A stretch of 64,000 nucleotides of DNA from Patescibacteria group bacterium. Lineage in GTDB: Bacteria; Patescibacteriota; Patescibacteriia; UBA10025; JAHIVO01. The stretch covers positions 1,008,048 to 1,072,047 of the forward strand of contig JBMOKY010000001.1 of the NCBI GenBank assembly GCA_049325535.1. The letters are read 5' to 3'. Shown here one piece after another: positions 1-64,000 of this stretch (the first letter of the stretch is position 1; each line of letters starts with the position of its first letter). The notes under the pieces are model-generated. The model was not told where the DNA came from and did no database searches. It was given only the letters and a program-made list of their open reading frames with translations. Made by a program: the position numbers and the translations under genes.

Positions 1-180
1 GTAGTACCGTTTACCTGGATAGCCTTCGGAATATTTATTGGTCAATACGCTTCCCAGCGCCTCCAGCACCGCTGGGGACGTAAAATTTTCCGACGGAATC
101 ATCTCCAGTCCATTGCGCTGTCGCTCTAATTCGTCATGAATTGAATCGAATATTTTTTTATCCGTATTTTGCAGATTCAT
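1..180 (-). CDS. glyA: Serine hydroxymethyltransferase, N-terminal 60 aa only (gene runs off the window start)
   Basis: The reverse complement of 1-180 translates to [60 protein letters not shown]. This carries the SHMT N-terminal motifs (SENF(T/V)S, TNKY(S/A)EGYPGKRYY). The start codon is the complement of 178-180. Confidence 0.8.
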
Positions 181-457
181 ACCATTATTGTACGGGATTA
201 TCAGGGAATTGTCATCTCGCCCGCCTTGTCATGCTGAGCGAAAGTCCCCCCCCCCCGGCGACTGAAGTCAAAGTATCTCATTATTAATTGCGACCACGAT
301 AGAACCGAGATTCCTCGGCTCGCCTCGCTTCGCTTGGCGAAGCGGGCTACGCTCAGAGTGACAGCCCATCCAACATTGACACATACATGCCCCCCTGCTA
401 AGGTGTAGCCACAAAAACGAATACAAACTTTCTCACCCTTTTATTTTGGAGGAATAA

Positions 458-1600
458 ATGAACATTAACTTGAAGCAAACCGTCAAGCGCATTATGCACA
501 TCGTGCGCCAATCCGGTGCTGACTGTCTGGTCATCCGCGACCTGGCCAGCATCCGCTACCTGACCGGCTGCGCCTTCCACTCGGTGGGAGATGCCGTCGT
601 CCTCGTCCGCGGCGATCGGGTGACGCTATTCACCGACGCTCGGTACCTGGGCGTGAAGCAGGAATTGGCGGGCCAGCCAGTCGCCATCGTCATCTGGAAC
701 CGGCTCGATGTCCCGGGTGCTATCTTCACCGCGGCAACCCGTGGTGCGCGTGGCGCCCGAACGGTCGTCATCGGCTTTGAACGCGACAGCGCCAGTATGA
801 CCTTCGGCTTTGTCGACCAGCTGCGCACCGGAGCTCGGAAAAAAGCGTGGCGTGGAAAGGTACGCGTCATGCCGATCCCGGATCTGATGCAGCTCGTCCG
901 CAGTATCAAGACCCCGGCAGAAATCCGTCTGCTGCAAAAGGCGCACCGGCTTGCCGACGAAGCCTTGCTGGTGGTCTCGCGAAGGATCACGGTGGGCATC
1001 TCCGAAAAAAAGATCGCCGAATGGCTCAACATCGAGCTGCGTCGGCTGTCCGGCGAGGACGAGCTGTCCTTCGCCACCATCGTGGCAAGCGGCGTAAACG
1101 GCGCCTGCGCCCATGCCACTCCCGGTAACCGGAAGATACGTCGCGGCGACCTGGTAACCATCGATTTCGGATGTACCTACCGGGGATACCACTCGGATAC
1201 GACCCGGATGATTGTCATCGGGGAACTGAACCCCAAAAAACAGAAAATGTTTGATGCGGTGCGCGGTGCTCAGGCGGCGGCCCAGACTGGCGCCCGTCCC
1301 GGCATGTCGGGCCAAGAGGTGGACGCCATCGCCCGTAACTACCTGAAGCAGGAAGGATACGGGGATTATTTCATCCATTCTACCGGCCATGGAGTCGGCC
1401 TGGATGTACATGAAAAACCGCACGTCACCCCTGCCGCTCCTGGCATCAACCTTCTCGAACCGGGTATGGTTTTCTCAATCGAGCCTGGGGTGTATATCGA
1501 GGGCTTCACCGGCCTCCGGCTGGAAAACACCGTCGTCATGACCAAGCGGGGCGTGAGGTCCCTCAGTCGTCTGCCGATGGTACTCAAAATTCCGGCCTGA
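458..1600 (+). CDS. M24 family Xaa-Pro aminopeptidase / prolidase
   Basis: A 380-aa ORF with the M24 metal-binding signature HSTGHGVGLDVHE and the pita-bread C-terminal domain (GMVFSIEPGVY). AGGAATAA sits upstream of the ATG. Confidence 0.85.
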   Translation: MNINLKQTVKRIMHIVRQSGADCLVIRDLASIRYLTGCAFHSVGDAVVLVRGDRVTLFTDARYLGVKQELAGQPVAIVIWNRLDVPGAIFTAATRGARGARTVVIGFERDSASMTFGFVDQLRTGARKKAWRGKVRVMPIPDLMQLVRSIKTPAEIRLLQKAHRLADEALLVVSRRITVGISEKKIAEWLNIELRRLSGEDELSFATIVASGVNGACAHATPGNRKIRRGDLVTIDFGCTYRGYHSDTTRMIVIGELNPKKQKMFDAVRGAQAAAQTGARPGMSGQEVDAIARNYLKQEGYGDYFIHSTGHGVGLDVHEKPHVTPAAPGINLLEPGMVFSIEPGVYIEGFTGLRLENTVVMTKRGVRSLSRLPMVLKIPA

Positions 1601-1628
1601 CGACGTTTCCGTCACCATCTCACTCACA

Positions 1629-1658
1629 GCCGCGAGCATCCCGCCCGCGGCTTTTTTT
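1629..1658 (+). terminator. Intrinsic terminator after the aminopeptidase gene
   Basis: GCCGCG...CGCGGC stem followed by a T7 run (ctttttttat). Confidence 0.6.
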
Positions 1659-1813
1659 ATACACCAACCTTGTCACCTCACGTGTATTAGAACGTGGGGT
1701 CCGGGAGATCCTCTAAACCCCTCCTACCACACACTACAAATCCAAAGAGCAAGCGCATAGCCCGCCCGAACACCGTTATGCGGGCAGGTATTCCCCGGCA
1801 GCTCTTTTGAGTT

Positions 1814-1837
1814 ACTTTTCTTGCTGCCAAGAAACGT
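1814..1837. repeat. Palindromic motif copy 1 (ACTTTTCTTG-ctgc-CAAGAAAcGT) at a convergent gene junction
   Basis: Shares the ~30-nt pattern TG.G.TACTTTTCTTGC.GCCAAGAAA.GT..CAAT with copy 2 at 8852-8875. It lies just 3' of the NUDIX gene. Confidence 0.4.
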
Positions 1838-1842
1838 AGCAA

Positions 1843-2223
1843 TTAATTACGTAAATGCTCCCCCACAATCTGTTTCACATTCGGCGCCACGTCGTTCGGT
1901 AGATGGTGGATGTCAAGCCATGTCCACTCCCGGATGTCTGGTCCGGGCCGTACCTCACCAATTCGCTTTGCCAAATAATGCACCAATACCACCACCGTCT
2001 CGTTGTCTTTCCTGGTCATCATGGTGCTCAATGGCCGGATAATCTCAATATCAATCCCCATTTCCTCTTTGACTTCCCGTGCGGCACACTTCTGCAAATC
2101 CAGCTGGTCAAATGTCTCCATCCGACCACCGGGGAATTTCCAAAACGTCGTGTCCCCGTGTTTGTTCACGAGCACCCGATCATCCTCTATGATAACCGGC
2201 CCAGCGGCGATGATGATGTTCAT
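1843..2223 (-). CDS. NUDIX hydrolase
   Basis: Nudix box GGRMETFDQLDLQKCAAREVKEEMGI (Gx5Ex7REUxEExGU pattern). Confidence 0.8.
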   Translation of the reverse strand: MNIIIAAGPVIIEDDRVLVNKHGDTTFWKFPGGRMETFDQLDLQKCAAREVKEEMGIDIEIIRPLSTMMTRKDNETVVVLVHYLAKRIGEVRPGPDIREWTWLDIHHLPNDVAPNVKQIVGEHLRN

Positions 2224-2283
2224 ACACCCCTTATGCTACCGCATTGAATGCCAGTGTCAAATGAGTTGCTGCCCGCACACCGG

Positions 2284-3468
2284 CTACTCCATCACGTACG
2301 TCTTCATCGGGGAAAACCCATTGAAATTAACGGAGCAGTACGAGGAAGTATACGCGCCAGTGGACAGCAGATAGACGCGGTCCCCCTCTTTGATATCCGC
2401 CGGTAATTTGTATTTGAATTTTTCGTACAGCGTGTCCATGGAATCGCAGGACGGTCCGGCCAGGATAACCTGTCGGGAACACTGGGCTTCGGGGTCAGCG
2501 GTAAAAATCGGATACTTCATTGATTCGTCGATAGTTTCGATGAGCCCGTTAAATTTACCCGTATCGAGATACACCCAGTCGACGTCCGCCGTGGCTGACT
2601 TCTTGGAAATCATGACGATTTCGCTGACCAGTACCCCAGCATCGGCAGTGATGCTCCGCCCGGGTTCGATAAAAATTTCCGGCATATGATCGCCAAAATC
2701 CTCGTGGAGAAAACGAGCGATTTCCTTGGCATACGTGGCTAGGGGTTGGGTCGGTTGCAGGTAGTGCGCGGGTAATCCGCCCCCGAGGTTGATCATGTGT
2801 AGCTCCACGCCCTGCTCATGCAATGAATCAAATAAATACTTCGTCTGGGCGATGGCCGTATCCCACTGCCCAATGTCGCGTTGCTGTGAGCCGACATGAA
2901 ACGACACGCCGTAGGGAACGAGTCCCAGCTGTTTGGCGCGTAACGCCAGGCGGAAGACGAGATCAGGGTGAGCGCCAAACTTCTTCGAAAGCGGCCAATC
3001 TGCCTGCCCCCCCTCGGAGAGAATACGCATGAAAATCCTGCTCCCCGGCGCCTGTCGCGCTAATTTTTCTAGGTCAGACGACGAATCAGTGGCAAACAAC
3101 CGAACCCCCCGGTCATATGCGTATTTGATATCACGTTCTTTTTTGATGGTATTACCAAAACTGATGCGCTCAGGGGAGACGCCCAATCGGAGCACCTGGT
3201 CGATCTCATTGACCGAAGCCAAATCAAAACATGCTCCCCGCTGGTGCAGCAGGCTAATGACCTCATCCAGAGGGCACGCCTTAATGGCATAGTACACGGT
3301 GGCTGCGGGAAAGTTCGTTTTCAGCTCATCATACTGTTGGGCGACTTTCTTCAGTGATATGACGAGGAGTGGAGTGAGTTTGTCAGCGGTAAACTCCTTG
3401 ATTTTCTCGAATTCCTCGCGTGTGAGATACTGTTCGAGACGATATCCATTACCATTTCCGTTGGCCAT
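2284..3468 (-). CDS. PLP-dependent fold-III decarboxylase (ornithine/lysine/arginine/DAP decarboxylase family)
   Basis: 394 aa. Contains the YAIKAC PLP-lysine motif, and HVGSQ and EPGR-like motifs typical of Orn/DAP/Arg decarboxylases. Confidence 0.8.
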   Translation of the reverse strand: MANGNGNGYRLEQYLTREEFEKIKEFTADKLTPLLVISLKKVAQQYDELKTNFPAATVYYAIKACPLDEVISLLHQRGACFDLASVNEIDQVLRLGVSPERISFGNTIKKERDIKYAYDRGVRLFATDSSSDLEKLARQAPGSRIFMRILSEGGQADWPLSKKFGAHPDLVFRLALRAKQLGLVPYGVSFHVGSQQRDIGQWDTAIAQTKYLFDSLHEQGVELHMINLGGGLPAHYLQPTQPLATYAKEIARFLHEDFGDHMPEIFIEPGRSITADAGVLVSEIVMISKKSATADVDWVYLDTGKFNGLIETIDESMKYPIFTADPEAQCSRQVILAGPSCDSMDTLYEKFKYKLPADIKEGDRVYLLSTGAYTSSYCSVNFNGFSPMKTYVME

Positions 3469-3842
3469 TGGCGTTTTTTGAAATGTTTAATTATTTATGA
3501 CTGATAGTATAATACATCCGCGGCAGAACGCAATGAAGCGGCTACTGTGCGGTAAGCCCAGATTCCCACAAACTCATAAAAATCCGGGACGAATGAATCC
3601 GTCCCGGATATGAGCTACTGGTGCCGTGCGGCAAGAAATGCTGGAGCGTGGGGCCGCCTCCCAAATTGCCTGTACTTTGTGCTGTCTGGCGCACCACCCA
3701 TTCAACCAAAGCAGATTTCGGTTGGCTTCTTAGGCGCTGTGCTCCAGCGTGATGTTAATGCGTTTCAATAGGGTAACCCTACCTTTCGAAAAAAACGCGT
3801 CGGTTAATGTACTGCTGCTCCGTCGAAACTCACGGAACTTTT

Positions 3843-4070
3843 TTAGTATACCCTATCTGATGATGTCGGGTAAAGCGTCCGACAATACCGGTCGACCAAC
3901 CAGTTCCATAAACCATATCCGAGCAAGGATCCGGCAATCATCCCGACCAAACCAGCTGCCGCTTGTACCCATGCCGGTACAGTGCAATACCATGCGATAC
4001 CTACACCAATACCGGCGCAGCTCAATACGATGATACTGACGCGCCATGCCATATACCATATGAACCGCAT
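3843..4070 (-). CDS. Small 2-TM membrane protein (hypothetical)
   Basis: An ATG at complement 4068-4070 is preceded by GGAGG with a 5-nt spacer. The product is hydrophobic (MRFIWYMAWRVSIIVLSCAGIGV...). Confidence 0.4.
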   Translation of the reverse strand: MRFIWYMAWRVSIIVLSCAGIGVGIAWYCTVPAWVQAAAGLVGMIAGSLLGYGLWNWLVDRYCRTLYPTSSDRVY

Positions 4071-4192
4071 ACATGCCTCCAAACGCCAAAGGTAGAAAAG
4101 AACAATATTCTATTGATAGTTTACGCTATCGCAGTCACCGAAAAAATGCAAGGACTTTACAGATGCTGCTCGACGTGAAATGCTAATGGTGT

Positions 4193-4726
4193 ATGCCAAA
4201 GAATATCGAGGTCGAAATCCGCAGTTTCATCGACGACGAGCAATACCAGCGCTTGCGCGACTTCTTTACGAAGTATGCCGAGCTGGTACTGGAGGACGAG
4301 CAGGAAACCATCTATCTGCACAATGACGAAGATGTGCGATTGCAACGTGGAACATTCAAAGCAAAACTATGGATGAAGTCAGGTCAGATCCATGATGAGG
4401 CTCGCGAGGAAACCGAGGTGCAATTCGATCCGCTGGATTTCGACAAGGTATTGAAAATATTCCTGACCCTCGGACACCGCGTCAAAATCAAATGGCTGCG
4501 GCACCGCTACCAATTCGACTGGGACGGCATCAGCGTTTCGCTCGATGATACGAAAGGGTACGGAAAAATTATTGAGCTGGAAAAAATGTGCAGCCCAAAA
4601 GAACGCACTGCTGCGCTTGAGCTACTTTCCCAAAAAATGCACGCGCTGAACATCCCCCTGACTCCGCGAGAAGAATTCGACAGACGCTTCCGCGAGTACG
4701 AGCGCAATTGGCATACCTTGGTATAA
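4193..4726 (+). CDS. CYTH-domain protein (triphosphate tunnel metalloenzyme / class IV adenylyl cyclase-like)
   Basis: N-terminal NIEVEIRSF matches the ExExK motif of the CYTH fold. The length of 177 aa fits a single CYTH domain. Confidence 0.6.
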   Translation: MPKNIEVEIRSFIDDEQYQRLRDFFTKYAELVLEDEQETIYLHNDEDVRLQRGTFKAKLWMKSGQIHDEAREETEVQFDPLDFDKVLKIFLTLGHRVKIKWLRHRYQFDWDGISVSLDDTKGYGKIIELEKMCSPKERTAALELLSQKMHALNIPLTPREEFDRRFREYERNWHTLV

Positions 4727-4783
4727 AAATGATAACCATAAGCGCCCATACCTCTGTCGGCATGAGCGCTCAATGGCATTGCA

Positions 4784-6079
4784 TTAGGCTACTTCCAGCC
4801 GTCCGTCAAGAAATTCCTGATACCCACCCAAGTCAAGAAATCCATGGCCGCTGATATTAACCAGGATAGTTCTCGCCTCCCCTGATTCCCGGCAGACAAT
4901 CGCCTCATCAATAGCTGCTTTGATGGCGTGGGCTGACTCAGGCGCTGGCAATATCCCTTCCGTTTGCACAAACATTTGAGCCGCCTGCATCACTGCGGTT
5001 TGCTCAACCGCGCGGCGTTCGATGTACCCCTGATCCACTAAATGGCTGATCAATGGCGCGGCGCCGTGATACCGAAGCCCACCCGCCTGGATCCGTGGCG
5101 GAATGAAGTCTGCGCCAAGGGTGTACATCTTCAGTAGTGGCGTCATCTCCGCTGTATCACCGAAGTCATAGCGATACTCACCTTTTGTCAGGCTGGGGCA
5201 GGTTTCCGGTTCTACTGCCACTACCCGGATTGATTTTTTCCTGGTGATTCCTGAACCAATATAGGGCAAACTTATTCCGGCTAGATTACTACCTCCTCCA
5301 AAACAACCAAAAATGACATCTGGGTACGCATCGACTTTCCCCATTTGTGTCATCACCTCTTGGCCGATCACCGTCTGATGCATCAAGACGTGATTAAGCA
5401 CGCTCCCCAGCGAATACTTAGTATGTTCGTTCTTGATTGCCTCCATCGCTTCACTGATGGCGATGCCCAGGCTGCCGGGATGATTTGGGTCTTTCGCGAG
5501 ATACTGCCGGCCAATCGTGGTCTGTCGGCTCGGCGAAGCCAGTACCTCAGCGCCGAGCATTCGCATATAACTCACCCGATACGGTTTCTGCTGATAATGC
5601 AGCCGGACATAGTAGATGAGCGCCTCCATGCCGAATAGTTTTGCAGCTAAGGAGAGTGCCATACCCCACTGTCCCGCACCCGTCTCCGTCGTGAGGGTAG
5701 TGATACCTTCCTGTTTATTATAATACGCTTGGGCCAATGCGGTATTTAATTTGTGGCTGCCGGTCAATGATGCACCTTCGTACTTATAGAAAATACGTGC
5801 TGGCGTATTCAGTACCCGCTCCAAACGATCAGCGCGGTACAGCGGGGTTGGTCGATACCGCTGATACAAGGTGCGTACCTCATCTGGAATTTCGATCATC
5901 CGCTCGACGCTCGTCTCTTGTTCCACGAGCGCTTTTGGGAATAGCCCGAGCAATGCCGCGGGATCCAGCGGCTTATTCGTACCAGGATGCAAGGGCGGAG
6001 GCGGAGGCACCGGCAGGTCCGCTAGGATATTGTAGTAGTGCGTCGGCACCTCGCGTGCCGATAGAATTATTGGATTCAT
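4784..6079 (-). CDS. trpB: Tryptophan synthase beta-like PLP enzyme (TrpB2 type)
   Basis: 431 aa. Contains HKLNTALAQAYYNKQEGITTLTTETGAGQWG and GGGSNLAG, characteristic of TrpB / TrpB2. Confidence 0.85.
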   Translation of the reverse strand: MNPIILSAREVPTHYYNILADLPVPPPPPLHPGTNKPLDPAALLGLFPKALVEQETSVERMIEIPDEVRTLYQRYRPTPLYRADRLERVLNTPARIFYKYEGASLTGSHKLNTALAQAYYNKQEGITTLTTETGAGQWGMALSLAAKLFGMEALIYYVRLHYQQKPYRVSYMRMLGAEVLASPSRQTTIGRQYLAKDPNHPGSLGIAISEAMEAIKNEHTKYSLGSVLNHVLMHQTVIGQEVMTQMGKVDAYPDVIFGCFGGGSNLAGISLPYIGSGITRKKSIRVVAVEPETCPSLTKGEYRYDFGDTAEMTPLLKMYTLGADFIPPRIQAGGLRYHGAAPLISHLVDQGYIERRAVEQTAVMQAAQMFVQTEGILPAPESAHAIKAAIDEAIVCRESGEARTILVNISGHGFLDLGGYQEFLDGRLEVA

Positions 6080-6388
6080 AATGATTGATAATGACTGAGT
6101 GATTTAAAAAATACGAATACACCTGCAATCACGCCAGAAAAAAGTTGCCTTAGTTTTGAAGATAAATTTCATATATATCAATACATAACAAATAAAAAAT
6201 CGCCCTGTGCAGGAGTAGGATTTTTTTTCGAAAACAAAACCTACTTCGCTAGCGGCGACTAATTTTTTGCCAACAATTGTTTACTATCTGATGCATGACT
6301 GCATAATACATCGGATATTCCGTCCCTGTCAAATATGCCGCACCACAAACAAGCTACGTTTATCTCAATGACTGTGGATAACTTCACT

Positions 6389-6437
6389 TGACATTATCAA
6401 TACGCTGTTATAGTGTTTTAATACATTAAAACACTTC
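6389..6437 (+). promoter_or_regulatory. Candidate sigma70-like promoter (TTGACA ... TATAGT) followed by a perfect 10-bp-arm palindrome GTGTTTTAAT-ac-ATTAAAACAC (6414-6435), directly upstream of the TrpR-like gene
   Basis: TTGACA at 6389-6394, TATAGT at 6410-6415 (15-nt spacer). The palindrome is read directly from the sequence. It lies in the divergent region shared with trpB2. Confidence 0.4.
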
Positions 6438-6441
6438 GTTC

Positions 6442-6729
6442 ATGAAATCAACCCATATCGACCCACGCGCGCTCAATGACCTGTATCGCGCCATACTCCG
6501 ATTAAAAACGATTGATGAATGTAAACGATTTTTCCGGGACATCGCTACCCTCGAGGAACTCAAAGACCTTTCCGACCGCTGGGAAGTAGCTCGGCTCATC
6601 CACACCGGCGTCCCCTATCGTACTATTTCTCAGCACACCGGCGTCAGCACTGCAACTATCACACGAGTTGCGCACTGGATCAATCATGGCGAAGGTGGAT
6701 ACCAACTGATGCTCAAACGAATACACTAA
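6442..6729 (+). CDS. TrpR-like / YerC-YecD family DNA-binding protein
   Basis: 95 aa. ...LNDLYRAILRLKTIDECKRFFRDIATLEELKDLSDRWEVARLI...ISQHTGVSTATITRV matches the YerC/YecD Trp-repressor-related family. Confidence 0.8.
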   Translation: MKSTHIDPRALNDLYRAILRLKTIDECKRFFRDIATLEELKDLSDRWEVARLIHTGVPYRTISQHTGVSTATITRVAHWINHGEGGYQLMLKRIH

Positions 6730-6838
6730 CATACCTATGAATTATCGATCAAACAACCAATCTCATCACCAAAAGAATTCTTCTGTATTGAAGAGGCTTT
6801 TGTGATGTAGATTCATTAGTACCCTATGAATCGGTGAG

Positions 6839-6862
6839 CCTCCTCAGTACAGGAGGTTTTTT
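6839..6862 (+). terminator. Intrinsic terminator
   Basis: CCTCCT-cagtac-AGGAGG hairpin followed by TTTTTT. Confidence 0.55.
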
Positions 6863-6927
6863 CATATAAAAAATAAAGACCAAAAAAAACCTCACGCACC
6901 TTCACAATTTTATACAAGGAGAAAAAC

Positions 6928-7107
6928 ATGGAATCATTCATGACCTGCACACTCATGTCAGTGCAGACCATAGCCCAAGAGCTACAGCTGCCTGAAGATG
7001 TCATTACCCAACTCATCACTAAACTCACGGAGGTATCCAGCCAAAAATTCACGAACGATTCACTGTCCACGCCGTGTGCCAGCAATGGTTACGGCATGAT
7101 TCACTAA
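6928..7107 (+). CDS. Small hypothetical protein (59 aa), absent from the supplied ORF track (below the 60-aa cut-off)
   Basis: ATG at 6928 preceded by AAGGAG with a 7-nt spacer. Translates to MESFMTCTLMSVQTIAQELQLPEDVITQLITKLTEVSSQKFTNDSLSTPCASNGYGMIH with stop at 7105-7107. It lies immediately upstream of the 375-aa gene on the same strand. Confidence 0.45.
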   Translation: MESFMTCTLMSVQTIAQELQLPEDVITQLITKLTEVSSQKFTNDSLSTPCASNGYGMIH

Positions 7108-7152
7108 CCACACTAAACTCATCTTTTTGTCCAAAAGGAGATAACGACAATC

Positions 7153-8280
7153 ATGTTACCCAGAAATGGACGTGAGCTGAAAGCCATGTTGCTGTGCGAA
7201 GGAATGCGTGGTGATATCATGGTCACTTCGCATTTCGCTCGCCAAAATCCATTCCGGATGCGACGGGGTAGCCTCAGTTCCGGCGGCAAAATAAAGCTGA
7301 ACTGCGGCCTTTTCGTCAATGTCCCAATCTATACCCATCCGACTGAACTGCACGCTGTGGCAGACGGTACTGATGATGAGAAAATCTACATTTGTGCCGG
7401 CACCAAAGTGTTAAGTGGCGCCCGAGTGCTCCCCGCACCGTTATGGTATAGGCGCCGCATCAAGGACTTGTTCCTCTCTCAGATACTGACCGCGCACAAT
7501 CGTCAGATTGCCGGGGCCGTGTACGAGGGGTGCGTGCACTTCAGTCGCGGCGACCAAGGCAAATTCTGCGTGATTAACCATTCGGTGTCCACCGGTGATC
7601 CGCGGTTGACGATGAAAAAACCGGAGCTGATCATAGCCGCACTGGAACAAATCCCGACTGACGATTATGACGGCCTGACGCTCAATGGCGGCATGACTCT
7701 CGCTCCAGGCCGCGGTATGGAACTGATGGTACCGGTTGTTGCGGCGATTTCCAAGCGATTTCCTCGGTTACCGATTGCGATTGAAATCACTCCGCCTGCT
7801 GAGCTTGACTGGATTGACCGGCTGGCAGAGGCGGGTACCAGTAGTCTGATGATGAATCTCGAATGCTGGGATCCGGACATCCGGCGTCGGATGATCCCGG
7901 GCAAAGACCAGCTGTGCCCCCGTGAATCATATCTGGCCGCATTTGACCGGGCCGTAACTCTCTTCGGACGTGGTCGCGTTACCAGCTGCTTCATTGTCGG
8001 CACTGAACCCGATTATTCATTGAAACAGGGTATCACCGTCACGGTGGAGCACGGGGTCATTCCTTCGCCGCTTGCCGGCCGAGGGTTTGAGGATATTCCT
8101 GAGTACCCCTTCAGAAATGGCTGGAATTACCCCTTCAGGTGTTCTTGGTTCTCATTGATGCAAATCATGGATTTTGCCACGCGTTGCATGCGGGAGCATA
8201 ATCTGGTGTCGACTGACAAGGCTGGATGTGTCGCGTGCAAGATGTGTGATTTAATCGGTGACTTTGGGACGTCTTGCTAA
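7153..8280 (+). CDS. Hypothetical TIM-barrel (radical-SAM-like core) protein with a C-terminal Cys cluster; function unknown
   Basis: AGGAG sits 8 nt before the ATG. The central segment (DGLTLNGGMTLAPG...IAIEITPP...LMMNLECWDP) resembles the glycine-rich / beta-alpha-barrel core of radical-SAM enzymes. No N-terminal CxxxCxxC is present; instead the C-terminus reads GCVACKMCDLIGDFGTSC (C-x2-C-x2-C-x9-C). Confidence 0.5.
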   Translation: MLPRNGRELKAMLLCEGMRGDIMVTSHFARQNPFRMRRGSLSSGGKIKLNCGLFVNVPIYTHPTELHAVADGTDDEKIYICAGTKVLSGARVLPAPLWYRRRIKDLFLSQILTAHNRQIAGAVYEGCVHFSRGDQGKFCVINHSVSTGDPRLTMKKPELIIAALEQIPTDDYDGLTLNGGMTLAPGRGMELMVPVVAAISKRFPRLPIAIEITPPAELDWIDRLAEAGTSSLMMNLECWDPDIRRRMIPGKDQLCPRESYLAAFDRAVTLFGRGRVTSCFIVGTEPDYSLKQGITVTVEHGVIPSPLAGRGFEDIPEYPFRNGWNYPFRCSWFSLMQIMDFATRCMREHNLVSTDKAGCVACKMCDLIGDFGTSC

Positions 8281-8366
8281 CCGTTTTCAAACCACGATGC
8301 TGACATCCGATATGGTACGGACAGGAGCATCGTCACACACAAACACATCCAAGGAGGTGAGAAGCG

Positions 8367-8570
8367 ATGGCTCAATGTCCCGTCTGTGAAGGAAGTGGAC
8401 GCTGTCCGGAATGTGATGGCACCGGCCATTCATTCATCGGTGACCTGGCCCGGAATATCCCCATCCCCGGGGATGACGATTCCGACGCGTCGACCTGCAA
8501 CCGCTGCCCCGATGGTAATGGCGATTGCTATAACTGCGACGGCACCGGCGAAGTCGACGACGACGATTAG
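8367..8570 (+). CDS. Small Cys-rich protein with four DnaJ-type CxxCxGxG zinc-finger repeats and an acidic tail
   Basis: AAGGAGGTGA RBS with a 6-nt spacer. Repeats are CPVCEGSG, CPECDGTG, CNRCPDGNG and CYNCDGTG; the C-terminus is EVDDDD. Confidence 0.7.
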   Translation: MAQCPVCEGSGRCPECDGTGHSFIGDLARNIPIPGDDDSDASTCNRCPDGNGDCYNCDGTGEVDDDD

Positions 8571-8596
8571 TTCTTTTCGCACTTTCCATGACACCA

Positions 8597-8630
8597 AAGC
8601 GCAGTCTCATCCACGAGATTGCGCTTTTTC
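8597..8630 (+). terminator. Intrinsic terminator
   Basis: AAGCGCAGTCTC...GAGATTGCGCTT stem with one G-U pair, followed by TTTTT. Confidence 0.6.
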
Positions 8631-8851
8631 TATATCAAATATTCACACTCCTAATAAACCGCCATTCGAACGGAAATGTTACACAAACGGGATGAAGAGG
8701 AACGATCCGCCTCTGGCGAATCGCGATGTCATGTTCGAGCGTATGAGTCCGTCACGCCAAAGGCGGACGAGACGAAAAGCGAGTTACATCGCGAAGTGAC
8801 GATGAACCCGTTTGTGTTAATTTCTGTGACATGGCGAGAGTTCTTTTGTGC

Positions 8852-8875
8852 TACTTTTCTTGCGGCCAAGAAAAG
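8852..8875. repeat. Palindromic motif copy 2 (ACTTTTCTTG-cggc-CAAGAAAAGT, perfect 10-bp arms)
   Basis: It lies just 3' of the elp3-like gene. See copy 1. Confidence 0.4.
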
Positions 8876-8890
8876 TGACAATCAAAAAAA

Positions 8891-10495
8891 CTATAACACC
8901 TTCACCATGTATGTATCCTGGAGCGTAAAACCCAACTTCTCATAATACCCCCGCACGCCGATACCCGAAATGACGGCCAATTTTTTATAGCCATGTTCGC
9001 GAGCCAGCTCTTCGGCGCGCGCCATCAAGCGTTTGCCAAATCCGATGTGCTGCACCGCTTGCCGGCCGGAATCCACCGGCATCAGTTCCCCGTACGTGTG
9101 CAGTTCGCGAATCAGCGCGGTGTCAGTGGGAAACGCCAGTTCATTGCCGGTCATGGTAATCTTCTTCTTATCAAAAAACCGTATCACTTCCAATTTCTCA
9201 GTAATGCGATTGTCCCGATCCGGCAACCGCAAACGAGTAAAGGCATAGAGTTTCGAGCGATCATTATTTTCAAAACTGAGAAAATGTTCCGTGCCTTGGC
9301 CGGCGCGGTAGATACGGTCAACGAGTTCAGCCTCGCTCTCGGGTACGGCATCGCGTACTTCCCGACACCGAATGCATTGACAGACCACTCCCTGATCATG
9401 CATCAACTGACGCAAGTTAGTCACCAAATTGCCCGCTACAATATCATCACCCGGAATATCCCGTATCAAACGATTGATGCGGACATATGGTGGAATTAAA
9501 TCTTTCTTGATGCGAACCAACAGGTCGAGCAATTGATTACCTTCATATGGTTTATATTTGCCTTCTTTATACCACTGATAAATCTGCGCGCTTTTCACCA
9601 CCACGCAGGGATAAATCTTCAGCATGTCTGGCTGGAAACGTGGGTCAGTAAACACTTGTTTAAATACCTGATAATCACCTTCGGGTGTGGCGCCCGGCAA
9701 TCCCGGCATCAGGTGATATGTCACTTTAAATCCAAAATCCCGCAGCATAGCTGTCGCCCGAGCGATATTCTGCACATTGTCGTCGCGCTTAATGAGATCG
9801 AGCACTTGTTGGTCAAGCGTTTGCACGCCGATCTGCACATGGGTACAACCAAATTCCCGCATCCGCCACAGTTCTTCTTTGGTGACATAGTCTGGGCGGG
9901 TCTCCAAAGTTAAACCAATGATACGATGCTGGGCAGTCTCATTATGCTTCTGTGCGATGGCTAACGAGTCAGCGATAAATCCGTTGGCCCCGTCAAAGAG
10001 CCCTTTGATAAATTCCTCTTGGTATTTCTCATCATAATAAGACCACGTGCCGCCCAATACGATCAATTCAATTTTGTCGGCACTATGACCGTTGGCCTCA
10101 AATGCCTCAATACGAAGCTTCATCTGCTGGTACGGGTCAAAATGCAATTGGAGGGCGCGCTGGGCGGCCGGTTCCGAGGCGATATAGCTCTTCGGCATCC
10201 GCGCTTCAGTCGGACAATAGGCACAGCGTCCGGGGCAGGGATAGGGCTTAGTCAATACAGTCACCGGCGCAATACCCGATAACGTCCGCACGTCCCGCTT
10301 GCGCAAAACCCTCAGCAAGGTCGGATCCTGATCAGCGATCGGCACCTGACTGCGGTATTCTTTCAATATCTGGGCATTGGAATGTATGACACTGTCATGC
10401 TGAGTGGCTAAGTCGCGTTTTGCTTGGCGCAATGCCTCCTCGTCTGTTGGACGAATTTTCCGCAGGTCAGTAATGTAGGATTGTGATACACTCAT
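8891..10495 (-). CDS. elp3: Elp3-family radical-SAM / GNAT protein (tRNA U34 carboxymethyl modification enzyme homolog)
   Basis: Radical-SAM motif CPGRCAYCP plus a C-terminal GNAT domain (HIGFGKRLMARAEELAREHGYKKLAVISGIGVRGYYEKLGF). The longest ORF reaches 10636, but an internal ATG at complement 10493-10495 avoids the overlap with the divergent methyltransferase gene. Confidence 0.8.
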   Translation of the reverse strand: MSVSQSYITDLRKIRPTDEEALRQAKRDLATQHDSVIHSNAQILKEYRSQVPIADQDPTLLRVLRKRDVRTLSGIAPVTVLTKPYPCPGRCAYCPTEARMPKSYIASEPAAQRALQLHFDPYQQMKLRIEAFEANGHSADKIELIVLGGTWSYYDEKYQEEFIKGLFDGANGFIADSLAIAQKHNETAQHRIIGLTLETRPDYVTKEELWRMREFGCTHVQIGVQTLDQQVLDLIKRDDNVQNIARATAMLRDFGFKVTYHLMPGLPGATPEGDYQVFKQVFTDPRFQPDMLKIYPCVVVKSAQIYQWYKEGKYKPYEGNQLLDLLVRIKKDLIPPYVRINRLIRDIPGDDIVAGNLVTNLRQLMHDQGVVCQCIRCREVRDAVPESEAELVDRIYRAGQGTEHFLSFENNDRSKLYAFTRLRLPDRDNRITEKLEVIRFFDKKKITMTGNELAFPTDTALIRELHTYGELMPVDSGRQAVQHIGFGKRLMARAEELAREHGYKKLAVISGIGVRGYYEKLGFTLQDTYMVKVL

Positions 10496-10499
10496 ATAT

Positions 10500-11219
10500 A
10501 TGAAACAAGAGACTGCACAAAGGATTGTAGAGGAAAATAAGCGGGTATACAACCGGATTGCCCGACACTTTTCTGGCACGAGGTCGCATCCGTGGGGGGA
10601 GTTTACCCTATTTGAGCCATATGTCAAAACAGGCAATCAGATACTAGACATCGGCTGTGGCAATGGTCGCCTGGCTGGCTTTTTTGAGCAAAAAAAAATC
10701 AACTATACTGGTGTGGATAACAGCGCGGCGCTGATTGATATTGCCAAGCAGGCACACCCTGCCGCTACCTTCCTGGTCAGTGAAGCGACGCAATTGCTAT
10801 TTTCCGATGGGCAATTCGATGTGGTCTGCAGCATCGCTACACTCCACCATATTCCATCACGGGAACTACGAGCAAAGGCCATCCGAGAAGCGGTCCGCGT
10901 GCTCAAACCCGGTGGTTACCTGCTGATAACAGAGTGGAACCTATGGCACCCGCAGTGGTGGAAATTGCTGGCACACTATTCATGGCGAAAATTCACCGGA
11001 CAAAGCGATCTCGATTGGGGGGATGTCGAAAAGCCATGGAAAGATGCCCGAGGAACGGTGCAGGGCATGCGATACCTCCACCCCTTTTCCCGCCGGCAGA
11101 TGGCACGCTTGTGCACCGACCAGGGCTGTACCCTCGTCTACCAAGAGTACACGACTCAAGGAGTGCCCACCCGGTGGTACCGCGGCTATAATCTGGTCAC
11201 TATCTGCCAAAAGCATTGA
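10500..11219 (+). CDS. Class I SAM-dependent methyltransferase, Trm9-like
   Basis: N-terminus VYNRIARHFSGTRSHPWGEF resembles the Trm9/ALKBH8 MTase N-terminal motif (...HFS.TR.KPW). SAM motif I is LDIGCGNGR. It sits divergent from elp3 with start codons about 5 nt apart. Confidence 0.6.
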   Translation: MKQETAQRIVEENKRVYNRIARHFSGTRSHPWGEFTLFEPYVKTGNQILDIGCGNGRLAGFFEQKKINYTGVDNSAALIDIAKQAHPAATFLVSEATQLLFSDGQFDVVCSIATLHHIPSRELRAKAIREAVRVLKPGGYLLITEWNLWHPQWWKLLAHYSWRKFTGQSDLDWGDVEKPWKDARGTVQGMRYLHPFSRRQMARLCTDQGCTLVYQEYTTQGVPTRWYRGYNLVTICQKH

Positions 11220-11274
11220 AAATCAAGGGTATCTATGATATCCTCAATACCATAATAGCTTTATCAACCACACT

Positions 11275-12438
11275 ATGCACACTATATTACGAGTCGTCTG
11301 CGGCATCGTGCTGGGAATTTTTTTAGTTCCCCTGAGTGCTCATGCGCTCGGCGTGGCTGCCGAGGAGAGCGTAACCCTGGCAGCTGACGAAATCATTGAT
11401 GATAATTATTTCGCTGCCGGTAACTCCATCACCATCGATGGCACGGTCAATGGTGACGTCTACGCCTTCGGTACGGTCATCACGATCAATGGCACCATCG
11501 GTGGCGACCTAATCAGTGGCGGGACACGTATCGAAATCAATGGCGAGGTAAAAGGCAATCTCCGGGCCGGTGCTACCACCATCCAGATCAATGCCCCAAT
11601 CGGTAAAAATGTGACGGTCGCCGGCGCGACTATCGCGCTCAATAGCGACAGTTCGGTCGGTTGGAGCTTCATCGGCGCTGGTCAGACTATAAAATTCGAT
11701 GGACCGATCGGAGGAAATGTAAATGTGGCCGGCGACTCCATCACTGTAAACGCCCCGATTGGCGGCAATACTGATGTTACGATCGGCGAACAAGGTCATG
11801 TGGCACTCGGAGAAAAAGCTCGACTGGATGGCGACCTGACCTACCGCGGAACCAAGGCAGCGCAAATCAGCGCTGACGCAGTCATACGCGGCGCAACCGT
11901 GCATCGGGAGCTCAACGCAAACATCAATTTCGATAAATCATTTTTCACCCGCGCCTGGATATTTCTCAAATTGGTCAGCCTGTTCGGCACGCTGCTGGTG
12001 GGTACCATCCTGGTCAGCGTGGCAGGTGCCTGGACAGAGGAACAAACCAAAAAAATGCTGGAAAAGCCAGGGCTTCAGTGCATGTGGGGGCTGATCATCC
12101 TGATTGTCGTGCCCATAGCCGTGGTTATTCTCATGCTGACGCTCATCGGTATACCGCTGGGGGTTGTCGTCTTGGGAATGTATTTTCTGGCACTCTATCT
12201 GGCAAAAATATTCGTCGGAATCATCATTGGTAATTACATCCTGCGCCAAAATGAAGCTAAACCTTTCCCGCTCATCTGGCGCATGATGCTCGGCACCACC
12301 GTGGTGGTACTGATCGTCAATATCCCAGTCATCGGCTGGTTATGCTCACTGGGCGTAACAATCTGGTTTTTAGGTTCACTCTGGACGAGAAGCGTCCATC
12401 ATTCATCAATAACCCCTCCCTCCCATGCCAAACATTAG
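11275..12438 (+). CDS. Signal-peptide beta-helix repeat protein (bactofilin / DUF4097-like repeats) with a C-terminal multi-TM region
   Basis: N-terminal signal-like segment. The repeats INGTIGGDLISGGTRIEINGEVKGNLRAGATTIQINAPIGKNVTVAGATIAL... have the periodicity of bactofilin / adhesin-like beta-helices. Four hydrophobic helices occupy the last ~150 aa. Confidence 0.5.
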   Translation: MHTILRVVCGIVLGIFLVPLSAHALGVAAEESVTLAADEIIDDNYFAAGNSITIDGTVNGDVYAFGTVITINGTIGGDLISGGTRIEINGEVKGNLRAGATTIQINAPIGKNVTVAGATIALNSDSSVGWSFIGAGQTIKFDGPIGGNVNVAGDSITVNAPIGGNTDVTIGEQGHVALGEKARLDGDLTYRGTKAAQISADAVIRGATVHRELNANINFDKSFFTRAWIFLKLVSLFGTLLVGTILVSVAGAWTEEQTKKMLEKPGLQCMWGLIILIVVPIAVVILMLTLIGIPLGVVVLGMYFLALYLAKIFVGIIIGNYILRQNEAKPFPLIWRMMLGTTVVVLIVNIPVIGWLCSLGVTIWFLGSLWTRSVHHSSITPPSHAKH

Positions 12439-13771
12439 TGCAAAAGTATTCAAAAGCTACGACGTCCGCGGCATTTATCCGACTGACCTGAATCTCGAAA
12501 CAGCATACGCTGTCGGGCAGGGATATGCCCAACTGACGGGCGCCAAAAAAGTAGTAGTAGGGCGGGACATGCGCATTGGCTCCCCGGAAATTTTTGAGCA
12601 GCTGACAAATGGCCTCCGCAGTCAGGGGGTGGTCGTGGAAAATATCGGCCTCGTACCCATTGACGCCGTATACTTTGCCGTCGGAACATTTGGCTATGAC
12701 GGGGGGTTGATGATTACCGCATCGCACAATCCCAAGGAATACAATGGCATCAAAATGGTGGTCAAACACGACCAGGGATTGGAGTGGATCCGTGGCAAGG
12801 AACTGTATGATTTCATCCGGGACAAAAAATTTACAGAGACATCAGCCGCCCCAATGACTGAACGCGACATCATGTCCGAGTATATCAAACACGTTTTATC
12901 ATTTGTCGATGTTAATAAAATTAAACCTTTCAAAATCGTGGTTGACGCCGGTAATGGTATGGCGGGCAAAATAATGCCTTTGTTGTTTGCTCACCTCCCC
13001 GGTACGTTGATTCCCATGAATTTCGAATTGGACGGCAATTTCCCAGCCCACCCATCAAATCCACTGCTCCCCGAATCACAGGCGGGTATCACCCAAGCGG
13101 TAGTAGCGCACCAAGCTGATTTTGGCGTCATCCTCGACGGGGATACGGATCGACTTTTTTTCATCACGGAGAAAGGCGAATTTATTCGCGCTGACGCCAC
13201 ACTACTGGTGCTGGCAAAGTATTTTCTCGAGCACGAACCGGGTGCGGGTATTGCCTACAATGTTATCTGCAGCAAAGCGGTACCGGAACGAATCACCGAA
13301 TGGGGTGGGCGGCCATTGCGCAGTAAGGTGGGCTTTGTCAATCTCGCACGGACTATGCGAGAAAACGGCGGTATCATGAGTGGGGAGCTGTCCGCACACT
13401 ACGCATTTCGAAAAAACTTCTACGCCGATTCCGGTTTTATTGCCTTTGTTATTCTATTGATGCTCATCTCCGAGCACAATAAAAAACTGTCGGAAATCGT
13501 CGAGGGGCTCATACCCTACGCCAAAGGTGACGAAATCAACCTGGAGGTACAGAATATTCCGGATATCATCAGTAAGGTAAAAAAACAATACCAAGACGGA
13601 ACCCAGGATGAACTCGATGGCCTGACAGTCCAATATGACACGTGGTGGTTTAATGTACGGCCGTCAAACACCGAGCCATTGCTCCGAGTAACGGTTGAAG
13701 CGGATACCCCGGCGTTACTCCAGGAAAAACAGGAAGAGGTCACCAGCTGTATTCGCTCAATCACCTCATGA
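12425..13771 (+). CDS. Phosphoglucomutase / phosphomannomutase (alpha-D-phosphohexomutase)
   Basis: Active-site TASHNPKEYNGIK and the metal-binding DGDTDR motif. Confidence 0.85.
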   Translation: MPNISAKVFKSYDVRGIYPTDLNLETAYAVGQGYAQLTGAKKVVVGRDMRIGSPEIFEQLTNGLRSQGVVVENIGLVPIDAVYFAVGTFGYDGGLMITASHNPKEYNGIKMVVKHDQGLEWIRGKELYDFIRDKKFTETSAAPMTERDIMSEYIKHVLSFVDVNKIKPFKIVVDAGNGMAGKIMPLLFAHLPGTLIPMNFELDGNFPAHPSNPLLPESQAGITQAVVAHQADFGVILDGDTDRLFFITEKGEFIRADATLLVLAKYFLEHEPGAGIAYNVICSKAVPERITEWGGRPLRSKVGFVNLARTMRENGGIMSGELSAHYAFRKNFYADSGFIAFVILLMLISEHNKKLSEIVEGLIPYAKGDEINLEVQNIPDIISKVKKQYQDGTQDELDGLTVQYDTWWFNVRPSNTEPLLRVTVEADTPALLQEKQEEVTSCIRSITS

Positions 13772-14430
13772 TCCGCGGCATTATTTTTGACATGGATGGG
13801 GTGGTTATAGATTCCGAACACCTCTGGGTAGAAGCGATACGGCAACAAATGGCCAAACGGAGCCTCGTTATCCCCCGCACTGCCGCCTACCAGCGCTATG
13901 TCAATCTCCATTTTCGCGGACGCAACCAGCGGCACGCGATATTGATGTGGAAACGATATTTCCATCTGGCAGAGCCGGCTAATGAGCTTATCCGGGAACG
14001 GGTCACGCTGCTGCTCAATATCTTCAAACAAAAATTACGCCCTATCCCGGGTATCCGTGGGCTACTCAATAAAACGCATCCCCGCTACCCGCTGGCATTG
14101 GCCTCGTCTTCCCCTCGTTCGGTAATCAGGTATGCACTGCGACGCGTCAACCTCCGGTCTTATTTTCAGTCGGTAATTTCTGGGGACGATTTCCACCACA
14201 GCAAACCAAATCCCGAAATTTTTCTCACCGCTGCCCGGCAGCTGCGCCTCCCGGCGCGCGACTGTCTGGTGATCGAGGATTCACTGAGCGGCGTACTGGC
14301 CGCCCACCGGGCCCGCATGCGCTGCATCGGCCTGAAACAGCCATACAATACCCGCCGGGATTTACAGACCGCGGACATTGTGGTACAACGATTATCTCAG
14401 ATAACGTTACCCCTGATACGTTCTCTATGA
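13768..14430 (+). CDS. HAD-superfamily hydrolase (beta-phosphoglucomutase-like subfamily IA)
   Basis: Motif I IIFDMDGVVIDSE. The 4-nt overlap with the upstream gene suggests an operon. Confidence 0.75.
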   Translation: MIRGIIFDMDGVVIDSEHLWVEAIRQQMAKRSLVIPRTAAYQRYVNLHFRGRNQRHAILMWKRYFHLAEPANELIRERVTLLLNIFKQKLRPIPGIRGLLNKTHPRYPLALASSSPRSVIRYALRRVNLRSYFQSVISGDDFHHSKPNPEIFLTAARQLRLPARDCLVIEDSLSGVLAAHRARMRCIGLKQPYNTRRDLQTADIVVQRLSQITLPLIRSL

Positions 14431-15218
14431 TCGGCATTTTTGATTCCGGCATCGGCGGTCTGACCGTCATCAAAGAATTACGCAAACAATTACCCGACTA
14501 CCAGCTGGTGTATTTTGGTGACACGGCCCGCACCCCATATGGAAACAAAAGCACCGACACCGTGATCCAATACGCCAAGGAAAATACTGAATTCTTGATT
14601 TCCCAAGGTGCTCAAATCATTGTCATTGCCTGCAATACCGCCTCTGCCGTAGCCACTGATGCTTTACGCGCCACCTATCCCCAGATACCCTTTTTTGAAG
14701 TGATCACCCCGGCTGCTGAAGCTGCGGCCAACCACTCCAAATCCGGCCGCATCGGCGTCATCGGCACCCGCACCACCATCAATAGCGACATCTACCAGAA
14801 AACGATCCAGAGCCACCGGCCAAAAATGTCCGTCACCAGCAAAGCCTGCCCCCTTTTCGTCCCACTCGCTGAGGAGGGATGGATCAATGATCAGATTACG
14901 AAGATTACCGCCCGACGCTATCTGGCCACCCTCAAACGTCATCAAATCGACACGCTCATCTTGGGCTGTACCCACTACCCCATCTTACGTAACGTCATCC
15001 AGCAAAAAATCGGCAAGCGCGTATTCTTGATTGACCCCGCTGTTCCGACCGTCGCCGCACTGCACCAATACCTTGCCGCTCACCCCGAGCTGGAGCAATC
15101 ATTGCCAAAAAATTCGAACCACCAATACTTCTTCAGCGATATCCCACCGCACATGACTGAGCTCACCCAGCGGTGGCTCGGGGAGTCGGTCAAACCACTG
15201 CTGCACCACATAAGCTGA
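14427..15218 (+). CDS. murI: Glutamate racemase
   Basis: MIGIFDSGIGGLTV, ACNTAS and GCTHYP motifs. Confidence 0.85.
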   Translation: MIGIFDSGIGGLTVIKELRKQLPDYQLVYFGDTARTPYGNKSTDTVIQYAKENTEFLISQGAQIIVIACNTASAVATDALRATYPQIPFFEVITPAAEAAANHSKSGRIGVIGTRTTINSDIYQKTIQSHRPKMSVTSKACPLFVPLAEEGWINDQITKITARRYLATLKRHQIDTLILGCTHYPILRNVIQQKIGKRVFLIDPAVPTVAALHQYLAAHPELEQSLPKNSNHQYFFSDIPPHMTELTQRWLGESVKPLLHHIS

Positions 15219-15221
15219 CCA

Positions 15222-15259
15222 TAAAAAAAGAGACCCCACCAAAAGGTACGGCGGGGTCC
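15222..15259 (-). terminator. Intrinsic terminator downstream of the recA-hyp unit (minus strand)
   Basis: On the minus strand a GACCCCGCC...GGTGGGGTC hairpin is followed by UUUUUUU. Confidence 0.55.
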
Positions 15260-15282
15260 GGACGGTCGATACGTTTGCGCCA

Positions 15283-15639
15283 TCAATGCGCGATACCCAG
15301 CCGGCCGCAGAGCTCATCGGCAAAGGCGATGACCTGCGCATCTTTGATGCGCTTATGCCTGAACGTGTGCATCAGATCCCGCCAAAATCCCGGCTTGGTC
15401 AGGTCACACGTGCTCAAAAAAACCTCATGCGGATACAGGTACTCGCCAAATCCCGCTGGCTCAGGAAAGCATTCCGGATAGGGACTGTCGGATGCAGTAC
15501 TGTGCTGGTCGGCCAGCGTACGCAGCTCGTCGCAGAAACGGATCCCATAGCGATGGGGAAGCCGTCGTACGCGACGATACATCACCACGCATACTCGCTG
15601 AAAGAACGAATAGTCAACCGTGACTTCAAAAAACATGAC
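15283..15639 (-). CDS. Hypothetical protein (118 aa) downstream of recA
   Basis: ATG at complement 15637-15639 is preceded by AAGGAGG (7-nt spacer). I recognise no family and it does not look like RecX. It terminates at the hairpin above. Confidence 0.45.
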   Translation of the reverse strand, partial: VMFFEVTVDYSFFQRVCVVMYRRVRRLPHRYGIRFCDELRTLADQHSTASDSPYPECFPEPAGFGEYLYPHEVFLSTCDLTKPGFWRDLMHTFRHKRIKDAQVIAFADELCGRLGIAH

Positions 15640-15754
15640 ACTACCTCCTTGGGAATGTTTGTGTAACTTTTTTTGTAATACTACCATAGCACAATTCCCC
15701 GGCCAGGCAAGTGCTCCGGCGAGAAATTGCTAATCTTGGTACAATCTTCGAAGT

Positions 15755-16798
15755 CTAGACCTTTTCCTGAGCAGCCTCTGCCGCCTCAGCAGCCGCGGCG
15801 GCTTCCATCACCTTTTTCCGAAGTTCCTCGATGAGCTTCGGATTCTGACGCAGGAATAAGCGGGCATTCTCTCGGCCGACACCAAGTTTGGTCTCACCAT
15901 ACGCGACGGTGTTCCCGCTTTTTTGGAGTACGTTGTATTTGATACCCGTATCGAGTAAATCCCCGGCTATGGAGATGCCTTCGTTGTACATGATGTCGAA
16001 TTCCGTCGTACGAAAAGGTGGTGCTACTTTGTTCTTCACAATCTTCACTTTGACGCGATTGCCAATAGATTCTTCCCCTTTTTTGATCTGGGCCGCCCGG
16101 CGCACCTCGACACGAACTGAGGCATAAAACTTCAGTGCCATACCGCCGGTGGTGGTTTCTGGATTCCCGAAGAAGACCCCGATCTTCATACGGGTTTGGT
16201 TGATGAAAATGACCACCGTCTTAGTCTTGCTGACAATACCCGCTAATTTTCGCAGTGCCTGGCTCATCAATCGCGCCTGAAGACCCATATGCGAATCTCC
16301 CATTTCGCCTTCAATTTCTGCCTTCGGTACGAGCGCGGCAACTGAATCAACGACTACCACATCCACGCCGTTTGACCGGACCAGCGTCTCGGTGATTTCT
16401 AGTGCCTGTTCACCCGTATCCGGCTGAGAAATAAATAGTTCATCGACATTCACACCGATCTTGCGGGCGTACTGCGGATCCAGGGCATGCTCGGCATCCA
16501 CGAACGCGGCGGTGCCACCCATGCGCTGAACCGATGCCACGATATGCTGCGCCAAGGTCGTTTTGCCGGATGCTTCCGGTCCATAGATTTCGATGATACG
16601 GCCACGGGGCACCCCCCCGACACCCAGTGCAATATCGAGCGAGGCGCATCCGGTGGGAACCGCATCGATGTCGATTTTACGGGCTTCACCGAGCTTCATG
16701 ATTGATCCTTCACCAAATCGTTCTTTGATCTGATTGATGGCTTCGAGCGCGGCGCGGGCACGCTGGGAGGTCTCGTGTTGGTCGCTTTTGGGGGACAT
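15755..16798 (-). CDS. recA: Recombinase RecA
   Basis: Walker [12 protein letters not shown], plus canonical RecA L1/L2 regions and an acidic C-terminal tail. Confidence 0.95.
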
Positions 16799-16831
16799 AT
16801 GTATAGCCGTTAATAATGTGTTATGAGTATA

Positions 16832-17515
16832 CTATTGTTCCGGTTCCAGTTCAAGCAAAACCGTACGAACTACCTCGACCGGTTTGCTACGCTTTTTTTT
16901 GGAACTGACAGAAATGACATTGATGCCTTCCGTGAGTGTTACCGTCTCACTAAACGTTCCTGTCGAGTCGAGAAATACCTCCCGGCCATTTATGGTGACG
17001 ACGGTTTCCGGCTGAGTAGTTCCGGAAACGACAATGGTCGGCTCGCTGACCGTGCTATTATTACTCGGATTTGTCACTACCAGCGGGGGTGGTGAAAAAA
17101 CATTCACCACCGTAATGCCGAGGTACGCGAGCGCCCCACACACGACAGCGCCTATCAGCAGCCGACGAATTAAACGCGGACTGATGATTTCCCGGGGCAG
17201 TTCCTGTGGCTTCGGAACAAAACGGCTGCGCTCTGTTGCCGCCAGGACTCGCTGCTCACGTTGACGATACAAATCCAACACATATGCCGGATCGACTTTG
17301 AGGAATTCGGCATATCGTTTCAAATAATTTTCGATGTAGACACTCCCGGGCATCGCCGCGTAGTTACCCTGTTCCACGGCTTCGAGATATGCTGCTCGGA
17401 TTCCGGTACCCTGCGCTACATCGGAAATCGTCAAACCCGCCTCCTCACGAATTTTGCGCAGGCGCTCACCAAGCGTTTTGGTTCGTTCGATCGCCCGTCG
17501 TTGAAATAGGGTCAT
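16832..17515 (-). CDS. RodZ-like cytoskeleton protein (N-terminal HTH, single TM, C-terminal beta domain)
   Basis: The HTH segment LGERLRKIREEAGLTISDVAQGTGIRAAYLEAVEQGNY matches the RodZ / HTH_25 arrangement, followed by a TM helix and a Ser/Thr-rich periplasmic domain. Confidence 0.6.
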   Translation of the reverse strand: MTLFQRRAIERTKTLGERLRKIREEAGLTISDVAQGTGIRAAYLEAVEQGNYAAMPGSVYIENYLKRYAEFLKVDPAYVLDLYRQREQRVLAATERSRFVPKPQELPREIISPRLIRRLLIGAVVCGALAYLGITVVNVFSPPPLVVTNPSNNSTVSEPTIVVSGTTQPETVVTINGREVFLDSTGTFSETVTLTEGINVISVSSKKKRSKPVEVVRTVLLELEPEQ

Positions 17516-19842
17516 ACCCGATTACCATATTCATCAACCTGCTCTTCTTCGTCATCAGTCTCCTCGACCTCAGTAACCTCATCCGGTACGTCGGATGCAT
17601 CGCTTATATCTTCCAGGGTGTCCTCACTCTGATGTGCCACTAAAATTTCCCGGGGTTTCGCACCGTCACCGGGTCCGATAACGCCCTGCTCCTCGAGGAT
17701 ATCCAAAATTCGCGCGGCACGGGCATAACCAATGCGTAACCGCCGCTGGAGAAACGATGCTGACGCTTTGCCTGCTTTTACCACGATGTCCCTGGCCTGA
17801 CTGACTAATTCATCATCACCCATATCCTCAAAGCTGCCTATCAAAGTTTTATCGACAACTTTCTGTACCACCGCCTCCTCATATTCCGGCTCGCCCTTAC
17901 TCTTCAGGAATGCGACGACACGGCTGATTTCCTCATCGGTGACAAACGCACCCTGTAATCGCCGGGGCTTAGACAGCTGGGAGGACGTATAGAGCATGTC
18001 CCCGCGTCCGAGCAGTTTCTCCGCCCCGGCGGTATCCAGAATGGTTCGGGAGTCGATCTGCGATGCCACGGCAAATGCGATTCGGGTGGTAATATTTGCC
18101 TTTATCAAACCGGTAATAATATCAACTGACGGGCGCTGAGTGGCGAGAATCAAATGGATGCCCACGGCACGAGCCATCTGCGCCAGTCGCACGATGGCTG
18201 CCTCTACTTCATTGGCTGCTACCGACATCAGGTCGGCTAATTCATCGATAGCGACCACTAGATAGGGCATCATATTACCATTATCGCGATTGTACGCCTG
18301 AATATTGCGATGGCCGGTTTTGGATAACAGTTGATACCGACGATCCATTTCAGCGACTACCCATCTGAGCGCATTGATGGTCTTCGTCACTTCATTGACC
18401 ACCGGCGTGATCAGATGCGGAATACCATTATACACCGATAATTCGACCCGCTTCGGATCCACTAAAATAAGTTTGAGTTCGTCTGGTGAATTCTGGTACA
18501 GCAGGCTGAGGATAATAGCATTCAGCATGACGGATTTGCCTGACCCTGTGGAGCCGGCGATCAAAAGATGAGGCATCGGCCCGATATCTTCCACCCACAT
18601 CGTGCCAGCCACGTCCTTCCCCACACCGATAGACAAATTTGATTTGCGTTTTTTGAATTCCTTGCTCATCAGAATCTCCTTCAGCTTTACCACCGCCACT
18701 GCTTTATTCGGTACCTCGATGCCTACCAAAGACTTGCCGGGAATCGGCGCCTCGATACGAATCGGATGAGCAGCCAGGGCCAATGCCAAGTCATTGTTCA
18801 GCGTGGTTATCTGGGATAATTTAACGCCCTCATCCGGCTTCAGCGTATACTGCGTGACGGTCGGACCTACTTTTGTTTCGCCCATTTCCACTTCAATGCC
18901 AAAATTCTGAAACGTATCATGGATAGTCTTCTTGATCATCTCAATATCACCGCTGGTCGGCTTTTCATTGCTTGATTCCAGTAAATCGACGGGGATGTCG
19001 ATCGTGCGGCGTCGAGCCTTCTCCTGGTGAAACATCGCTATCTGCTGGTGGGGTTGGGTATCAGCGGCCGAAGCGGGCTGAGCGGCAGCGTCGGGATTGG
19101 CAGTGGGCACGTCGCTGACGGCAAATGACGGAGGGGCTTGCGGAGCCGACTGGCTGGTTGCCGCATCCTCATCAGCCGCGTCACCGTCCGGGGTCTGATC
19201 CATATTCACCCGTAATCGATAAAAAAATTCACGAAACCGTTCACTGATCCGCTTGATAAAGTTTCCCTGTTCATACAGTCGGCTCAATGAGACATCAAAC
19301 ATAACTAGCAACGAAATGACAAAAACCGCAAAAAGGATAACGCCGGTTGCCCAGGGCCCCATCAATTTCTCCAGCGGGTATGACAACACAAAACCGATAT
19401 ACCCACCACCGCGTCCGCTGCCAATCTCGGATGCCGCCTGATCCAGAGGTAAGGCGATCAAATGCAAAAAACCGGTTCCGCTCAGCACCAGCAGGGCCAA
19501 CCCAACGCCGTTGGACAGCCGAAATGAGTATTGCCGCGGTCGTATCATCAGATACCCCAGATAGACCAAAATGATCGGCACCGCGATTTTACCCCAGCCG
19601 AAGAGATAGACTAACGCAGTGCGAATGGCGCCGCCAAACTGACCAGCCCAGCCGAAGAGACTAAAAAACATGACGATGGCGAGCGTAAAAACAAGTACGA
19701 TATAAATGCCGTGCTTGGTCTCGGGTTTGAGTCGCGGCTGACGTTCGTCCTGGTCGTCCGGCTGTTCTCGCCGCTCCCGCTGCGCTTCTTTTTTAAACTT
19801 TTGTAAGTATGGTTTATTTGGTTTTTTGGCCATGAACATCAC
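17512..19842 (-). CDS. ftsK: DNA translocase FtsK/SpoIIIE
   Basis: N-terminal TM helices, a Pro/Ala-rich linker, motor domain with Walker A GSTGSGKS, and a C-terminal gamma winged-helix domain. Confidence 0.9.
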   Translation of the reverse strand: MMFMAKKPNKPYLQKFKKEAQRERREQPDDQDERQPRLKPETKHGIYIVLVFTLAIVMFFSLFGWAGQFGGAIRTALVYLFGWGKIAVPIILVYLGYLMIRPRQYSFRLSNGVGLALLVLSGTGFLHLIALPLDQAASEIGSGRGGGYIGFVLSYPLEKLMGPWATGVILFAVFVISLLVMFDVSLSRLYEQGNFIKRISERFREFFYRLRVNMDQTPDGDAADEDAATSQSAPQAPPSFAVSDVPTANPDAAAQPASAADTQPHQQIAMFHQEKARRRTIDIPVDLLESSNEKPTSGDIEMIKKTIHDTFQNFGIEVEMGETKVGPTVTQYTLKPDEGVKLSQITTLNNDLALALAAHPIRIEAPIPGKSLVGIEVPNKAVAVVKLKEILMSKEFKKRKSNLSIGVGKDVAGTMWVEDIGPMPHLLIAGSTGSGKSVMLNAIILSLLYQNSPDELKLILVDPKRVELSVYNGIPHLITPVVNEVTKTINALRWVVAEMDRRYQLLSKTGHRNIQAYNRDNGNMMPYLVVAIDELADLMSVAANEVEAAIVRLAQMARAVGIHLILATQRPSVDIITGLIKANITTRIAFAVASQIDSRTILDTAGAEKLLGRGDMLYTSSQLSKPRRLQGAFVTDEEISRVVAFLKSKGEPEYEEAVVQKVVDKTLIGSFEDMGDDELVSQARDIVVKAGKASASFLQRRLRIGYARAARILDILEEQGVIGPGDGAKPREILVAHQSEDTLEDISDASDVPDEVTEVEETDDEEEQVDEYGNRV

Positions 19843-19896
19843 CCATGTTATGCTGTCAGGGTTGCTCTATTTTACCACTTTTAGTCCAATAATTCA

Positions 19897-19931
19897 ACAC
19901 AAAACCCAGCCCTCTGCTATCGAGGGCTGGG
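19897..19931 (-). terminator. Intrinsic terminator after rpoC
   Basis: On the minus strand a CCCAGCCCTC...GAGGGCTGGG hairpin is followed by a UUUUGUGUU tract. Confidence 0.6.
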
Positions 19932-19947
19932 CCTGAAATCGGTTTGA

Positions 19948-22900
19948 TTATTTCTTGGCTGCTTCCGCGGACGTGTCTGGTACCGGCGGCTGATTACGGC
20001 GGAATTCAAAACCGGAACCGGCCGGGATGAGTTTACCGATAATCACGTTTTCTTTCAAACCGCGCAACGTATCGATTTTTCCGGACACCGCCGCATCAAT
20101 CAATACACGAGCTGTCTCCTGGAACGATGCAGCCGATAGGAAACTTTCGATGGACAGCGATGCTTTGGTAATACCGAGCAATAGCGGCTCACCAATCGCC
20201 GGCTCACCTTTTTCCGCAGCTGATTCTGCATTTGCTTCGAGAAATTTACTCTTCTCAATCACCTCGCCGGATAAAAGACTCGTATCGCCTGGATTTTTGA
20301 TATAGAGCCGAGAAAATATCTGACGCACGACGATTTCGATGTGTTTCTCGTTCAATTTCTGGCCTTGCGACGAATAGATGTACTGAATTTCTTTGATGAT
20401 ATATCGCTGCACGGCTTCCTGGCCTTTCAGATAGAACAGCTGGTGCAGATCCACGCTTCCGTCAGTCAAACGGTCGCCGACATTGACTAAATCGCCTTCC
20501 TTGGCCCAAACCATCTGGCCCGGCATGGCCAAAAACTCACGCTCTTTTTGCTTCTCACTGATCACCACCACCCCTTCATCGGCCAGTTTGACGGTACCTG
20601 ATGATTTTGCGAGAACTTCCTGTTCGTGATCAATATAGAGGACATCCTGCGCTTTTACTTTGGCCCCATCTTTGACTTTAATCGTGGCTTTTTTGAGATT
20701 CTTTATCTTATACAGCTGCTCATCAAGTGCCTGATGGGTGATGATGATCCGCTTGGAGCGCTTGTCATCACCATCGCGGATGGAAACAGTGCCAGCCACA
20801 TTCGCAATCACCGCTGGACGGCGGATGGGCCGCGCCTCAAATAATTCTTCAACCCGCGGAAGCCCCTGAGTGATATCCTGTCCTGCCACACCGCCGGTGT
20901 GGAACGTACGCATCGTCAACTGAGTTCCTGGCTCACCAATACTCTGTGCGGCTATGATGCCGACGGCGGTACCGAGGACGACAAGCTTATTGAATCCCAG
21001 GTCATACCCGTAGCACTTCTGGCAGATGCCCCAGCTTGATTTACAGCTCAAGACCGAACGGATCTTCACCTCAGGTAAATCAATTTTTTCCAATTTCGGT
21101 ATGTGCTCCTCGGTGACCAGTTCATTTTTCTTTACGATAACTTTTCCTTTAGTGTCCTTAATTTCCTGCAATACCACCCGACCCAGCAACCGCTTGCCCA
21201 TGCTATCGCCAAATTCGGTCCCGTCACTTTTGAGCACAAACCCGTCTTTATCACCACAATCCTTTTCTGTGACGATAACGTCCTGACATACGTCAACCAG
21301 CCGACGGGTGAGATACCCGGCATTAGCAGTACGCAATGCCGTATCCGACAGCCCTTTACGGGCACCGTGGGTGGAGATGAAATATTCCAGTACATCAAAT
21401 CCTTCTTTGAAACTCCCCTTCACCGGCAATTCGATGGTTTCACCAGCCGGGTTGGTCACCAGACCTTTCATGCCCATCATCTGGGTCGTCTGTGCCCAGG
21501 AACCACGGGCGCCTGATTCAATCATGCTGAAAATAGGACCATTTTGATCCAGCGCCTTGCGACTCACTTCCTGAATCTGATCCTTGGCGCCAGCCCAGAT
21601 TTCAATCACCTTCATGTGACGCTCATCATCGGTCAATAAGCCCTGATCGAAATGATGTTCCACCTCCTCGACCTGCTTCTCCGCTTGGGAAAGAATGTCG
21701 CGTTTCTGTGGCGGCGTCACCAGATCATCCATGCCCCAACTGATGCCGGAACGAGTAAGAAAATCAAAAGAGGCCGTCTTCAGACGATCAAGTATTTCGG
21801 TCGTCCGCGCGTTTCCAAGCGCATTGATGATAGTGCTGATCATCTTGGAAATTGCTTTCTTGTCCATGGTCTCGTTGATGTAGCCAAGTTCAGCGGGCAA
21901 AAGTTGATTGAACACCAGACGTCCTGTGGTTGTTTCGATGATGGTACCATTGACGGGCACCATGATAGCGTCCTGGATATGAATATGCCCCAACTCCTCG
22001 GCCATCACCGCCTCGTCAATCGAGCTGAAATAGTGCGGCTGACGATCATCATGTTTCCGCATGACCGTGATGTAGTACATGCCCAAAACCATATCTTGGG
22101 TCGGGCTGACGATCGGCTGGCCGGTGGATGGTTTCAATAGGTTATTGACCGAAGCAATAATCTCAGCGGCTTCGCGCTTGGCATTTTCCGTCAGCGGAAC
22201 ATGTACCGCCATCTGGTCGCCATCAAAATCAGCATTAAACGCGGAGCAGACGAGCGGATGTACCTGGATTGCTTTACCCTCGATCAGCACGGGACGAAAT
22301 GCCTGAATGCCGAGCCGGTGAAGGGTTGGAGCGCGATTCAATAATACATGCGCATCCTTTGATACCTCTTCCAGAATATCCCATACCTCCGAACGGCCCG
22401 ATTCTATGAATCGGCTGGCGCTCCGGACATTATGCACATACTCCCGTTTGATCAGCTGACTGATAATAAAGGGTTTAAAAAGTTCTAGCGCCATACGTTT
22501 TGGCAAGCCGCACTGATCCATGCGCAGATGCGGACCGACTACGATGACCGAACGCCCAGAATAATCAACGCGTTTGCCCAGCAAATTCTGACGGAATCGA
22601 CCCTGCTTGCCTTTGAGGATGTCAGCGATTGACTTGAGTTGGCGCTTTTGGCCGGTCGATGCAGTGACGGTTTTGCCATGGCGAGCATTATTGTCGATCA
22701 AAGCATCAACTGCTTCCTGCAACATGCGTTTTTCATTACGCCGGATGACTTCCGGTGCATTGAGGGCAATCAGGCGCTTCAGACGATTATTCCGATTGAT
22801 AACCCGGCGATACAAATCATTTAAATCGGACGCGGCAAATCTGCCACCATCGAGCTGTACCATTGGCCGCAGGTCAGGCGGAATCACCGGAACCACGGTC

Positions 22901-23853
22901 AAAATCATCCATTCCGGACGGAATTTATTTATCTTAAAACTCTTGAATAATTTCAAACGGCGAATGGCACGACGTTTTTTCGCGTCGGGCAAATCAGCGA
23001 TCTCTTTCTCGAGATCGACAATCATGGTATCCAAATCAATCTCACTCAGTAGATTGCGGACGCCCTCGGCACCGATTTCCGCCTCAAAGACATGACCATA
23101 TTTCAGCGACAGATCACGATACTGCTGCTCGGAAATAATCTGCAGCGGGCGAAGAGCCTTGAGTTCTTTCTTGGCCAGCTCCACCGCTTCTTCAAGGTCA
23201 TTTAATTTCTTCTCTTTGCGCTGCGTATTTGCCTGCAGTTCTTCTTCGATATCCTTCAGGAGTAGTTTTTGCTTCGCCTCATCTGGTGTTTTCGCCACTT
23301 CCTGCGCCTGACGTTGTTTGATGTCATTACTGACTCGACTGGCGTCTGCCTCGATTGACTTTTTCTTTGCCTGGTACTCGACATTGATTTGTTCCAATGT
23401 CTGATCCCGGAGCTCATTGTCAATTTTGGTGATAATGAAGTTGGCAAAATAAATTACCTTTTCCAATTCCTGGACGGAAAGATCCAGCATCAAACCAATC
23501 TTTGATGGTACCCCGCGCAAAAACCAAATATGCGAAACTGGGGCGGCCAGAGCGATATGCCCCATGCGCTCGCGGCGGACAATGCTGCGCGTCACTTCGA
23601 CGCCGCATTTATCACACACAATACCTTTATACCGAACTTTTTTGTACTTGCCACAATAACACTCCCAATCCTTGGTCGGTCCAAAAATCTTTTCACAAAA
23701 CAGTCCATCTTTCTCGGGCTTTTGCGTACGATAATTAATGGTCTCCGGTTTGGTCACCTCACCATGAGACCAGCCCATAATATTGTCCGGGCTGGCTAAT
23801 TTGAGTCGAATAGCGTTGAAATCTACGGTAGTCGGGCTTACTTCTCCAATCAT
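19948..23853 (-). CDS. rpoC: DNA-directed RNA polymerase subunit beta'
   Basis: 1301 aa. Zinc-binding CxxC...CxxC at the N-terminus, the catalytic NADFDGD motif, and bridge-helix / trigger-loop regions. Confidence 0.97.
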   Translation of the reverse strand: MIGEVSPTTVDFNAIRLKLASPDNIMGWSHGEVTKPETINYRTQKPEKDGLFCEKIFGPTKDWECYCGKYKKVRYKGIVCDKCGVEVTRSIVRRERMGHIALAAPVSHIWFLRGVPSKIGLMLDLSVQELEKVIYFANFIITKIDNELRDQTLEQINVEYQAKKKSIEADASRVSNDIKQRQAQEVAKTPDEAKQKLLLKDIEEELQANTQRKEKKLNDLEEAVELAKKELKALRPLQIISEQQYRDLSLKYGHVFEAEIGAEGVRNLLSEIDLDTMIVDLEKEIADLPDAKKRRAIRRLKLFKSFKINKFRPEWMILTVVPVIPPDLRPMVQLDGGRFAASDLNDLYRRVINRNNRLKRLIALNAPEVIRRNEKRMLQEAVDALIDNNARHGKTVTASTGQKRQLKSIADILKGKQGRFRQNLLGKRVDYSGRSVIVVGPHLRMDQCGLPKRMALELFKPFIISQLIKREYVHNVRSASRFIESGRSEVWDILEEVSKDAHVLLNRAPTLHRLGIQAFRPVLIEGKAIQVHPLVCSAFNADFDGDQMAVHVPLTENAKREAAEIIASVNNLLKPSTGQPIVSPTQDMVLGMYYITVMRKHDDRQPHYFSSIDEAVMAEELGHIHIQDAIMVPVNGTIIETTTGRLVFNQLLPAELGYINETMDKKAISKMISTIINALGNARTTEILDRLKTASFDFLTRSGISWGMDDLVTPPQKRDILSQAEKQVEEVEHHFDQGLLTDDERHMKVIEIWAGAKDQIQEVSRKALDQNGPIFSMIESGARGSWAQTTQMMGMKGLVTNPAGETIELPVKGSFKEGFDVLEYFISTHGARKGLSDTALRTANAGYLTRRLVDVCQDVIVTEKDCGDKDGFVLKSDGTEFGDSMGKRLLGRVVLQEIKDTKGKVIVKKNELVTEEHIPKLEKIDLPEVKIRSVLSCKSSWGICQKCYGYDLGFNKLVVLGTAVGIIAAQSIGEPGTQLTMRTFHTGGVAGQDITQGLPRVEELFEARPIRRPAVIANVAGTVSIRDGDDKRSKRIIITHQALDEQLYKIKNLKKATIKVKDGAKVKAQDVLYIDHEQEVLAKSSGTVKLADEGVVVISEKQKEREFLAMPGQMVWAKEGDLVNVGDRLTDGSVDLHQLFYLKGQEAVQRYIIKEIQYIYSSQGQKLNEKHIEIVVRQIFSRLYIKNPGDTSLLSGEVIEKSKFLEANAESAAEKGEPAIGEPLLLGITKASLSIESFLSAASFQETARVLIDAAVSGKIDTLRGLKENVIIGKLIPAGSGFEFRRNQPPVPDTSAEAAKK

Positions 23854-23858
23854 AGGGG

Positions 23859-26800
23859 TTATTCGTTAGTGCCTTTCGTATCTGCCGCAGCAGGAGTAGC
23901 AGCTTCCGTCACTGGTGGAACGGACGCCTGCGGAGCGTCGTCACGGCCGTCATCGGTCTTTTCGCCGATCAATTCGACGTCCAGACACAAGCCTTTCAGT
24001 TCACGGATAAGCACATTAAATGTTTCGGGGATATTGAGTTTGCGGATTGACTCACCTTTGATGATTGCCTCATACGCTTTGGATCGACCGGGCACGTCAT
24101 CAGATTTGATGGTCAGCATTTCCTGCAGTGTATACGCGGCACCATAGGCTTCCAGTGCCCACACCTCCATTTCACCAAACCGCTGACCGCCGAATTGCGC
24201 CTTACCACCCAGTGGCTGCTGGGTAACCAGCGAGTACGGACCGATCGACCGCATGTGAATTTTATCTTCCACCATATGGTTCAGTTTCAAAATATACATG
24301 TACCCCACCGTCACATCTTGATCAAATTTATCACCGGTGCGACCGTCATAGAGTGTCACCTTACCATTACGGGGGAATCCCGCTTTTTCCAGTTCTTCAC
24401 GGATAGTCTCCTCATCGGTACCATTGAGCGGTGCGGTGGCTACTTTATACCCGAGCGCCTTGGCAGCCATACCGAGATGGGTCTCGAGAATCTGTCCAAT
24501 ATTCATACGGGAGGCAACACCCAGCGGATTCAGCACCACATCGACCGGGGTGCCGTCAGCCAGATGCGGCATGTCCTCTGCCGGAACGATGCGGGAGATG
24601 ACGCCTTTGTTGCCATGACGGCCGGCTAATTTGTCGCCCACCTGAATTTTACGCAACTGCGCCACGGAAACCTGAATTGATTTCAATATACCCGAGGCTA
24701 ATTTGTCGCCTTGTTCACGGGAGAAAATCTTCACATCGACAACTTTCCCTTGCTCACCATGCTCGAGATAGAGTGAACTATCCTTGACGTCTTTTGCTTT
24801 TTCCCCGAAAATCGCCCGCAGCAATTTTTCCTCTGCCGATAGCTCTGTTTCACCCTTGGGCGTAATTTTCCCAACCAGGATGTCACCGGATGACACTTCC
24901 GCTCCGATCCTGACGATACCCTCTTCGTCCAAGTCTTTTAATTTTTCTTCACCAATATTCGGTATGTCCCGCGTCACTACTTCCGGTCCCAGTTTCGTAT
25001 CACGCACATCGACGGTATAATCCTCGACGTGGATAGAAGTATATTTATCCGACTGCATCAACCGATCCGACAGTAAAATGGCATCCTCATAATTACCGCC
25101 CTCCCAGGACATAAATGCCACCAGGGCGTTTTGACCGAGCGCCAGCTCACCATGATCCGTCGCCGGTCCATCAGCCAGTACATCGCCTGGTTTTACCTGC
25201 TGACCGACTGTCACCACCGGACGCTGGTTAATACAGGTCGAGGCATTGGAGCGGACAAATTTTTGTAAACGATAGTTGTGGAGCTTACCCTGGGTATCTT
25301 TGATCTGGATCGATGCGCCGTCCACAAAGGCGACCGTGCCAGCTACTGACGCCACGATTGTCTGACCGGAATCGGTAGCCGCTTTGTGCTCCACCCCGGT
25401 TCCGACGAGCGGAGAATCAGGCATGACACAGGGCACTGCTTGCCGCTGCATATTTGAACCCATCAGAGCGCGCACGGCGTCGTCATGCTCCAAAAAGGGA
25501 ATCAGCGCGGTGGTAATGCTAATAATCTGATAGGGCGCCACATCCATGTAATCTATTTTATACACATAATCAACGGTCGGCTCACCTCGGCGACGGACTT
25601 CGGCTTTTTCATTGATGAAGTACCCGTCGTCAGTGATTGGGGTTGTCGCAGCCGTGGTGATACTGCGCTCCTCGACAAATGCATCGAGGTATACCAGCTC
25701 ATTGGTCACGTGCGGCCGAACCGGGATTGTCGGCTGACCAGTTGCCACGAGTTTTTCTGCCAGCGCTTTGGTGATAGTTTCGCCGGCATGGCCGATTACC
25801 GTGCCGGTAGCATCCGATACATCATCGCGCAGCGCCTCACCCTCGATCAGTGCTACTTTATTTTCCGGGTCATGCACGACCTTGCGGAACGGCGTTTCGA
25901 TAAATCCAAATTCATTGACCCGTGCATAGCATGACAAATGACCCACCAGTCCAATGTTTGGTCCTTCCGGGGTAGCAATCGGGCAAATCCGTCCATAGTG
26001 GGTGCGGTGTACATCGCGAACATCAAACCCAGCACGTTCACGCGACAAACCGCCGGGGCCCATGGCGGAAAGGCGTCGTTTGTGCTCCAGCTCAGCCAAA
26101 GGATTGGTCTGATCCATAAACTGGGATAGCTGCGAAGACATGAAAAATTCTTTGATAGACCCAATAATCGGTCGCGCATTGATAAGCTGATTCGGCGTCA
26201 GGGTATTGATATCCATGGTGCTCATCCGATCTTTGACGATGCGCTCCATACGCGCCAGACCGATCCGAAATTTATTCTGCACCAATTCACCGATGGCGCG
26301 GACCCGGCGATTGCCCAGGTGGTCGATATCATCGGGTTCACGTTGGGAATTATTGAGATTGATGATTTCCTTGATGATGGCCATCACGTCCTCTTTTTGC
26401 AGCACGCGGTACTCCTTTGTATTCGGGAAATCAAATCCAAAACGCTGATTTAATTTGTACCGGCCGACCCGACCAAAATCATACCGATCAAAAGAAAAAA
26501 ACATTTTATAAATCAACTCGCGTGCGTTATCGATAGTTGCCAAATCACCCGGCCGGATACGTTTATACACCTCCCGTAAACCTTCGGCTTCGTTGCGGGC
26601 GATATCCTTGTTCAGGGTAGCGCCGATATAATCCACTTCCTGGTTCAGCTGAACATCTGCGAAAAGATTACGTATCTCTTCATCCGTACCAAAACCAAAT
26701 GCGCGCAGTAAGGAGGTCACGGGCACTTTTCGCTTGCGATCGATTTTGACGGACATGACATTGTTCGCGTCAGTCTCGAGCTCCAGCCATGCGCCTCGAT

Positions 26801-27314
26801 TCGGAATAATCTTCGCTCCATAGTACCGACGTCCGCGAATAATTTCAGACGTAAAAAAAACACCAGCCGAACGGATCAGCTGGCTCACTACTACGCGCTC
26901 AATACCATTAATAATAAAAGTGCCGCGATCGGTCATGAGCGGGAAATCGCCCAGGTATACTTCCTGCTCCTTGATTTCACCGGTCTTTTTATTGACCAGT
27001 TTGGTCTCGACGCGCAATGGCGCTTCATAGGTAACATTTTTTTCTTTCGCCTTCCATTCATCAAACCGCGGCTCATCGAGGTAATAGTCGAGGAAGTATA
27101 ATTCCAAATCACGTCCGATGAAATCCTTCACCGGGGAAACCTCTTCAAACAGTTCCTTTAGTCCTTCGCGCAGAAACCATTCGTATGAATGACGCTGGGC
27201 CTCGATCAGATTTGGCAATTCGGTGACTGCCGCAGTTTTTGTAAACCGCATGCGCACAGGCGCTAAAGTCGTATGAGACGTAGACATAAAAATAGACTCT
27301 CCCCACCCTTTCAC
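23859..27314 (-). CDS. rpoB: DNA-directed RNA polymerase subunit beta
   Basis: 1151 aa with conserved rpoB blocks (e.g. [15 protein letters not shown]). It lies immediately upstream of rpoC on the same strand. Confidence 0.97.
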
Positions 27315-27408
27315 GTGTGAAAGAGGTTATAGAATTGGCTAATTTGTTATGATTTGAGACCTAACGTCATGTAATGTTTTGACGTCTCCGTAAGGATATG
27401 TATTTTCG

Positions 27409-27467
27409 ATAGTAACAGATGGTGTGGGTAGTGTCAAGTTTTAAGCAAAAAACAAAAAAAGTGTCAA
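27409..27467 (-). promoter_or_regulatory. Tandem candidate sigma70-like promoters for rpoBC (two TTGACA -35 boxes; TACTAT -10)
   Basis: Read on the minus strand: TTGACA (complement 27462-27467) + 17 nt + TTAAAA, and TTGACA (complement 27432-27437) + 17 nt + TACTAT (complement 27409-27414). Confidence 0.4.
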
Positions 27468-27604
27468 ATCATTGCTATGGTTAGCAAAATAACAAACACT
27501 AAATATATCAGCGGAGGTTTAAAATTGATATTGATCCTCACAGGTTATCCACAGTGATGCCTGATCCTGAAGATATTCGGCAATTGACCAAACTTTTTTC
27601 TGGT

Positions 27605-28534
27605 TTATTGCCCGCCGAGCGTCGGGGGCGTCTTATCTTTTCTAATATCTGAGTGACCTTTTTCCAGCTGGGACTGCTGTCGGGCCACCCCAGCCGCCAT
27701 GAGTATTTCCTTGGCGGCATTCAGCAAGCGGGACACTACCTGCTCTTCGGATTTTCCCTCAGCGGGAATCTCATAAGAGTACTCCCCGTGACGGATCCGA
27801 TCCAAACCATGAATAAGTATTTTCAATGGTTTGGTTACTCGCCGGGCGAGAAACCACGATAAGGCAAAAATAATAGGGATGACGATAGCCACTCCAAGGA
27901 CAATCCGCCAGAGCAGCCGATGACGCGTGGCACTGATCGTTTCCGCCCGATAATCAACTCCCAGGATACCCACTGCCTCTCCTGTATCATTTCGTAATGG
28001 TGCATATCCCGACAAAAACGAGCCCCACTTATCATACGTGATCTCCGAATCAGCGCTCGGTGCAGTCAGCGCATCATAAATCGCCGGAGCGATTGAGATG
28101 TCATACGGTTCACCCAAGAGCGCCTTTTCCTCTCCCTCGTCTATCAGATTGTCACCATTACGATCCTCGGAACCGGCTGCGCTAACCACAAACAGCATGA
28201 TATTCTCGATTTCCGTCGGGCGCAGGGTGTAGATGTCGTCGATCTGATCGTTCCCCGCCATGACCGATTGGAGATACAATTCCAATACCCGATAATCCTC
28301 CGATCGCATGTCGTCCGGGGTGCGCAGGCGCTCATGTACCTCGACTGGAATAAAATTTGCCGTGCGGGTGGCGATCGTTTTCAATTCAATCTGCGTATCG
28401 GAAAATTGCTGGCGTGACAGAAGATAATAAAATGCCCCCCCGACGATCAAGACGAGCAATGACGGAAAAATTGCCAATGGCCAGAAAACATACCGCCGAT
28501 AGGGAGATAAATTGTATAATTCACTAAGAGCCAT
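27605..28534 (-). CDS. Membrane sensor-like protein: two TM helices flanking a periplasmic Cache-like domain, then a HAMP domain, with no kinase or output domain
   Basis: TM1 near the N-terminus, a ~150-aa extracytoplasmic region, TM2 (LLWRIVLGVAIVIPIIFALSWFLA), then a HAMP-like RRVTKPLKILIHGLDRIRHGEYSYEIP. The protein ends ~50 aa later with no H-box. Confidence 0.55.
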   Translation of the reverse strand: MALSELYNLSPYRRYVFWPLAIFPSLLVLIVGGAFYYLLSRQQFSDTQIELKTIATRTANFIPVEVHERLRTPDDMRSEDYRVLELYLQSVMAGNDQIDDIYTLRPTEIENIMLFVVSAAGSEDRNGDNLIDEGEEKALLGEPYDISIAPAIYDALTAPSADSEITYDKWGSFLSGYAPLRNDTGEAVGILGVDYRAETISATRHRLLWRIVLGVAIVIPIIFALSWFLARRVTKPLKILIHGLDRIRHGEYSYEIPAEGKSEEQVVSRLLNAAKEILMAAGVARQQSQLEKGHSDIRKDKTPPTLGGQ

Positions 28535-28540
28535 ATAAAT

Positions 28541-29857
28541 TTAGTGTAGTATGTCCCGTATTGCTTGTCTATCGTCCCAGGGTATGAGTCTCCCGCCCGA
28601 CACGGCCATCACGGTTTCGCTCCCCTTTCCGGTTACGAGTACGACGTCCCCCGCTTGAGCCAGTTTGAGAGCGGCAGACAGCGCCGCGCGGCGATCGGGA
28701 ATCGCCCAGCAATTTTGGTCTCGAATTTTTCCAGCCGTGATTACCCCAGCCATCACATCGTCAATGATATGTTGCGGATCCTCATCATACGGGTCTTCAT
28801 TGGTAACGATTACATAATCGGCATAGGTACCGGCCAATGTGCCCATCACCGGACGCTTTGCCCGATCCCGGCCACCACCCTGCGAACCCAATACCACTAT
28901 CAGGTGTTTGGCATGGAGCGGCTTCATCGCTCGGTACACGGACTCAAGCGAGGCTGGCTCATGAGCATAATCTACGAAGATGCGTATGCGACGCAAATTA
29001 CTGATCTCCTCGAGCCGTCCCGGAATCTGCACATTCTGCTCCACTGCCTCCCGTATTTGATTCCAGGAAATGCCGCAGGCCGCGCCGACACACGCCGCGG
29101 CAAGTATATTGTACACATTAAATGTCCCCAATAGCCATACGCGAAACAACTGATGATTGAGCACAAACTCGGTATGGTGAGCATACGCTGCCACTCGTTC
29201 AGCTATCACGTGCATATCACTCTGCTGTGGCACTGGCTGATCGGGTCGCAACGAATAGGTAAAGCGGCGATCGGCATCCGCGCTGAGGAATCGATCGGCT
29301 TCAGGGTCATCAGCATTGACGACAATCATTTTTGGAATTCGCTCACCTGCGATGACCTTGGTCGGCAATGTCGATAGCCGCTGAAAAAGCCTGAGCTTTG
29401 CATCACGATATCGTTCAAATGATCCGTGCGATTCGATGTGTTCAGGCGACAGATTGGTAAATACCGCCAGATCATAATCGATACCGACATGACGGAACTG
29501 CGCAATTCCCTCCGATGACGTCTCGACTACCACATAGCGGCAGCCGCACCAAACCATTTCCCGTAGCAATTGCTGCAAACGAAAACGGCCAGGCATCGTC
29601 TGCTTCGTCTGATTCACCCATTCTCGTGAACCGATTTTGAAATGCGTCGTGGCCACCACGCCAACGGTATTTCCTGCCTGCTCCAAGATACGACTGATCA
29701 GTGTCACGGTGGTCGATTTTCCTTTGGTACCGGTCACGCCAATAACAATCAAACGGCGCGAGGGATATCGGTACCACCAAGCGCCCATGCTTGCCAGACA
29801 CCAATGGTATGTCTGGAGTAAAAATTTCGGAATGAATTTCCTGATCAATCGTTTCAT
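28541..29857 (-). CDS. Mur ligase family protein (MurE/MurT-like)
   Basis: ATP-binding GVTGTKGKSTT plus Mur ligase middle and C-terminal domains. The start at complement 29855-29857 overlaps the cutA stop (ATGA). Confidence 0.7.
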   Translation of the reverse strand: MKRLIRKFIPKFLLQTYHWCLASMGAWWYRYPSRRLIVIGVTGTKGKSTTVTLISRILEQAGNTVGVVATTHFKIGSREWVNQTKQTMPGRFRLQQLLREMVWCGCRYVVVETSSEGIAQFRHVGIDYDLAVFTNLSPEHIESHGSFERYRDAKLRLFQRLSTLPTKVIAGERIPKMIVVNADDPEADRFLSADADRRFTYSLRPDQPVPQQSDMHVIAERVAAYAHHTEFVLNHQLFRVWLLGTFNVYNILAAACVGAACGISWNQIREAVEQNVQIPGRLEEISNLRRIRIFVDYAHEPASLESVYRAMKPLHAKHLIVVLGSQGGGRDRAKRPVMGTLAGTYADYVIVTNEDPYDEDPQHIIDDVMAGVITAGKIRDQNCWAIPDRRAALSAALKLAQAGDVVLVTGKGSETVMAVSGGRLIPWDDRQAIRDILH

Positions 29858-30165
29858 GGCAGTCGGGTTTGCTTCAATAACCACTGTTGATAGGGCGGAT
29901 AGACCCTGCCCACTGGTAACTCAAATATACAGGGAACTGCATCAGGGTGGTGCTGTTTGATGTATCGGGTTATAGCGATAAAATGTCGACGGTGAGTCTT
30001 GATTAAACTGGCGTATTCCCGATTTTTTTTTAATCTTCCCTGCCAATAGTACCAGGATTCCACCGGAAAAAAATTGACGCAGGCGGCCTGGCGCTGCTTG
30101 AGAAGCATGCCGCAAATTTTTTGAGCCTGCTTTTTCGTAGGATACGTGACGAAAATATCAATCAT
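29854..30165 (-). CDS. cutA: Divalent-cation tolerance protein CutA
   Basis: 103 aa with CutA1-like sequence throughout (DIFVTYPTKKQAQKI...CVNFFPVESWYYWQGRL...). Confidence 0.8.
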   Translation of the reverse strand: MIDIFVTYPTKKQAQKICGMLLKQRQAACVNFFPVESWYYWQGRLKKNREYASLIKTHRRHFIAITRYIKQHHPDAVPCIFELPVGRVYPPYQQWLLKQTRLP

Positions 30166-30168
30166 GGA

Positions 30169-30570
30169 TTATTCAGCCCGTATCAAATTTCCCTGCGGAT
30201 CCAGTTCCACGAAATGTTTTGCCGCGCCGCTGCGAAACCCGCTGCACTGGTTGGCCGGGTCATTATCCACGTCTTGCCGCGGATCATGCGCCACATCCAC
30301 CACCCAGTCTTCGATTGCCTGATTGGATAAGCACGGACCGTCCGATAAATCAATATCATCAATAATCGCCTGGCGATACAACTCATACGCTTTGGCAACG
30401 GCCAAATCTCTATCGGCTTGCGTTTTCAATTGGACATCTGCCGCGCCACTTAAAACTTCCGCGCCATTCACCGAATCATCTTCGGTACCCGAGCGGGTGG
30501 CCAACATAAAATACACCCCGGCGCCCAACGCGGCGATGATGATGATTATGATAATAATATATTTCACCAT
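30169..30570 (-). CDS. Hypothetical membrane-anchored protein (poly-Ile TM segment)
   Basis: N-terminal MVKYIIIIIIIIAALGAGVYFML followed by an acidic soluble domain. Confidence 0.5.
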   Translation of the reverse strand: MVKYIIIIIIIIAALGAGVYFMLATRSGTEDDSVNGAEVLSGAADVQLKTQADRDLAVAKAYELYRQAIIDDIDLSDGPCLSNQAIEDWVVDVAHDPRQDVDNDPANQCSGFRSGAAKHFVELDPQGNLIRAE

Positions 30571-30642
30571 ACCATCACTAGTATACTGTTTTTACCCACA
30601 AAAAACAAACCTCCCTGCATGGAAAACGGCCAGCCACTCGTG

Positions 30643-31803
30643 CTATCGCTTGAGCGCGTCGACACGATCCAGCTGTTCCCAAGGAAGCGACACGTCGACC
30701 CGGCCAAAATGACCATAAGCAGCCGTCTGCTCGTAGATAGGCCGCTTGAGATTGAGTACGCTAATAATGTCCGCTGGTTTCAGCGGGAAGTGCTCCTGGA
30801 CCAGGCGGATGACATCGCCATTCTCCAGAGTGCCTGTGCCAAACGTATTGACCATAATCGACACCGGCTCTGCCACGCCAATAGCATAAGCAAGCTGAAT
30901 CTCCACCCGCCGGGCGATCCCGGCCGCCACCAGATTTTTTGCGATGTACCGGGCAGCGTACGAAGCGCTCCGATCAACTTTTGAGACGTCCTTGCCGGAA
31001 AATGCGCCACCGCCGTGAGCCCCCACTCCGCCGTAGGTATCCACGATGATCTTCCGCCCGGTCAATCCGGTGTCGGCCGGGGGGCCGCCGAGCACAAACC
31101 GACCGGTGGCATTGATATGCAATCGTATCTGATCCGAATACAGATCCCCCAGCACTGGCCGTATCACCAGCTCAGTAATTTCTTTGCGAAGCTGGGAAGT
31201 GCTCACCGCTTCCGCATGTTGGGCGGCGATGACCACCGTATCGACTCGCTGGGGCCGATCATTTGCATATTCCACCGTCACCTGGGATTTACCGTCCGGC
31301 CGCAGGTACGGCAGCGTCCGATCTTTCCGCACATCGGCCAGCCGCTTGGTCAGTTGGTGTGCCAAGGCGATAGGTAATGGCATGTACTCCGGGGTCTCGT
31401 CACAGGCATACCCAAACATGAGCCCCTGGTCACCCGCACCCTGCTCCTTATCACCGCTCGCATCGACTCCCTGCGCGATATCCGGCGACTGCTCATGAAT
31501 AGTGCTCAATACCCCCACGTCATCGGCACAAAAGCCATACTCCGATTTATCATAACCGATCCGCCGAATAGTTCGCCGAACCACTTCCTGAATATTGACA
31601 TATCCGGTTGTCCGAACCTCGCCGCCTACCATGACCAATCCAGTGGTGGCAAAACACTCGACCGCCGAGCGAGATTCGGGGTCCTGACGGAGCATTTCAT
31701 CATACACCGCATCAGAGATCTGATCACACACTTTATCCGGATGACCCTCGGTGACCGACTCAGAAGTAAATAACCGTTTGTACGATGACATAAGTTCCTT
31801 CAT
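30643..31803 (-). CDS. metK: S-adenosylmethionine synthetase
   Basis: [18 protein letters not shown] and DTYGG motifs. Confidence 0.95.
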
Positions 31804-31958
31804 TTATGTAATAAAAATATCTCCGACCAAATATGGAGGAGATGTGAGTACTGCTACACTTATCTACCTACACGATTGGTAGCCGAGAATTAGCACCCGC
31901 CCGTGACGGGTTGCCGGGGAGTCACCGGGCTCGGTCCCTACTCCCACTCGTGATAAGC
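31804..31958 (-). ncRNA. SAM-I (S-box) riboswitch with an SD-sequestering expression platform, in the metK leader
   Basis: The minus-strand RNA reads CUUAUCACGAGUGGGAGUAGGGACCGAGCCCGGUGACUCCCCGGCAACC...GGUGCUAAUUCU...GUAGAUAAG. This matches the SAM-I consensus: P1 CUUAUC/GAUAAG, GGGA...GCCC...UGA...CCGGCAACC, and GGUGC.AAUUC. Downstream, AUCUCCUCC can pair with GGAGAU adjacent to the metK start. Confidence 0.8.
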
Positions 31959-32208
31959 TATTTGATTGTCAAAAGGTAGCGTCAGTATACGTAGCGCTCA
32001 TCTTCCCGTCAAGCGCTCCAAGCATTCGGCGTGATAGATGCGCCATGAATACATGAATAAGCGTGGTCCATGCGTACGCACAGAATTCCCCGATGACTGA
32101 CATGCGTTTAGCGGAATCGAGCCGAAGCAATGCGTTTGCCCGCATTCTTCCGGTGCTTCTTTTGCGCTACCTTTTTCTTCTTATTCATAATATATGACTA
32201 ATAATATG

Positions 32209-33207
32209 TTACCGCGACATGGCGTCATGTGAACGGATGGTGTGTTTCCCGATAACAGGCGCGTCGATGCCCCGTGCGACTGCAGCGGCCTTGACCTCCG
32301 CTGGTAAATCAAACCATACCCGTTCGTCAACCGATTGCAGCGTCTCTACGGATGTCGCGCCATGACGCTGCAGCATGCGCACTACCTCCTGGACAATATC
32401 CTCAGGTGCCGAAGCCCCGGAAGTGACACCAACAGTATCAATGCCGTCCAACCATGTATCCTGAATCTCATCGGCCCGGTCAATGCGGTATGCCGGACAT
32501 CCTTGCGCCCGGGCCACGTCGACCAATCGATTGGTATTTGAGCTGGTCGCTGATCCGATTACCAATATCATGCCACATGATGCGGCAAGCGCCGTGACCG
32601 CCTTCTGACGATTCGTGGTCGCATAGCAGATGTCTGAAGCCGGAGGCAACACCGCCTGAGGGAATCGCTTGCGGATTTCCTCGAGGGTTGCCCGGGTATC
32701 ATCGACGGACAGCGTGGTCTGGGTCAGCACCGCAATCCGATGATCTGCTGGTAATTGCAACGCATCCACATCTGCGACTGTCTCTACCACATGAGTACGT
32801 TCAGGTGCCTCACCCATAGTGCCGCGCATTTCCACGTGGCCACGATGCCCAACTAAGATGATGGTATACCCCTCTCGGGCATACCGCTGTACTTCCAGAT
32901 GCACTTTCGTTACCAATGGACAGGTGGCATCAATCACGTCCAGTTTCCGTTCTTTCGCTTCAGCATAGTCCGCCGGCGGGCTGCCATGGGCGCTGAATAC
33001 GACCCGGCCACCTTCGGGGATTTCCGCAACCGACTCGATAAACGTCACCCCCTTAGCTTCTAAACGCTGAACCACATGGGTATTGTGTACGATGGCATGT
33101 TTGACGTACAGCGGCGTGCCATATACCTGCAATGCTAATTCCACGACGTCAATCGCCCGATCAACGCCAGCGCAGAAACCCCTCGGACTGGCCAGCAAAA
33201 CTTTCAT
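32209..33207 (-). CDS. ispH: 4-hydroxy-3-methylbut-2-enyl diphosphate reductase
   Basis: MKVLLASPRGFCAGVDRAI... is the conserved IspH/LytB N-terminus. The longest ORF extends 33 codons further upstream (to 33306), but the MKVLL start matches homolog N-termini. Confidence 0.85.
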   Translation of the reverse strand: MKVLLASPRGFCAGVDRAIDVVELALQVYGTPLYVKHAIVHNTHVVQRLEAKGVTFIESVAEIPEGGRVVFSAHGSPPADYAEAKERKLDVIDATCPLVTKVHLEVQRYAREGYTIILVGHRGHVEMRGTMGEAPERTHVVETVADVDALQLPADHRIAVLTQTTLSVDDTRATLEEIRKRFPQAVLPPASDICYATTNRQKAVTALAASCGMILVIGSATSSNTNRLVDVARAQGCPAYRIDRADEIQDTWLDGIDTVGVTSGASAPEDIVQEVVRMLQRHGATSVETLQSVDERVWFDLPAEVKAAAVARGIDAPVIGKHTIRSHDAMSR

Positions 33208-33336
33208 AGCAGGTGGGAGTATAGCAAAAATGCCCGATCGTGGATAGGCAGGCGCACGTTTGTACGAATGACTACTCGGATCACCCGTACACGACGGGGC
33301 CGTCATTCACCTCGGTATCCATTCTGTGCAAACCCA

Positions 33337-33408
33337 TGCCCTCAAGAGGAGTCGAACCTCTATTACAAGATCCGGAATCTTGCGTCCTATCCATTGAACG
33401 ATGAGGGC
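33337..33408 (-). tRNA. tRNA-Arg (anticodon CCG)
   Basis: The minus-strand sequence GCCCTCATCGTTCAATGGATAGGACGCAAGATTCCGGATCTTGTAATAGAGGTTCGACTCCTCTTGAGGGCA folds as a cloverleaf. It has a 7-bp acceptor stem (GCCCTCA/TGAGGGC), T-loop GGTTCGACTCC, and anticodon loop TTCCGGA. CCA is not encoded. Confidence 0.85.
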
Positions 33409-33428
33409 GCGAGTTTGTGCAGAATTTA

Positions 33429-34142
33429 TTAACGCGTCTGCAAATACCGCTCAAACTGATCGATGTCATCGGGATTGCCGAAATCTATCCAGTACCCATC
33501 AATTTTTACGACCTTCACTTTTTTTTGCTGCGCAAGCGCCGTGATGGCATCGGTAATCTCATATTCGCCGCGGGATGACAATTGTACGCGGTCAATAATT
33601 TCAAAAATATCCTGGGTAAATTTATAAGCGCTTCCATTCACCAGATTGCCCATAAAGCTTTTTGGTTTTTCAACGATGCTCGTCAGTATGCCATCGGCAT
33701 CGGTGACGAGAACGCCTTTTGTCTCAGGGTGATCGGTCGTCTTCGCACCAACGTACGTATACGCATCATCGCGGATCAATTTCTGAATATCGGCAACCTC
33801 ATAAAAATTATCACCGGCGAGCGCCACGAATTGATCAGCCCCAATGATGTCCCGCACAACTTTTATCGGACAGGCTGTGCCATATTCTTTTTCACCGAGA
33901 ATCTTGAATTGATCCAGTACTCGGACGGGATAGGAAAGGGTAGCCACAAACCGCTCGATCTGTTCTGAAAAATACCCACTGACGATGGTAATATCGGTTA
34001 ATCCGGCAGCGCGAATTTGTTCGAGTAGGTAGTATAAAAAAGGCTTACCGGCAACCTCAATGAGGTGCTTGGGGCGATCCTGTGACAGATGTTTCATCCG
34101 GGTACCACGGCCGGCTGCTGAAATGACTACTTTCGATATCAT
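33429..34142 (-). CDS. Sugar-phosphate nucleotidyltransferase (NTP_transferase family)
   Basis: N-terminal AAGRGTRMKHLSQDRPKHLIEVAGKPFL, the signature of glucose-1-P thymidylyl/uridylyltransferase-like enzymes. Confidence 0.75.
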   Translation of the reverse strand: MISKVVISAAGRGTRMKHLSQDRPKHLIEVAGKPFLYYLLEQIRAAGLTDITIVSGYFSEQIERFVATLSYPVRVLDQFKILGEKEYGTACPIKVVRDIIGADQFVALAGDNFYEVADIQKLIRDDAYTYVGAKTTDHPETKGVLVTDADGILTSIVEKPKSFMGNLVNGSAYKFTQDIFEIIDRVQLSSRGEYEITDAITALAQQKKVKVVKIDGYWIDFGNPDDIDQFERYLQTR

Positions 34143-34146
34143 AGCC

Positions 34147-35175
34147 TCATGTACGAAATCGTCTGATGAATTTATATAGTGTATACCAGCCTGGCTTGAG
34201 TATCAAGTCCCGGGTGCCGGCGTAGCCGACGGGTACCCCGCCAAATCCTTGTTTGAAGCGCGTGATACCTTCCCAGCGCTCCTGGGTACCGGCAGCGGCC
34301 GAACCAACCCCCCAAAAGTCATACCAGCGCGCCCCGACCGATTGAGCATATTCTATCTGTTTCCATTGTAATAAATGAGGGGCCATCACATTACGAAATT
34401 CATTTGCCGACGCGCCATGAACATACGTCACCGTGTCACCGTAGTGCATCACGATATTCGCGGCGATAATTGATCCATGATACTCCGCCAGGAATAACCG
34501 CAGTGCCCCGGAAAAACCATACAGCTCAAACATAGTCTGGTAGTACCCCGCGTCATGCGCCACAAATGCATCTCGTGAAGCCGTCGTGGCCGTCAACCGG
34601 CAGAACGCCATGAGATCGTTTGCGCTGACGCCTTGGCGGATGGTCACGCCCTTACGTTCCGCCAGATGGATATTATAGCGTGTTTTTTGATGCAACTGCT
34701 CGGAAATTTGATGGCTTGTTTTGTCCAAAGGCAGCAGGATCGTATCTGACGGCTGGACATACCGGGCCGGCGCATGGCGCAACCCTCCCAGCACCTGCCG
34801 CGCCAGAAGCGGTGCGTCATCTCGGATCAACGGTGGTTCGATTTTGATAAACATCACATCCTTGGGGCGTGCCAACGCGCGTATCCCTGTCAACATCTCC
34901 CGCATCGCTGCCAATGCAGCGTCCCGATCCAGCGATGCCGATACTACCGGCCCCCGCGGTATATACCAATACCCCTGTTCCCCAGGCAATGCACGCTCCA
35001 GTACCTGTACGGCCGCCACCAGCCGGTTCCCATCACCCATACGATACCGCGAAACTGACCAGCCAGAGCGTTCCTGAAACGCCCCCCATTGCCAGGACTG
35101 TAAAAAAGGCGTGTGCGGCTGACTGGCCACAAACGATTCAAATAACTTTTGGTCGACGATTGGTCGTACTTCCAT
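34147..35175 (-). CDS. FemABX-family peptidoglycan aminoacyl transferase
   Basis: 342 aa; the N-terminal FLQSWQWGAFQ region and overall length resemble Fem/MurM lipid II aminoacyl transferases. Confidence 0.7.
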   Translation of the reverse strand: MEVRPIVDQKLFESFVASQPHTPFLQSWQWGAFQERSGWSVSRYRMGDGNRLVAAVQVLERALPGEQGYWYIPRGPVVSASLDRDAALAAMREMLTGIRALARPKDVMFIKIEPPLIRDDAPLLARQVLGGLRHAPARYVQPSDTILLPLDKTSHQISEQLHQKTRYNIHLAERKGVTIRQGVSANDLMAFCRLTATTASRDAFVAHDAGYYQTMFELYGFSGALRLFLAEYHGSIIAANIVMHYGDTVTYVHGASANEFRNVMAPHLLQWKQIEYAQSVGARWYDFWGVGSAAAGTQERWEGITRFKQGFGGVPVGYAGTRDLILKPGWYTLYKFIRRFRT

Positions 35176-35747
35176 TACTGCTGCTTCCCTAATAATTTGA
35201 GCGCGGCCTGTACCCGAGTTCTGGTTGTCGCCATTTCCGATGGAATCGCTCGCAGCGCGTCACGCGCCTCCTTCGCCGAATACCCCAAACCCATCAGCGC
35301 ATCGATCGCATCACCGTCAGCCCCCGGCTGTAGTACAATGTCATGAGAAGTGGCCAGTTTACGCTTCAGCTCTACGATGATGCGCTCTGCGGTTTTGGTG
35401 CCGATGCCCGACACTTTGGTCAGGAGAGAGGCGTCCCCCTGGACGATAGCCGATTGCAATTCATCCAGAGAGGCAAGCGCCATGACGGTCAAGGCTGATT
35501 TTGGCCCGACGCCGGTAACCCCGATCAGCTGTTTGAAAAAATTTCGCTCTCCGGCGCTGCGAAACCCGTATAGCTCCAACGAATCTTCCCGCACGTACTG
35601 ATAGGTGAACAGTGTCACGGTTGCGTCCAGCGCCGTCTGCTCCAGCACGGGAAGAGTACAAAAAACTTCATACCCGACCTGTCCGGAGACCACGGTTATT
35701 GATTTTTCAGTTTTTTCCTGGACCACGCCAGTGAGCATTGCAATCAT
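35175..35747 (-). CDS. ruvA: Holliday junction branch-migration complex subunit RuvA
   Basis: MIAMLTGVV...GYEV N-terminal OB domain, HhH motifs (GVGPKSAL, VSGIGTKTAERI) and a C-terminal RuvB-interaction domain. Confidence 0.9.
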   Translation of the reverse strand: MIAMLTGVVQEKTEKSITVVSGQVGYEVFCTLPVLEQTALDATVTLFTYQYVREDSLELYGFRSAGERNFFKQLIGVTGVGPKSALTVMALASLDELQSAIVQGDASLLTKVSGIGTKTAERIIVELKRKLATSHDIVLQPGADGDAIDALMGLGYSAKEARDALRAIPSEMATTRTRVQAALKLLGKQQ

Positions 35748-35780
35748 AGGATAGATACATAGTACCAGATTACGCCCGGC

Positions 35781-35818
35781 AAAAAAAGCCGCTATCTGTC
35801 ACGATGACATATAGCGGC
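35781..35818 (-). terminator. Intrinsic terminator after the antiporter gene
   Basis: On the minus strand GCCGCTAT...ATAGCGGC hairpin followed by UUUUUUU. Confidence 0.6.
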
Positions 35819-35840
35819 CAGAGCATATATTGCCAGCTGA

Positions 35841-37406
35841 TTACACAGTCTGTAAACCAGCGATCGCCTCCTGGAAATGCGCCAAACCATCGGTGATAGC
35901 CGCATCCACGTCGGCAGTACTCGGCGTGGAACAGTCGAATGACAATTCTCCTTTCGTCATCCTGAGCGTGATAATTTTCTGGTCATCATCCTTGCCAATC
36001 AGGTTGGCAATGCCGCGCACCCGATCGTCAAGCTCCACATCATAGCCTCTCGCCTGAAAAGCCTCCACCAGAAAATCGCGCAATGCCGACACCATGTGCG
36101 GCGACTGACGTAACGTCCGATATGGTTCGATCAATTGCGGCACCATCACTGTTTCCTCTCCCCGCACTCCGGATGCCGGGTTTTTGAATAATGGCACCAG
36201 AATAATCGGAGCGAGCAGTGTGGTTACCACCGTCATCATGATCGACACGCCAAATACTTCATTTGATATCAGCCCAGCGGATAATCCGATGCCGGCCACA
36301 ATCAGGGCTACTTCACCACGCGGCAACATACCGATGCCGATGCGCGACGAGCCCATAAAATTGAACCCGGAAAAAAATGCCGGAATGCCGCAGCCGACCA
36401 CTTTACCGATGATAGCAAAAGCGGTGATGACCAGTCCAAATACGATGGCGCTGGCCATGGCCCGGAAATCGACCAAGGTTCCCATGATCGCGAAAAACAC
36501 CGGCACGACCAGGTGTGAGGCACCGGCCAATTTCTCCTCAAGCTCTTTACCCAAAGGGGTGACGGACAGCAAGATACCGGCCAGATAGGCACCGATGATG
36601 GTAGCCAAGCCAAACATTTCAGCAATGGCAGCGATGAGAAAACAAATTGCCGCCGCAATTGCCGCATAGGTCTTACCATCCAGTTTGAGCAAATAATGTG
36701 ACAATTTCTTGCCAAACATGATGCCTATAACCGATACTACCCCGATGAAACCGACGGCTTTCAGGCCAATCATGCCCAGCTCGGATAGCGACACACCTTC
36801 ACCACCGTCCTGGCCAGCCAGTGACAGCACGACGGCCAGCACGAGAATGCCTAGGATATCATCGATCACCGCAGCGGCTAAAATCGAAACACCCTCGCGG
36901 GTATCCAATTTATACATATCGGACAAGACGCGGGCGGTAATGCCGACGGACGTGGCGGTCATGATGGCTCCCATAAAGAGCGCCGGACCGTCAAAAATAC
37001 TGTCGGCAAAACCAAACGCCATGGTTCCCCAGGCGCCGAGAAAGAACGGTACGACCACGCCGCCGATCGCGATGCCCAGCGATTTCAGTCCGTATTTCAT
37101 GAACATCTTTGCGTCGGTTTCCAGACCAACCAGAAAAAGCAGCAGTACCGCGCCGATTTGGCCGAAGAAATACAATTCAGGCGAGATGGCCAGACCCGAT
37201 CCATGCTCGGACGCATGCCCAAACAGCGCGCCGATGAACGGCAAATCTACACCACCGAGCGCAAATGGACCGATGGCCATGCCGCCGATCAGTTCGCCGA
37301 GTACCTCGGACTGTTTCATTTTCTTAAAAATAATGCCAAATAGCTTAGCAACGAGGAGAAGAACTGCCAACTGGAGAATAAGATGTGCGAGTTCTGCGGG
37401 TGTCAT
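35841..37406 (-). CDS. Monovalent cation:proton antiporter (CPA2 / Kef-type) with a C-terminal soluble regulatory domain
   Basis: About 12 TM helices with CPA2-like motifs, and a ~130-aa cytoplasmic tail. Confidence 0.8.
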   Translation of the reverse strand: MTPAELAHLILQLAVLLLVAKLFGIIFKKMKQSEVLGELIGGMAIGPFALGGVDLPFIGALFGHASEHGSGLAISPELYFFGQIGAVLLLFLVGLETDAKMFMKYGLKSLGIAIGGVVVPFFLGAWGTMAFGFADSIFDGPALFMGAIMTATSVGITARVLSDMYKLDTREGVSILAAAVIDDILGILVLAVVLSLAGQDGGEGVSLSELGMIGLKAVGFIGVVSVIGIMFGKKLSHYLLKLDGKTYAAIAAAICFLIAAIAEMFGLATIIGAYLAGILLSVTPLGKELEEKLAGASHLVVPVFFAIMGTLVDFRAMASAIVFGLVITAFAIIGKVVGCGIPAFFSGFNFMGSSRIGIGMLPRGEVALIVAGIGLSAGLISNEVFGVSIMMTVVTTLLAPIILVPLFKNPASGVRGEETVMVPQLIEPYRTLRQSPHMVSALRDFLVEAFQARGYDVELDDRVRGIANLIGKDDDQKIITLRMTKGELSFDCSTPSTADVDAAITDGLAHFQEAIAGLQTV

Positions 37407-37649
37407 ATACTAGACTCCTATTTTTTATATTGTTTTGATGCTTAATTATTCGAATCAACCATACTGCGGTCGACGGCGCAGTTATGTTTGCTATCTATAA
37501 TAGTACTCACCACCAATGTGTCAAGACCCTTGCGGATTGACACGGCATGATTCACTAAAAAAATCTCCCCGATTCCCTCAATATGATCCAATACCACAGA
37601 CTGCTGCACAGAACAACCCCCGTGGTGAGCGCGGGGTCTTCATGGTACA

Positions 37650-39149
37650 ATGGCTGATATGAAACGTTCTGCCGGTATTTTACTCCACCCTACCTCGCTT
37701 CCCAGCAGATACGCCATCGGTGATTTTGGACCGACCGCTTTTGCGTTTGTTGATTTTTTAGCACAGGCACGGGTGCATGTCTGGGCAGTCCTGCCACTGA
37801 CCATTCCGGATATGACCGGCTCGCCCTATGCCTCGGTTTCGGCCCATGCTCTGACCTGGCTCTGCGTCAGCCCTGACCAGCTGGTTCACGACGGTCTACT
37901 GCCCGCAACCGCCCTGCCCCGGTCCCGGCCGACGGATAACGTAAGCTATGCCACCGCCTACCATCAGCGGCGGACAGTACTGAAAGACGCCTTTTCCCAT
38001 TTCCAAAAAAACGGATCCCCGGCACACCATCGCGCAGTACGACAGTTTATCCGGCGAGAATCATACTGGCTCACCGAGTACGCCACATTCATGGCTATCA
38101 AACAGCGCTATCATGATATGCCTTGGTTCCGCTGGCCACGCGCGCTCGCCGAACACCGATCGGCGGAACTCCGCCACTGGCGTGCACGGCATGCCCGAGA
38201 AATCGCTTTTTTTGAATTCGAGCAATGGGTGACTCAATCACAGTGGCTCCGCCTCAAGGGGTATGCTCACCGCCAAGGTGTCAGTATATTTGGCGATATC
38301 CCTTTCTTCGTCACCCATGACAGCGTGGATGTCTGGGCACATCAAAACCAATTCCTGCTCAATAAAAAACATTTGCCAATCACAATCGCCGGAGTGCCAC
38401 CTGACTATTTTGGCCGGCGGGGACAAATCTGGGACAATCCGCACTATAACTGGCAGGTGATGCAAAAAAATCACTTTCACTGGTGGATAAGCCGTTTTCG
38501 TCGGGCTTCGAGGCTATATGACCTGACTCGTGTCGACCACTTCCGCGGATTCGATACCGTATGGCACATTCCCTTCGGCGCACGAACTGCGCGCCGAGGT
38601 TCCTGGGAGCCGGTGCCCGGACATAAGCTGCTGACCGAGGTGCGACGACGGGTATCGGGACTGAGCATCGTCGCGGAAGATCTGGGAACCATCACCCCAA
38701 CAGTCGCTACGCTCCGTAAAAAATTTGGCCTTCCCAGCATGCGCGTGCTGCAATTCAGCTTTAGCGGATTCCCCGACAATACCCACATGCCAAAAAACTT
38801 CCGTGGGCCGATCGTCGCCTACACCGGCACGCACGATAATGACACCAGCCGCGGATGGTTCACCACATCCAGCACCTCTGACGAACGCTGGCTGGCCGGC
38901 GAACGGCTCCGAGCAGACGAACACACGTTTGCGCAAAAACTGATCGCCTACGGTATGGCCACCCGCGCCCAGCTATTCATAGTTCCGCTCCAGGATATCC
39001 TCAATCTCGGGTCAGAAGCGCGGATGAATAAACCCGGCACTAAACGGGGCAACTGGCGCTGGCGATTCCAGCCCCACCACCTACACGCAGAACATGCTCA
39101 ACGACTCGCGCGTCTGATCCGTATCACCGGCCGCGGCCATGCCATTTAA
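37650..39149 (+). CDS. malQ: 4-alpha-glucanotransferase (amylomaltase, GH77)
   Basis: N-terminal RSAGILLHPTSLPSRYAIGDFG and catalytic-region motifs of GH77. Confidence 0.85.
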   Translation: MADMKRSAGILLHPTSLPSRYAIGDFGPTAFAFVDFLAQARVHVWAVLPLTIPDMTGSPYASVSAHALTWLCVSPDQLVHDGLLPATALPRSRPTDNVSYATAYHQRRTVLKDAFSHFQKNGSPAHHRAVRQFIRRESYWLTEYATFMAIKQRYHDMPWFRWPRALAEHRSAELRHWRARHAREIAFFEFEQWVTQSQWLRLKGYAHRQGVSIFGDIPFFVTHDSVDVWAHQNQFLLNKKHLPITIAGVPPDYFGRRGQIWDNPHYNWQVMQKNHFHWWISRFRRASRLYDLTRVDHFRGFDTVWHIPFGARTARRGSWEPVPGHKLLTEVRRRVSGLSIVAEDLGTITPTVATLRKKFGLPSMRVLQFSFSGFPDNTHMPKNFRGPIVAYTGTHDNDTSRGWFTTSSTSDERWLAGERLRADEHTFAQKLIAYGMATRAQLFIVPLQDILNLGSEARMNKPGTKRGNWRWRFQPHHLHAEHAQRLARLIRITGRGHAI

Positions 39150-41127
39150 ACTCCGCTCCCCGTTCAAGCCTACCGGAGATCAGCCCATGGCTATCAAAAA
39201 ACTGGTGGGTGGTTTAGCGCAGCACAAACATCAGACACTCCTTGGGGTCACCGGTTCCGGGAAAACATTTACCATGGCCAATGTCATCCAGCGGGTGCAG
39301 AAACCAACGCTGATTATTTCCCACAATAAAACGCTGGCTGCCCAACTTGCTTCTGAGTTTGAGGACTTCTTCCCAGAAAATTCAGTCCACTACTTCGTCT
39401 CCTACTACGACTACTACCAGCCTGAAGCCTATATCCCCAGAAGTGACACCTACATCGAAAAAGAAACGCAGATGAATGAAGAAATCGACCGTCTGCGCCA
39501 CGCCTCCACCGCCGCGCTGCTTTCCCGGGACGACGTCATCATCGTTGCTTCCGTTTCCTGTATTTACGGTCTGGGGTCACCCACTGAATACAAAAAAGAT
39601 GTGCTGAACCTCCGGCAAGGCCAGCACATCAAACGCGATCTCGTCCTTTTTGCCCTGGTCAATATCCAATACCAGCGCAACCAGACTGATTTGTGGCGCA
39701 ATCGATTTCGAGTACAGGGCGACGTGGTTGAGGTATTCCCCTCATCATCCGAAAATAACTACTACCAAATCAGGTTTTGGGGGGACAGTGTGGAAAAAAT
39801 CGTGGAAATCGATTCACTCACCCGGGCAGTGGTCAGAGAACACACCGAGGTGGACATCTACCCGGCCAAACACTACCTGGCGCCGGATGAAATAGTCAAA
39901 CAGGCGCTGGCGGAGATTGAGCATGACATGGACATGCAGGTGGCGGCATTCAAAAAAGCAAATAAGTATGTGGAAGCGCAACGGCTGGAGGAGCGCACCC
40001 GCTATGACCTCGATATGATCCGGGAAGTAGGATATTGCAATGGCATCGAAAACTATTCGAGGTACTTTGACCAGCGTACCGCCGGACAGCCACCATCTAC
40101 CCTGATTGATTTTTTCCCCAAGGATTTCCTCCTCTTTATCGATGAATCACATATGACGATCCCCCAAATCCGCGGCATGTATTTCGGCGACCGCTCGCGC
40201 AAAGAAACGCTGGTCAGGTACGGTTTCCGCCTCCCCGCGGCTATGGATAATCGCCCCCTTCAGTATGAGGAATTCAGTACAAAAATAAACCGAGCCATCT
40301 ACGTATCGGCTACCCCGGGGGAATACGAACAAGAACTGTCGACGCAGACCGTAGAACAATTAATCCGCCCGACGGGACTCCTTGACCCGACTGTGGAAAT
40401 CCGGGCGACCGAACACCAAATCGATAATCTGCTCGAGGAGATTCGGGTGCGGGTAAATAAAAAACAGCGAGTGCTCGTCACCACGCTGACGAAGCGTATG
40501 GCCGAAGATCTCACCGACTACCTGGCCGATCTGGATATCAAAGTCCAGTACCTGCACTCGGAGGTAGATACCATGGAGCGACTGGAAATACTCCGTGATT
40601 TACGGACCGGAAAGTACGACGTACTCATCGGCATCAATCTGCTACGGGAGGGGCTGGATTTGCCCGAGGTTTCTTTGATTGCAATTCTGGATGCTGATAA
40701 AGAAGGCTACCTCCGCTCAGATACCGCGCTGATCCAAACCATGGGCCGAGCCGCTCGCCATGTCGAGGGCCATATCATCATGTACGCGGATGCGGTCACC
40801 CAATCGATGCGACGGGCCATAGACGAAACCGTTCGCCGGCGCACTATTCAGGAATCATACAACACCAAACACGGCATCACCCCCCAATCAATCACCAAAG
40901 CGATCAAAGAAACACGACTAGCCGGCGCAAAAACAAAGGCGGCAGCCGATACAGCCCACTCCGCAGACCAAATACCACCGGAGGAGATTCCGCACCTGTT
41001 AGCGGACATGCAATCAAAAATGGAATTGGCAGCCCAAAATCTCGAATTTGAAGAGGCGGCTCGATTGAGAGACTGGATTACTGAAATCGAGAATAGCCAG
41101 CAACCCAAGAGACGCCGGAAGAAATGA
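39139..41127 (+). CDS. uvrB: Excinuclease ABC subunit B
   Basis: Walker A GVTGSGKTFTMA, helicase motifs, beta-hairpin, and a C-terminal UvrC-interaction coiled coil (FEEAARLRD). Confidence 0.95.
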   Translation: MPFKLRSPFKPTGDQPMAIKKLVGGLAQHKHQTLLGVTGSGKTFTMANVIQRVQKPTLIISHNKTLAAQLASEFEDFFPENSVHYFVSYYDYYQPEAYIPRSDTYIEKETQMNEEIDRLRHASTAALLSRDDVIIVASVSCIYGLGSPTEYKKDVLNLRQGQHIKRDLVLFALVNIQYQRNQTDLWRNRFRVQGDVVEVFPSSSENNYYQIRFWGDSVEKIVEIDSLTRAVVREHTEVDIYPAKHYLAPDEIVKQALAEIEHDMDMQVAAFKKANKYVEAQRLEERTRYDLDMIREVGYCNGIENYSRYFDQRTAGQPPSTLIDFFPKDFLLFIDESHMTIPQIRGMYFGDRSRKETLVRYGFRLPAAMDNRPLQYEEFSTKINRAIYVSATPGEYEQELSTQTVEQLIRPTGLLDPTVEIRATEHQIDNLLEEIRVRVNKKQRVLVTTLTKRMAEDLTDYLADLDIKVQYLHSEVDTMERLEILRDLRTGKYDVLIGINLLREGLDLPEVSLIAILDADKEGYLRSDTALIQTMGRAARHVEGHIIMYADAVTQSMRRAIDETVRRRTIQESYNTKHGITPQSITKAIKETRLAGAKTKAAADTAHSADQIPPEEIPHLLADMQSKMELAAQNLEFEEAARLRDWITEIENSQQPKRRRKK

Positions 41128-41194
41128 TGAGCATTGTTCCATACATTAAATTTAAATATTGCCCGGTGGCGCACACATGGTACACTAAACTCAG

Positions 41195-41380
41195 TTCATT
41201 GGCTCTCCACAGCCATGCTGCCCGCCCACGCATCCGGTGCGTGCGAGTCTTCTCGGCCCTTTGCGGTCAGCCCCCTATCATATCCTCCTCCAGAAAAACC
41301 GTGTAGGAATGCCTGCCGAATGCGTAACGGAGATCGCGTGCCCGAAAGGTAAGAGGATGCTATAGGGGGCTTTTTTCTGT
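41195..41380 (+). ncRNA. Candidate structured non-coding RNA (unknown class) in the uvrB / purF-like convergent spacer
   Basis: GCCCCCUAU (about 41271) pairs with AUAGGGGGC (about 41362), enclosing ~90 nt with internal hairpins (for example GUGCCC-GAAA-GG), followed by UUUUUU. A possible promoter TTGCCC-16 nt-TACACT lies at 41159-41186. No ORF with an RBS is present. Confidence 0.25.
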
Positions 41381-41415
41381 AAAAAAAATCCGGCTGCCAC
41401 GCGTGGTAGCAGCCG
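41381..41415 (-). terminator. Intrinsic terminator after the purF-like gene
   Basis: On the minus strand CCGGCUGCUACCACGCGUGGCAGCCGG hairpin followed by AUUUUUUUU. Confidence 0.6.
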
Positions 41416-41445
41416 GTTACGGTCAATATAATATGACGATTCCTC

Positions 41446-42957
41446 CTAAATGCGAAGTTCCTTGCTCCAGCAGCCGGTGCAAAAATGCCGGGCGTCTTTC
41501 CCCGCTACTTTGAGCAAACCCTCAAGCGAAAGGTAGCGCAGACTGGAAACCCGCAGGTGTTCCCGTTCGATCTTCTCGATCGCCATGGTAGCGGCGATGA
41601 GATCACCCTTGGTTGCCATGTCGATGCCGTAGGGGCACCGTTCCACCACCGGCGGACAGCTGATCCGCACATGGATTTCCTTTGCCCCGGCGGCGCGCAG
41701 GGTCCGCACCAACCGTTGGATCGATGTGCCATAGACGATAGAGTCGTCCACCACCACGATCCGCGGCCGTTTGGTGAAGAGCGCGTGCATCGGCCGATAT
41801 TTGATCGAGGCGAGATGTTTCCGATTCGACAGTTCCGGACTGATGAATGTCCGGCTGACATACGGATTCCGCACCAGGCCGATACGGTAAGCCAGTCCGC
41901 TCTCATCGGCAAATCCGGCGGCGGCCAGATCCCCGGAGGCCGGAATGGAGATGACGCAATCGGCATCCGCGTCACCCATCGGATGTTCGGCGGCCAGCTG
42001 TTTGCCCAGACGGTAACGGAAACTGTTTACCTCCTCGGTCTGGTCCTCGAGGTAATCGAACCAGTAGTTCCCATTGTCCCACTGTACCATGATTTTATAG
42101 CACAGCGGGTTGCCATCAGTCGGCACGCGGAAGCGGCTGTCCGGACGCTGGAAATACACATATTCAAACAGGCAGAGGGCCCGCCGTTCCTCCGGCTCGA
42201 CCAGTTGCTGTCGCACGATCTGAGGATCGTGCAGATGCACCGTCAGCATTTCGCCCGGCAACACCTGATTGATACTCACCGTCCCGTCCTGGTGTCCTTC
42301 TTCGGCCCGATAGGTCAGGATGCCGTTGAGAGCGCAGTCCTCGGAGGCGAAGACGAAATAGTCGCCGACCGTCATGTAGAAGAGCGGCCGATTGGCAAAC
42401 CGATCACGGAACAGGTGAACCGTATCCCGAGTTGCCAGCCAGGAAGAAAATGATGCGCTGGAATGGAGCATCAAATGGCGGATGCCATCCTCCAGCCGGT
42501 CGAAATTATTGTCAGCATGGTAGAGGATATGCTGCACCAGCAATTCCGCATCATTCTGACTGTCGAAGACCAGGCCCTGCTCCTCCAGCTCACGACGCGC
42601 TTCGGCATAATGGCGATGATCACCATTACTCCCCAGCGCGATAGTACCTCTGCCCGGACGCAAAAACTGCGGCTGGGCATTGCGCTTGGTGCTTCTGCCC
42701 TGGGTAGAAAAGCGCCCCTGCAAACACATGAGTTGCGGAGTATCGGCCCGGAGGCTCTGATACACTTCCCGGTTACCGAACGCGGATTCAAACAGGCCTG
42801 CCTGTTTGTAGACTCTGAGGATTCGTCCGTCGGAATGGGCAAACCCCAGCCATTCGTGCCCCCGGTGCTGCAAATCACCGCCAAGAATGGCGACCAATTT
42901 CATCACTTCATCGGGGTCGACGGTTTTCATGGGAATGACGCCGCCAATAGAACACAT
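41446..42957 (-). CDS. purF: Amidophosphoribosyltransferase-like protein (class II glutamine amidotransferase Ntn domain + PRTase domain)
   Basis: N-terminal MCSIGGV (catalytic Cys2) and the PRPP-binding motif VVDDSIVYGTS. Confidence 0.7.
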   Translation of the reverse strand: MCSIGGVIPMKTVDPDEVMKLVAILGGDLQHRGHEWLGFAHSDGRILRVYKQAGLFESAFGNREVYQSLRADTPQLMCLQGRFSTQGRSTKRNAQPQFLRPGRGTIALGSNGDHRHYAEARRELEEQGLVFDSQNDAELLVQHILYHADNNFDRLEDGIRHLMLHSSASFSSWLATRDTVHLFRDRFANRPLFYMTVGDYFVFASEDCALNGILTYRAEEGHQDGTVSINQVLPGEMLTVHLHDPQIVRQQLVEPEERRALCLFEYVYFQRPDSRFRVPTDGNPLCYKIMVQWDNGNYWFDYLEDQTEEVNSFRYRLGKQLAAEHPMGDADADCVISIPASGDLAAAGFADESGLAYRIGLVRNPYVSRTFISPELSNRKHLASIKYRPMHALFTKRPRIVVVDDSIVYGTSIQRLVRTLRAAGAKEIHVRISCPPVVERCPYGIDMATKGDLIAATMAIEKIEREHLRVSSLRYLSLEGLLKVAGKDARHFCTGCWSKELRI

Positions 42958-43098
42958 ACCAAACTCCCTTCGTATCGGGGTTATATTGTTTACGAACTAT
43001 TATTGTTTTTCTTTTGAGAGAAGGGGTTATCTTACACTACTCGTCAAACAACTGTCAAAAAGTTATTGCGACATGGTATACTCACCCCACTGCCTATG

Positions 43099-44028
43099 AA
43101 AAAAGTACTCGTCACCGGAACATTTGACCTCCTCCATCCCGGCCACTACCGACTGTTACAATCGGCCAAGCGTCTGGGGGATTTTTTGACGGTGGTCATC
43201 GCCCGTGACGAGACGGTCAAGCGCGTCAAAGGATACAATCCTTTCTTCACCCAAGCCGATCGGGTACAAAACATGCGCGCACTCGGCATCGCCCACCGGG
43301 TCATCCCCGGCGGCAGCGGCGATAAATTGTCAGTCATTGCCTCCGAACGGCCTGATATCATCTGTCTGGGGTACGACCAGCATGCCTTTACCGATGACCT
43401 CGAGAAAAAGCTAACTGCCCGTGGCTTCACCCCGCGCATCGTCCGCATCCGTCGATTTAGCGCTGGTATGTTCCGCACCGGCGGATTGCATGCCGCTGGA
43501 TTAGTGGCCCTGCATCGTACTGATCCGACACTGGTTATCGAACCGCGCTATGCCACCGCCCGGAATTTCACCGGTCAACGGCTATACCACAACCGTATTA
43601 TTCTGGGACGAACGCATGTGGCGCGTATGGTGAAGCGCGCGCAAACCGTCTTGCGCCGCCAAGGATACGGACTCAAGATTTGGGATTGTTACCGGCCGTT
43701 ATCCGTACAAAAAATCCTCTGGTGCCATCTGCCGGATGAGCGCTATGTCGGCAATCCAAAAAAAGGGCCGGTGCATACGCGTGGCACCGGTGTGGACTGC
43801 ACCCTAGTGGACCGGCGCGGACGCCCATTACCCATGCCCACGAAGTACGACGAATTTTCAGATCGAGCGCATCGTCAGCATCCCCCGCATCCGACGACCG
43901 GATGGCGGCACTCCCGCATCCTCGAACAAGCTATGACCCGTGCCGGATTCGAGGCGTTGCCCACCGAATGGTGGCATTTTTCTGATCCCCGGTGGAAACA
44001 ATACCCGGTTATCGATATCGCCATCTGA
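43099..44028 (+). CDS. Two-domain fusion: cytidylyltransferase-like HxGH nucleotidyltransferase domain + VanX/DdpX-type D-Ala-D-Ala dipeptidase (M15D) domain
   Basis: N-terminal MKKVLVTGTFDLLHPGHYRLL (HxGH nucleotide-binding motif, ~130 aa). The C-terminal half carries VHTRGTGVDC (SxHxxGxAxD-like) and EWWHFSD, the Zn-ligand and catalytic motifs of VanX-family dipeptidases. The longest ORF starts at 43066. Confidence 0.65.
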   Translation, partial: KKVLVTGTFDLLHPGHYRLLQSAKRLGDFLTVVIARDETVKRVKGYNPFFTQADRVQNMRALGIAHRVIPGGSGDKLSVIASERPDIICLGYDQHAFTDDLEKKLTARGFTPRIVRIRRFSAGMFRTGGLHAAGLVALHRTDPTLVIEPRYATARNFTGQRLYHNRIILGRTHVARMVKRAQTVLRRQGYGLKIWDCYRPLSVQKILWCHLPDERYVGNPKKGPVHTRGTGVDCTLVDRRGRPLPMPTKYDEFSDRAHRQHPPHPTTGWRHSRILEQAMTRAGFEALPTEWWHFSDPRWKQYPVIDIAI

Positions 44029-44098
44029 AACTTGACCAAGTGAATAAAACTGGCTACACTTCATCCTACTTACTTATCATCAATCTCACACTAATGCT

Positions 44099-44359
44099 AT
44101 GCCCATCAAGCACGCCTCAGCCAAACATCTACGTCAAACCGTCCGCCGAACCTCCCGCAACCACGCGGTCATCGCCAAATTACGCTCTCTGATCAAGACA
44201 GCGCGTAAAGCAATCGCCGCCAAGGACAAAGAAAAAGCCCAGGCAGCAGTACGTGCCGCTGCTACGGCAATCGATAAGGCCGCGCAAAATAAAGTGATGA
44301 AAAAAAACACCGCCAGCCGGTATAAATCACGCCTGACAACCGCCCTCAACAAAATCTAA
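44099..44359 (+). CDS. rpsT: 30S ribosomal protein S20
   Basis: MPIKHASAKHLRQTVRRTSRNHA... is highly basic and alpha-helical with rpsT length and sequence. Confidence 0.9.
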   Translation: MPIKHASAKHLRQTVRRTSRNHAVIAKLRSLIKTARKAIAAKDKEKAQAAVRAAATAIDKAAQNKVMKKNTASRYKSRLTTALNKI

Positions 44360-45339
44360 GCACGAGCGGTACCGAGTCGCGTCACCAACAGGTCAAACAT
44401 GAGCTGCGGATTTTGTGATGATGTCTTCAGGGCGATATCAGTATCCAGCAGCATGCCATATACCATTTTCAACTCATCAATTTTGTACCGGCGTATATCC
44501 CGTACTGCTTTTTGTACCACGAATGGATGCAGCCCCAGCCGCCGGGCGATGGTGGCCGGATGCGGTTCGGTTTCGGCCAATGACCGCACTTGGAGTAAAA
44601 TGCGGAACTGGCGGATGACCATGGTCAGTATATAAAGCGGGGCGGCGCCGGAAGCAAATTGATCATGGAGTAATCGCACCGTCGTTTTCGTGTCACGCGC
44701 CGCTAATGCATCGGATAAATGAAATATATTTTCATCATAGGCCGCGCGGACCATCTGCCGAACATCCGCCGCACGAATCAACTGTCCGGCTCGGTAATTG
44801 ATGAGTTTTTCTATCTCGGCGGCCATTTCCCAGAGATCACTGCCGATCAGTCCCGCCATTTCCCCCACCGCCGACGACTCAATCCGTCCGCCCCGCCGCC
44901 GTACCTCCTGCTGGATCCATGTGGTCAGCTGCACGCCCGTGAGAAGCGGGAATGACTCCACAGTCGCTTCCTTATCCAGAAAAACAGCCAGCGGATGGGC
45001 GCTCTTCCTACCCCGGCCACGTCCCGTATCGACTTCTTCCTCGACACAGATAATAACCGCGTCGCCAGTATATTCTCCAGTGAGATAGTCGACGATAGCT
45101 GGTCCCAATTGCTTACTTTTATTTTTTGTGATGACGTTTTCGATGACCACCAGCCGTTTTGTCGCTAGAAATCCGACCTGCCCAATCGCCTGGCGCAGCG
45201 CTTCCAGAGTCAATTTCTCCCCATCAAGCACCGTAGTATTATACCCCTGCGGATCATATTTTTTTCTAAATCCAGCCTGATAATACTGCAACCGCTGGCG
45301 CAGACGGTACGTGTCGGGTCCATGGAGATACATAATCAT
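44356..45339 (-). CDS. holA: DNA polymerase III subunit delta
   Basis: 327 aa. An N-terminal clamp-loader delta-like domain with conserved leucine-rich helices. Its start overlaps the polA stop. Confidence 0.75.
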   Translation of the reverse strand: MIMYLHGPDTYRLRQRLQYYQAGFRKKYDPQGYNTTVLDGEKLTLEALRQAIGQVGFLATKRLVVIENVITKNKSKQLGPAIVDYLTGEYTGDAVIICVEEEVDTGRGRGRKSAHPLAVFLDKEATVESFPLLTGVQLTTWIQQEVRRRGGRIESSAVGEMAGLIGSDLWEMAAEIEKLINYRAGQLIRAADVRQMVRAAYDENIFHLSDALAARDTKTTVRLLHDQFASGAAPLYILTMVIRQFRILLQVRSLAETEPHPATIARRLGLHPFVVQKAVRDIRRYKIDELKMVYGMLLDTDIALKTSSQNPQLMFDLLVTRLGTARA

Positions 45340-48128
45340 AGTACAATCGGCATTAATGTTCCCCAGGTATCTCCCGCTTCTACCTCGGTCACGATCGGCA
45401 CGCGCAACGTATAAGCGCCATTCATCTGCTCGGCCACAAAAGCCGCCACCTTTTGCACCTCCATTTCAGGTACTTCAAACACTAGCTCGTCATGCACCTG
45501 TAATATCATCCGGGTTTGCGGACTGACGCTGGGCAGCTGGCGATGGATATTGATCATGGCTACTTTCAGGAGATCAGCTGCCGTACCCTGGATCGGCATA
45601 TTGACGGCCATACGTTCCGCCGCCGCCCGCACCTGGGGCATAGAAGCGTTGATATCCGGGAGATACCGTCGCCGGCCAAACAACGTCTCCACATATCCCT
45701 GCTCGTGCGCCAGGGCGATCGTCGCGGCGATGTACTCCTGGATTTCCGGATGTACCATAAAATATTTTTCGATAAACGCCCGGGCCCGGTCACGCGACAT
45801 ACCCTGCCGCGAGGCCAATCCCCAGGCACCCATACCGTACAGGATGCCAAAATTTACCTCTTTTGCTTCATAGCGCTGTTGTTTGGTGACCTGCTCCAGC
45901 GGGATTTGATTGACATCTGCGGCAGTACGGCGATGTATGTCCTCGCCGCGCCGGAATGCGTCGATCATCTTTTCGTCTCCGGCGATCGAGGCGACGATCC
46001 TGAGTTCTATCTGTGAATAATCCGCCGCCAGTATCCGATAACCGGGCTCAGCGATGAATGCCCGGCGGATCTGTGCTCCGGTCTCCGTGCGAATCGGTAT
46101 GTTCTGCAAATTTGGATCCGATGATGACAGCCGCCCGGTAGCGGTTACTGCCTGATTGAAACTGGTATGCACTCGTTTGGTCTTTGGATTGACCAATACC
46201 GGGAGCGCGTCGAGATAGGTTGATTTCAATTTGGACAGCTCGCGGTACTCCTGCAGCAGGACAATAATCGGATGCTTGTCCTTCAGTTTTTCCAGCTGGG
46301 CTGCGGCGGTCGATAGGCCGGTTTTGGTCTTGCCGATGCCCTCAGTACTGATATGCAGGCGCTCAAACAGCACCTCCTTCAGCTGGAGCGGGGAATTGAT
46401 ATTGAATTCAACGCCGGCCATGTCATATATTTTTTTTTCCAAAGTCCCGATCGTGGTGCCAGTTTTTTGAGACAGCGTATTTAAAAAAGCTGTATCAATT
46501 TTCACGCCATTTTGTTCCAGCGTAGCCAGGACCGGAATGAGCGGTACCTCCAGTTTGTCCATCAAACCAGACATATTTTTTTCCTCCAGCTCACTGGTAA
46601 AATGCTGATACAGTTGCCAGGTGTATTCCGCGTCTTCCGCGGCGTACCAGGCGATCCGATCGACGGGCACCATATCCATGGAAATCTGCTGTTTGCCTTT
46701 GCCGATGAGGTCAGTTATCGGCTCCATTTCATATCCAAAAATTTCAAAAGCGAGATTATCCAGGCTGTGCCCCCGCGAACCAGGATTCAGTAAATAGGAG
46801 GCGACCATGCTATCAAATGCAATCGGATGTAGATTGATGCCCACCTGCCAGAGCATGGCCAGATCATACTTGATGTTGTGTCCCACTTTTTTTATGGTGG
46901 GATGTTCCAGCAATAATTTCAATTGCGGGAGCCACTCCGCATGGTCGGCCACGTGCATATAATACGCCGTGCCAGACTGCCAGCAGAGGCTGACCCCGAG
47001 CAGTCGGGCGCGAAATGGATCGACGCTGGTGGATTCGGTATCCACCGCCAATACCGGCTGTCGCATGGCCGCCGCCATACAGTCAGCAAACTGTGCGCCG
47101 GTCTGAATATGGATGTATTGCGATGGGGAGGTTCGCGGCACCGTCGAGGGTATGTTCGCCGATTCCGGACGCGGAGCGACTGTAGTATTTTTTGGAATCA
47201 CCGATTCGGCATTCAGCGCATCACTTGTGGACACACTGACATCCGGCAGACGATTGAGCAGGCTCTTAAATTCCAGCTCCTGAAACAGGGAAAATACAGC
47301 CTGCCGGTCATACGGCCGTAAAGCGCAATCGTCCGGTGAGTATGTGATAGGCACGTCGCGCACGATGGTCGCCAGCCGCTTGCTCATCATTGCCTCCTTT
47401 TCTTGCTTCTGCAGGAGCGCCAAATTTCGTTTTTTGATATCCGCCGTTTTGCCGGCGGCGATAGCTTGATATATCTTTTCTACTGATTCAAACCGCCGTA
47501 ATAATTCCGTCGCCCCCTTATCACCGATGCCTTTGACCCCGGGAATATTATCAGACGGATCGCCGGCGATTGCTTTCAGGTCAATCATCTGGATGGGATC
47601 CAGGCCGTATGTATCCCGGAACGCCGCCGTATCATACGTCACCGTATCGGCAATGCCCTTGCGGAGGGTATGCACCACGGTATGCTCATCAATCAGCTGA
47701 AAGGCGTCCTTGTCTCCGGTGACGATGATATTTTCGATCCCAGCCGTTTCATTTTCCCGGGCAATAGTACCGATCACGTCATCCGCTTCAAAACCATCAA
47801 TCTCATAGACCGGAATCTGAAAAGCGGCGAGTATAGCTTTGACAATAGGAATCTGGGTATAAAATTCATCCGGGGTTTCTGCCCGTCCGGCCTTGTACTC
47901 CGCATATTCCTCGTGGCGGAATGTTTTTTTGGCCTTATCAAAAGCCACCGCGATATGCGTCGGTTTAAATTCCTTCAGCACTTTAAATAACACTGAGGTA
48001 AACCCGTACACCGCATTCACCATCTGCCCGCTCTTGGTGGTCAGGGTCGGTGGCAACGCATGGAAACTCCGGTGCAGAAGCGCATTGGCATCGATTATGA
48101 CGGCTTTTTGTCGTTTGACGGCTGACAT
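45336..48128 (-). CDS. polA: DNA polymerase I (5'-3' exonuclease, 3'-5' exonuclease and polymerase domains)
   Basis: 930 aa. N-terminal FEN-like domain, a central exonuclease-like domain, and C-terminal family A polymerase motifs A/B/C (DYSQIELR, RRxAKxxNFGxxYG, HDE). Confidence 0.95.
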   Translation of the reverse strand: MSAVKRQKAVIIDANALLHRSFHALPPTLTTKSGQMVNAVYGFTSVLFKVLKEFKPTHIAVAFDKAKKTFRHEEYAEYKAGRAETPDEFYTQIPIVKAILAAFQIPVYEIDGFEADDVIGTIARENETAGIENIIVTGDKDAFQLIDEHTVVHTLRKGIADTVTYDTAAFRDTYGLDPIQMIDLKAIAGDPSDNIPGVKGIGDKGATELLRRFESVEKIYQAIAAGKTADIKKRNLALLQKQEKEAMMSKRLATIVRDVPITYSPDDCALRPYDRQAVFSLFQELEFKSLLNRLPDVSVSTSDALNAESVIPKNTTVAPRPESANIPSTVPRTSPSQYIHIQTGAQFADCMAAAMRQPVLAVDTESTSVDPFRARLLGVSLCWQSGTAYYMHVADHAEWLPQLKLLLEHPTIKKVGHNIKYDLAMLWQVGINLHPIAFDSMVASYLLNPGSRGHSLDNLAFEIFGYEMEPITDLIGKGKQQISMDMVPVDRIAWYAAEDAEYTWQLYQHFTSELEEKNMSGLMDKLEVPLIPVLATLEQNGVKIDTAFLNTLSQKTGTTIGTLEKKIYDMAGVEFNINSPLQLKEVLFERLHISTEGIGKTKTGLSTAAAQLEKLKDKHPIIVLLQEYRELSKLKSTYLDALPVLVNPKTKRVHTSFNQAVTATGRLSSSDPNLQNIPIRTETGAQIRRAFIAEPGYRILAADYSQIELRIVASIAGDEKMIDAFRRGEDIHRRTAADVNQIPLEQVTKQQRYEAKEVNFGILYGMGAWGLASRQGMSRDRARAFIEKYFMVHPEIQEYIAATIALAHEQGYVETLFGRRRYLPDINASMPQVRAAAERMAVNMPIQGTAADLLKVAMINIHRQLPSVSPQTRMILQVHDELVFEVPEMEVQKVAAFVAEQMNGAYTLRVPIVTEVEAGDTWGTLMPIVL

Positions 48129-48268
48129 AGGTGTACCTATTGTACCAGCTTATCCGCCTTGCTGTCATGCGCCAGTCAGTCACAATCTATCAACATTGAC
48201 AAACAACATCCAAATTGGTACGGTTGCATGATTTTCCGCTCTTTAACTTTTCCCGTGGAGGAAATACC

Positions 48269-49672
48269 ATGTCCAAACAAAAATTCCTATTCTGGGCAGA
48301 CATGGTTCATCCCATGGTTCCGCCACCTCGCTACTTCGGCTGCCACCCTGGCTACCAGGCGGCATTTCGCCGCTACTCAAAGAAATCCCGCAGCGTGGCA
48401 GATCGATTCCGCGCCATGGCTGGCCAGGAAATCTCAGTGATGACGTTTGCCGACCCGCGGCATCCGGAAACGGTACTGGTACCCCGCAACCGGCCACTCA
48501 TCGCCACTGACGGGTTTCATGACCCCGCCACCCCCCGACTGCCTTTCTTCTTCAGTTCCTACGACCTCTGGATTGATCAGGACGAGCAACCGCTCTGGCA
48601 AGCACTGCACCATCCGGCACTGTTCCGCATGCAGGGCATCAGTGAACTCGGCGCCCTCATCCCTGATTTCTTTGACCAGGCGCAGTACCTGTACTTTATC
48701 GGCATGCCATTCACCCACAATCGGTGGTCGCACTTGATGCTGGCGGCGGCTATGGCCGATGTGCTGCTGGCCCGCTCCGGATGGGATATCCAGCGACGTG
48801 CCGCGCCAGTACTAACCGTGGCGACGCACGATCTGGCGCTTCCCGCCGGCGGTGACACGGTCAAACGAGTTGATCCACCGGTGCTCGATGAGGAGGCGGC
48901 GTATGCCGAAACATTGGCGCAGTGGGGGCTTGCCGACGGCTGGCGCGTCCGCTTCAATTTCGACGTCACACAGGCATCCGCCTGGGTACGCAATGAAGGC
49001 ATGATCGGGCAACTGCTCGATATCGTAGACAAGCTGTCCTACGTCACCTACGACTGCTACTACGCCGGCTATGCCACTGATGGCGCGATCCGCCGCTGGT
49101 GCGTGCGGCATCCGCTGGTGATGAATGTCTGGCAGGATTGCGGACTTTCGTCCGATGGCACCACCTGGGGTTTTGCCGATGCCGAGCGGCTGTACCATTT
49201 CCTCGTGCTTCGCGCGTTGGAACATGACGAACTGCTGCTCAATCCCGCCTCACGCTTTCTGGATACACACCTATCCACATTCGTTCGCCCGCTGTACCAG
49301 CGGGGGGTGATTACGGCAGCTATGCTGCGCCAGTGGACTGACCAGGAACTGATCTGGTTCCTGGAAAAAAAATACCCGACAGCCGACGTGTCGCTCAATT
49401 CAATCGAACCCGCCCATTTCACCTGGCGACGATTTGCCAGCGCACATCAGCGCCGTGGTTTCATCGATCAGTGCGGACATCCGATCGACCACACCGAAGA
49501 CCGAACTGGATTCAATTCCTGCATCGACTGGCCGGTATTCACCGACCGCGCGCGCAGCAGATGGCGGCCGCTGCATGACTGCATCTCCCAGCCGCGCACT
49601 GATTATCTCCTGCACCTTTCCCGGCGAACCGCCGGATACTATGCCTACTGGAAACGCCCCGCTGTTTCATAA
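48269..49672 (+). CDS. HD-domain phosphohydrolase-like protein (uncharacterised, 467 aa)
   Basis: GGAGG sits 8 nt before the ATG at 48269. The H...H...HD...D pattern is present (FTHNRWSHLMLAAAMA ... VATHDLALPAGGD). Local GC is visibly higher than in the flanking genes. Confidence 0.55.
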   Translation: MSKQKFLFWADMVHPMVPPPRYFGCHPGYQAAFRRYSKKSRSVADRFRAMAGQEISVMTFADPRHPETVLVPRNRPLIATDGFHDPATPRLPFFFSSYDLWIDQDEQPLWQALHHPALFRMQGISELGALIPDFFDQAQYLYFIGMPFTHNRWSHLMLAAAMADVLLARSGWDIQRRAAPVLTVATHDLALPAGGDTVKRVDPPVLDEEAAYAETLAQWGLADGWRVRFNFDVTQASAWVRNEGMIGQLLDIVDKLSYVTYDCYYAGYATDGAIRRWCVRHPLVMNVWQDCGLSSDGTTWGFADAERLYHFLVLRALEHDELLLNPASRFLDTHLSTFVRPLYQRGVITAAMLRQWTDQELIWFLEKKYPTADVSLNSIEPAHFTWRRFASAHQRRGFIDQCGHPIDHTEDRTGFNSCIDWPVFTDRARSRWRPLHDCISQPRTDYLLHLSRRTAGYYAYWKRPAVS

Positions 49673-49730
49673 AACAGAGGGGCGTCTTTTTTTCCTGGGG
49701 TCAGCCCGGAGAACATTCCTTGCTGCAGGC

Positions 49731-49759
49731 TTGACAAAAGCGTTTTTTTGCGCTATACT
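49731..49759 (+). promoter_or_regulatory. Near-consensus sigma70-like promoter (TTGACA - 17 nt - TATACT)
   Basis: TTGACA at 49731-49736 and TATACT at 49754-49759, with an A/T-rich spacer. Confidence 0.5.
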
Positions 49760-49765
49760 AAGGGT

Positions 49766-49880
49766 AGAAAACAAAAATAAAAAGGAAAAATACGTTCCTT
49801 CCCATTCGGGGACAATCGCTTACCACGATTTCACGAGTCAATCTCGCGGGCTGATGGTAGCGATTGTCCCCTGTTTTCTT
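49766..49880 (+). ncRNA. Candidate small RNA (~115 nt) bounded by the promoter above and an intrinsic terminator
   Basis: A 16-bp terminal stem GGGGACAAUCGCUUACC / GGUAGCGAUUGUCCCC (49808-49824 / 49856-49871) is followed by UGUUUUCUU. An internal hairpin CGAG-ucaau-CUCG is present. No ORF with an RBS. Confidence 0.4.
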
Positions 49881-49884
49881 ATAT

Positions 49885-49918
49885 ATAAAAAAGGCGCACG
49901 AGTGGTGTATCGCGCGCC
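49885..49918 (-). terminator. Intrinsic terminator for the minus-strand gene 49943-50566
   Basis: On the minus strand GGCGCGCG...CGUGCGCC hairpin followed by UUUUUU. Confidence 0.55.
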
Positions 49919-49942
49919 GAACATATGATGTGCAGATATTGA

Positions 49943-50566
49943 CTACCGATGAATGACATCGGTCAGGTTCCGAACCCGCCGGGACTTCTCTTTCTTGGGC
50001 GACCCCTCGATGATCCCTTCTTCGGCGGCTCCCAGGAACGCCTGGAATACTTCGATGCGCAGCTGCGGGAGCTGGCGCTGGTGCGGATACTTCACCCGCA
50101 ATGCCTCGGCTTGCGCCGCTGCCGCCGAAACCTGTTCAATGGTCACGTTGACGTGCTGAAGCGCACGCCACCACTGGTCCAGATGCGGATCGGCATCGCC
50201 CAACGCCAGACGCATGGCATAGCGGGAAAGCGTGCACTGCTGCACTTTTTCCTCAGGGAATCCCAGCACCTGCAACTCGTCCATGAGCGCCAGCACCCGG
50301 GCTTCATCCAACTTCGGATCCAGCATAGCCAGATCCAGTTCCTGAAATTTCGCCTGCGCCTGATCGAGACGCTGGCGCTCCGCGTCGAACATGAGGTCGA
50401 CGGGGTCATGAGCAAATGGATGGGCGATTCCCTGTTCTTCGTGTTCCTGATGTTCCTGATTTGGACGTCGAGTCATCCGATGACTCCTTTCCTGTTTGGT
50501 TTTTTTGGTTGCTGTTTTGAAAGGTGCTACGGTTTCTATTTGTTCTTCAACTGAGCAAAATACCAC
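49943..50566 (-). CDS. Hypothetical protein (207 aa; acidic, helical)
   Basis: ORF with terminator; I recognise no family. Confidence 0.45.
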   Translation of the reverse strand: MVFCSVEEQIETVAPFKTATKKTKQERSHRMTRRPNQEHQEHEEQGIAHPFAHDPVDLMFDAERQRLDQAQAKFQELDLAMLDPKLDEARVLALMDELQVLGFPEEKVQQCTLSRYAMRLALGDADPHLDQWWRALQHVNVTIEQVSAAAAQAEALRVKYPHQRQLPQLRIEVFQAFLGAAEEGIIEGSPKKEKSRRVRNLTDVIHR

Positions 50567-50748
50567 CGATACGACAAATTGTCAAGGGATATAACCTTGA
50601 CACCATGTTTACCATACGATAGACTACCCTGACCTCTGTCCATATCATCTGGCTAATATGGTACAGACGGGTTGCTGTTTTCTTCTTGGCCGCCTTTTCC
50701 TGGACGGTCCCTGCCGGGGGTTCACATCATAGAACTCCCGGCCTTTTT

Positions 50749-51855
50749 TTATCCGATCCGCAGCGCCACGATCTCCGGAAAATTGCCGGTGCGCATCGGC
50801 GGTCCCCACGTCCCCACTCCCGGCGACGTATACAGCGTCATTTGTTTGATGGTGGAACGGCGATAATGAAATCGACCATAAATTTTCTGAGTGATAGCGG
50901 CAAAGGGCCACAGCTGGCCTTTGTGGGTGTGGCCGCACAACATAAGGGAGGCTCCTCGATCTGCCGCACGCGCAACCGCATCCGGCACCGGTTCGTGCAG
51001 CAGCACGATGCTCGGTCGGGAAGGATCGAGACGGTCAATAATCGAACCGAGGTCTTTTTCCTTGCCCGGCAAATGGTATTCGACGCCCATTACCTGGACC
51101 CCGGCTACGTCGACGATCTCGTCGTGAAGTACCCGCATCGGTAATTCTTTCAGCGCAGCAAATACTTTTTCCACGCCGACATACGTCTCATGATTGCCGG
51201 TAATGAAATACATGCCCATCGGCGGCCGTAGTTCCTGTAGCGGATTTGCCATCAACCCGAGCTCCTGGCCAACCCCATCATACAGATCGCCCGTGATGAA
51301 AATGATGTCAGGATGAAGCGCTTTGGTCAGCGTCACCACCCGACGCATAAATTTGATATGATGTACCACTCCCAAATGCACATCCGATAACTGCACGATG
51401 GTTTTCCCGCGCCATGATTCAGGGAATCGATCTGCGGGCAGCGACACCCGCCGCACCCGGGGAAACTGCGCATTCCATACCCCATACCCGGCATACCCGA
51501 GCGCCCCGCCGACTGCCACGATGCCGATCCACTCGCGCCAAGCAGCTAGCGGCAGCAACCAAACGATCAGCAAACCGACGCTGCAGGCTATAGCCAAATA
51601 GAGCGCCAAGCCAAGCCAGGTCGCCACCACCGTGTAAACCCAACTGGTCAGCCAGTTTTCCCGGATATGCACCAGGTACATGCTGGGTAAAAAACCGACG
51701 GCGAACAAACCAAACAGCACGGCCAATATGATTTGGATCGCCTCGGTGGTGATATCCAAAAGAAAAATCACGCTGAACCACAGCCAGGCGTGAGCGGCCA
51801 GCAGTATAGTGGCGGCGACAATGGTCAGAATGGCAACGAGTGTCCGTCGGGTCAT
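50749..51855 (-). CDS. Membrane-anchored calcineurin-like metallophosphoesterase
   Basis: About four N-terminal TM helices, then a phosphoesterase domain with GDLYDG, GNHE and GHTH motifs. Confidence 0.7.
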   Translation of the reverse strand: MTRRTLVAILTIVAATILLAAHAWLWFSVIFLLDITTEAIQIILAVLFGLFAVGFLPSMYLVHIRENWLTSWVYTVVATWLGLALYLAIACSVGLLIVWLLPLAAWREWIGIVAVGGALGYAGYGVWNAQFPRVRRVSLPADRFPESWRGKTIVQLSDVHLGVVHHIKFMRRVVTLTKALHPDIIFITGDLYDGVGQELGLMANPLQELRPPMGMYFITGNHETYVGVEKVFAALKELPMRVLHDEIVDVAGVQVMGVEYHLPGKEKDLGSIIDRLDPSRPSIVLLHEPVPDAVARAADRGASLMLCGHTHKGQLWPFAAITQKIYGRFHYRRSTIKQMTLYTSPGVGTWGPPMRTGNFPEIVALRIG

Positions 51856-51963
51856 AGAGAGTGGGTCAGGTGTGTCCTCCAGTATAGCGGCTTTTTACCA
51901 ATAAAAAAAGTGGCCGACCCAGAGGATCAGCCACCTACGGATATCCGGCGGCGATAGCCGGTT

Positions 51964-52872
51964 TCAGGCGAGGGTAATACCCCGCGATGTCAGATAGGCA
52001 CCGATTGCCCGATCAATCAGCGCAGCCGTCTCAGACGGTAACTGCTGGTAGAAATACTCCACCAGCATACTGGGCGCACCCGTTTCCACGATTGCATCCA
52101 GTACCTCGCGCAGATTGACATCGTACAACCAGCTCAAGAGGTACAGCATGTACCCCTCATAGCTGCGCATCCGTTTGCGATCGAGCACCTGGCGCCCGGT
52201 GAAAGCTTGCAGGAAATCCTCCGGATCGATGGATCCGGTTTCTCCCCGCAATCCGTGCTGCCGTATCTCCCCCGATTTCTTGTCCCCATCATAGAGATAT
52301 GAACGGGTTCGGTCGCGGAAGATGAGATACTTATCAGCATCCCGAAGCAGGCACGTGAAGAGCAGGGTGGTAGACACGTGCCGATCCCGCAAATCACCCA
52401 CCGCGACCGGCGAATACGACCCGACGTGGTGGCGGATGACGAATTCAATCAGGTGCCGAGTCTGATCGGAGAAACTATCCAGCGCGCCCCACGACTGAAG
52501 GATCAGGACCGACTGCTCGGCATGATCACCGCAGTAGGAGATACCGTCGGGCAGCGTACCGAGAGTATGAGCGCCCTCAATGACCCGACCGAGATCATGC
52601 ACCCGGAAAATGAACTCCAATAACCGGAAATTCACCGGGCAGATAACCCCGCGGAATCGGTCAACGATCGGCTGCTTCGCCTCGTGCGCCCGGGTCATAT
52701 GTTCTTGTTTGCCCGCTTTCCACATGTGGTCGTCGGGCAACAGCTGAAACAAGTCGTCTTGGCGACCTGCCACCACTGCCAGTGCCTGATCGATGTCCTG
52801 ATCAGTGCACAGCGGCTGGTCATCATAGTGCAACCTGCCGCTGATCATTTGAATCTCCACCATGTTAGACAT
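51964..52872 (-). CDS. HD-domain phosphohydrolase (uncharacterised)
   Basis: HD motifs HDLGRV, GDHAE, IRHHVG and DADKY. The likely start (MSNMVEIQ) is preceded by AAGGGAG; the longest ORF extends to 53007. Confidence 0.6.
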   Translation of the reverse strand: MSNMVEIQMISGRLHYDDQPLCTDQDIDQALAVVAGRQDDLFQLLPDDHMWKAGKQEHMTRAHEAKQPIVDRFRGVICPVNFRLLEFIFRVHDLGRVIEGAHTLGTLPDGISYCGDHAEQSVLILQSWGALDSFSDQTRHLIEFVIRHHVGSYSPVAVGDLRDRHVSTTLLFTCLLRDADKYLIFRDRTRSYLYDGDKKSGEIRQHGLRGETGSIDPEDFLQAFTGRQVLDRKRMRSYEGYMLYLLSWLYDVNLREVLDAIVETGAPSMLVEYFYQQLPSETAALIDRAIGAYLTSRGITLA

Positions 52873-53034
52873 GCTCCCTTTCCCGAAAAAATGGTTGTAT
52901 ATATCAGTGAAATCTATAGGCACATCCGGCACGCCAGATGGGTACCGTAAAATAGTAAGGTGCAAAAAATAACCACCCATGCTACCACATCGGGTCCCAT
53001 CTGTCAAGATGCCCTTCAGCGACGCACTGATACA

Positions 53035-55185
53035 TCAATCGGAGCGTCGCCGCTGCTGCCGCTCCCGGATCACATAGGCAGCGATGCCCGCGCCGATAGC
53101 TACCGCCGCTCCAATCAAATAATACACCACCGCTCGCTGTCCGGCCGGCGCTGGCACGACTACCGACGGCTGATCCGTACTGGCACCCAACACGTCTCCG
53201 GTCGATACGGCGATGGATGAGGGAATAGATATGTCGTCCTGAGTGCGGGGCAATAAACGCAAGCCGGCGCTCGTCTTATCCAATACCCCAGTGACGGTAA
53301 CCAGATCGCCCGGATTGAGTTCCGGTTGAACGATACCCGTCTTGGCCTGAATATATACGCGGAGGACATTGCCATCCTCATCCATCAAATAAATCCCCCG
53401 ACTATTTGCCCGATCCACGGTGCCGGTCACCTGCAGCAGCTGACCGATCATCTCGTCCGTCACCTCGCCAATGCCAACCTGGCGGAGTTCCAGTGATGCG
53501 GTGGAGACGTCAGTGCCCATGCCCTCCGCGTCCTCAGCGGGTGGCACTATTTCATTTTCCGCGCCCGGCGTCAGCACCTCGGTCCACTCCCACCGGCCAT
53601 CGGCAAACGCAAACGCATAGTCCTTTGGTGCCTTGGGAATGGTAACGCCGTGAATGATAGTGCCGGCTGGATCAACCAGATATAATTGTTCACCGGAATT
53701 GTTCAGGGTTATCTTGCTTTCCACCCGCTCAACCACCAGAAAAGCGCCAGCTGGGACCGTGCTATCATCACCAAATGTAAAATATCGCGATCCATCCGTC
53801 AGCTGCCACCCATCGAGCGATACGTCCCTGTCGCCGCTGTTATGCAGTTCAATAAACTCGCACACACTATCGCTCGGCATACAGCTGGGCAATACTTCGG
53901 AAATGATGATGGCATCGGAATAATCATAGTCCGAAACAATAATGTCCGTCCGTGTCATGTGTGTTGCGCCGTGCTCATCGGTCACCGTCAACGACACGCG
54001 AAACGCGCCAGCCCGTGTGTACGCATGGGTGGGCTTCTTTTCCGCTGACGTCTGGCCATCGCCAAAATCCCAGGCATAAATCAGTTCATCCGCATCACTA
54101 TCATTGCTTTCTCCACCATCGAAGGTGATATCATGGCGGACTTTTACTTCTGTGGCTGATGCCTGTATCACCGCTTCGGGAGGAGTATTGGAAATGATAT
54201 GTCGGTTTACTGCTCCGGGAGTCATTGCGTCAGTCCATTGCCATACATCCCCAATCAAACTATACGATTGCCCCTCATGAGAACCAGTATACGCTACACT
54301 CTCTACCTCGGTATTGTCCGGCCAGTACAATCGGACAGAGTCGGCGGTATTGTTGAGTGCAATGCCAGTGAGAGATTTAGGTAATACCAGATAGGATAGT
54401 GCCGCGATGGTTGGATTACTTATCGCATATCGCCGCGAACTATTGTCTCCAATTTTCCATCCAGTCAAATCGACTGCCACGGTACCGCGATTAAATAATT
54501 CGATGAATTCAGTGTCATCAGTACCCACCGGGTCCGGGAGAAATTCAGAAATGCATACGGTCGTGGCATATGCGATCGGTTCGTCATCAGCCGTCGCATC
54601 CGCCACAGGTACATATGAAGTATTATGGGGCTGGGGAACATCGAGGGTGGAAAAATCAGCGGCATTATTGTCAGTATCGATGCCGTCGGTACGCACAATA
54701 CTTTTATTGCTCCCCGGGTTCGCTGCCGGCGCTGATTCAGCGTGCGTAGCAGAACCAAACCCCACCAGATCGACAATACCGCCATCGGCATCAATCAACT
54801 CCACAGAGTTATTATCGGCCATCGAGTTGCCGCTCGAATAGGTAATATCAGGCTCGGCCGTGCCGAGATAACCAGTAGGATGCGTGATGAGAAAATAATG
54901 CCCTGGCGGAATAATCATGCCTGTAAATGAGTCAACCAGTACATACGCCGTACCACTGCTCGTCCGCTTCACCATTGACCATCCATCCAGAACAACATCG
55001 CTGCCGGTCGGATTATAGAGCTCGATAAATTCGTTGGTGCTCTGTCCACTCGATCCGCTCACCATTACTTGGTTAATAACTACATGGGTAGTTTCAGCTG
55101 CCATTAATCTGCTAGGCATTGCCAGAAATAATAAGAGAAATAAGGCGAGACGGGACTTGAAAGGTTGAAAGGATAAATAGTTCAT
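53035..55185 (-). CDS. Cell-surface protein with three lamin-tail (LTD) domains and a PKD domain, C-terminal TM anchor
   Basis: Signal peptide, then three LTD signatures (NEFIELYNPTGSDVVLDGW; TEFIELFNRGTVAVDLTGW; CEFIELHNSGDRDVSLDGW). A PKD-like block follows (WDFGDGQTSAEKKPTHAYTRAGAFRVSLTVTDEHG). The C-terminal TM is VVYYLIGAAVAIGAGIAAYVI followed by a basic tail. Confidence 0.7.
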   Translation of the reverse strand: MNYLSFQPFKSRLALFLLLFLAMPSRLMAAETTHVVINQVMVSGSSGQSTNEFIELYNPTGSDVVLDGWSMVKRTSSGTAYVLVDSFTGMIIPPGHYFLITHPTGYLGTAEPDITYSSGNSMADNNSVELIDADGGIVDLVGFGSATHAESAPAANPGSNKSIVRTDGIDTDNNAADFSTLDVPQPHNTSYVPVADATADDEPIAYATTVCISEFLPDPVGTDDTEFIELFNRGTVAVDLTGWKIGDNSSRRYAISNPTIAALSYLVLPKSLTGIALNNTADSVRLYWPDNTEVESVAYTGSHEGQSYSLIGDVWQWTDAMTPGAVNRHIISNTPPEAVIQASATEVKVRHDITFDGGESNDSDADELIYAWDFGDGQTSAEKKPTHAYTRAGAFRVSLTVTDEHGATHMTRTDIIVSDYDYSDAIIISEVLPSCMPSDSVCEFIELHNSGDRDVSLDGWQLTDGSRYFTFGDDSTVPAGAFLVVERVESKITLNNSGEQLYLVDPAGTIIHGVTIPKAPKDYAFAFADGRWEWTEVLTPGAENEIVPPAEDAEGMGTDVSTASLELRQVGIGEVTDEMIGQLLQVTGTVDRANSRGIYLMDEDGNVLRVYIQAKTGIVQPELNPGDLVTVTGVLDKTSAGLRLLPRTQDDISIPSSIAVSTGDVLGASTDQPSVVVPAPAGQRAVVYYLIGAAVAIGAGIAAYVIRERQQRRRSD

Positions 55186-55200
55186 ATGAGGACAAGAAAA

Positions 55201-55593
55201 CTATTCGTTTCTTTTTAATTCAAGGGAGTAGATTAAACGGTCAAATAAGTACATGGTTTTCATGGCGAGGGCATTAAAGGCGTCATATTCCTCTTCAGTT
55301 ATATACCCCTTTCGTAATAGCCGGCGTATGCGCTCATTTACCTCACCCAGAGAGCGCCGGCCATACCGAAGGAATCGAATGTAATCACCGATCGTACCGC
55401 TGTAGTACCCTTCCACAAAATTTGCACCTACACTATCCGAAGCGCTATCTATCTGACTCCGCATTTTGTATTCATTACGAGGGACGTGCTGTAAAATCTT
55501 TTGCACAGAAAAATCAAGTTGATCTATATTCTTCCATACTATCATCCGCTGGTGCCCCGCTATCCGTGTCCCCTGCTTCCCCTCTTCGGCCAT
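55201..55593 (-). CDS. Four-helix-bundle protein (23S rRNA intervening-sequence protein family)
   Basis: QIDSASDSVGANFVEGYY and the overall 130-aa helical layout match the IVS-protein / four-helix-bundle family. Confidence 0.65.
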   Translation of the reverse strand: MAEEGKQGTRIAGHQRMIVWKNIDQLDFSVQKILQHVPRNEYKMRSQIDSASDSVGANFVEGYYSGTIGDYIRFLRYGRRSLGEVNERIRRLLRKGYITEEEYDAFNALAMKTMYLFDRLIYSLELKRNE

Positions 55594-55687
55594 ATAAAAC
55601 CTATTGCCCTTAAATCATTATTCCCTTTCTTCCGGGTCGTACCGAGACCTTCCCCAAGAACGATACGACCCGGGAGAAAAGGAGTGA

Positions 55688-56113
55688 TTACTCCTTTTCC
55701 GAAACCGGAACTTTGTTAACGTCGATTTCCTCGACTACGATTTCATCGTTGACCTTATTGGTTTCCTCTTCCGATTTTTTCTTCGCACCGCCGAGCATCA
55801 CCAGATTTTCCATGATGATTTCCGTGCGGTAGTGTTTTTGCTGATCCTTTCCCTGCCAGTTGCGGGTGTGGATACGGCCATCCAGATAGATGCGGTCGCC
55901 CTTTTTCAGGTATTTGCCGACCACCTCGCCCAGCCGTCCCCAGGCCACCACCGGTAAAAATTCCGTGGACTCCTGACGCTGTTTCGATTTGGCATCGACC
56001 CAGCGATGGCTGGTGGCGACGCGGAACGACGCGACTGACTGGCCTGACGGCAATGACCGGATTTCCGGATCCACCGCCAGATTGCCTATTACCTGCGCTT
56101 TGTTGAGATTCAT
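55688..56113 (-). CDS. ssb: Single-stranded DNA-binding protein
   Basis: OB-fold N-terminus MNLNKAQVIGNLAVDPEIRSLPSGQSVASFRVA and an acidic C-terminal tip. Confidence 0.9.
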   Translation of the reverse strand: MNLNKAQVIGNLAVDPEIRSLPSGQSVASFRVATSHRWVDAKSKQRQESTEFLPVVAWGRLGEVVGKYLKKGDRIYLDGRIHTRNWQGKDQQKHYRTEIIMENLVMLGGAKKKSEEETNKVNDEIVVEEIDVNKVPVSEKE

Positions 56114-56157
56114 AGGTCCTTTCTTTTTAGTTGTTTAATGTTCCCACTGTCATGCGC

Positions 56158-56185
56158 GCTTGACAGTTTTTGATAAATTATTACA
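56158..56185 (+). promoter_or_regulatory. Candidate sigma70-like promoter (TTGACA - 16 nt - TACAAT) with no obvious downstream gene
   Basis: TTGACA at 56158-56163 and TACAAT at 56180-56185. Downstream are ~180 nt with no ORF carrying an RBS, ending at a GACCT...AGGTC hairpin + GUGUUUUUGGUUU (56326-56360). Confidence 0.35.
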
Positions 56186-56363
56186 ATGCAAACAAGCTCA
56201 AGAAACTTAAAAACCCGACACGTACTCAAACTGTGTGATCCGAACACACCTTTACCGAGGTTGCTCAGGATGGCACAGACCTTGTTAGGTTTTTTATTCT
56301 TACGACGAGCGCCAAAAACCCGACTGACCTACACCAAGACTAAGGTCGTGTTTTTGGTTTGTG

Positions 56364-57176
56364 TTACTCATTTACTTCTAAAGAACGAACAATGGAGTTA
56401 AACATCTGCGCATCATGGGTATCAGCTTGGAATCCTTCAATTTGTCCCGCATTAATTTTACTCACGTATGCCTCAAACTCATCAGGTTGTATTTGCACTG
56501 AATAATTTTCCGCAGGAACATACCCAAATATGATTTGTTTGGCTGGATTGCTAATACTCTGTAGATAAACCTCCTGTACTATTTGGCCACTACCTTCAAC
56601 CCCATAATCCGGAACAAATTGGTAATATGAAAACCCACGAAACCCGTTCGGTGGATTTTCTAATATGCCGCACCCGCCATACTTATAATTAGTTATGGCC
56701 ACTAACCCCCCACAAAACTGACTTATGTCACCCTGGAATTGCGGCTCTTTCAATAATGAGAAAATGCGTTCCGTGGCACAGAATGACGTCTGTGTATCAT
56801 AGCTTATCCACAAGCCAAACGTCGATCCAGCGGGCACATCCACTACCCTGCACGCATTATCTATTTGATATTCTCCCTCACCACTATTATATGCGGCTAC
56901 TTGCGCCTCGGTCATCTGAAAATACGATGTTGGCAATTCTATACTAATGCCAACCTGAGGAAATAATAATGTTCCATACGTTGAATTCGGCTCAAACCTA
57001 ATAACATCACTCACAGTTTCCGCGGTATTGGTCACCGGTTGATTCGTGCTGATGGGGACATTTTTTTCATCGACCACCATAACATATATCACCCCAAATA
57101 TTAAGATCGTGATGGCTGTGCTGATAATTATTATATTTCTTTTCATACTCATTTTTTTAAATTGTGGGGTGGTCAT
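56364..57176 (-). CDS. Hypothetical secreted/membrane-anchored protein (270 aa), AT-rich island
   Basis: N-terminal hydrophobic anchor NIIIISTAITILIFGVIYVMVV. I recognise no family. Confidence 0.5.
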   Translation of the reverse strand: MTTPQFKKMSMKRNIIIISTAITILIFGVIYVMVVDEKNVPISTNQPVTNTAETVSDVIRFEPNSTYGTLLFPQVGISIELPTSYFQMTEAQVAAYNSGEGEYQIDNACRVVDVPAGSTFGLWISYDTQTSFCATERIFSLLKEPQFQGDISQFCGGLVAITNYKYGGCGILENPPNGFRGFSYYQFVPDYGVEGSGQIVQEVYLQSISNPAKQIIFGYVPAENYSVQIQPDEFEAYVSKINAGQIEGFQADTHDAQMFNSIVRSLEVNE

Positions 57177-57188
57177 ATATTCAGATAG

Positions 57189-57818
57189 TTATTTTATTTC
57201 GAGGGAGTTAAAAATTTCATCGCCCATCTTTTCCGCACTAATAAACCGATCTAAACTCGGGTCTTCATTCATTATGGTATTTCTAAAGCTGATAATATTT
57301 GTGCCCACCTGGATATAATAATTAATAGAGGAAAAAGCAAATACGTTTTGTTTATTCCAGACCCACTGGCGTATTACAGGATATTGACCCAGGGAATATT
57401 GCTCCTGTGTTTGAACGCTGTCACTATTAACTCGTTGTCTAGCCCACACTTCCATATTAGTATCCGCTGGTAATTCATCCTCTCGTATGGTAATAGTGCT
57501 TAACGGTGCCTGTATTATTTGACCACTTAGTTCGTCAGTGTATTGAATATCTTCATCAGATTTAATTTCAACATAATTATCCAATTCATCATTAAATTCA
57601 TTTAAGTCCCAGCTTTGGGGATACGAAACCGTGATGCCAAGCCGGTCTGAAATATGAACTCGCCAATCACTGGCAATGCTTTGATTTATATTGCCCTCGA
57701 CGTTCGCATTGCTTACGTTCCGTGAATTATTACTATTTATCAAAAACACCGCCACAATAATTGCTGCGGCAATGACTAATATGATTGTCAAATTTTTCCT
57801 GCTCATTTTTAATATCAT
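57189..57818 (-). CDS. Hypothetical secreted/membrane-anchored protein (209 aa), AT-rich island
   Basis: N-terminal anchor LTIILVIAAAIIVAVFLI. I recognise no family. Confidence 0.5.
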   Translation of the reverse strand: MILKMSRKNLTIILVIAAAIIVAVFLINSNNSRNVSNANVEGNINQSIASDWRVHISDRLGITVSYPQSWDLNEFNDELDNYVEIKSDEDIQYTDELSGQIIQAPLSTITIREDELPADTNMEVWARQRVNSDSVQTQEQYSLGQYPVIRQWVWNKQNVFAFSSINYYIQVGTNIISFRNTIMNEDPSLDRFISAEKMGDEIFNSLEIK

Positions 57819-57870
57819 ACTTGATTAAATCTGGGAGAGTTATGAAAATCCACAACTCTCCCGTCCGTCG

Positions 57871-58635
57871 TTATGGGCACCATGTGCGCCCGGTTGGCGA
57901 GGAAACTGGAATGTTCCAGGAGGAATACTGGTAGTTGACTACGATGCTTCTATATCCTGAAATGCCGGTCAGGGGCTGAGATACTCCGTTCTTGTAGATT
58001 ACGAAGTGGATATGCGGAAAAGCGGGGAGCCCGCGTTCCGGACCAGTCCAGCCAGTCGCACCAGCGTTTCCGATTATTGTCCCCTGCAGCAGATCGTCAC
58101 CTTCGTGCACGAAGTATTGTGGATCGCAGTTCAAATGGGCGACGACTGACTCCCATCCATTCCCATGATCCATTCTGACATACCAGCCAAGCGAACTACT
58201 CCATCGTGCATATTTAAAAATGCCCCTGGCGGGAGCAAGCACCCTACGGCCAGTAGTCGAACCATCCATCCGGACTAAATCAACAGCATGGTAATTGTTC
58301 CCCTGGTGGTATCCCACACCATATCCGCTGATTATTTTCCAGTACTCCGGGCCATAGAAATAATACGTACCAGCCCATGGCCACTTAAAATCGTACATAC
58401 TAGAAGGCCACGTTGCTGCTCCTGCCGCTGCAGTCACCGCTCCACGCCCCTTCCCGTCATCGACAGCGGTCGAATCAATGTCAGGGCCCGGCCCCTTGTT
58501 CAGGTCAGCAGGTTCGGTCGGTGTGGGGCTGTTGGTACAGCTGGTGATGAGAGCGGAAGATCCGATTGCCAGCGCAGTGAAGAGCACCAGCAGTGCGAAA
58601 AACTTCAGGTATTTCACGGGAAATACTCCTTTCAA
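57871..58635 (-). CDS. M23-family peptidoglycan peptidase, predicted lipoprotein
   Basis: Lipobox LITSC after the signal peptide. M23 metal-ligand motifs VRMDHGNGWESVVAHL (HxxxD) and PHIHFVIY (HxH). Confidence 0.75.
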   Translation of the reverse strand: MKGVFPVKYLKFFALLVLFTALAIGSSALITSCTNSPTPTEPADLNKGPGPDIDSTAVDDGKGRGAVTAAAGAATWPSSMYDFKWPWAGTYYFYGPEYWKIISGYGVGYHQGNNYHAVDLVRMDGSTTGRRVLAPARGIFKYARWSSSLGWYVRMDHGNGWESVVAHLNCDPQYFVHEGDDLLQGTIIGNAGATGWTGPERGLPAFPHIHFVIYKNGVSQPLTGISGYRSIVVNYQYSSWNIPVSSPTGRTWCP

Positions 58636-58797
58636 ACGATTTCAGATTGACTGTGTAACGTGAACATCCGTGTTTCATTTGTAATGAGCGCGTACCGTAC
58701 GGAGAGACCCACGGACTGTAAACTGTCTCCGTACGACCAGCCTCGCGGCTAGGCGGGTACGATCGAATTACGATTCATGGTCACCTCGCTTTCTACT

Positions 58798-59094
58798 CTA
58801 ATGAGCGGTTTGTGTGTTTTGGGTCATTGTTAACATTCGACACATATTTTTTTGAATATAATAAATCGTCAGCCCAACTACTCCATACCCCGTAACCACA
58901 AGAAAATAAGGCCATTGCTGCGTCCAGCGAGAAATGAGCATTACTGAAGTAATGACAAAATAGGCAGTAAACCAGATCCAGGACAGAATTGCATCACGTC
59001 GATCAACTATGTTTTTACGATGGACTAAATCAAGAAGAAAACCGAGGGGCGCCGCACCTCCCATGACCATTACATAACCAATTTCGTACGTCAT
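58798..59094 (-). CDS. Small 3-TM membrane protein (hypothetical)
   Basis: Three hydrophobic helices. Start taken at MTYEIGY; the longest ORF starts at 59124. Confidence 0.4.
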   Translation of the reverse strand: MTYEIGYVMVMGGAAPLGFLLDLVHRKNIVDRRDAILSWIWFTAYFVITSVMLISRWTQQWPYFLVVTGYGVVGLTIYYIQKNMCRMLTMTQNTQTAH

Positions 59095-59126
59095 ATGGTA
59101 AACCCTTTTATTACCCAATTTCAATA

Positions 59127-59447
59127 TTAATCATGACTTTCTCTGAAAGAAGGAGCTAATCTCGTCACTCGAACAATTAATGTCGGAAAGTAACAAATAA
59201 CAAAACTTTCAATAATCACAAATATGGGCAGTGATATATAGCTAATCGGGCTCTCGGACACCCTGACCAGCAATTCTGTCAATGTGGTTGCTGGCAAAAA
59301 AATAGCATAAGTCACCTCACCGATACTGCGAAAAAATGGCCCCAGGTCAAAAAACGAAAAAACTGCAAAAACAATACATATAATTACCGTGCCAATATAA
59401 GTATAGCGAGAGGGTTCGATTTGTAACTGTGATTTTATGGTTTCCAT
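59127..59447 (-). CDS. Small 3-TM membrane protein (hypothetical)
   Basis: Three hydrophobic helices, similar in size and architecture to the adjacent small membrane protein. Confidence 0.4.
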   Translation of the reverse strand: METIKSQLQIEPSRYTYIGTVIICIVFAVFSFFDLGPFFRSIGEVTYAIFLPATTLTELLVRVSESPISYISLPIFVIIESFVICYFPTLIVRVTRLAPSFRESHD

Positions 59448-59566
59448 ATATTAATATCTAGAGTCTGCACATAATTATTAGTAGGGTAGAGAAGCAAGTC
59501 TTCCTCTACCCTACTTCTACCAACGATTGTATGAACGGAGCGCTACTTGCGGCTTAATCGCCCACA

Positions 59567-60289
59567 CTAGTAAGCCGTCATCATGACCGAGGCCGATTTG
59601 TCATTGTTCTGCACAACGACGAAGAGATAGGCAATATCTGCACTCCCGCTGTATAGCGTCTTATACGTATACCACGGAGCGCACCACCAGGCGGTCCACT
59701 GGTTCCACCCGGAGCTGGTATTCCGCCACGACGGGAGCATGAGGACCTCATAGTTCCAGACAATATTATTCTTGAACTTCAGGGTCTTATACCCGGCTTT
59801 GCGCGGATTGTAGTACACCCAGGCCTGATCACTGCTTTCCATGATGACAGCGTATACCCACTCATTATCCTTCAGATAATAATTGGTGATGTCGGCACCG
59901 AGAGCAGTGGCCGCCGGAATCATTTGCCGGATGTTTTCCTTATCCTCTGGTGAGATGGTGCCGGTATTGCCGAGGTCGATTACCGGATGGATCAGCGTAT
60001 ACTCGGTGCCATCGGGGAGGATAATCGTCCGTATCACGCCTTCATCAGCTGCACTACAGCTGGCCGACTTCGACAGATTGTCGACATTGATCGTATCGGA
60101 CGCTCCGATTACTTGGGAAAAATCATTCGGGAAATGCAGGTTGCCATGGTTCACCAGATCGGCGGCATGCACTGTCATTTCGGGATGAACGGCAATACTG
60201 TGCACTGTATCACCAGTCTGCGAACAGCCGGCGATGACTATGATCATGACCACCAGGGCCGGGATCATGATTTTCTTCCAATACAACAT
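59567..60289 (-). CDS. Hypothetical lipoprotein (240 aa)
   Basis: Signal peptide + lipobox VIAGC. AAGAGGTAG sits upstream of the ATG. I recognise no family. Confidence 0.55.
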   Translation of the reverse strand: MLYWKKIMIPALVVMIIVIAGCSQTGDTVHSIAVHPEMTVHAADLVNHGNLHFPNDFSQVIGASDTINVDNLSKSASCSAADEGVIRTIILPDGTEYTLIHPVIDLGNTGTISPEDKENIRQMIPAATALGADITNYYLKDNEWVYAVIMESSDQAWVYYNPRKAGYKTLKFKNNIVWNYEVLMLPSWRNTSSGWNQWTAWWCAPWYTYKTLYSGSADIAYLFVVVQNNDKSASVMMTAY

Positions 60290-60632
60290 GATAACTACCT
60301 CTTGTAGCGTATCAACAATACCCGCGAGTGCTTGATTTCAAAAAACGAGAATAAGAAGAGACCCACGTTATCTTCCTAACCGTATCCGGTCGTTTCTGAC
60401 CTCCTTTCTCACTTATAAAAGTGCAGTGTTGATGATGCGAAATGTGATTACCCACAATTCTTCGCGACGGCCTTTTTCAGAGACGGCGTCTGCGGTTCAT
60501 GCGAGAACCATTCATTCGTACGGCTCAAACAGTAACTTTAGAAAAATTTTTTCTTTTTCCGCCGTCACTTTTTTTTGATCTCAATGTTCGTTTCTACTGT
60601 AATTATAGCAAAAAAATAAGCGCTGCAAAATT

Positions 60633-60667
60633 AAAAAAAGGGCCGGACGAAATAATTCGCACGACCC
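60633..60667 (-). terminator. Intrinsic terminator after prs
   Basis: On the minus strand GGGUCG...CGGCCC hairpin followed by UUUUUUU. Confidence 0.55.
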
Positions 60668-60689
60668 AGGAACAAATCCTCTCAGTTCT

Positions 60690-61697
60690 TCACTGCGCTT
60701 CGGGAACAGTGTCGAACATGCCGTCAATCTCGTGGATCGACGCGTCGGTATGGTTCCGCCAGATGGCCTCGCCAAACAGCTCCCCGACTGACACCACGGT
60801 GATGAGGTCTCCGGGTATGCTCCCCTCCGGATGCATCACCGTATCAGTGATGAACAGTCGTTTGATTTTCGACGCCCGGATGTTCTCGATGGCCTTCCCC
60901 GCCAGAATACCATGAGTGATAAAGGCATGCTGATCTTCCGCGCCGAGTTCGGCAGCCTTGAGCGAGACCGCTTTGAGCGATCCGGCAGTATCAGCGATAT
61001 CATCGAAGATGAATACCACTTTACCCTCGACATCGCCCAGGATGCCATTCACGACCACCACGTCAGCGAGCGTCCGCTTCTTGTCCCCGACCGCGTATGT
61101 CGGAGCCTTCGTCCGCTTGCGGTAATGCGCGGCGATGGCTGCCGAACCGACGTCCGGTGCCAGCGGCACTACGTTCGAATAGTCACCGTGGACGATGGCA
61201 TCACCCTCCCGTCTGAACAAAGCCGTCGGGTACACCACGTCACACGGAATGCGGTAGACACTGTGGATTTGTTTGAAATGCGGATGCATCACCATCACAT
61301 GCCGATAGGGGCACGCCACCATCGCATCCTCAATCTGCTGCGCGTACAACGATGCGGCGACATCCACCCGCGGCTCGTCCTTCGTGTCCTGACGCAAGCC
61401 GTCGTGATACGGGATGACTGCCGTGATGCGCCGGGCTGAAGCCAGCGCCGCCGCCTGCAGAATCTTCAGCAGCGTCATATGGTTGATGTCCGGCGGATTC
61501 GTCGGCTGGAGCACGTACACGTCCCTGCCGCGGACATTGCGAGTGATCTGCACCTTGCGGTGGCCATCGGCATAGTCCGTATTCTTGCACCGGATCACCG
61601 AGAAATTATAATTTCCCGACAGCTCCCGAATCCTGCGTTCTGCTCCCTGCACCAGTGTTTCGGCGCATGCCGGTCCTGCGATTACAGCTAATTCCAT
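60690..61697 (-). CDS. prs: Ribose-phosphate pyrophosphokinase (PRPP synthetase) family
   Basis: RITAVIPYHDGLRQD (vs consensus RITAVIPYFGYARQDR) and PRPP-binding loop FIFDDIADTAGS. Confidence 0.8.
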   Translation of the reverse strand: MELAVIAGPACAETLVQGAERRIRELSGNYNFSVIRCKNTDYADGHRKVQITRNVRGRDVYVLQPTNPPDINHMTLLKILQAAALASARRITAVIPYHDGLRQDTKDEPRVDVAASLYAQQIEDAMVACPYRHVMVMHPHFKQIHSVYRIPCDVVYPTALFRREGDAIVHGDYSNVVPLAPDVGSAAIAAHYRKRTKAPTYAVGDKKRTLADVVVVNGILGDVEGKVVFIFDDIADTAGSLKAVSLKAAELGAEDQHAFITHGILAGKAIENIRASKIKRLFITDTVMHPEGSIPGDLITVVSVGELFGEAIWRNHTDASIHEIDGMFDTVPEAQ

Positions 61698-61862
61698 GAG
61701 ATACCTCCTCGGGGTTTGACCTCGTTATTTCTATATCAATGAACCGATATGATTTTTCTGGGAAAAACAAAGAGTTTTCCATCTTACCGTCACCCCGCAC
61801 CGATTGTCAAACTGCTTGCACATTTGCTGTGGGTCACTATAATGGGTAGAATTACACCTGTG

Positions 61863-61949
61863 CTGGAGTGGCGGAATTGGCATACGCGCTAGCCTTAGGA
61901 GCTAGTGCCCGCAAGGGCTTGAGAGTTCAAATCTCTCCTCCAGCACCAA
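61863..61949 (+). tRNA. tRNA-Leu (anticodon TAG), type II with long variable arm, CCA encoded
   Basis: GCTGGAG...CTCCAGC acceptor stem, anticodon stem-loop CTAGC-CTTAGGA-GCTAG, variable arm TGCCCGCAAGGGC, T-arm GAGAG-TTCAAAT-CTCTC, 3' ACCA. Confidence 0.9.
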
Positions 61950-62005
61950 TAAAAAACACCCATCCAGATACCCCGGACGGGTGTGGTACAGCACGCAAAA
62001 AGCGA

Positions 62006-63049
62006 TTACTCGGCGATACGCCAGATGAGCGTTTCGCCGGCGCACAAAGGGCGGACGGTCACTGCGCCGAATTCCAGCATCGGCCGCACGATCCAGGGTT
62101 GCCGGACCAGCGTGACGGTATCGGCATTCCGCGGTACGCCGTAAAAATCCGCACCGTGAAAACTGGCAAACCCTTCCAGCCTGTCGAGCATACCTGCCGC
62201 CTCAAACACTTCGGCGTACAATTCCAGCGCACATGGCGCGGAATAGCAGCCAGCGCAACCGCAGGTGGACTCTTTTGCCTGGAGCGGATGCGGCGCGGAA
62301 TCAGTGCCGAGAAAAAACTTCGGCGAGCCCGACGTCGCCGCCGCGAGCACTGCCTGCCGATGCGGTATGGCACGCTTCAGTACCGGACGACAGAACAGGT
62401 GCGGACGGATGCCGCCGTCAAATAAATCGGCGCGGCTGTAGCGCAGATGGTGGGCGGTGATCGTCGCTGCCACGCGAGGCGAGGCAGACTGGACGAAATC
62501 AACCGCTTCCGCGGTAGTCACATGCTCCAGGACAATTTTCAGCCCCGGAAATGATTTGACCAGCGAGGTGAGCGTTTCGTCCACAAACAACCGTTCAGCG
62601 TCGAAGGGGTCGGCCGGAGCCGTGGCTTCGCCGTGAATCGAAAGCACCAAACCGACACGTTCCATCTCCGCCAAAACCGGATACAGCCGCGACAGATCGG
62701 TCACGCCCGAAACGGAATTGGTGGTAGCTCCGCGCGGATACAACTTCACGGCGTGGACAATGCCAGATTCTTTTGCCCGCCAAACCTCTTCGACGGGTGT
62801 ATCATCGGTGAGATACAGCGTCATCAACGGTTCAAACGCTACCAGCGGACTGGCACTGATGATCTCCTGCCGATACTGGAGCGCCTGAGCCACGGTGGTG
62901 ACCGGCGGTGTCAGATTGGGCATGACGAGCGCCCGGCCAAAACAGCGGGCGGTATGATGCACCACGTCGAGTAGCGCGTCTCCCTGGCGGAAGTGGACAT
63001 GCCAATCGTCCGGGCGGGTCATCGTCAATGATTGAGCCATGCGATCCAT
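62006..63049 (-). CDS. pyrC: Dihydroorotase (homodimeric E. coli-type)
   Basis: N-terminal DDWHVHFRQGD metal-ligand motif with a characteristic length of 347 aa. Confidence 0.85.
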   Translation of the reverse strand: MDRMAQSLTMTRPDDWHVHFRQGDALLDVVHHTARCFGRALVMPNLTPPVTTVAQALQYRQEIISASPLVAFEPLMTLYLTDDTPVEEVWRAKESGIVHAVKLYPRGATTNSVSGVTDLSRLYPVLAEMERVGLVLSIHGEATAPADPFDAERLFVDETLTSLVKSFPGLKIVLEHVTTAEAVDFVQSASPRVAATITAHHLRYSRADLFDGGIRPHLFCRPVLKRAIPHRQAVLAAATSGSPKFFLGTDSAPHPLQAKESTCGCAGCYSAPCALELYAEVFEAAGMLDRLEGFASFHGADFYGVPRNADTVTLVRQPWIVRPMLEFGAVTVRPLCAGETLIWRIAE

Positions 63050-63189
63050 CCTTTCTTGGGGAATATGTTGGAGTCAATGAGCTTTCCGGTCGTTGTACCA
63101 TAGTCTCAGCCGATTGGCAATCGCGTCCGTCATGCTCCTCTCACGCCTTTTATCCGGTGGCGTTCCGTAGTATACTTCATGGTATCTAT

Positions 63190-63912
63190 ATGCCTGAATA
63201 CTCAGCCAAACTTATCTCCAAACGTACCATCGCCCGTGAAACGTGCGAATTCGTCTTCACCAAACCCGCTGGATTTGATTTCCGGCCGGGACAATTCATG
63301 ACCCTCATCCTGCCTGATCTCGACCCGAAAGTAGCCAAAGGCAATCGGCGCAGCATGTCCATCGCCTCAGCGCCGACTGACGACCTGGTCTCCTTCGGTA
63401 TGCGCATGGGCACCTCGGCATTCAAACAGCGCATCGACAAACTGAATATCGGCGAACAGATCCAAATGATGGGCCCGTTTGGCCGATTTATCATGCCGGA
63501 TGACCAGTCAATCCCACTGGTTTTTTTGGCGGGTGGCATCGGCATCACCCCATTCCTCAGTATGATTACCTATTGTGCCGCTACCAAATCACCACGAGAA
63601 CTGTTCTTACTCTATAGCAACAGCTGCATCTCAAACGCATCCTACCTGCCTGAATTAGAATCGCTGCAGAACCGTCACCCCCACCTGCACTATGTGCCGA
63701 CCATGACCGATCAGGAGCATCTCGAACACGAGTGGGTCGGACAGACCGGTTTTATCACCGCAGACATGATTAAACAGTCGGTGTCTGATTACATGCGACC
63801 ACTCTATATGATTGTCGGCCCGCCGGGTATGGTCGAGGCGATGGTCGCCCTGCTCAAGGAAATGGGGCTGCCGGAAAAACAAATCATGATCGAAAAATTC
63901 ACCGGCTACTAA
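63190..63912 (+). CDS. FAD/NAD(P)-binding oxidoreductase (ferredoxin-NADP reductase-like fold)
   Basis: RSMSIAS (RxYS FAD-binding motif) and GGIGITPFLS (NAD(P)-binding). The start is taken at MPEYSAK; the longest ORF starts at 63028 and overlaps the pyrC start. Confidence 0.55.
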   Translation: MPEYSAKLISKRTIARETCEFVFTKPAGFDFRPGQFMTLILPDLDPKVAKGNRRSMSIASAPTDDLVSFGMRMGTSAFKQRIDKLNIGEQIQMMGPFGRFIMPDDQSIPLVFLAGGIGITPFLSMITYCAATKSPRELFLLYSNSCISNASYLPELESLQNRHPHLHYVPTMTDQEHLEHEWVGQTGFITADMIKQSVSDYMRPLYMIVGPPGMVEAMVALLKEMGLPEKQIMIEKFTGY

Positions 63913-64000
63913 TCAGCCTCTGGTGGATTATCTGCCCATACGCCATTCGCGGATGAACTGGCTCGATTTTGATTTGACAGACGCCGGTGCGATGGCTAAG

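Follow-up and report, generated by a model that had tools for sequence, protein, structure and literature searches.

In bacteriocin and lantibiotic operons, an attenuating hairpin follows the structural gene and the immunity genes lie downstream, and small polytopic membrane proteins adjoining secreted toxins are a common immunity layout. Phage holin-endolysin cassettes place small membrane proteins of about three helices upstream of a peptidoglycan hydrolase, and T6SS effectors of the peptidoglycan or lipase type, Tse3 and TplE, have the PsbP-like immunity proteins Tsi3 and TplEi. In the Vampirococcus paper, secreted peptidoglycan hydrolases and DD-endopeptidases of CPR bacteria are proposed to degrade the wall of the prey, and a Bdellovibrio self-protection protein is cited (PMC8080830).

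Here we describe a gene cluster in a 64,000-nucleotide stretch of DNA (the window) that NCBI labels as a Patescibacteria group MAG, in line with an earlier guess of an episymbiotic lineage. Our preferred reading, to which we give a probability of about 0.55, is that of a vertically inherited envelope cluster with two modules of the same layout, a peptidase being accompanied by controlling or protecting partners. The ORF list contains six co-oriented genes, all on the minus strand between 56364 and 60289, with the same coordinates as in the original prediction. The features of the locus, with the genes in the direction of transcription, are as follows:

60602..60629, minus strand: promoter-like site from a consensus scan, TTTGCA-16-TATAAT with an extended TG (10/12 matches)
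59567..60289, minus strand: g240, predicted lipoprotein of 240 aa, lipobox IAGC at residues 19–22
59481..59514, minus strand: GC-rich hairpin GTAGGGTAGAGAAG...CTTCTCTACCCTAC, read from the sequence between g240 and TM106
59127..59447, minus strand: TM106, AT-rich gene for a 106-aa membrane protein with 2–3 hydrophobic helices
58798..59094 (ORF to 59124), minus strand: TM98, AT-rich gene for a 98-aa three-helix membrane protein
58696..58735, minus strand: hairpin CGTACGGAGAC...GTCTCTCCGTACG, in the TM98-M23 spacer of 180 nt
57871..58617, minus strand: M23, zinc metallopeptidase lipoprotein of 248 aa, GTG start, lipobox ITSC
57833..57862, minus strand: GC-rich hairpin GGGAGAGTTGTGG...CATAACTCTCCC, between M23 and g209
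57189..57818, minus strand: g209, AT-rich gene for an extracytoplasmic protein with an N-terminal anchor and a PsbP/Mog1/DcrB-type fold
56364..57176, minus strand: g270, AT-rich gene for another secreted protein anchored at its N terminus, containing four Cys
61862–61948: tRNA-Leu(tag), 1.2–1.6 kb from the block, with prs between

All six products are of envelope type, as had been predicted: the 240-aa lipoprotein, the two membrane proteins of ~100 aa, the M23 peptidase with its lipobox and the two signal-anchored proteins (g209 and g270, each with one N-terminal hydrophobic anchor and no lipobox) were all recovered, as was the tRNA-Leu beyond the edge of the block.

These genes had also been placed in an AT-rich island from 56.3 to 60.6 kb. 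A GC scan upheld the AT-richness of four of them but not the continuity of the island, as the 500-bp GC was 0.37–0.43 at 56.25–58.0 kb (with the minimum of the whole window, 0.374, at 57.0 kb), 0.50–0.54 at 58.0–58.75 kb, 0.38–0.39 at 58.75–59.5 kb and 0.50–0.52 at 59.5–60.25 kb. By gene (GC/GC3), TM106 (0.377/0.346), TM98 (0.404/0.394), g209 (0.370/0.362) and g270 (0.410/0.395) have the four lowest GC3 values (0.35–0.40) among 52 ORFs in the window (mean 0.581, sd 0.08; fifth-lowest 0.489), whereas g240 (0.516/0.668) and M23 (0.533/0.557) have a normal composition. The anomaly is real and beyond chance, and, because there is no continuous drop in GC from 56.3 to 60.6 kb, we assign it to individual genes; the "island" is a mosaic. 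The cluster is flanked by the core genes prs, pyrC, purD, ssb and polA, and the promoter-like site, to which we attach no functional weight, sits in a 400-bp AT-rich spacer upstream of g240.

The M23 protein matches PF01551 (8.1e-15; 55 bits against a cut-off of 28.7). It comprises a disordered linker (residues 28–63) and a catalytic domain that spans about residues 70–248, and its AlphaFold2 model (mean pLDDT 82, mostly >90 in the domain) matches ShyA, EnpA, Csd1/2, EnvC, lysostaphin and others in Foldseek (E ~1e-7); in sequence searches, solved structures align only from residue ~111 onward. H104, D113, H151, H161, H202 and H204 are invariant among 20 members of the family. H202 and H204 form the HxH motif, and in place of the canonical HxxxD zinc motif, the invariant H104 sits nine residues before D113 (H-x8-D). 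The subfamily is small (20 word-indexed relatives), has a conserved C-terminal PPxGRTxCP tail and occurs only in Patescibacteria-type contigs. Judging from these residues and the model, M23 is most likely a zinc endopeptidase that cuts the peptide cross-links of peptidoglycan; its target may be the wall of its own cell or that of a host.

The original prediction saw in the arrangement a resemblance to a phage-derived lysis module. On a reading of this kind, TM106 and TM98 would be holins and M23 an endolysin, in a phage cassette or a recently acquired island beside tRNA-Leu. The presence of two membrane proteins of ~100 aa and about three helices upstream of a peptidoglycan peptidase fits such a module, as do the strongly atypical GC3 of four genes, the proximity of the tRNA gene and a weak match of M23 to PHROG endolysin families (1.7e-7). 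However, neither TM106 nor TM98 matched a family, holin or other, in Pfam, PHROG, NCBIfam or PADLOC, and tblastn gave no match for either among 50,697 phage records. Among phage records, M23 had no more than domain-level matches (≤36% identity over ≤54% of the query), and its subfamily had no member in a pattern scan of IMG/VR. A holin would be superfluous for the export of M23, which has a lipoprotein signal of its own. No phage genes, integrase or att-like repeats were found, prs separates the tRNA from the block, and g240 and M23, the two "anchor" genes, are of native composition.

One of the small membrane proteins, moreover, keeps other company. TM106, annotated by NCBI as hypothetical protein ACOYUK_05445, has a homologue on a groundwater contig (L055:5611-5937, 39% identity, E 7.6e-19), where it lies directly downstream of a g240 homologue; the rest of the context differs, and there is no lysin nearby. 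In an exhaustive phmmer search of 1.84 billion representatives, g240 had a single full-length relative (P0022, 44% identity); the W/Y-rich C-terminal ~90 residues, which are weakly similar to PKD-type repeats, were shared with two small secreted proteins, and there were weak repeat matches to giant PKD-domain proteins. No match to g240 was found in Pfam, PDB or PHROG. TM98 is called as a gene in Logan assemblies and varies between strains by one amino-acid change and one in-frame 9-nt deletion; no homologues were found outside the species. We conclude that the lipoprotein g240 and the small polytopic membrane protein TM106 form a conserved pair of their own, to which TM98 probably belongs as well.

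Neither is the block a recent arrival. The whole of it is 99.1–99.9% identical in contigs from at least nine other samples and is fixed across all sampled strains, and two distant relatives have M23 and a downstream anchored partner in the interval bounded by tRNA-Leu(UAG) and ssb. L009/L026, whose M23 is 42% identical, mirror the window: purD is followed by tRNA-Leu(tag) and prs, then come two other genes, M23 and an anchored protein of 202 aa, and after these ssb, an LTD/PKD protein and Metallophos. In L025, a gene of 184 aa separates tRNA-Leu(tag) from M23, behind which lie three anchored proteins, then ssb and an LTD protein. The position is therefore largely conserved in relatives, as is the tRNA-Leu flank itself, and the syntenic L026 and L025 have no small membrane-protein genes upstream of M23. 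We rejected a phage holin-endolysin unit because TM106 pairs with g240, IMG/VR lacks the M23 subfamily and phage features are missing. The block is a fixed chromosomal cluster, neither a phage lysis cassette nor a recent import; that alternative is already largely refuted, and we regard it as extremely improbable.

Examination of relatives showed that the M23 gene and its downstream neighbor, g209 in the window, are a conserved pair. An M23 family member has a further gene behind it in 12 cases (the window, L007 twice, L008–L010, L023, L025 and L027–L030), and in 12/12 the next gene, on the same strand and 49–104 nt away, encodes a protein with an N-terminal anchor or a lipobox; L058 is a thirteenth case, with a gap of 68 nt. 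Between loci, M23 has a median identity of 43.5% and the partner one of 22.9%; in 54 of 55 locus pairs the lower value is that of the partner. In 13 loci we hand-picked 24 pairs in which a hairpin stands between the gene for a secreted protein and an AT-rich gene for its membrane partner, and the GC of the first gene exceeded that of the partner in 24/24 (mean difference 0.144; GC3 0.216). These statistics overstate independence because the pairs were chosen after the pattern was seen and are phylogenetically related. M23 and its partner differ in GC3 by ~0.2 in L007 (38% GC) just as they do in the window (52% GC), which argues for gene-specific regimes and against import. In the partner genes, which evolve fast, AT-richness is a long-standing trait and does not mark a recent import.

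The switches in composition coincide with hairpins. The hairpin at 59481..59514 marks the boundary from normal GC to AT-rich DNA (g240-TM106 intergenic fold, MFE −38.3 kcal/mol, z −3.4), and so does that at 57833..57862 (MFE −21.1 kcal/mol, z −4.6), which begins 8 nt past the M23 stop and ends 14 nt before the g209 ATG. The hairpin at 58696..58735 matched no Rfam family, and the structure of its 180-nt spacer as a whole is not unusual (z −1.36). Of the intergenic spacers folded, 23/25 had z < −2 and a hairpin of the same style after the first gene; a comparable downstream hairpin occurs at 21/52 genes in the whole window.

The hairpin after M23 could be a full terminator, in which case the partners would be separate units and their adjacency non-functional. 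On a reading without functional coupling, M23 would be an ordinary autolysin of growth or division, and the AT-rich genes unrelated, separately transcribed surface ORFans of the fast-evolving kind that accumulate in permissive spacers downstream of terminators. Terminator-like hairpins do stand between first genes and AT-rich genes, most partner proteins have no annotated family, and g270, the most polymorphic gene of the block, has 12 non-synonymous against 11 synonymous changes, a relaxed ratio, among 23 variable sites that lie nearly all in one haplotype (L015/L019). Furthermore, the identity of the partner is not tied to that of M23 in several pairs: L027/L028 are 76% identical in M23 and 27% in the partner, and L025/L029 69% and 20%, which is awkward for a strictly cognate inhibitor. 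Nevertheless, we think a lack of coupling improbable, given the invariable adjacency and narrow gap, the recurrence of the layout behind secreted proteins other than M23, the g240-TM106 pair that stays together despite a changed context, and the g209-type partners behind all three type-A M23 genes. In addition, the 14 nt between hairpin and g209 leave no room for a promoter, so that g209 must be read through from M23.

Another possibility, which we hold tentatively and as rather unlikely, is an arsenal of effectors and immunity proteins. M23 and g240 (a putative toxin) would be weapons against the wall or membrane of a host or competitors, the AT-rich membrane proteins their cognate immunity, and the cluster the local part of an array that is larger in relatives. 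Such arrays, with several secreted peptidases each with its own anchored protein, are found in L058 (C39_2 peptidase, 180-aa protein, M23, second M23, 214-aa protein, lipoprotein, 98-aa three-helix membrane protein, third M23, 369-aa protein), L007 (two tandem M23-partner pairs) and L029 (two M23 genes and a lipoprotein/two-helix pair). The Patescibacteria (CPR) lineage and the prey-wall degradation proposed for CPR bacteria (PMC8080830) fit as well, as do the fast evolution and replacement of partners, the small polytopic membrane proteins beside putative secreted toxins and the fold that g209 has in common with Tsi3 and TplEi. That fold, however, also occurs in the non-immunity envelope proteins LpqN, DcrB and MTC28. 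M23 is lipid-anchored, so its release is not obvious, and no secretion or delivery system adjoins the cluster. The position kept across genera looks more like housekeeping than an arms race, and so does the low polymorphism within the species (variable sites in 8–9 contigs: none in g209, four in M23). The cluster may be a cell-wall-attack set, which the original prediction named as its alternative.

We therefore favor the two-module envelope cluster. Each module would begin with a normal-composition gene for a secreted lipoprotein, followed just past the stop by a GC-rich hairpin and then by one or two AT-rich genes whose small products are membrane-bound; the hairpins would keep the first gene strongly expressed and attenuate read-through into the partner genes. 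M23 would leave the cell by the Sec pathway and stay tethered by its lipid to the outer face of the cell membrane, and g209, anchored on the same face, most likely binds it to restrain, position or neutralize it, for self-protection or regulation; we propose this binding because of the conserved adjacency, the fold and the evolutionary rate. A further protein of the g209 kind may be g270, which matched nothing in Pfam or PDB and aligns with the partner profile only in the anchor, linker and first-strand motif (hhalign probability 81%). Module 1 (g240, TM106 and probably TM98) may be built along similar lines, from another secreted protein and its membrane partner.

How does the cluster compare with the known systems? 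M23 resembles ShyA, Csd1–3/Pgp3, LytM and EnpA in its PF01551 domain, fold, HxH motif, catalytic His, first-motif Asp and extracytoplasmic location, but it is lipid-anchored, has no LysM, SH3b or coiled-coil accessory domain, and belongs to a Patescibacteria-type subfamily with its own zinc motif and tail. In contrast to phage holin-endolysin cassettes, the lysin here has an export signal of its own and TM106 has g240 as its partner. Compared with Tse3-Tsi3 and TplE-TplEi, the cluster lacks a T6SS or other delivery apparatus, the enzyme is predicted to be a Sec/lipoprotein substrate, and the predicted partner g209 has a transmembrane helix as its anchor and does not resemble Tsi3 in sequence. 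The Bdellovibrio pair of a secreted peptidoglycan DD-endopeptidase and the adjacent wall-shielding Bd3460, a concept cited in PMC8080830, is putatively like M23 and g209, although that enzyme is PBP4-type rather than M23 and its protector an ankyrin rather than PsbP-like. Bacteriocin and lantibiotic operons have transporter or modification genes, which the cluster lacks, and peptides rather than lipoproteins or enzymes of 170–430 aa as first genes, and attenuation is predicted here; they share with the cluster a leading gene whose product is secreted, a GC-rich hairpin between cistrons and small membrane or immunity-type genes that are presumably expressed at a lower level.

The block comprises six co-oriented genes, and its anatomy was confirmed: all six predicted ORFs are present on the minus strand.

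Genes and hairpins of the block
59567-60289, minus strand: g240, a 240-aa lipoprotein with lipobox IAGC
59481-59514: hairpin after g240
59127-59447, minus strand: TM106, a 106-aa membrane protein with two to three hydrophobic helices
58798-59094 (ORF to 59124), minus strand: TM98, a 98-aa membrane protein with three helices
58696-58735: hairpin after TM98
57871-58617, minus strand: M23, a 248-aa M23 peptidase lipoprotein with lipobox ITSC at residues 24-27
57833-57862: hairpin after M23
57189-57818, minus strand: g209, a 209-aa protein with a single N-terminal anchor
56364-57176, minus strand: g270, a 270-aa protein with a single N-terminal anchor

The original prediction described the whole block as AT-rich. 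Low GC is indeed present, but it is not continuous, falling into two patches (56.25-58.0 kb and 58.75-59.5 kb) with normal-GC DNA between them. Gene by gene, g240 (GC 0.516, GC3 0.668) and M23 (GC 0.533, GC3 0.557) both look native, and TM106, TM98, g209, and g270 (GC 0.37-0.41, GC3 0.35-0.40) have the four lowest GC3 values among the window's 52 ORFs, for which the mean is 0.58 (sd 0.08) and the next-lowest value 0.489. The NCBI annotation lists g240 and TM106 as hypothetical proteins. Similarity between g209 and g270, and between TM106 and TM98, was not significant, leaving paralogy within either pair unsupported. An Rfam search returned tRNA and no other RNA element, and a PADLOC search for defence systems gave no match. 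The second-lowest-GC patch of the window (6000-7150; GC 0.40-0.45) is mostly non-coding and we saw no tie between it and the block; its sole ORF (6442-6729, 95 aa) seems TrpR/YerC-like when read from the sequence alone.

M23 matches Pfam PF01551 with 55.2 bits (cut-off 28.7; E = 8.1e-15). A word-indexed search of 5.8 billion clusters gave 20 relatives, those with names being labelled Patescibacteria, and a profile of these 20 matches 39 solved M23 chains. The AlphaFold2 model made from the 20-sequence alignment (mean pLDDT 82, domain mostly >90, linker 28-63 disordered) is predicted to have the M23 beta-sheet fold, and Foldseek matched it at a probability of 1.00 to ShyA, EnpA, Csd1/2, EnvC, LytM, and lysostaphin. 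The HxH motif (H202-I-H204) and an extra catalytic histidine (H161) are invariant in 20/20 family members. D113 is likewise invariant, but a tyrosine stands four positions before it and the canonical HxxxD is absent. H110, at HxxD spacing, is shared by just about half of the family; the invariant histidine is H104, nine residues before D113 (H-x8-D spacing). We infer that M23 is an active zinc endopeptidase, as predicted from these features.

The block had been likened to a phage-derived lysis module, with TM106 and TM98 of holin-like size and topology. Neither protein matched any Pfam, PHROG, NCBIfam, or PADLOC family, holin models included (E values up to 0.1 for Pfam, PHROG, and NCBIfam), or, by tblastn at E values up to 1, any of 50,697 phage records. 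M23 itself gave domain-level matches only in the phage records, at ≤36% identity and covering about half of the protein, and a pattern scan of IMG/VR revealed no member of its subfamily. The peptidase carries its own lipoprotein signal rather than depending on a holin for export; in the other M23 loci shown in full, the lipobox cysteine lies at residue ~15-36. Small membrane-protein genes upstream of M23 are absent in syntenic relatives. The only full-length homologue of g240 among 1.84 billion representatives (P0022, 44% identity) lies on a groundwater contig, where the gene directly 3′ of it encodes a 108-aa membrane protein 39% identical to TM106 (E = 8e-19). Because the two homologues adjoin there with no lysin nearby, TM106 belongs with g240 and not with the peptidase. 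Lacking a holin family and any phage context, and with a self-exported M23 and TM106 paired with g240, the lysis-module interpretation is refuted.

We then considered whether the block is a horizontally acquired island. At least nine further sequencing runs yielded contigs with the same DNA. The gene content of the block is constant among the sampled strains, whose identity is 99.5-99.75% for g240, TM106, and TM98 and 99.1-99.9% for M23, g209, and g270. One flank of the block has purD, pyrC, tRNA-Leu, and prs; the other has ssb, an LTD/PKD gene, Metallophos, and polA. In one distant relative, L009/L026, where M23 is 42% identical, the order (purD, tRNA-Leu(tag), prs, two unrelated genes, M23, a 202-aa anchored protein, ssb, LTD/PKD, Metallophos) matches that of the window; in a second, L025, tRNA-Leu(tag) is followed by a pilin-like gene, M23, three anchored proteins, ssb, and an LTD protein. 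Since synteny is kept in these relatives, M23 and the anchored protein downstream of it are old residents of the tRNA-Leu/ssb interval, and the tRNA-Leu is a neighbour kept in common and not the trace of an integration event. The flanking annotations include no integrase or phage genes, and only short chance repeats, none of them att-like, were found. Acquisition as an island was rejected on these grounds: two of the six genes, g240 and M23, have native GC and GC3, which leaves four of atypical composition; the block does not vary in presence among the sampled strains (99.1-99.9%); M23 and its downstream neighbour are syntenic in L026 and L025; and integrase and repeats are missing. A phage or island origin is, in our judgement, extremely improbable.

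Two further contigs, L024 (CAYINT010000069.1) and L027 (CAYJKP010000001.1), are titled "uncultured Gammaproteobacteria bacterium" and contain full-length members of the Patescibacteria-type M23 subfamily; L027, a 668-kb contig, also has a typical AT-rich partner gene. These labels may be wrong.

Polymorphism within the block is uneven, with no variable sites in g209, 4 in M23, and 23 in g270 (11 synonymous, 12 non-synonymous). Nearly all of the g270 variation comes from one haplotype (L015, L019), with 21 differing sites within 56451-57087, 8 of them inside 56535-56564. On either side, g209 and the spacer between g270 and ssb do not vary in any of the nine contigs, and the haplotype difference resembles the product of local diversification or of a short recombination tract. 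The LTD/PKD gene has 15 synonymous and 10 non-synonymous polymorphisms.

At least eight independent assemblies have contig ends within ~290 bp (58516-58801), at positions including 58772 (twice), 58801, 58552, 58537, 58523, and 58516. This stretch spans the hairpin-bearing spacer between TM98 and M23 as well as the signal peptide and linker of M23, and is nearly identical wherever covered; candidate causes of the breaks are population heterogeneity, a drop in coverage, or secondary structure. Beyond ssb, 55085-55615 is a strain-specific replacement, in which the window strain has a 531-bp segment and eight same-species contigs from other samples have instead ~78 bp encoding another signal peptide. 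The segment holds a PF05635 ("23S rRNA intervening sequence"/four-helix-bundle) gene (55201-55593; Pfam 4.6e-18) and also gives the LTD/PKD surface-protein gene a different signal-peptide-coding 5′ end; one boundary of the replacement, 55616, abuts the ssb terminator hairpin (55617-55688). As to the PF05635 gene marking a diversity-generating retroelement, no reverse transcriptase or adenine-specific variation was seen.

The feature that recurs among relatives is the pairing of M23 with the gene behind it. Wherever an M23-family gene is followed by another gene, that gene codes for an anchored or lipobox protein (12/12 cases, namely the window, two in L007, and one each in L008-L010, L023, L025, and L027-L030; gap 49-104 nt), and L058 provides a thirteenth case with a 68-nt gap. 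Such conserved adjacency and co-orientation in 12/12 cases is what would be expected of an effector-immunity pair. We refer to the AT-rich downstream gene for a membrane-anchored protein as the partner; g209 is the partner of M23. The g270 protein aligned to the partner profile over its anchor, linker, and first strand only, and g240 did not match it. Median identity is 22.9% for partners versus 43.5% for M23, the partner being lower in 54/55 comparisons. At times, the partner has been swapped outright, as in L027 and L028, where M23 is 76% identical and the partners are unrelated. That M23 and its partner are adjacent with no functional relationship is, we consider, distinctly unlikely.

The same layout is found behind two C39-like peptidases, one in L058 with a recorded Peptidase_C39_2 match and one in L028 (9326-10075) scoring 21.2 bits, below the cut-off of 24. 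A further candidate, L023:6435-7214, was read by eye as a CHAP/NlpC-like peptidase and found no support in Pfam or PDB searches. A lipoprotein family with the WTYWWGRRCCYWG motif has genes for small two- or three-helix membrane proteins behind it. The cluster adjoins ssb in 6 of the 13 loci examined; in L058, which is one of these, secreted gene and partner alternate four times consecutively. The L058 run (2928-12771; GCA_043802545.1) consists of a C39_2 peptidase, three M23 peptidases, and one lipoprotein (GC 0.46-0.54), alternating with AT-rich genes for anchored or three-helix membrane proteins (GC 0.32-0.38), and ~1.4 kb upstream of ssb there is a gene for an rve-family transposase.

GC is higher in the first gene in 24/24 picked pairs from 13 loci (mean difference 0.144 GC and 0.216 GC3), which were chosen from related genomes after the pattern had been seen, such that the statistics describe it and are no independent test. 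Just past the stop codon of the first gene, 23/25 spacers have a strong hairpin whose arms are G-rich and C-rich, versus a baseline of 21/52 window genes with a comparable downstream hairpin; the structure of the TM98-M23 spacer overall is not unusual. Between the hairpin behind M23 and the g209 start codon are only 14 nt, which leaves no room for a promoter, and g209 is therefore probably expressed by read-through.

Near the pairs in relatives, there are often two other genes, for a ~930-aa multi-pass GAF/HisKA sensor kinase (46% identity between L055 and L023) and for a FeeM/autoinducer-synthase-like acyltransferase (L055 versus L029, 26% identity, E = 8e-31), and L010 has a HisKA_7TM kinase. 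The stretches concerned are L055:422-4558, L023:2659-5454, L029:6125-6898, and L010:12095-13522. The sensor kinase and acyltransferase might regulate the secreted/partner clusters; the window contains no homologue of either.

M23 and its partner differ in GC3 by ~0.2, in the window (genome ~52% GC) as in L007 (~38% GC): both genes follow genome composition, and the offset is kept. This would fit long co-residence under gene-specific regimes, with a partner evolving fast under weak constraint and drifting to AT, and fits recent import poorly. AT-richness at this locus is no mark of horizontal transfer.

As for what the partner is, g209 scored 19.2 bits against Pfam PsbP_2 (PF18933), below the cut-off of 27 (E = 1.3e-3), and a BLAST-related partner, L029:3447-4169, scored 50.9 bits (2.5e-13); 6 of 15 aligned partners match this family. 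The best AlphaFold2 model of g209, made from a two-sequence alignment (mean pLDDT 73, domain ~80-90), has the alpha-beta-alpha sandwich fold of the PsbP/Mog1/DcrB-like superfamily. Mog1 and PsbP are among the structural neighbours of Tsi3 reported with the Tse3-Tsi3 structure (PMC3792639).

We favour, with a probability of roughly 0.55, a reading in which M23 is tethered by its lipid, cleaves peptidoglycan as an endopeptidase, and is restrained, positioned, or neutralised on the membrane's outer face by its fast-evolving PsbP-fold neighbour. The peptidase would be held there by its lipid anchor, g209 would act upon it on that same face, and an attenuating hairpin would set the ratio of M23 to partner expression. 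Beside this module, g240 and TM106 would form a second, analogous pair of lipoprotein and small membrane protein, of unassigned activity.

The hydrolase arrays of relatives and the Tsi3-like fold of the partner would also suit an effector-immunity arsenal acting on the host envelope, but the lipid anchor on the peptidase, the conserved synteny, and the very low polymorphism speak against it, and we hold it only tentatively. No dedicated delivery route to a target cell was seen among the annotations of the 64-kb window. A broader and similarly doubtful proposal is that, in a clade of Patescibacteria, effector-immunity pairs exported through Sec are clustered and act on the host envelope independently of T6SS and T7SS. 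In each pair, a secreted lipoprotein serving as hydrolase or toxin (M23, C39-like, the g240 family, or the WTYWWGRRCCYWG family) would come with an attenuating hairpin and an AT-rich immunity gene. The fast-evolving, membrane-anchored immunity proteins would be of PsbP fold for peptidases and small and polytopic for the other lipoproteins. The episymbiont would thereby breach the host envelope with its effectors and itself be protected, and alternating GC with hairpins would be the genomic signature.

A false lead has been removed, the locus being neither a prophage remnant nor a lysis cassette. In its place stands a pattern that recurs in this uncultured, host-dependent lineage, in which the gene for a secreted wall enzyme, normal in composition, is followed by a hairpin and then by a fast-evolving, AT-rich membrane-partner gene. 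If the partners are inhibitors or immunity proteins, this would be a simple genomic signature for CPR surface hydrolases, acting on their own or host walls, and M23 peptidases would gain a new PsbP-fold family of protein partners; failing that, the locus is an ordinary autolysin neighbourhood. The M23 peptidase and the PsbP-fold envelope partner are themselves of known kinds, set here in a recurring layout.
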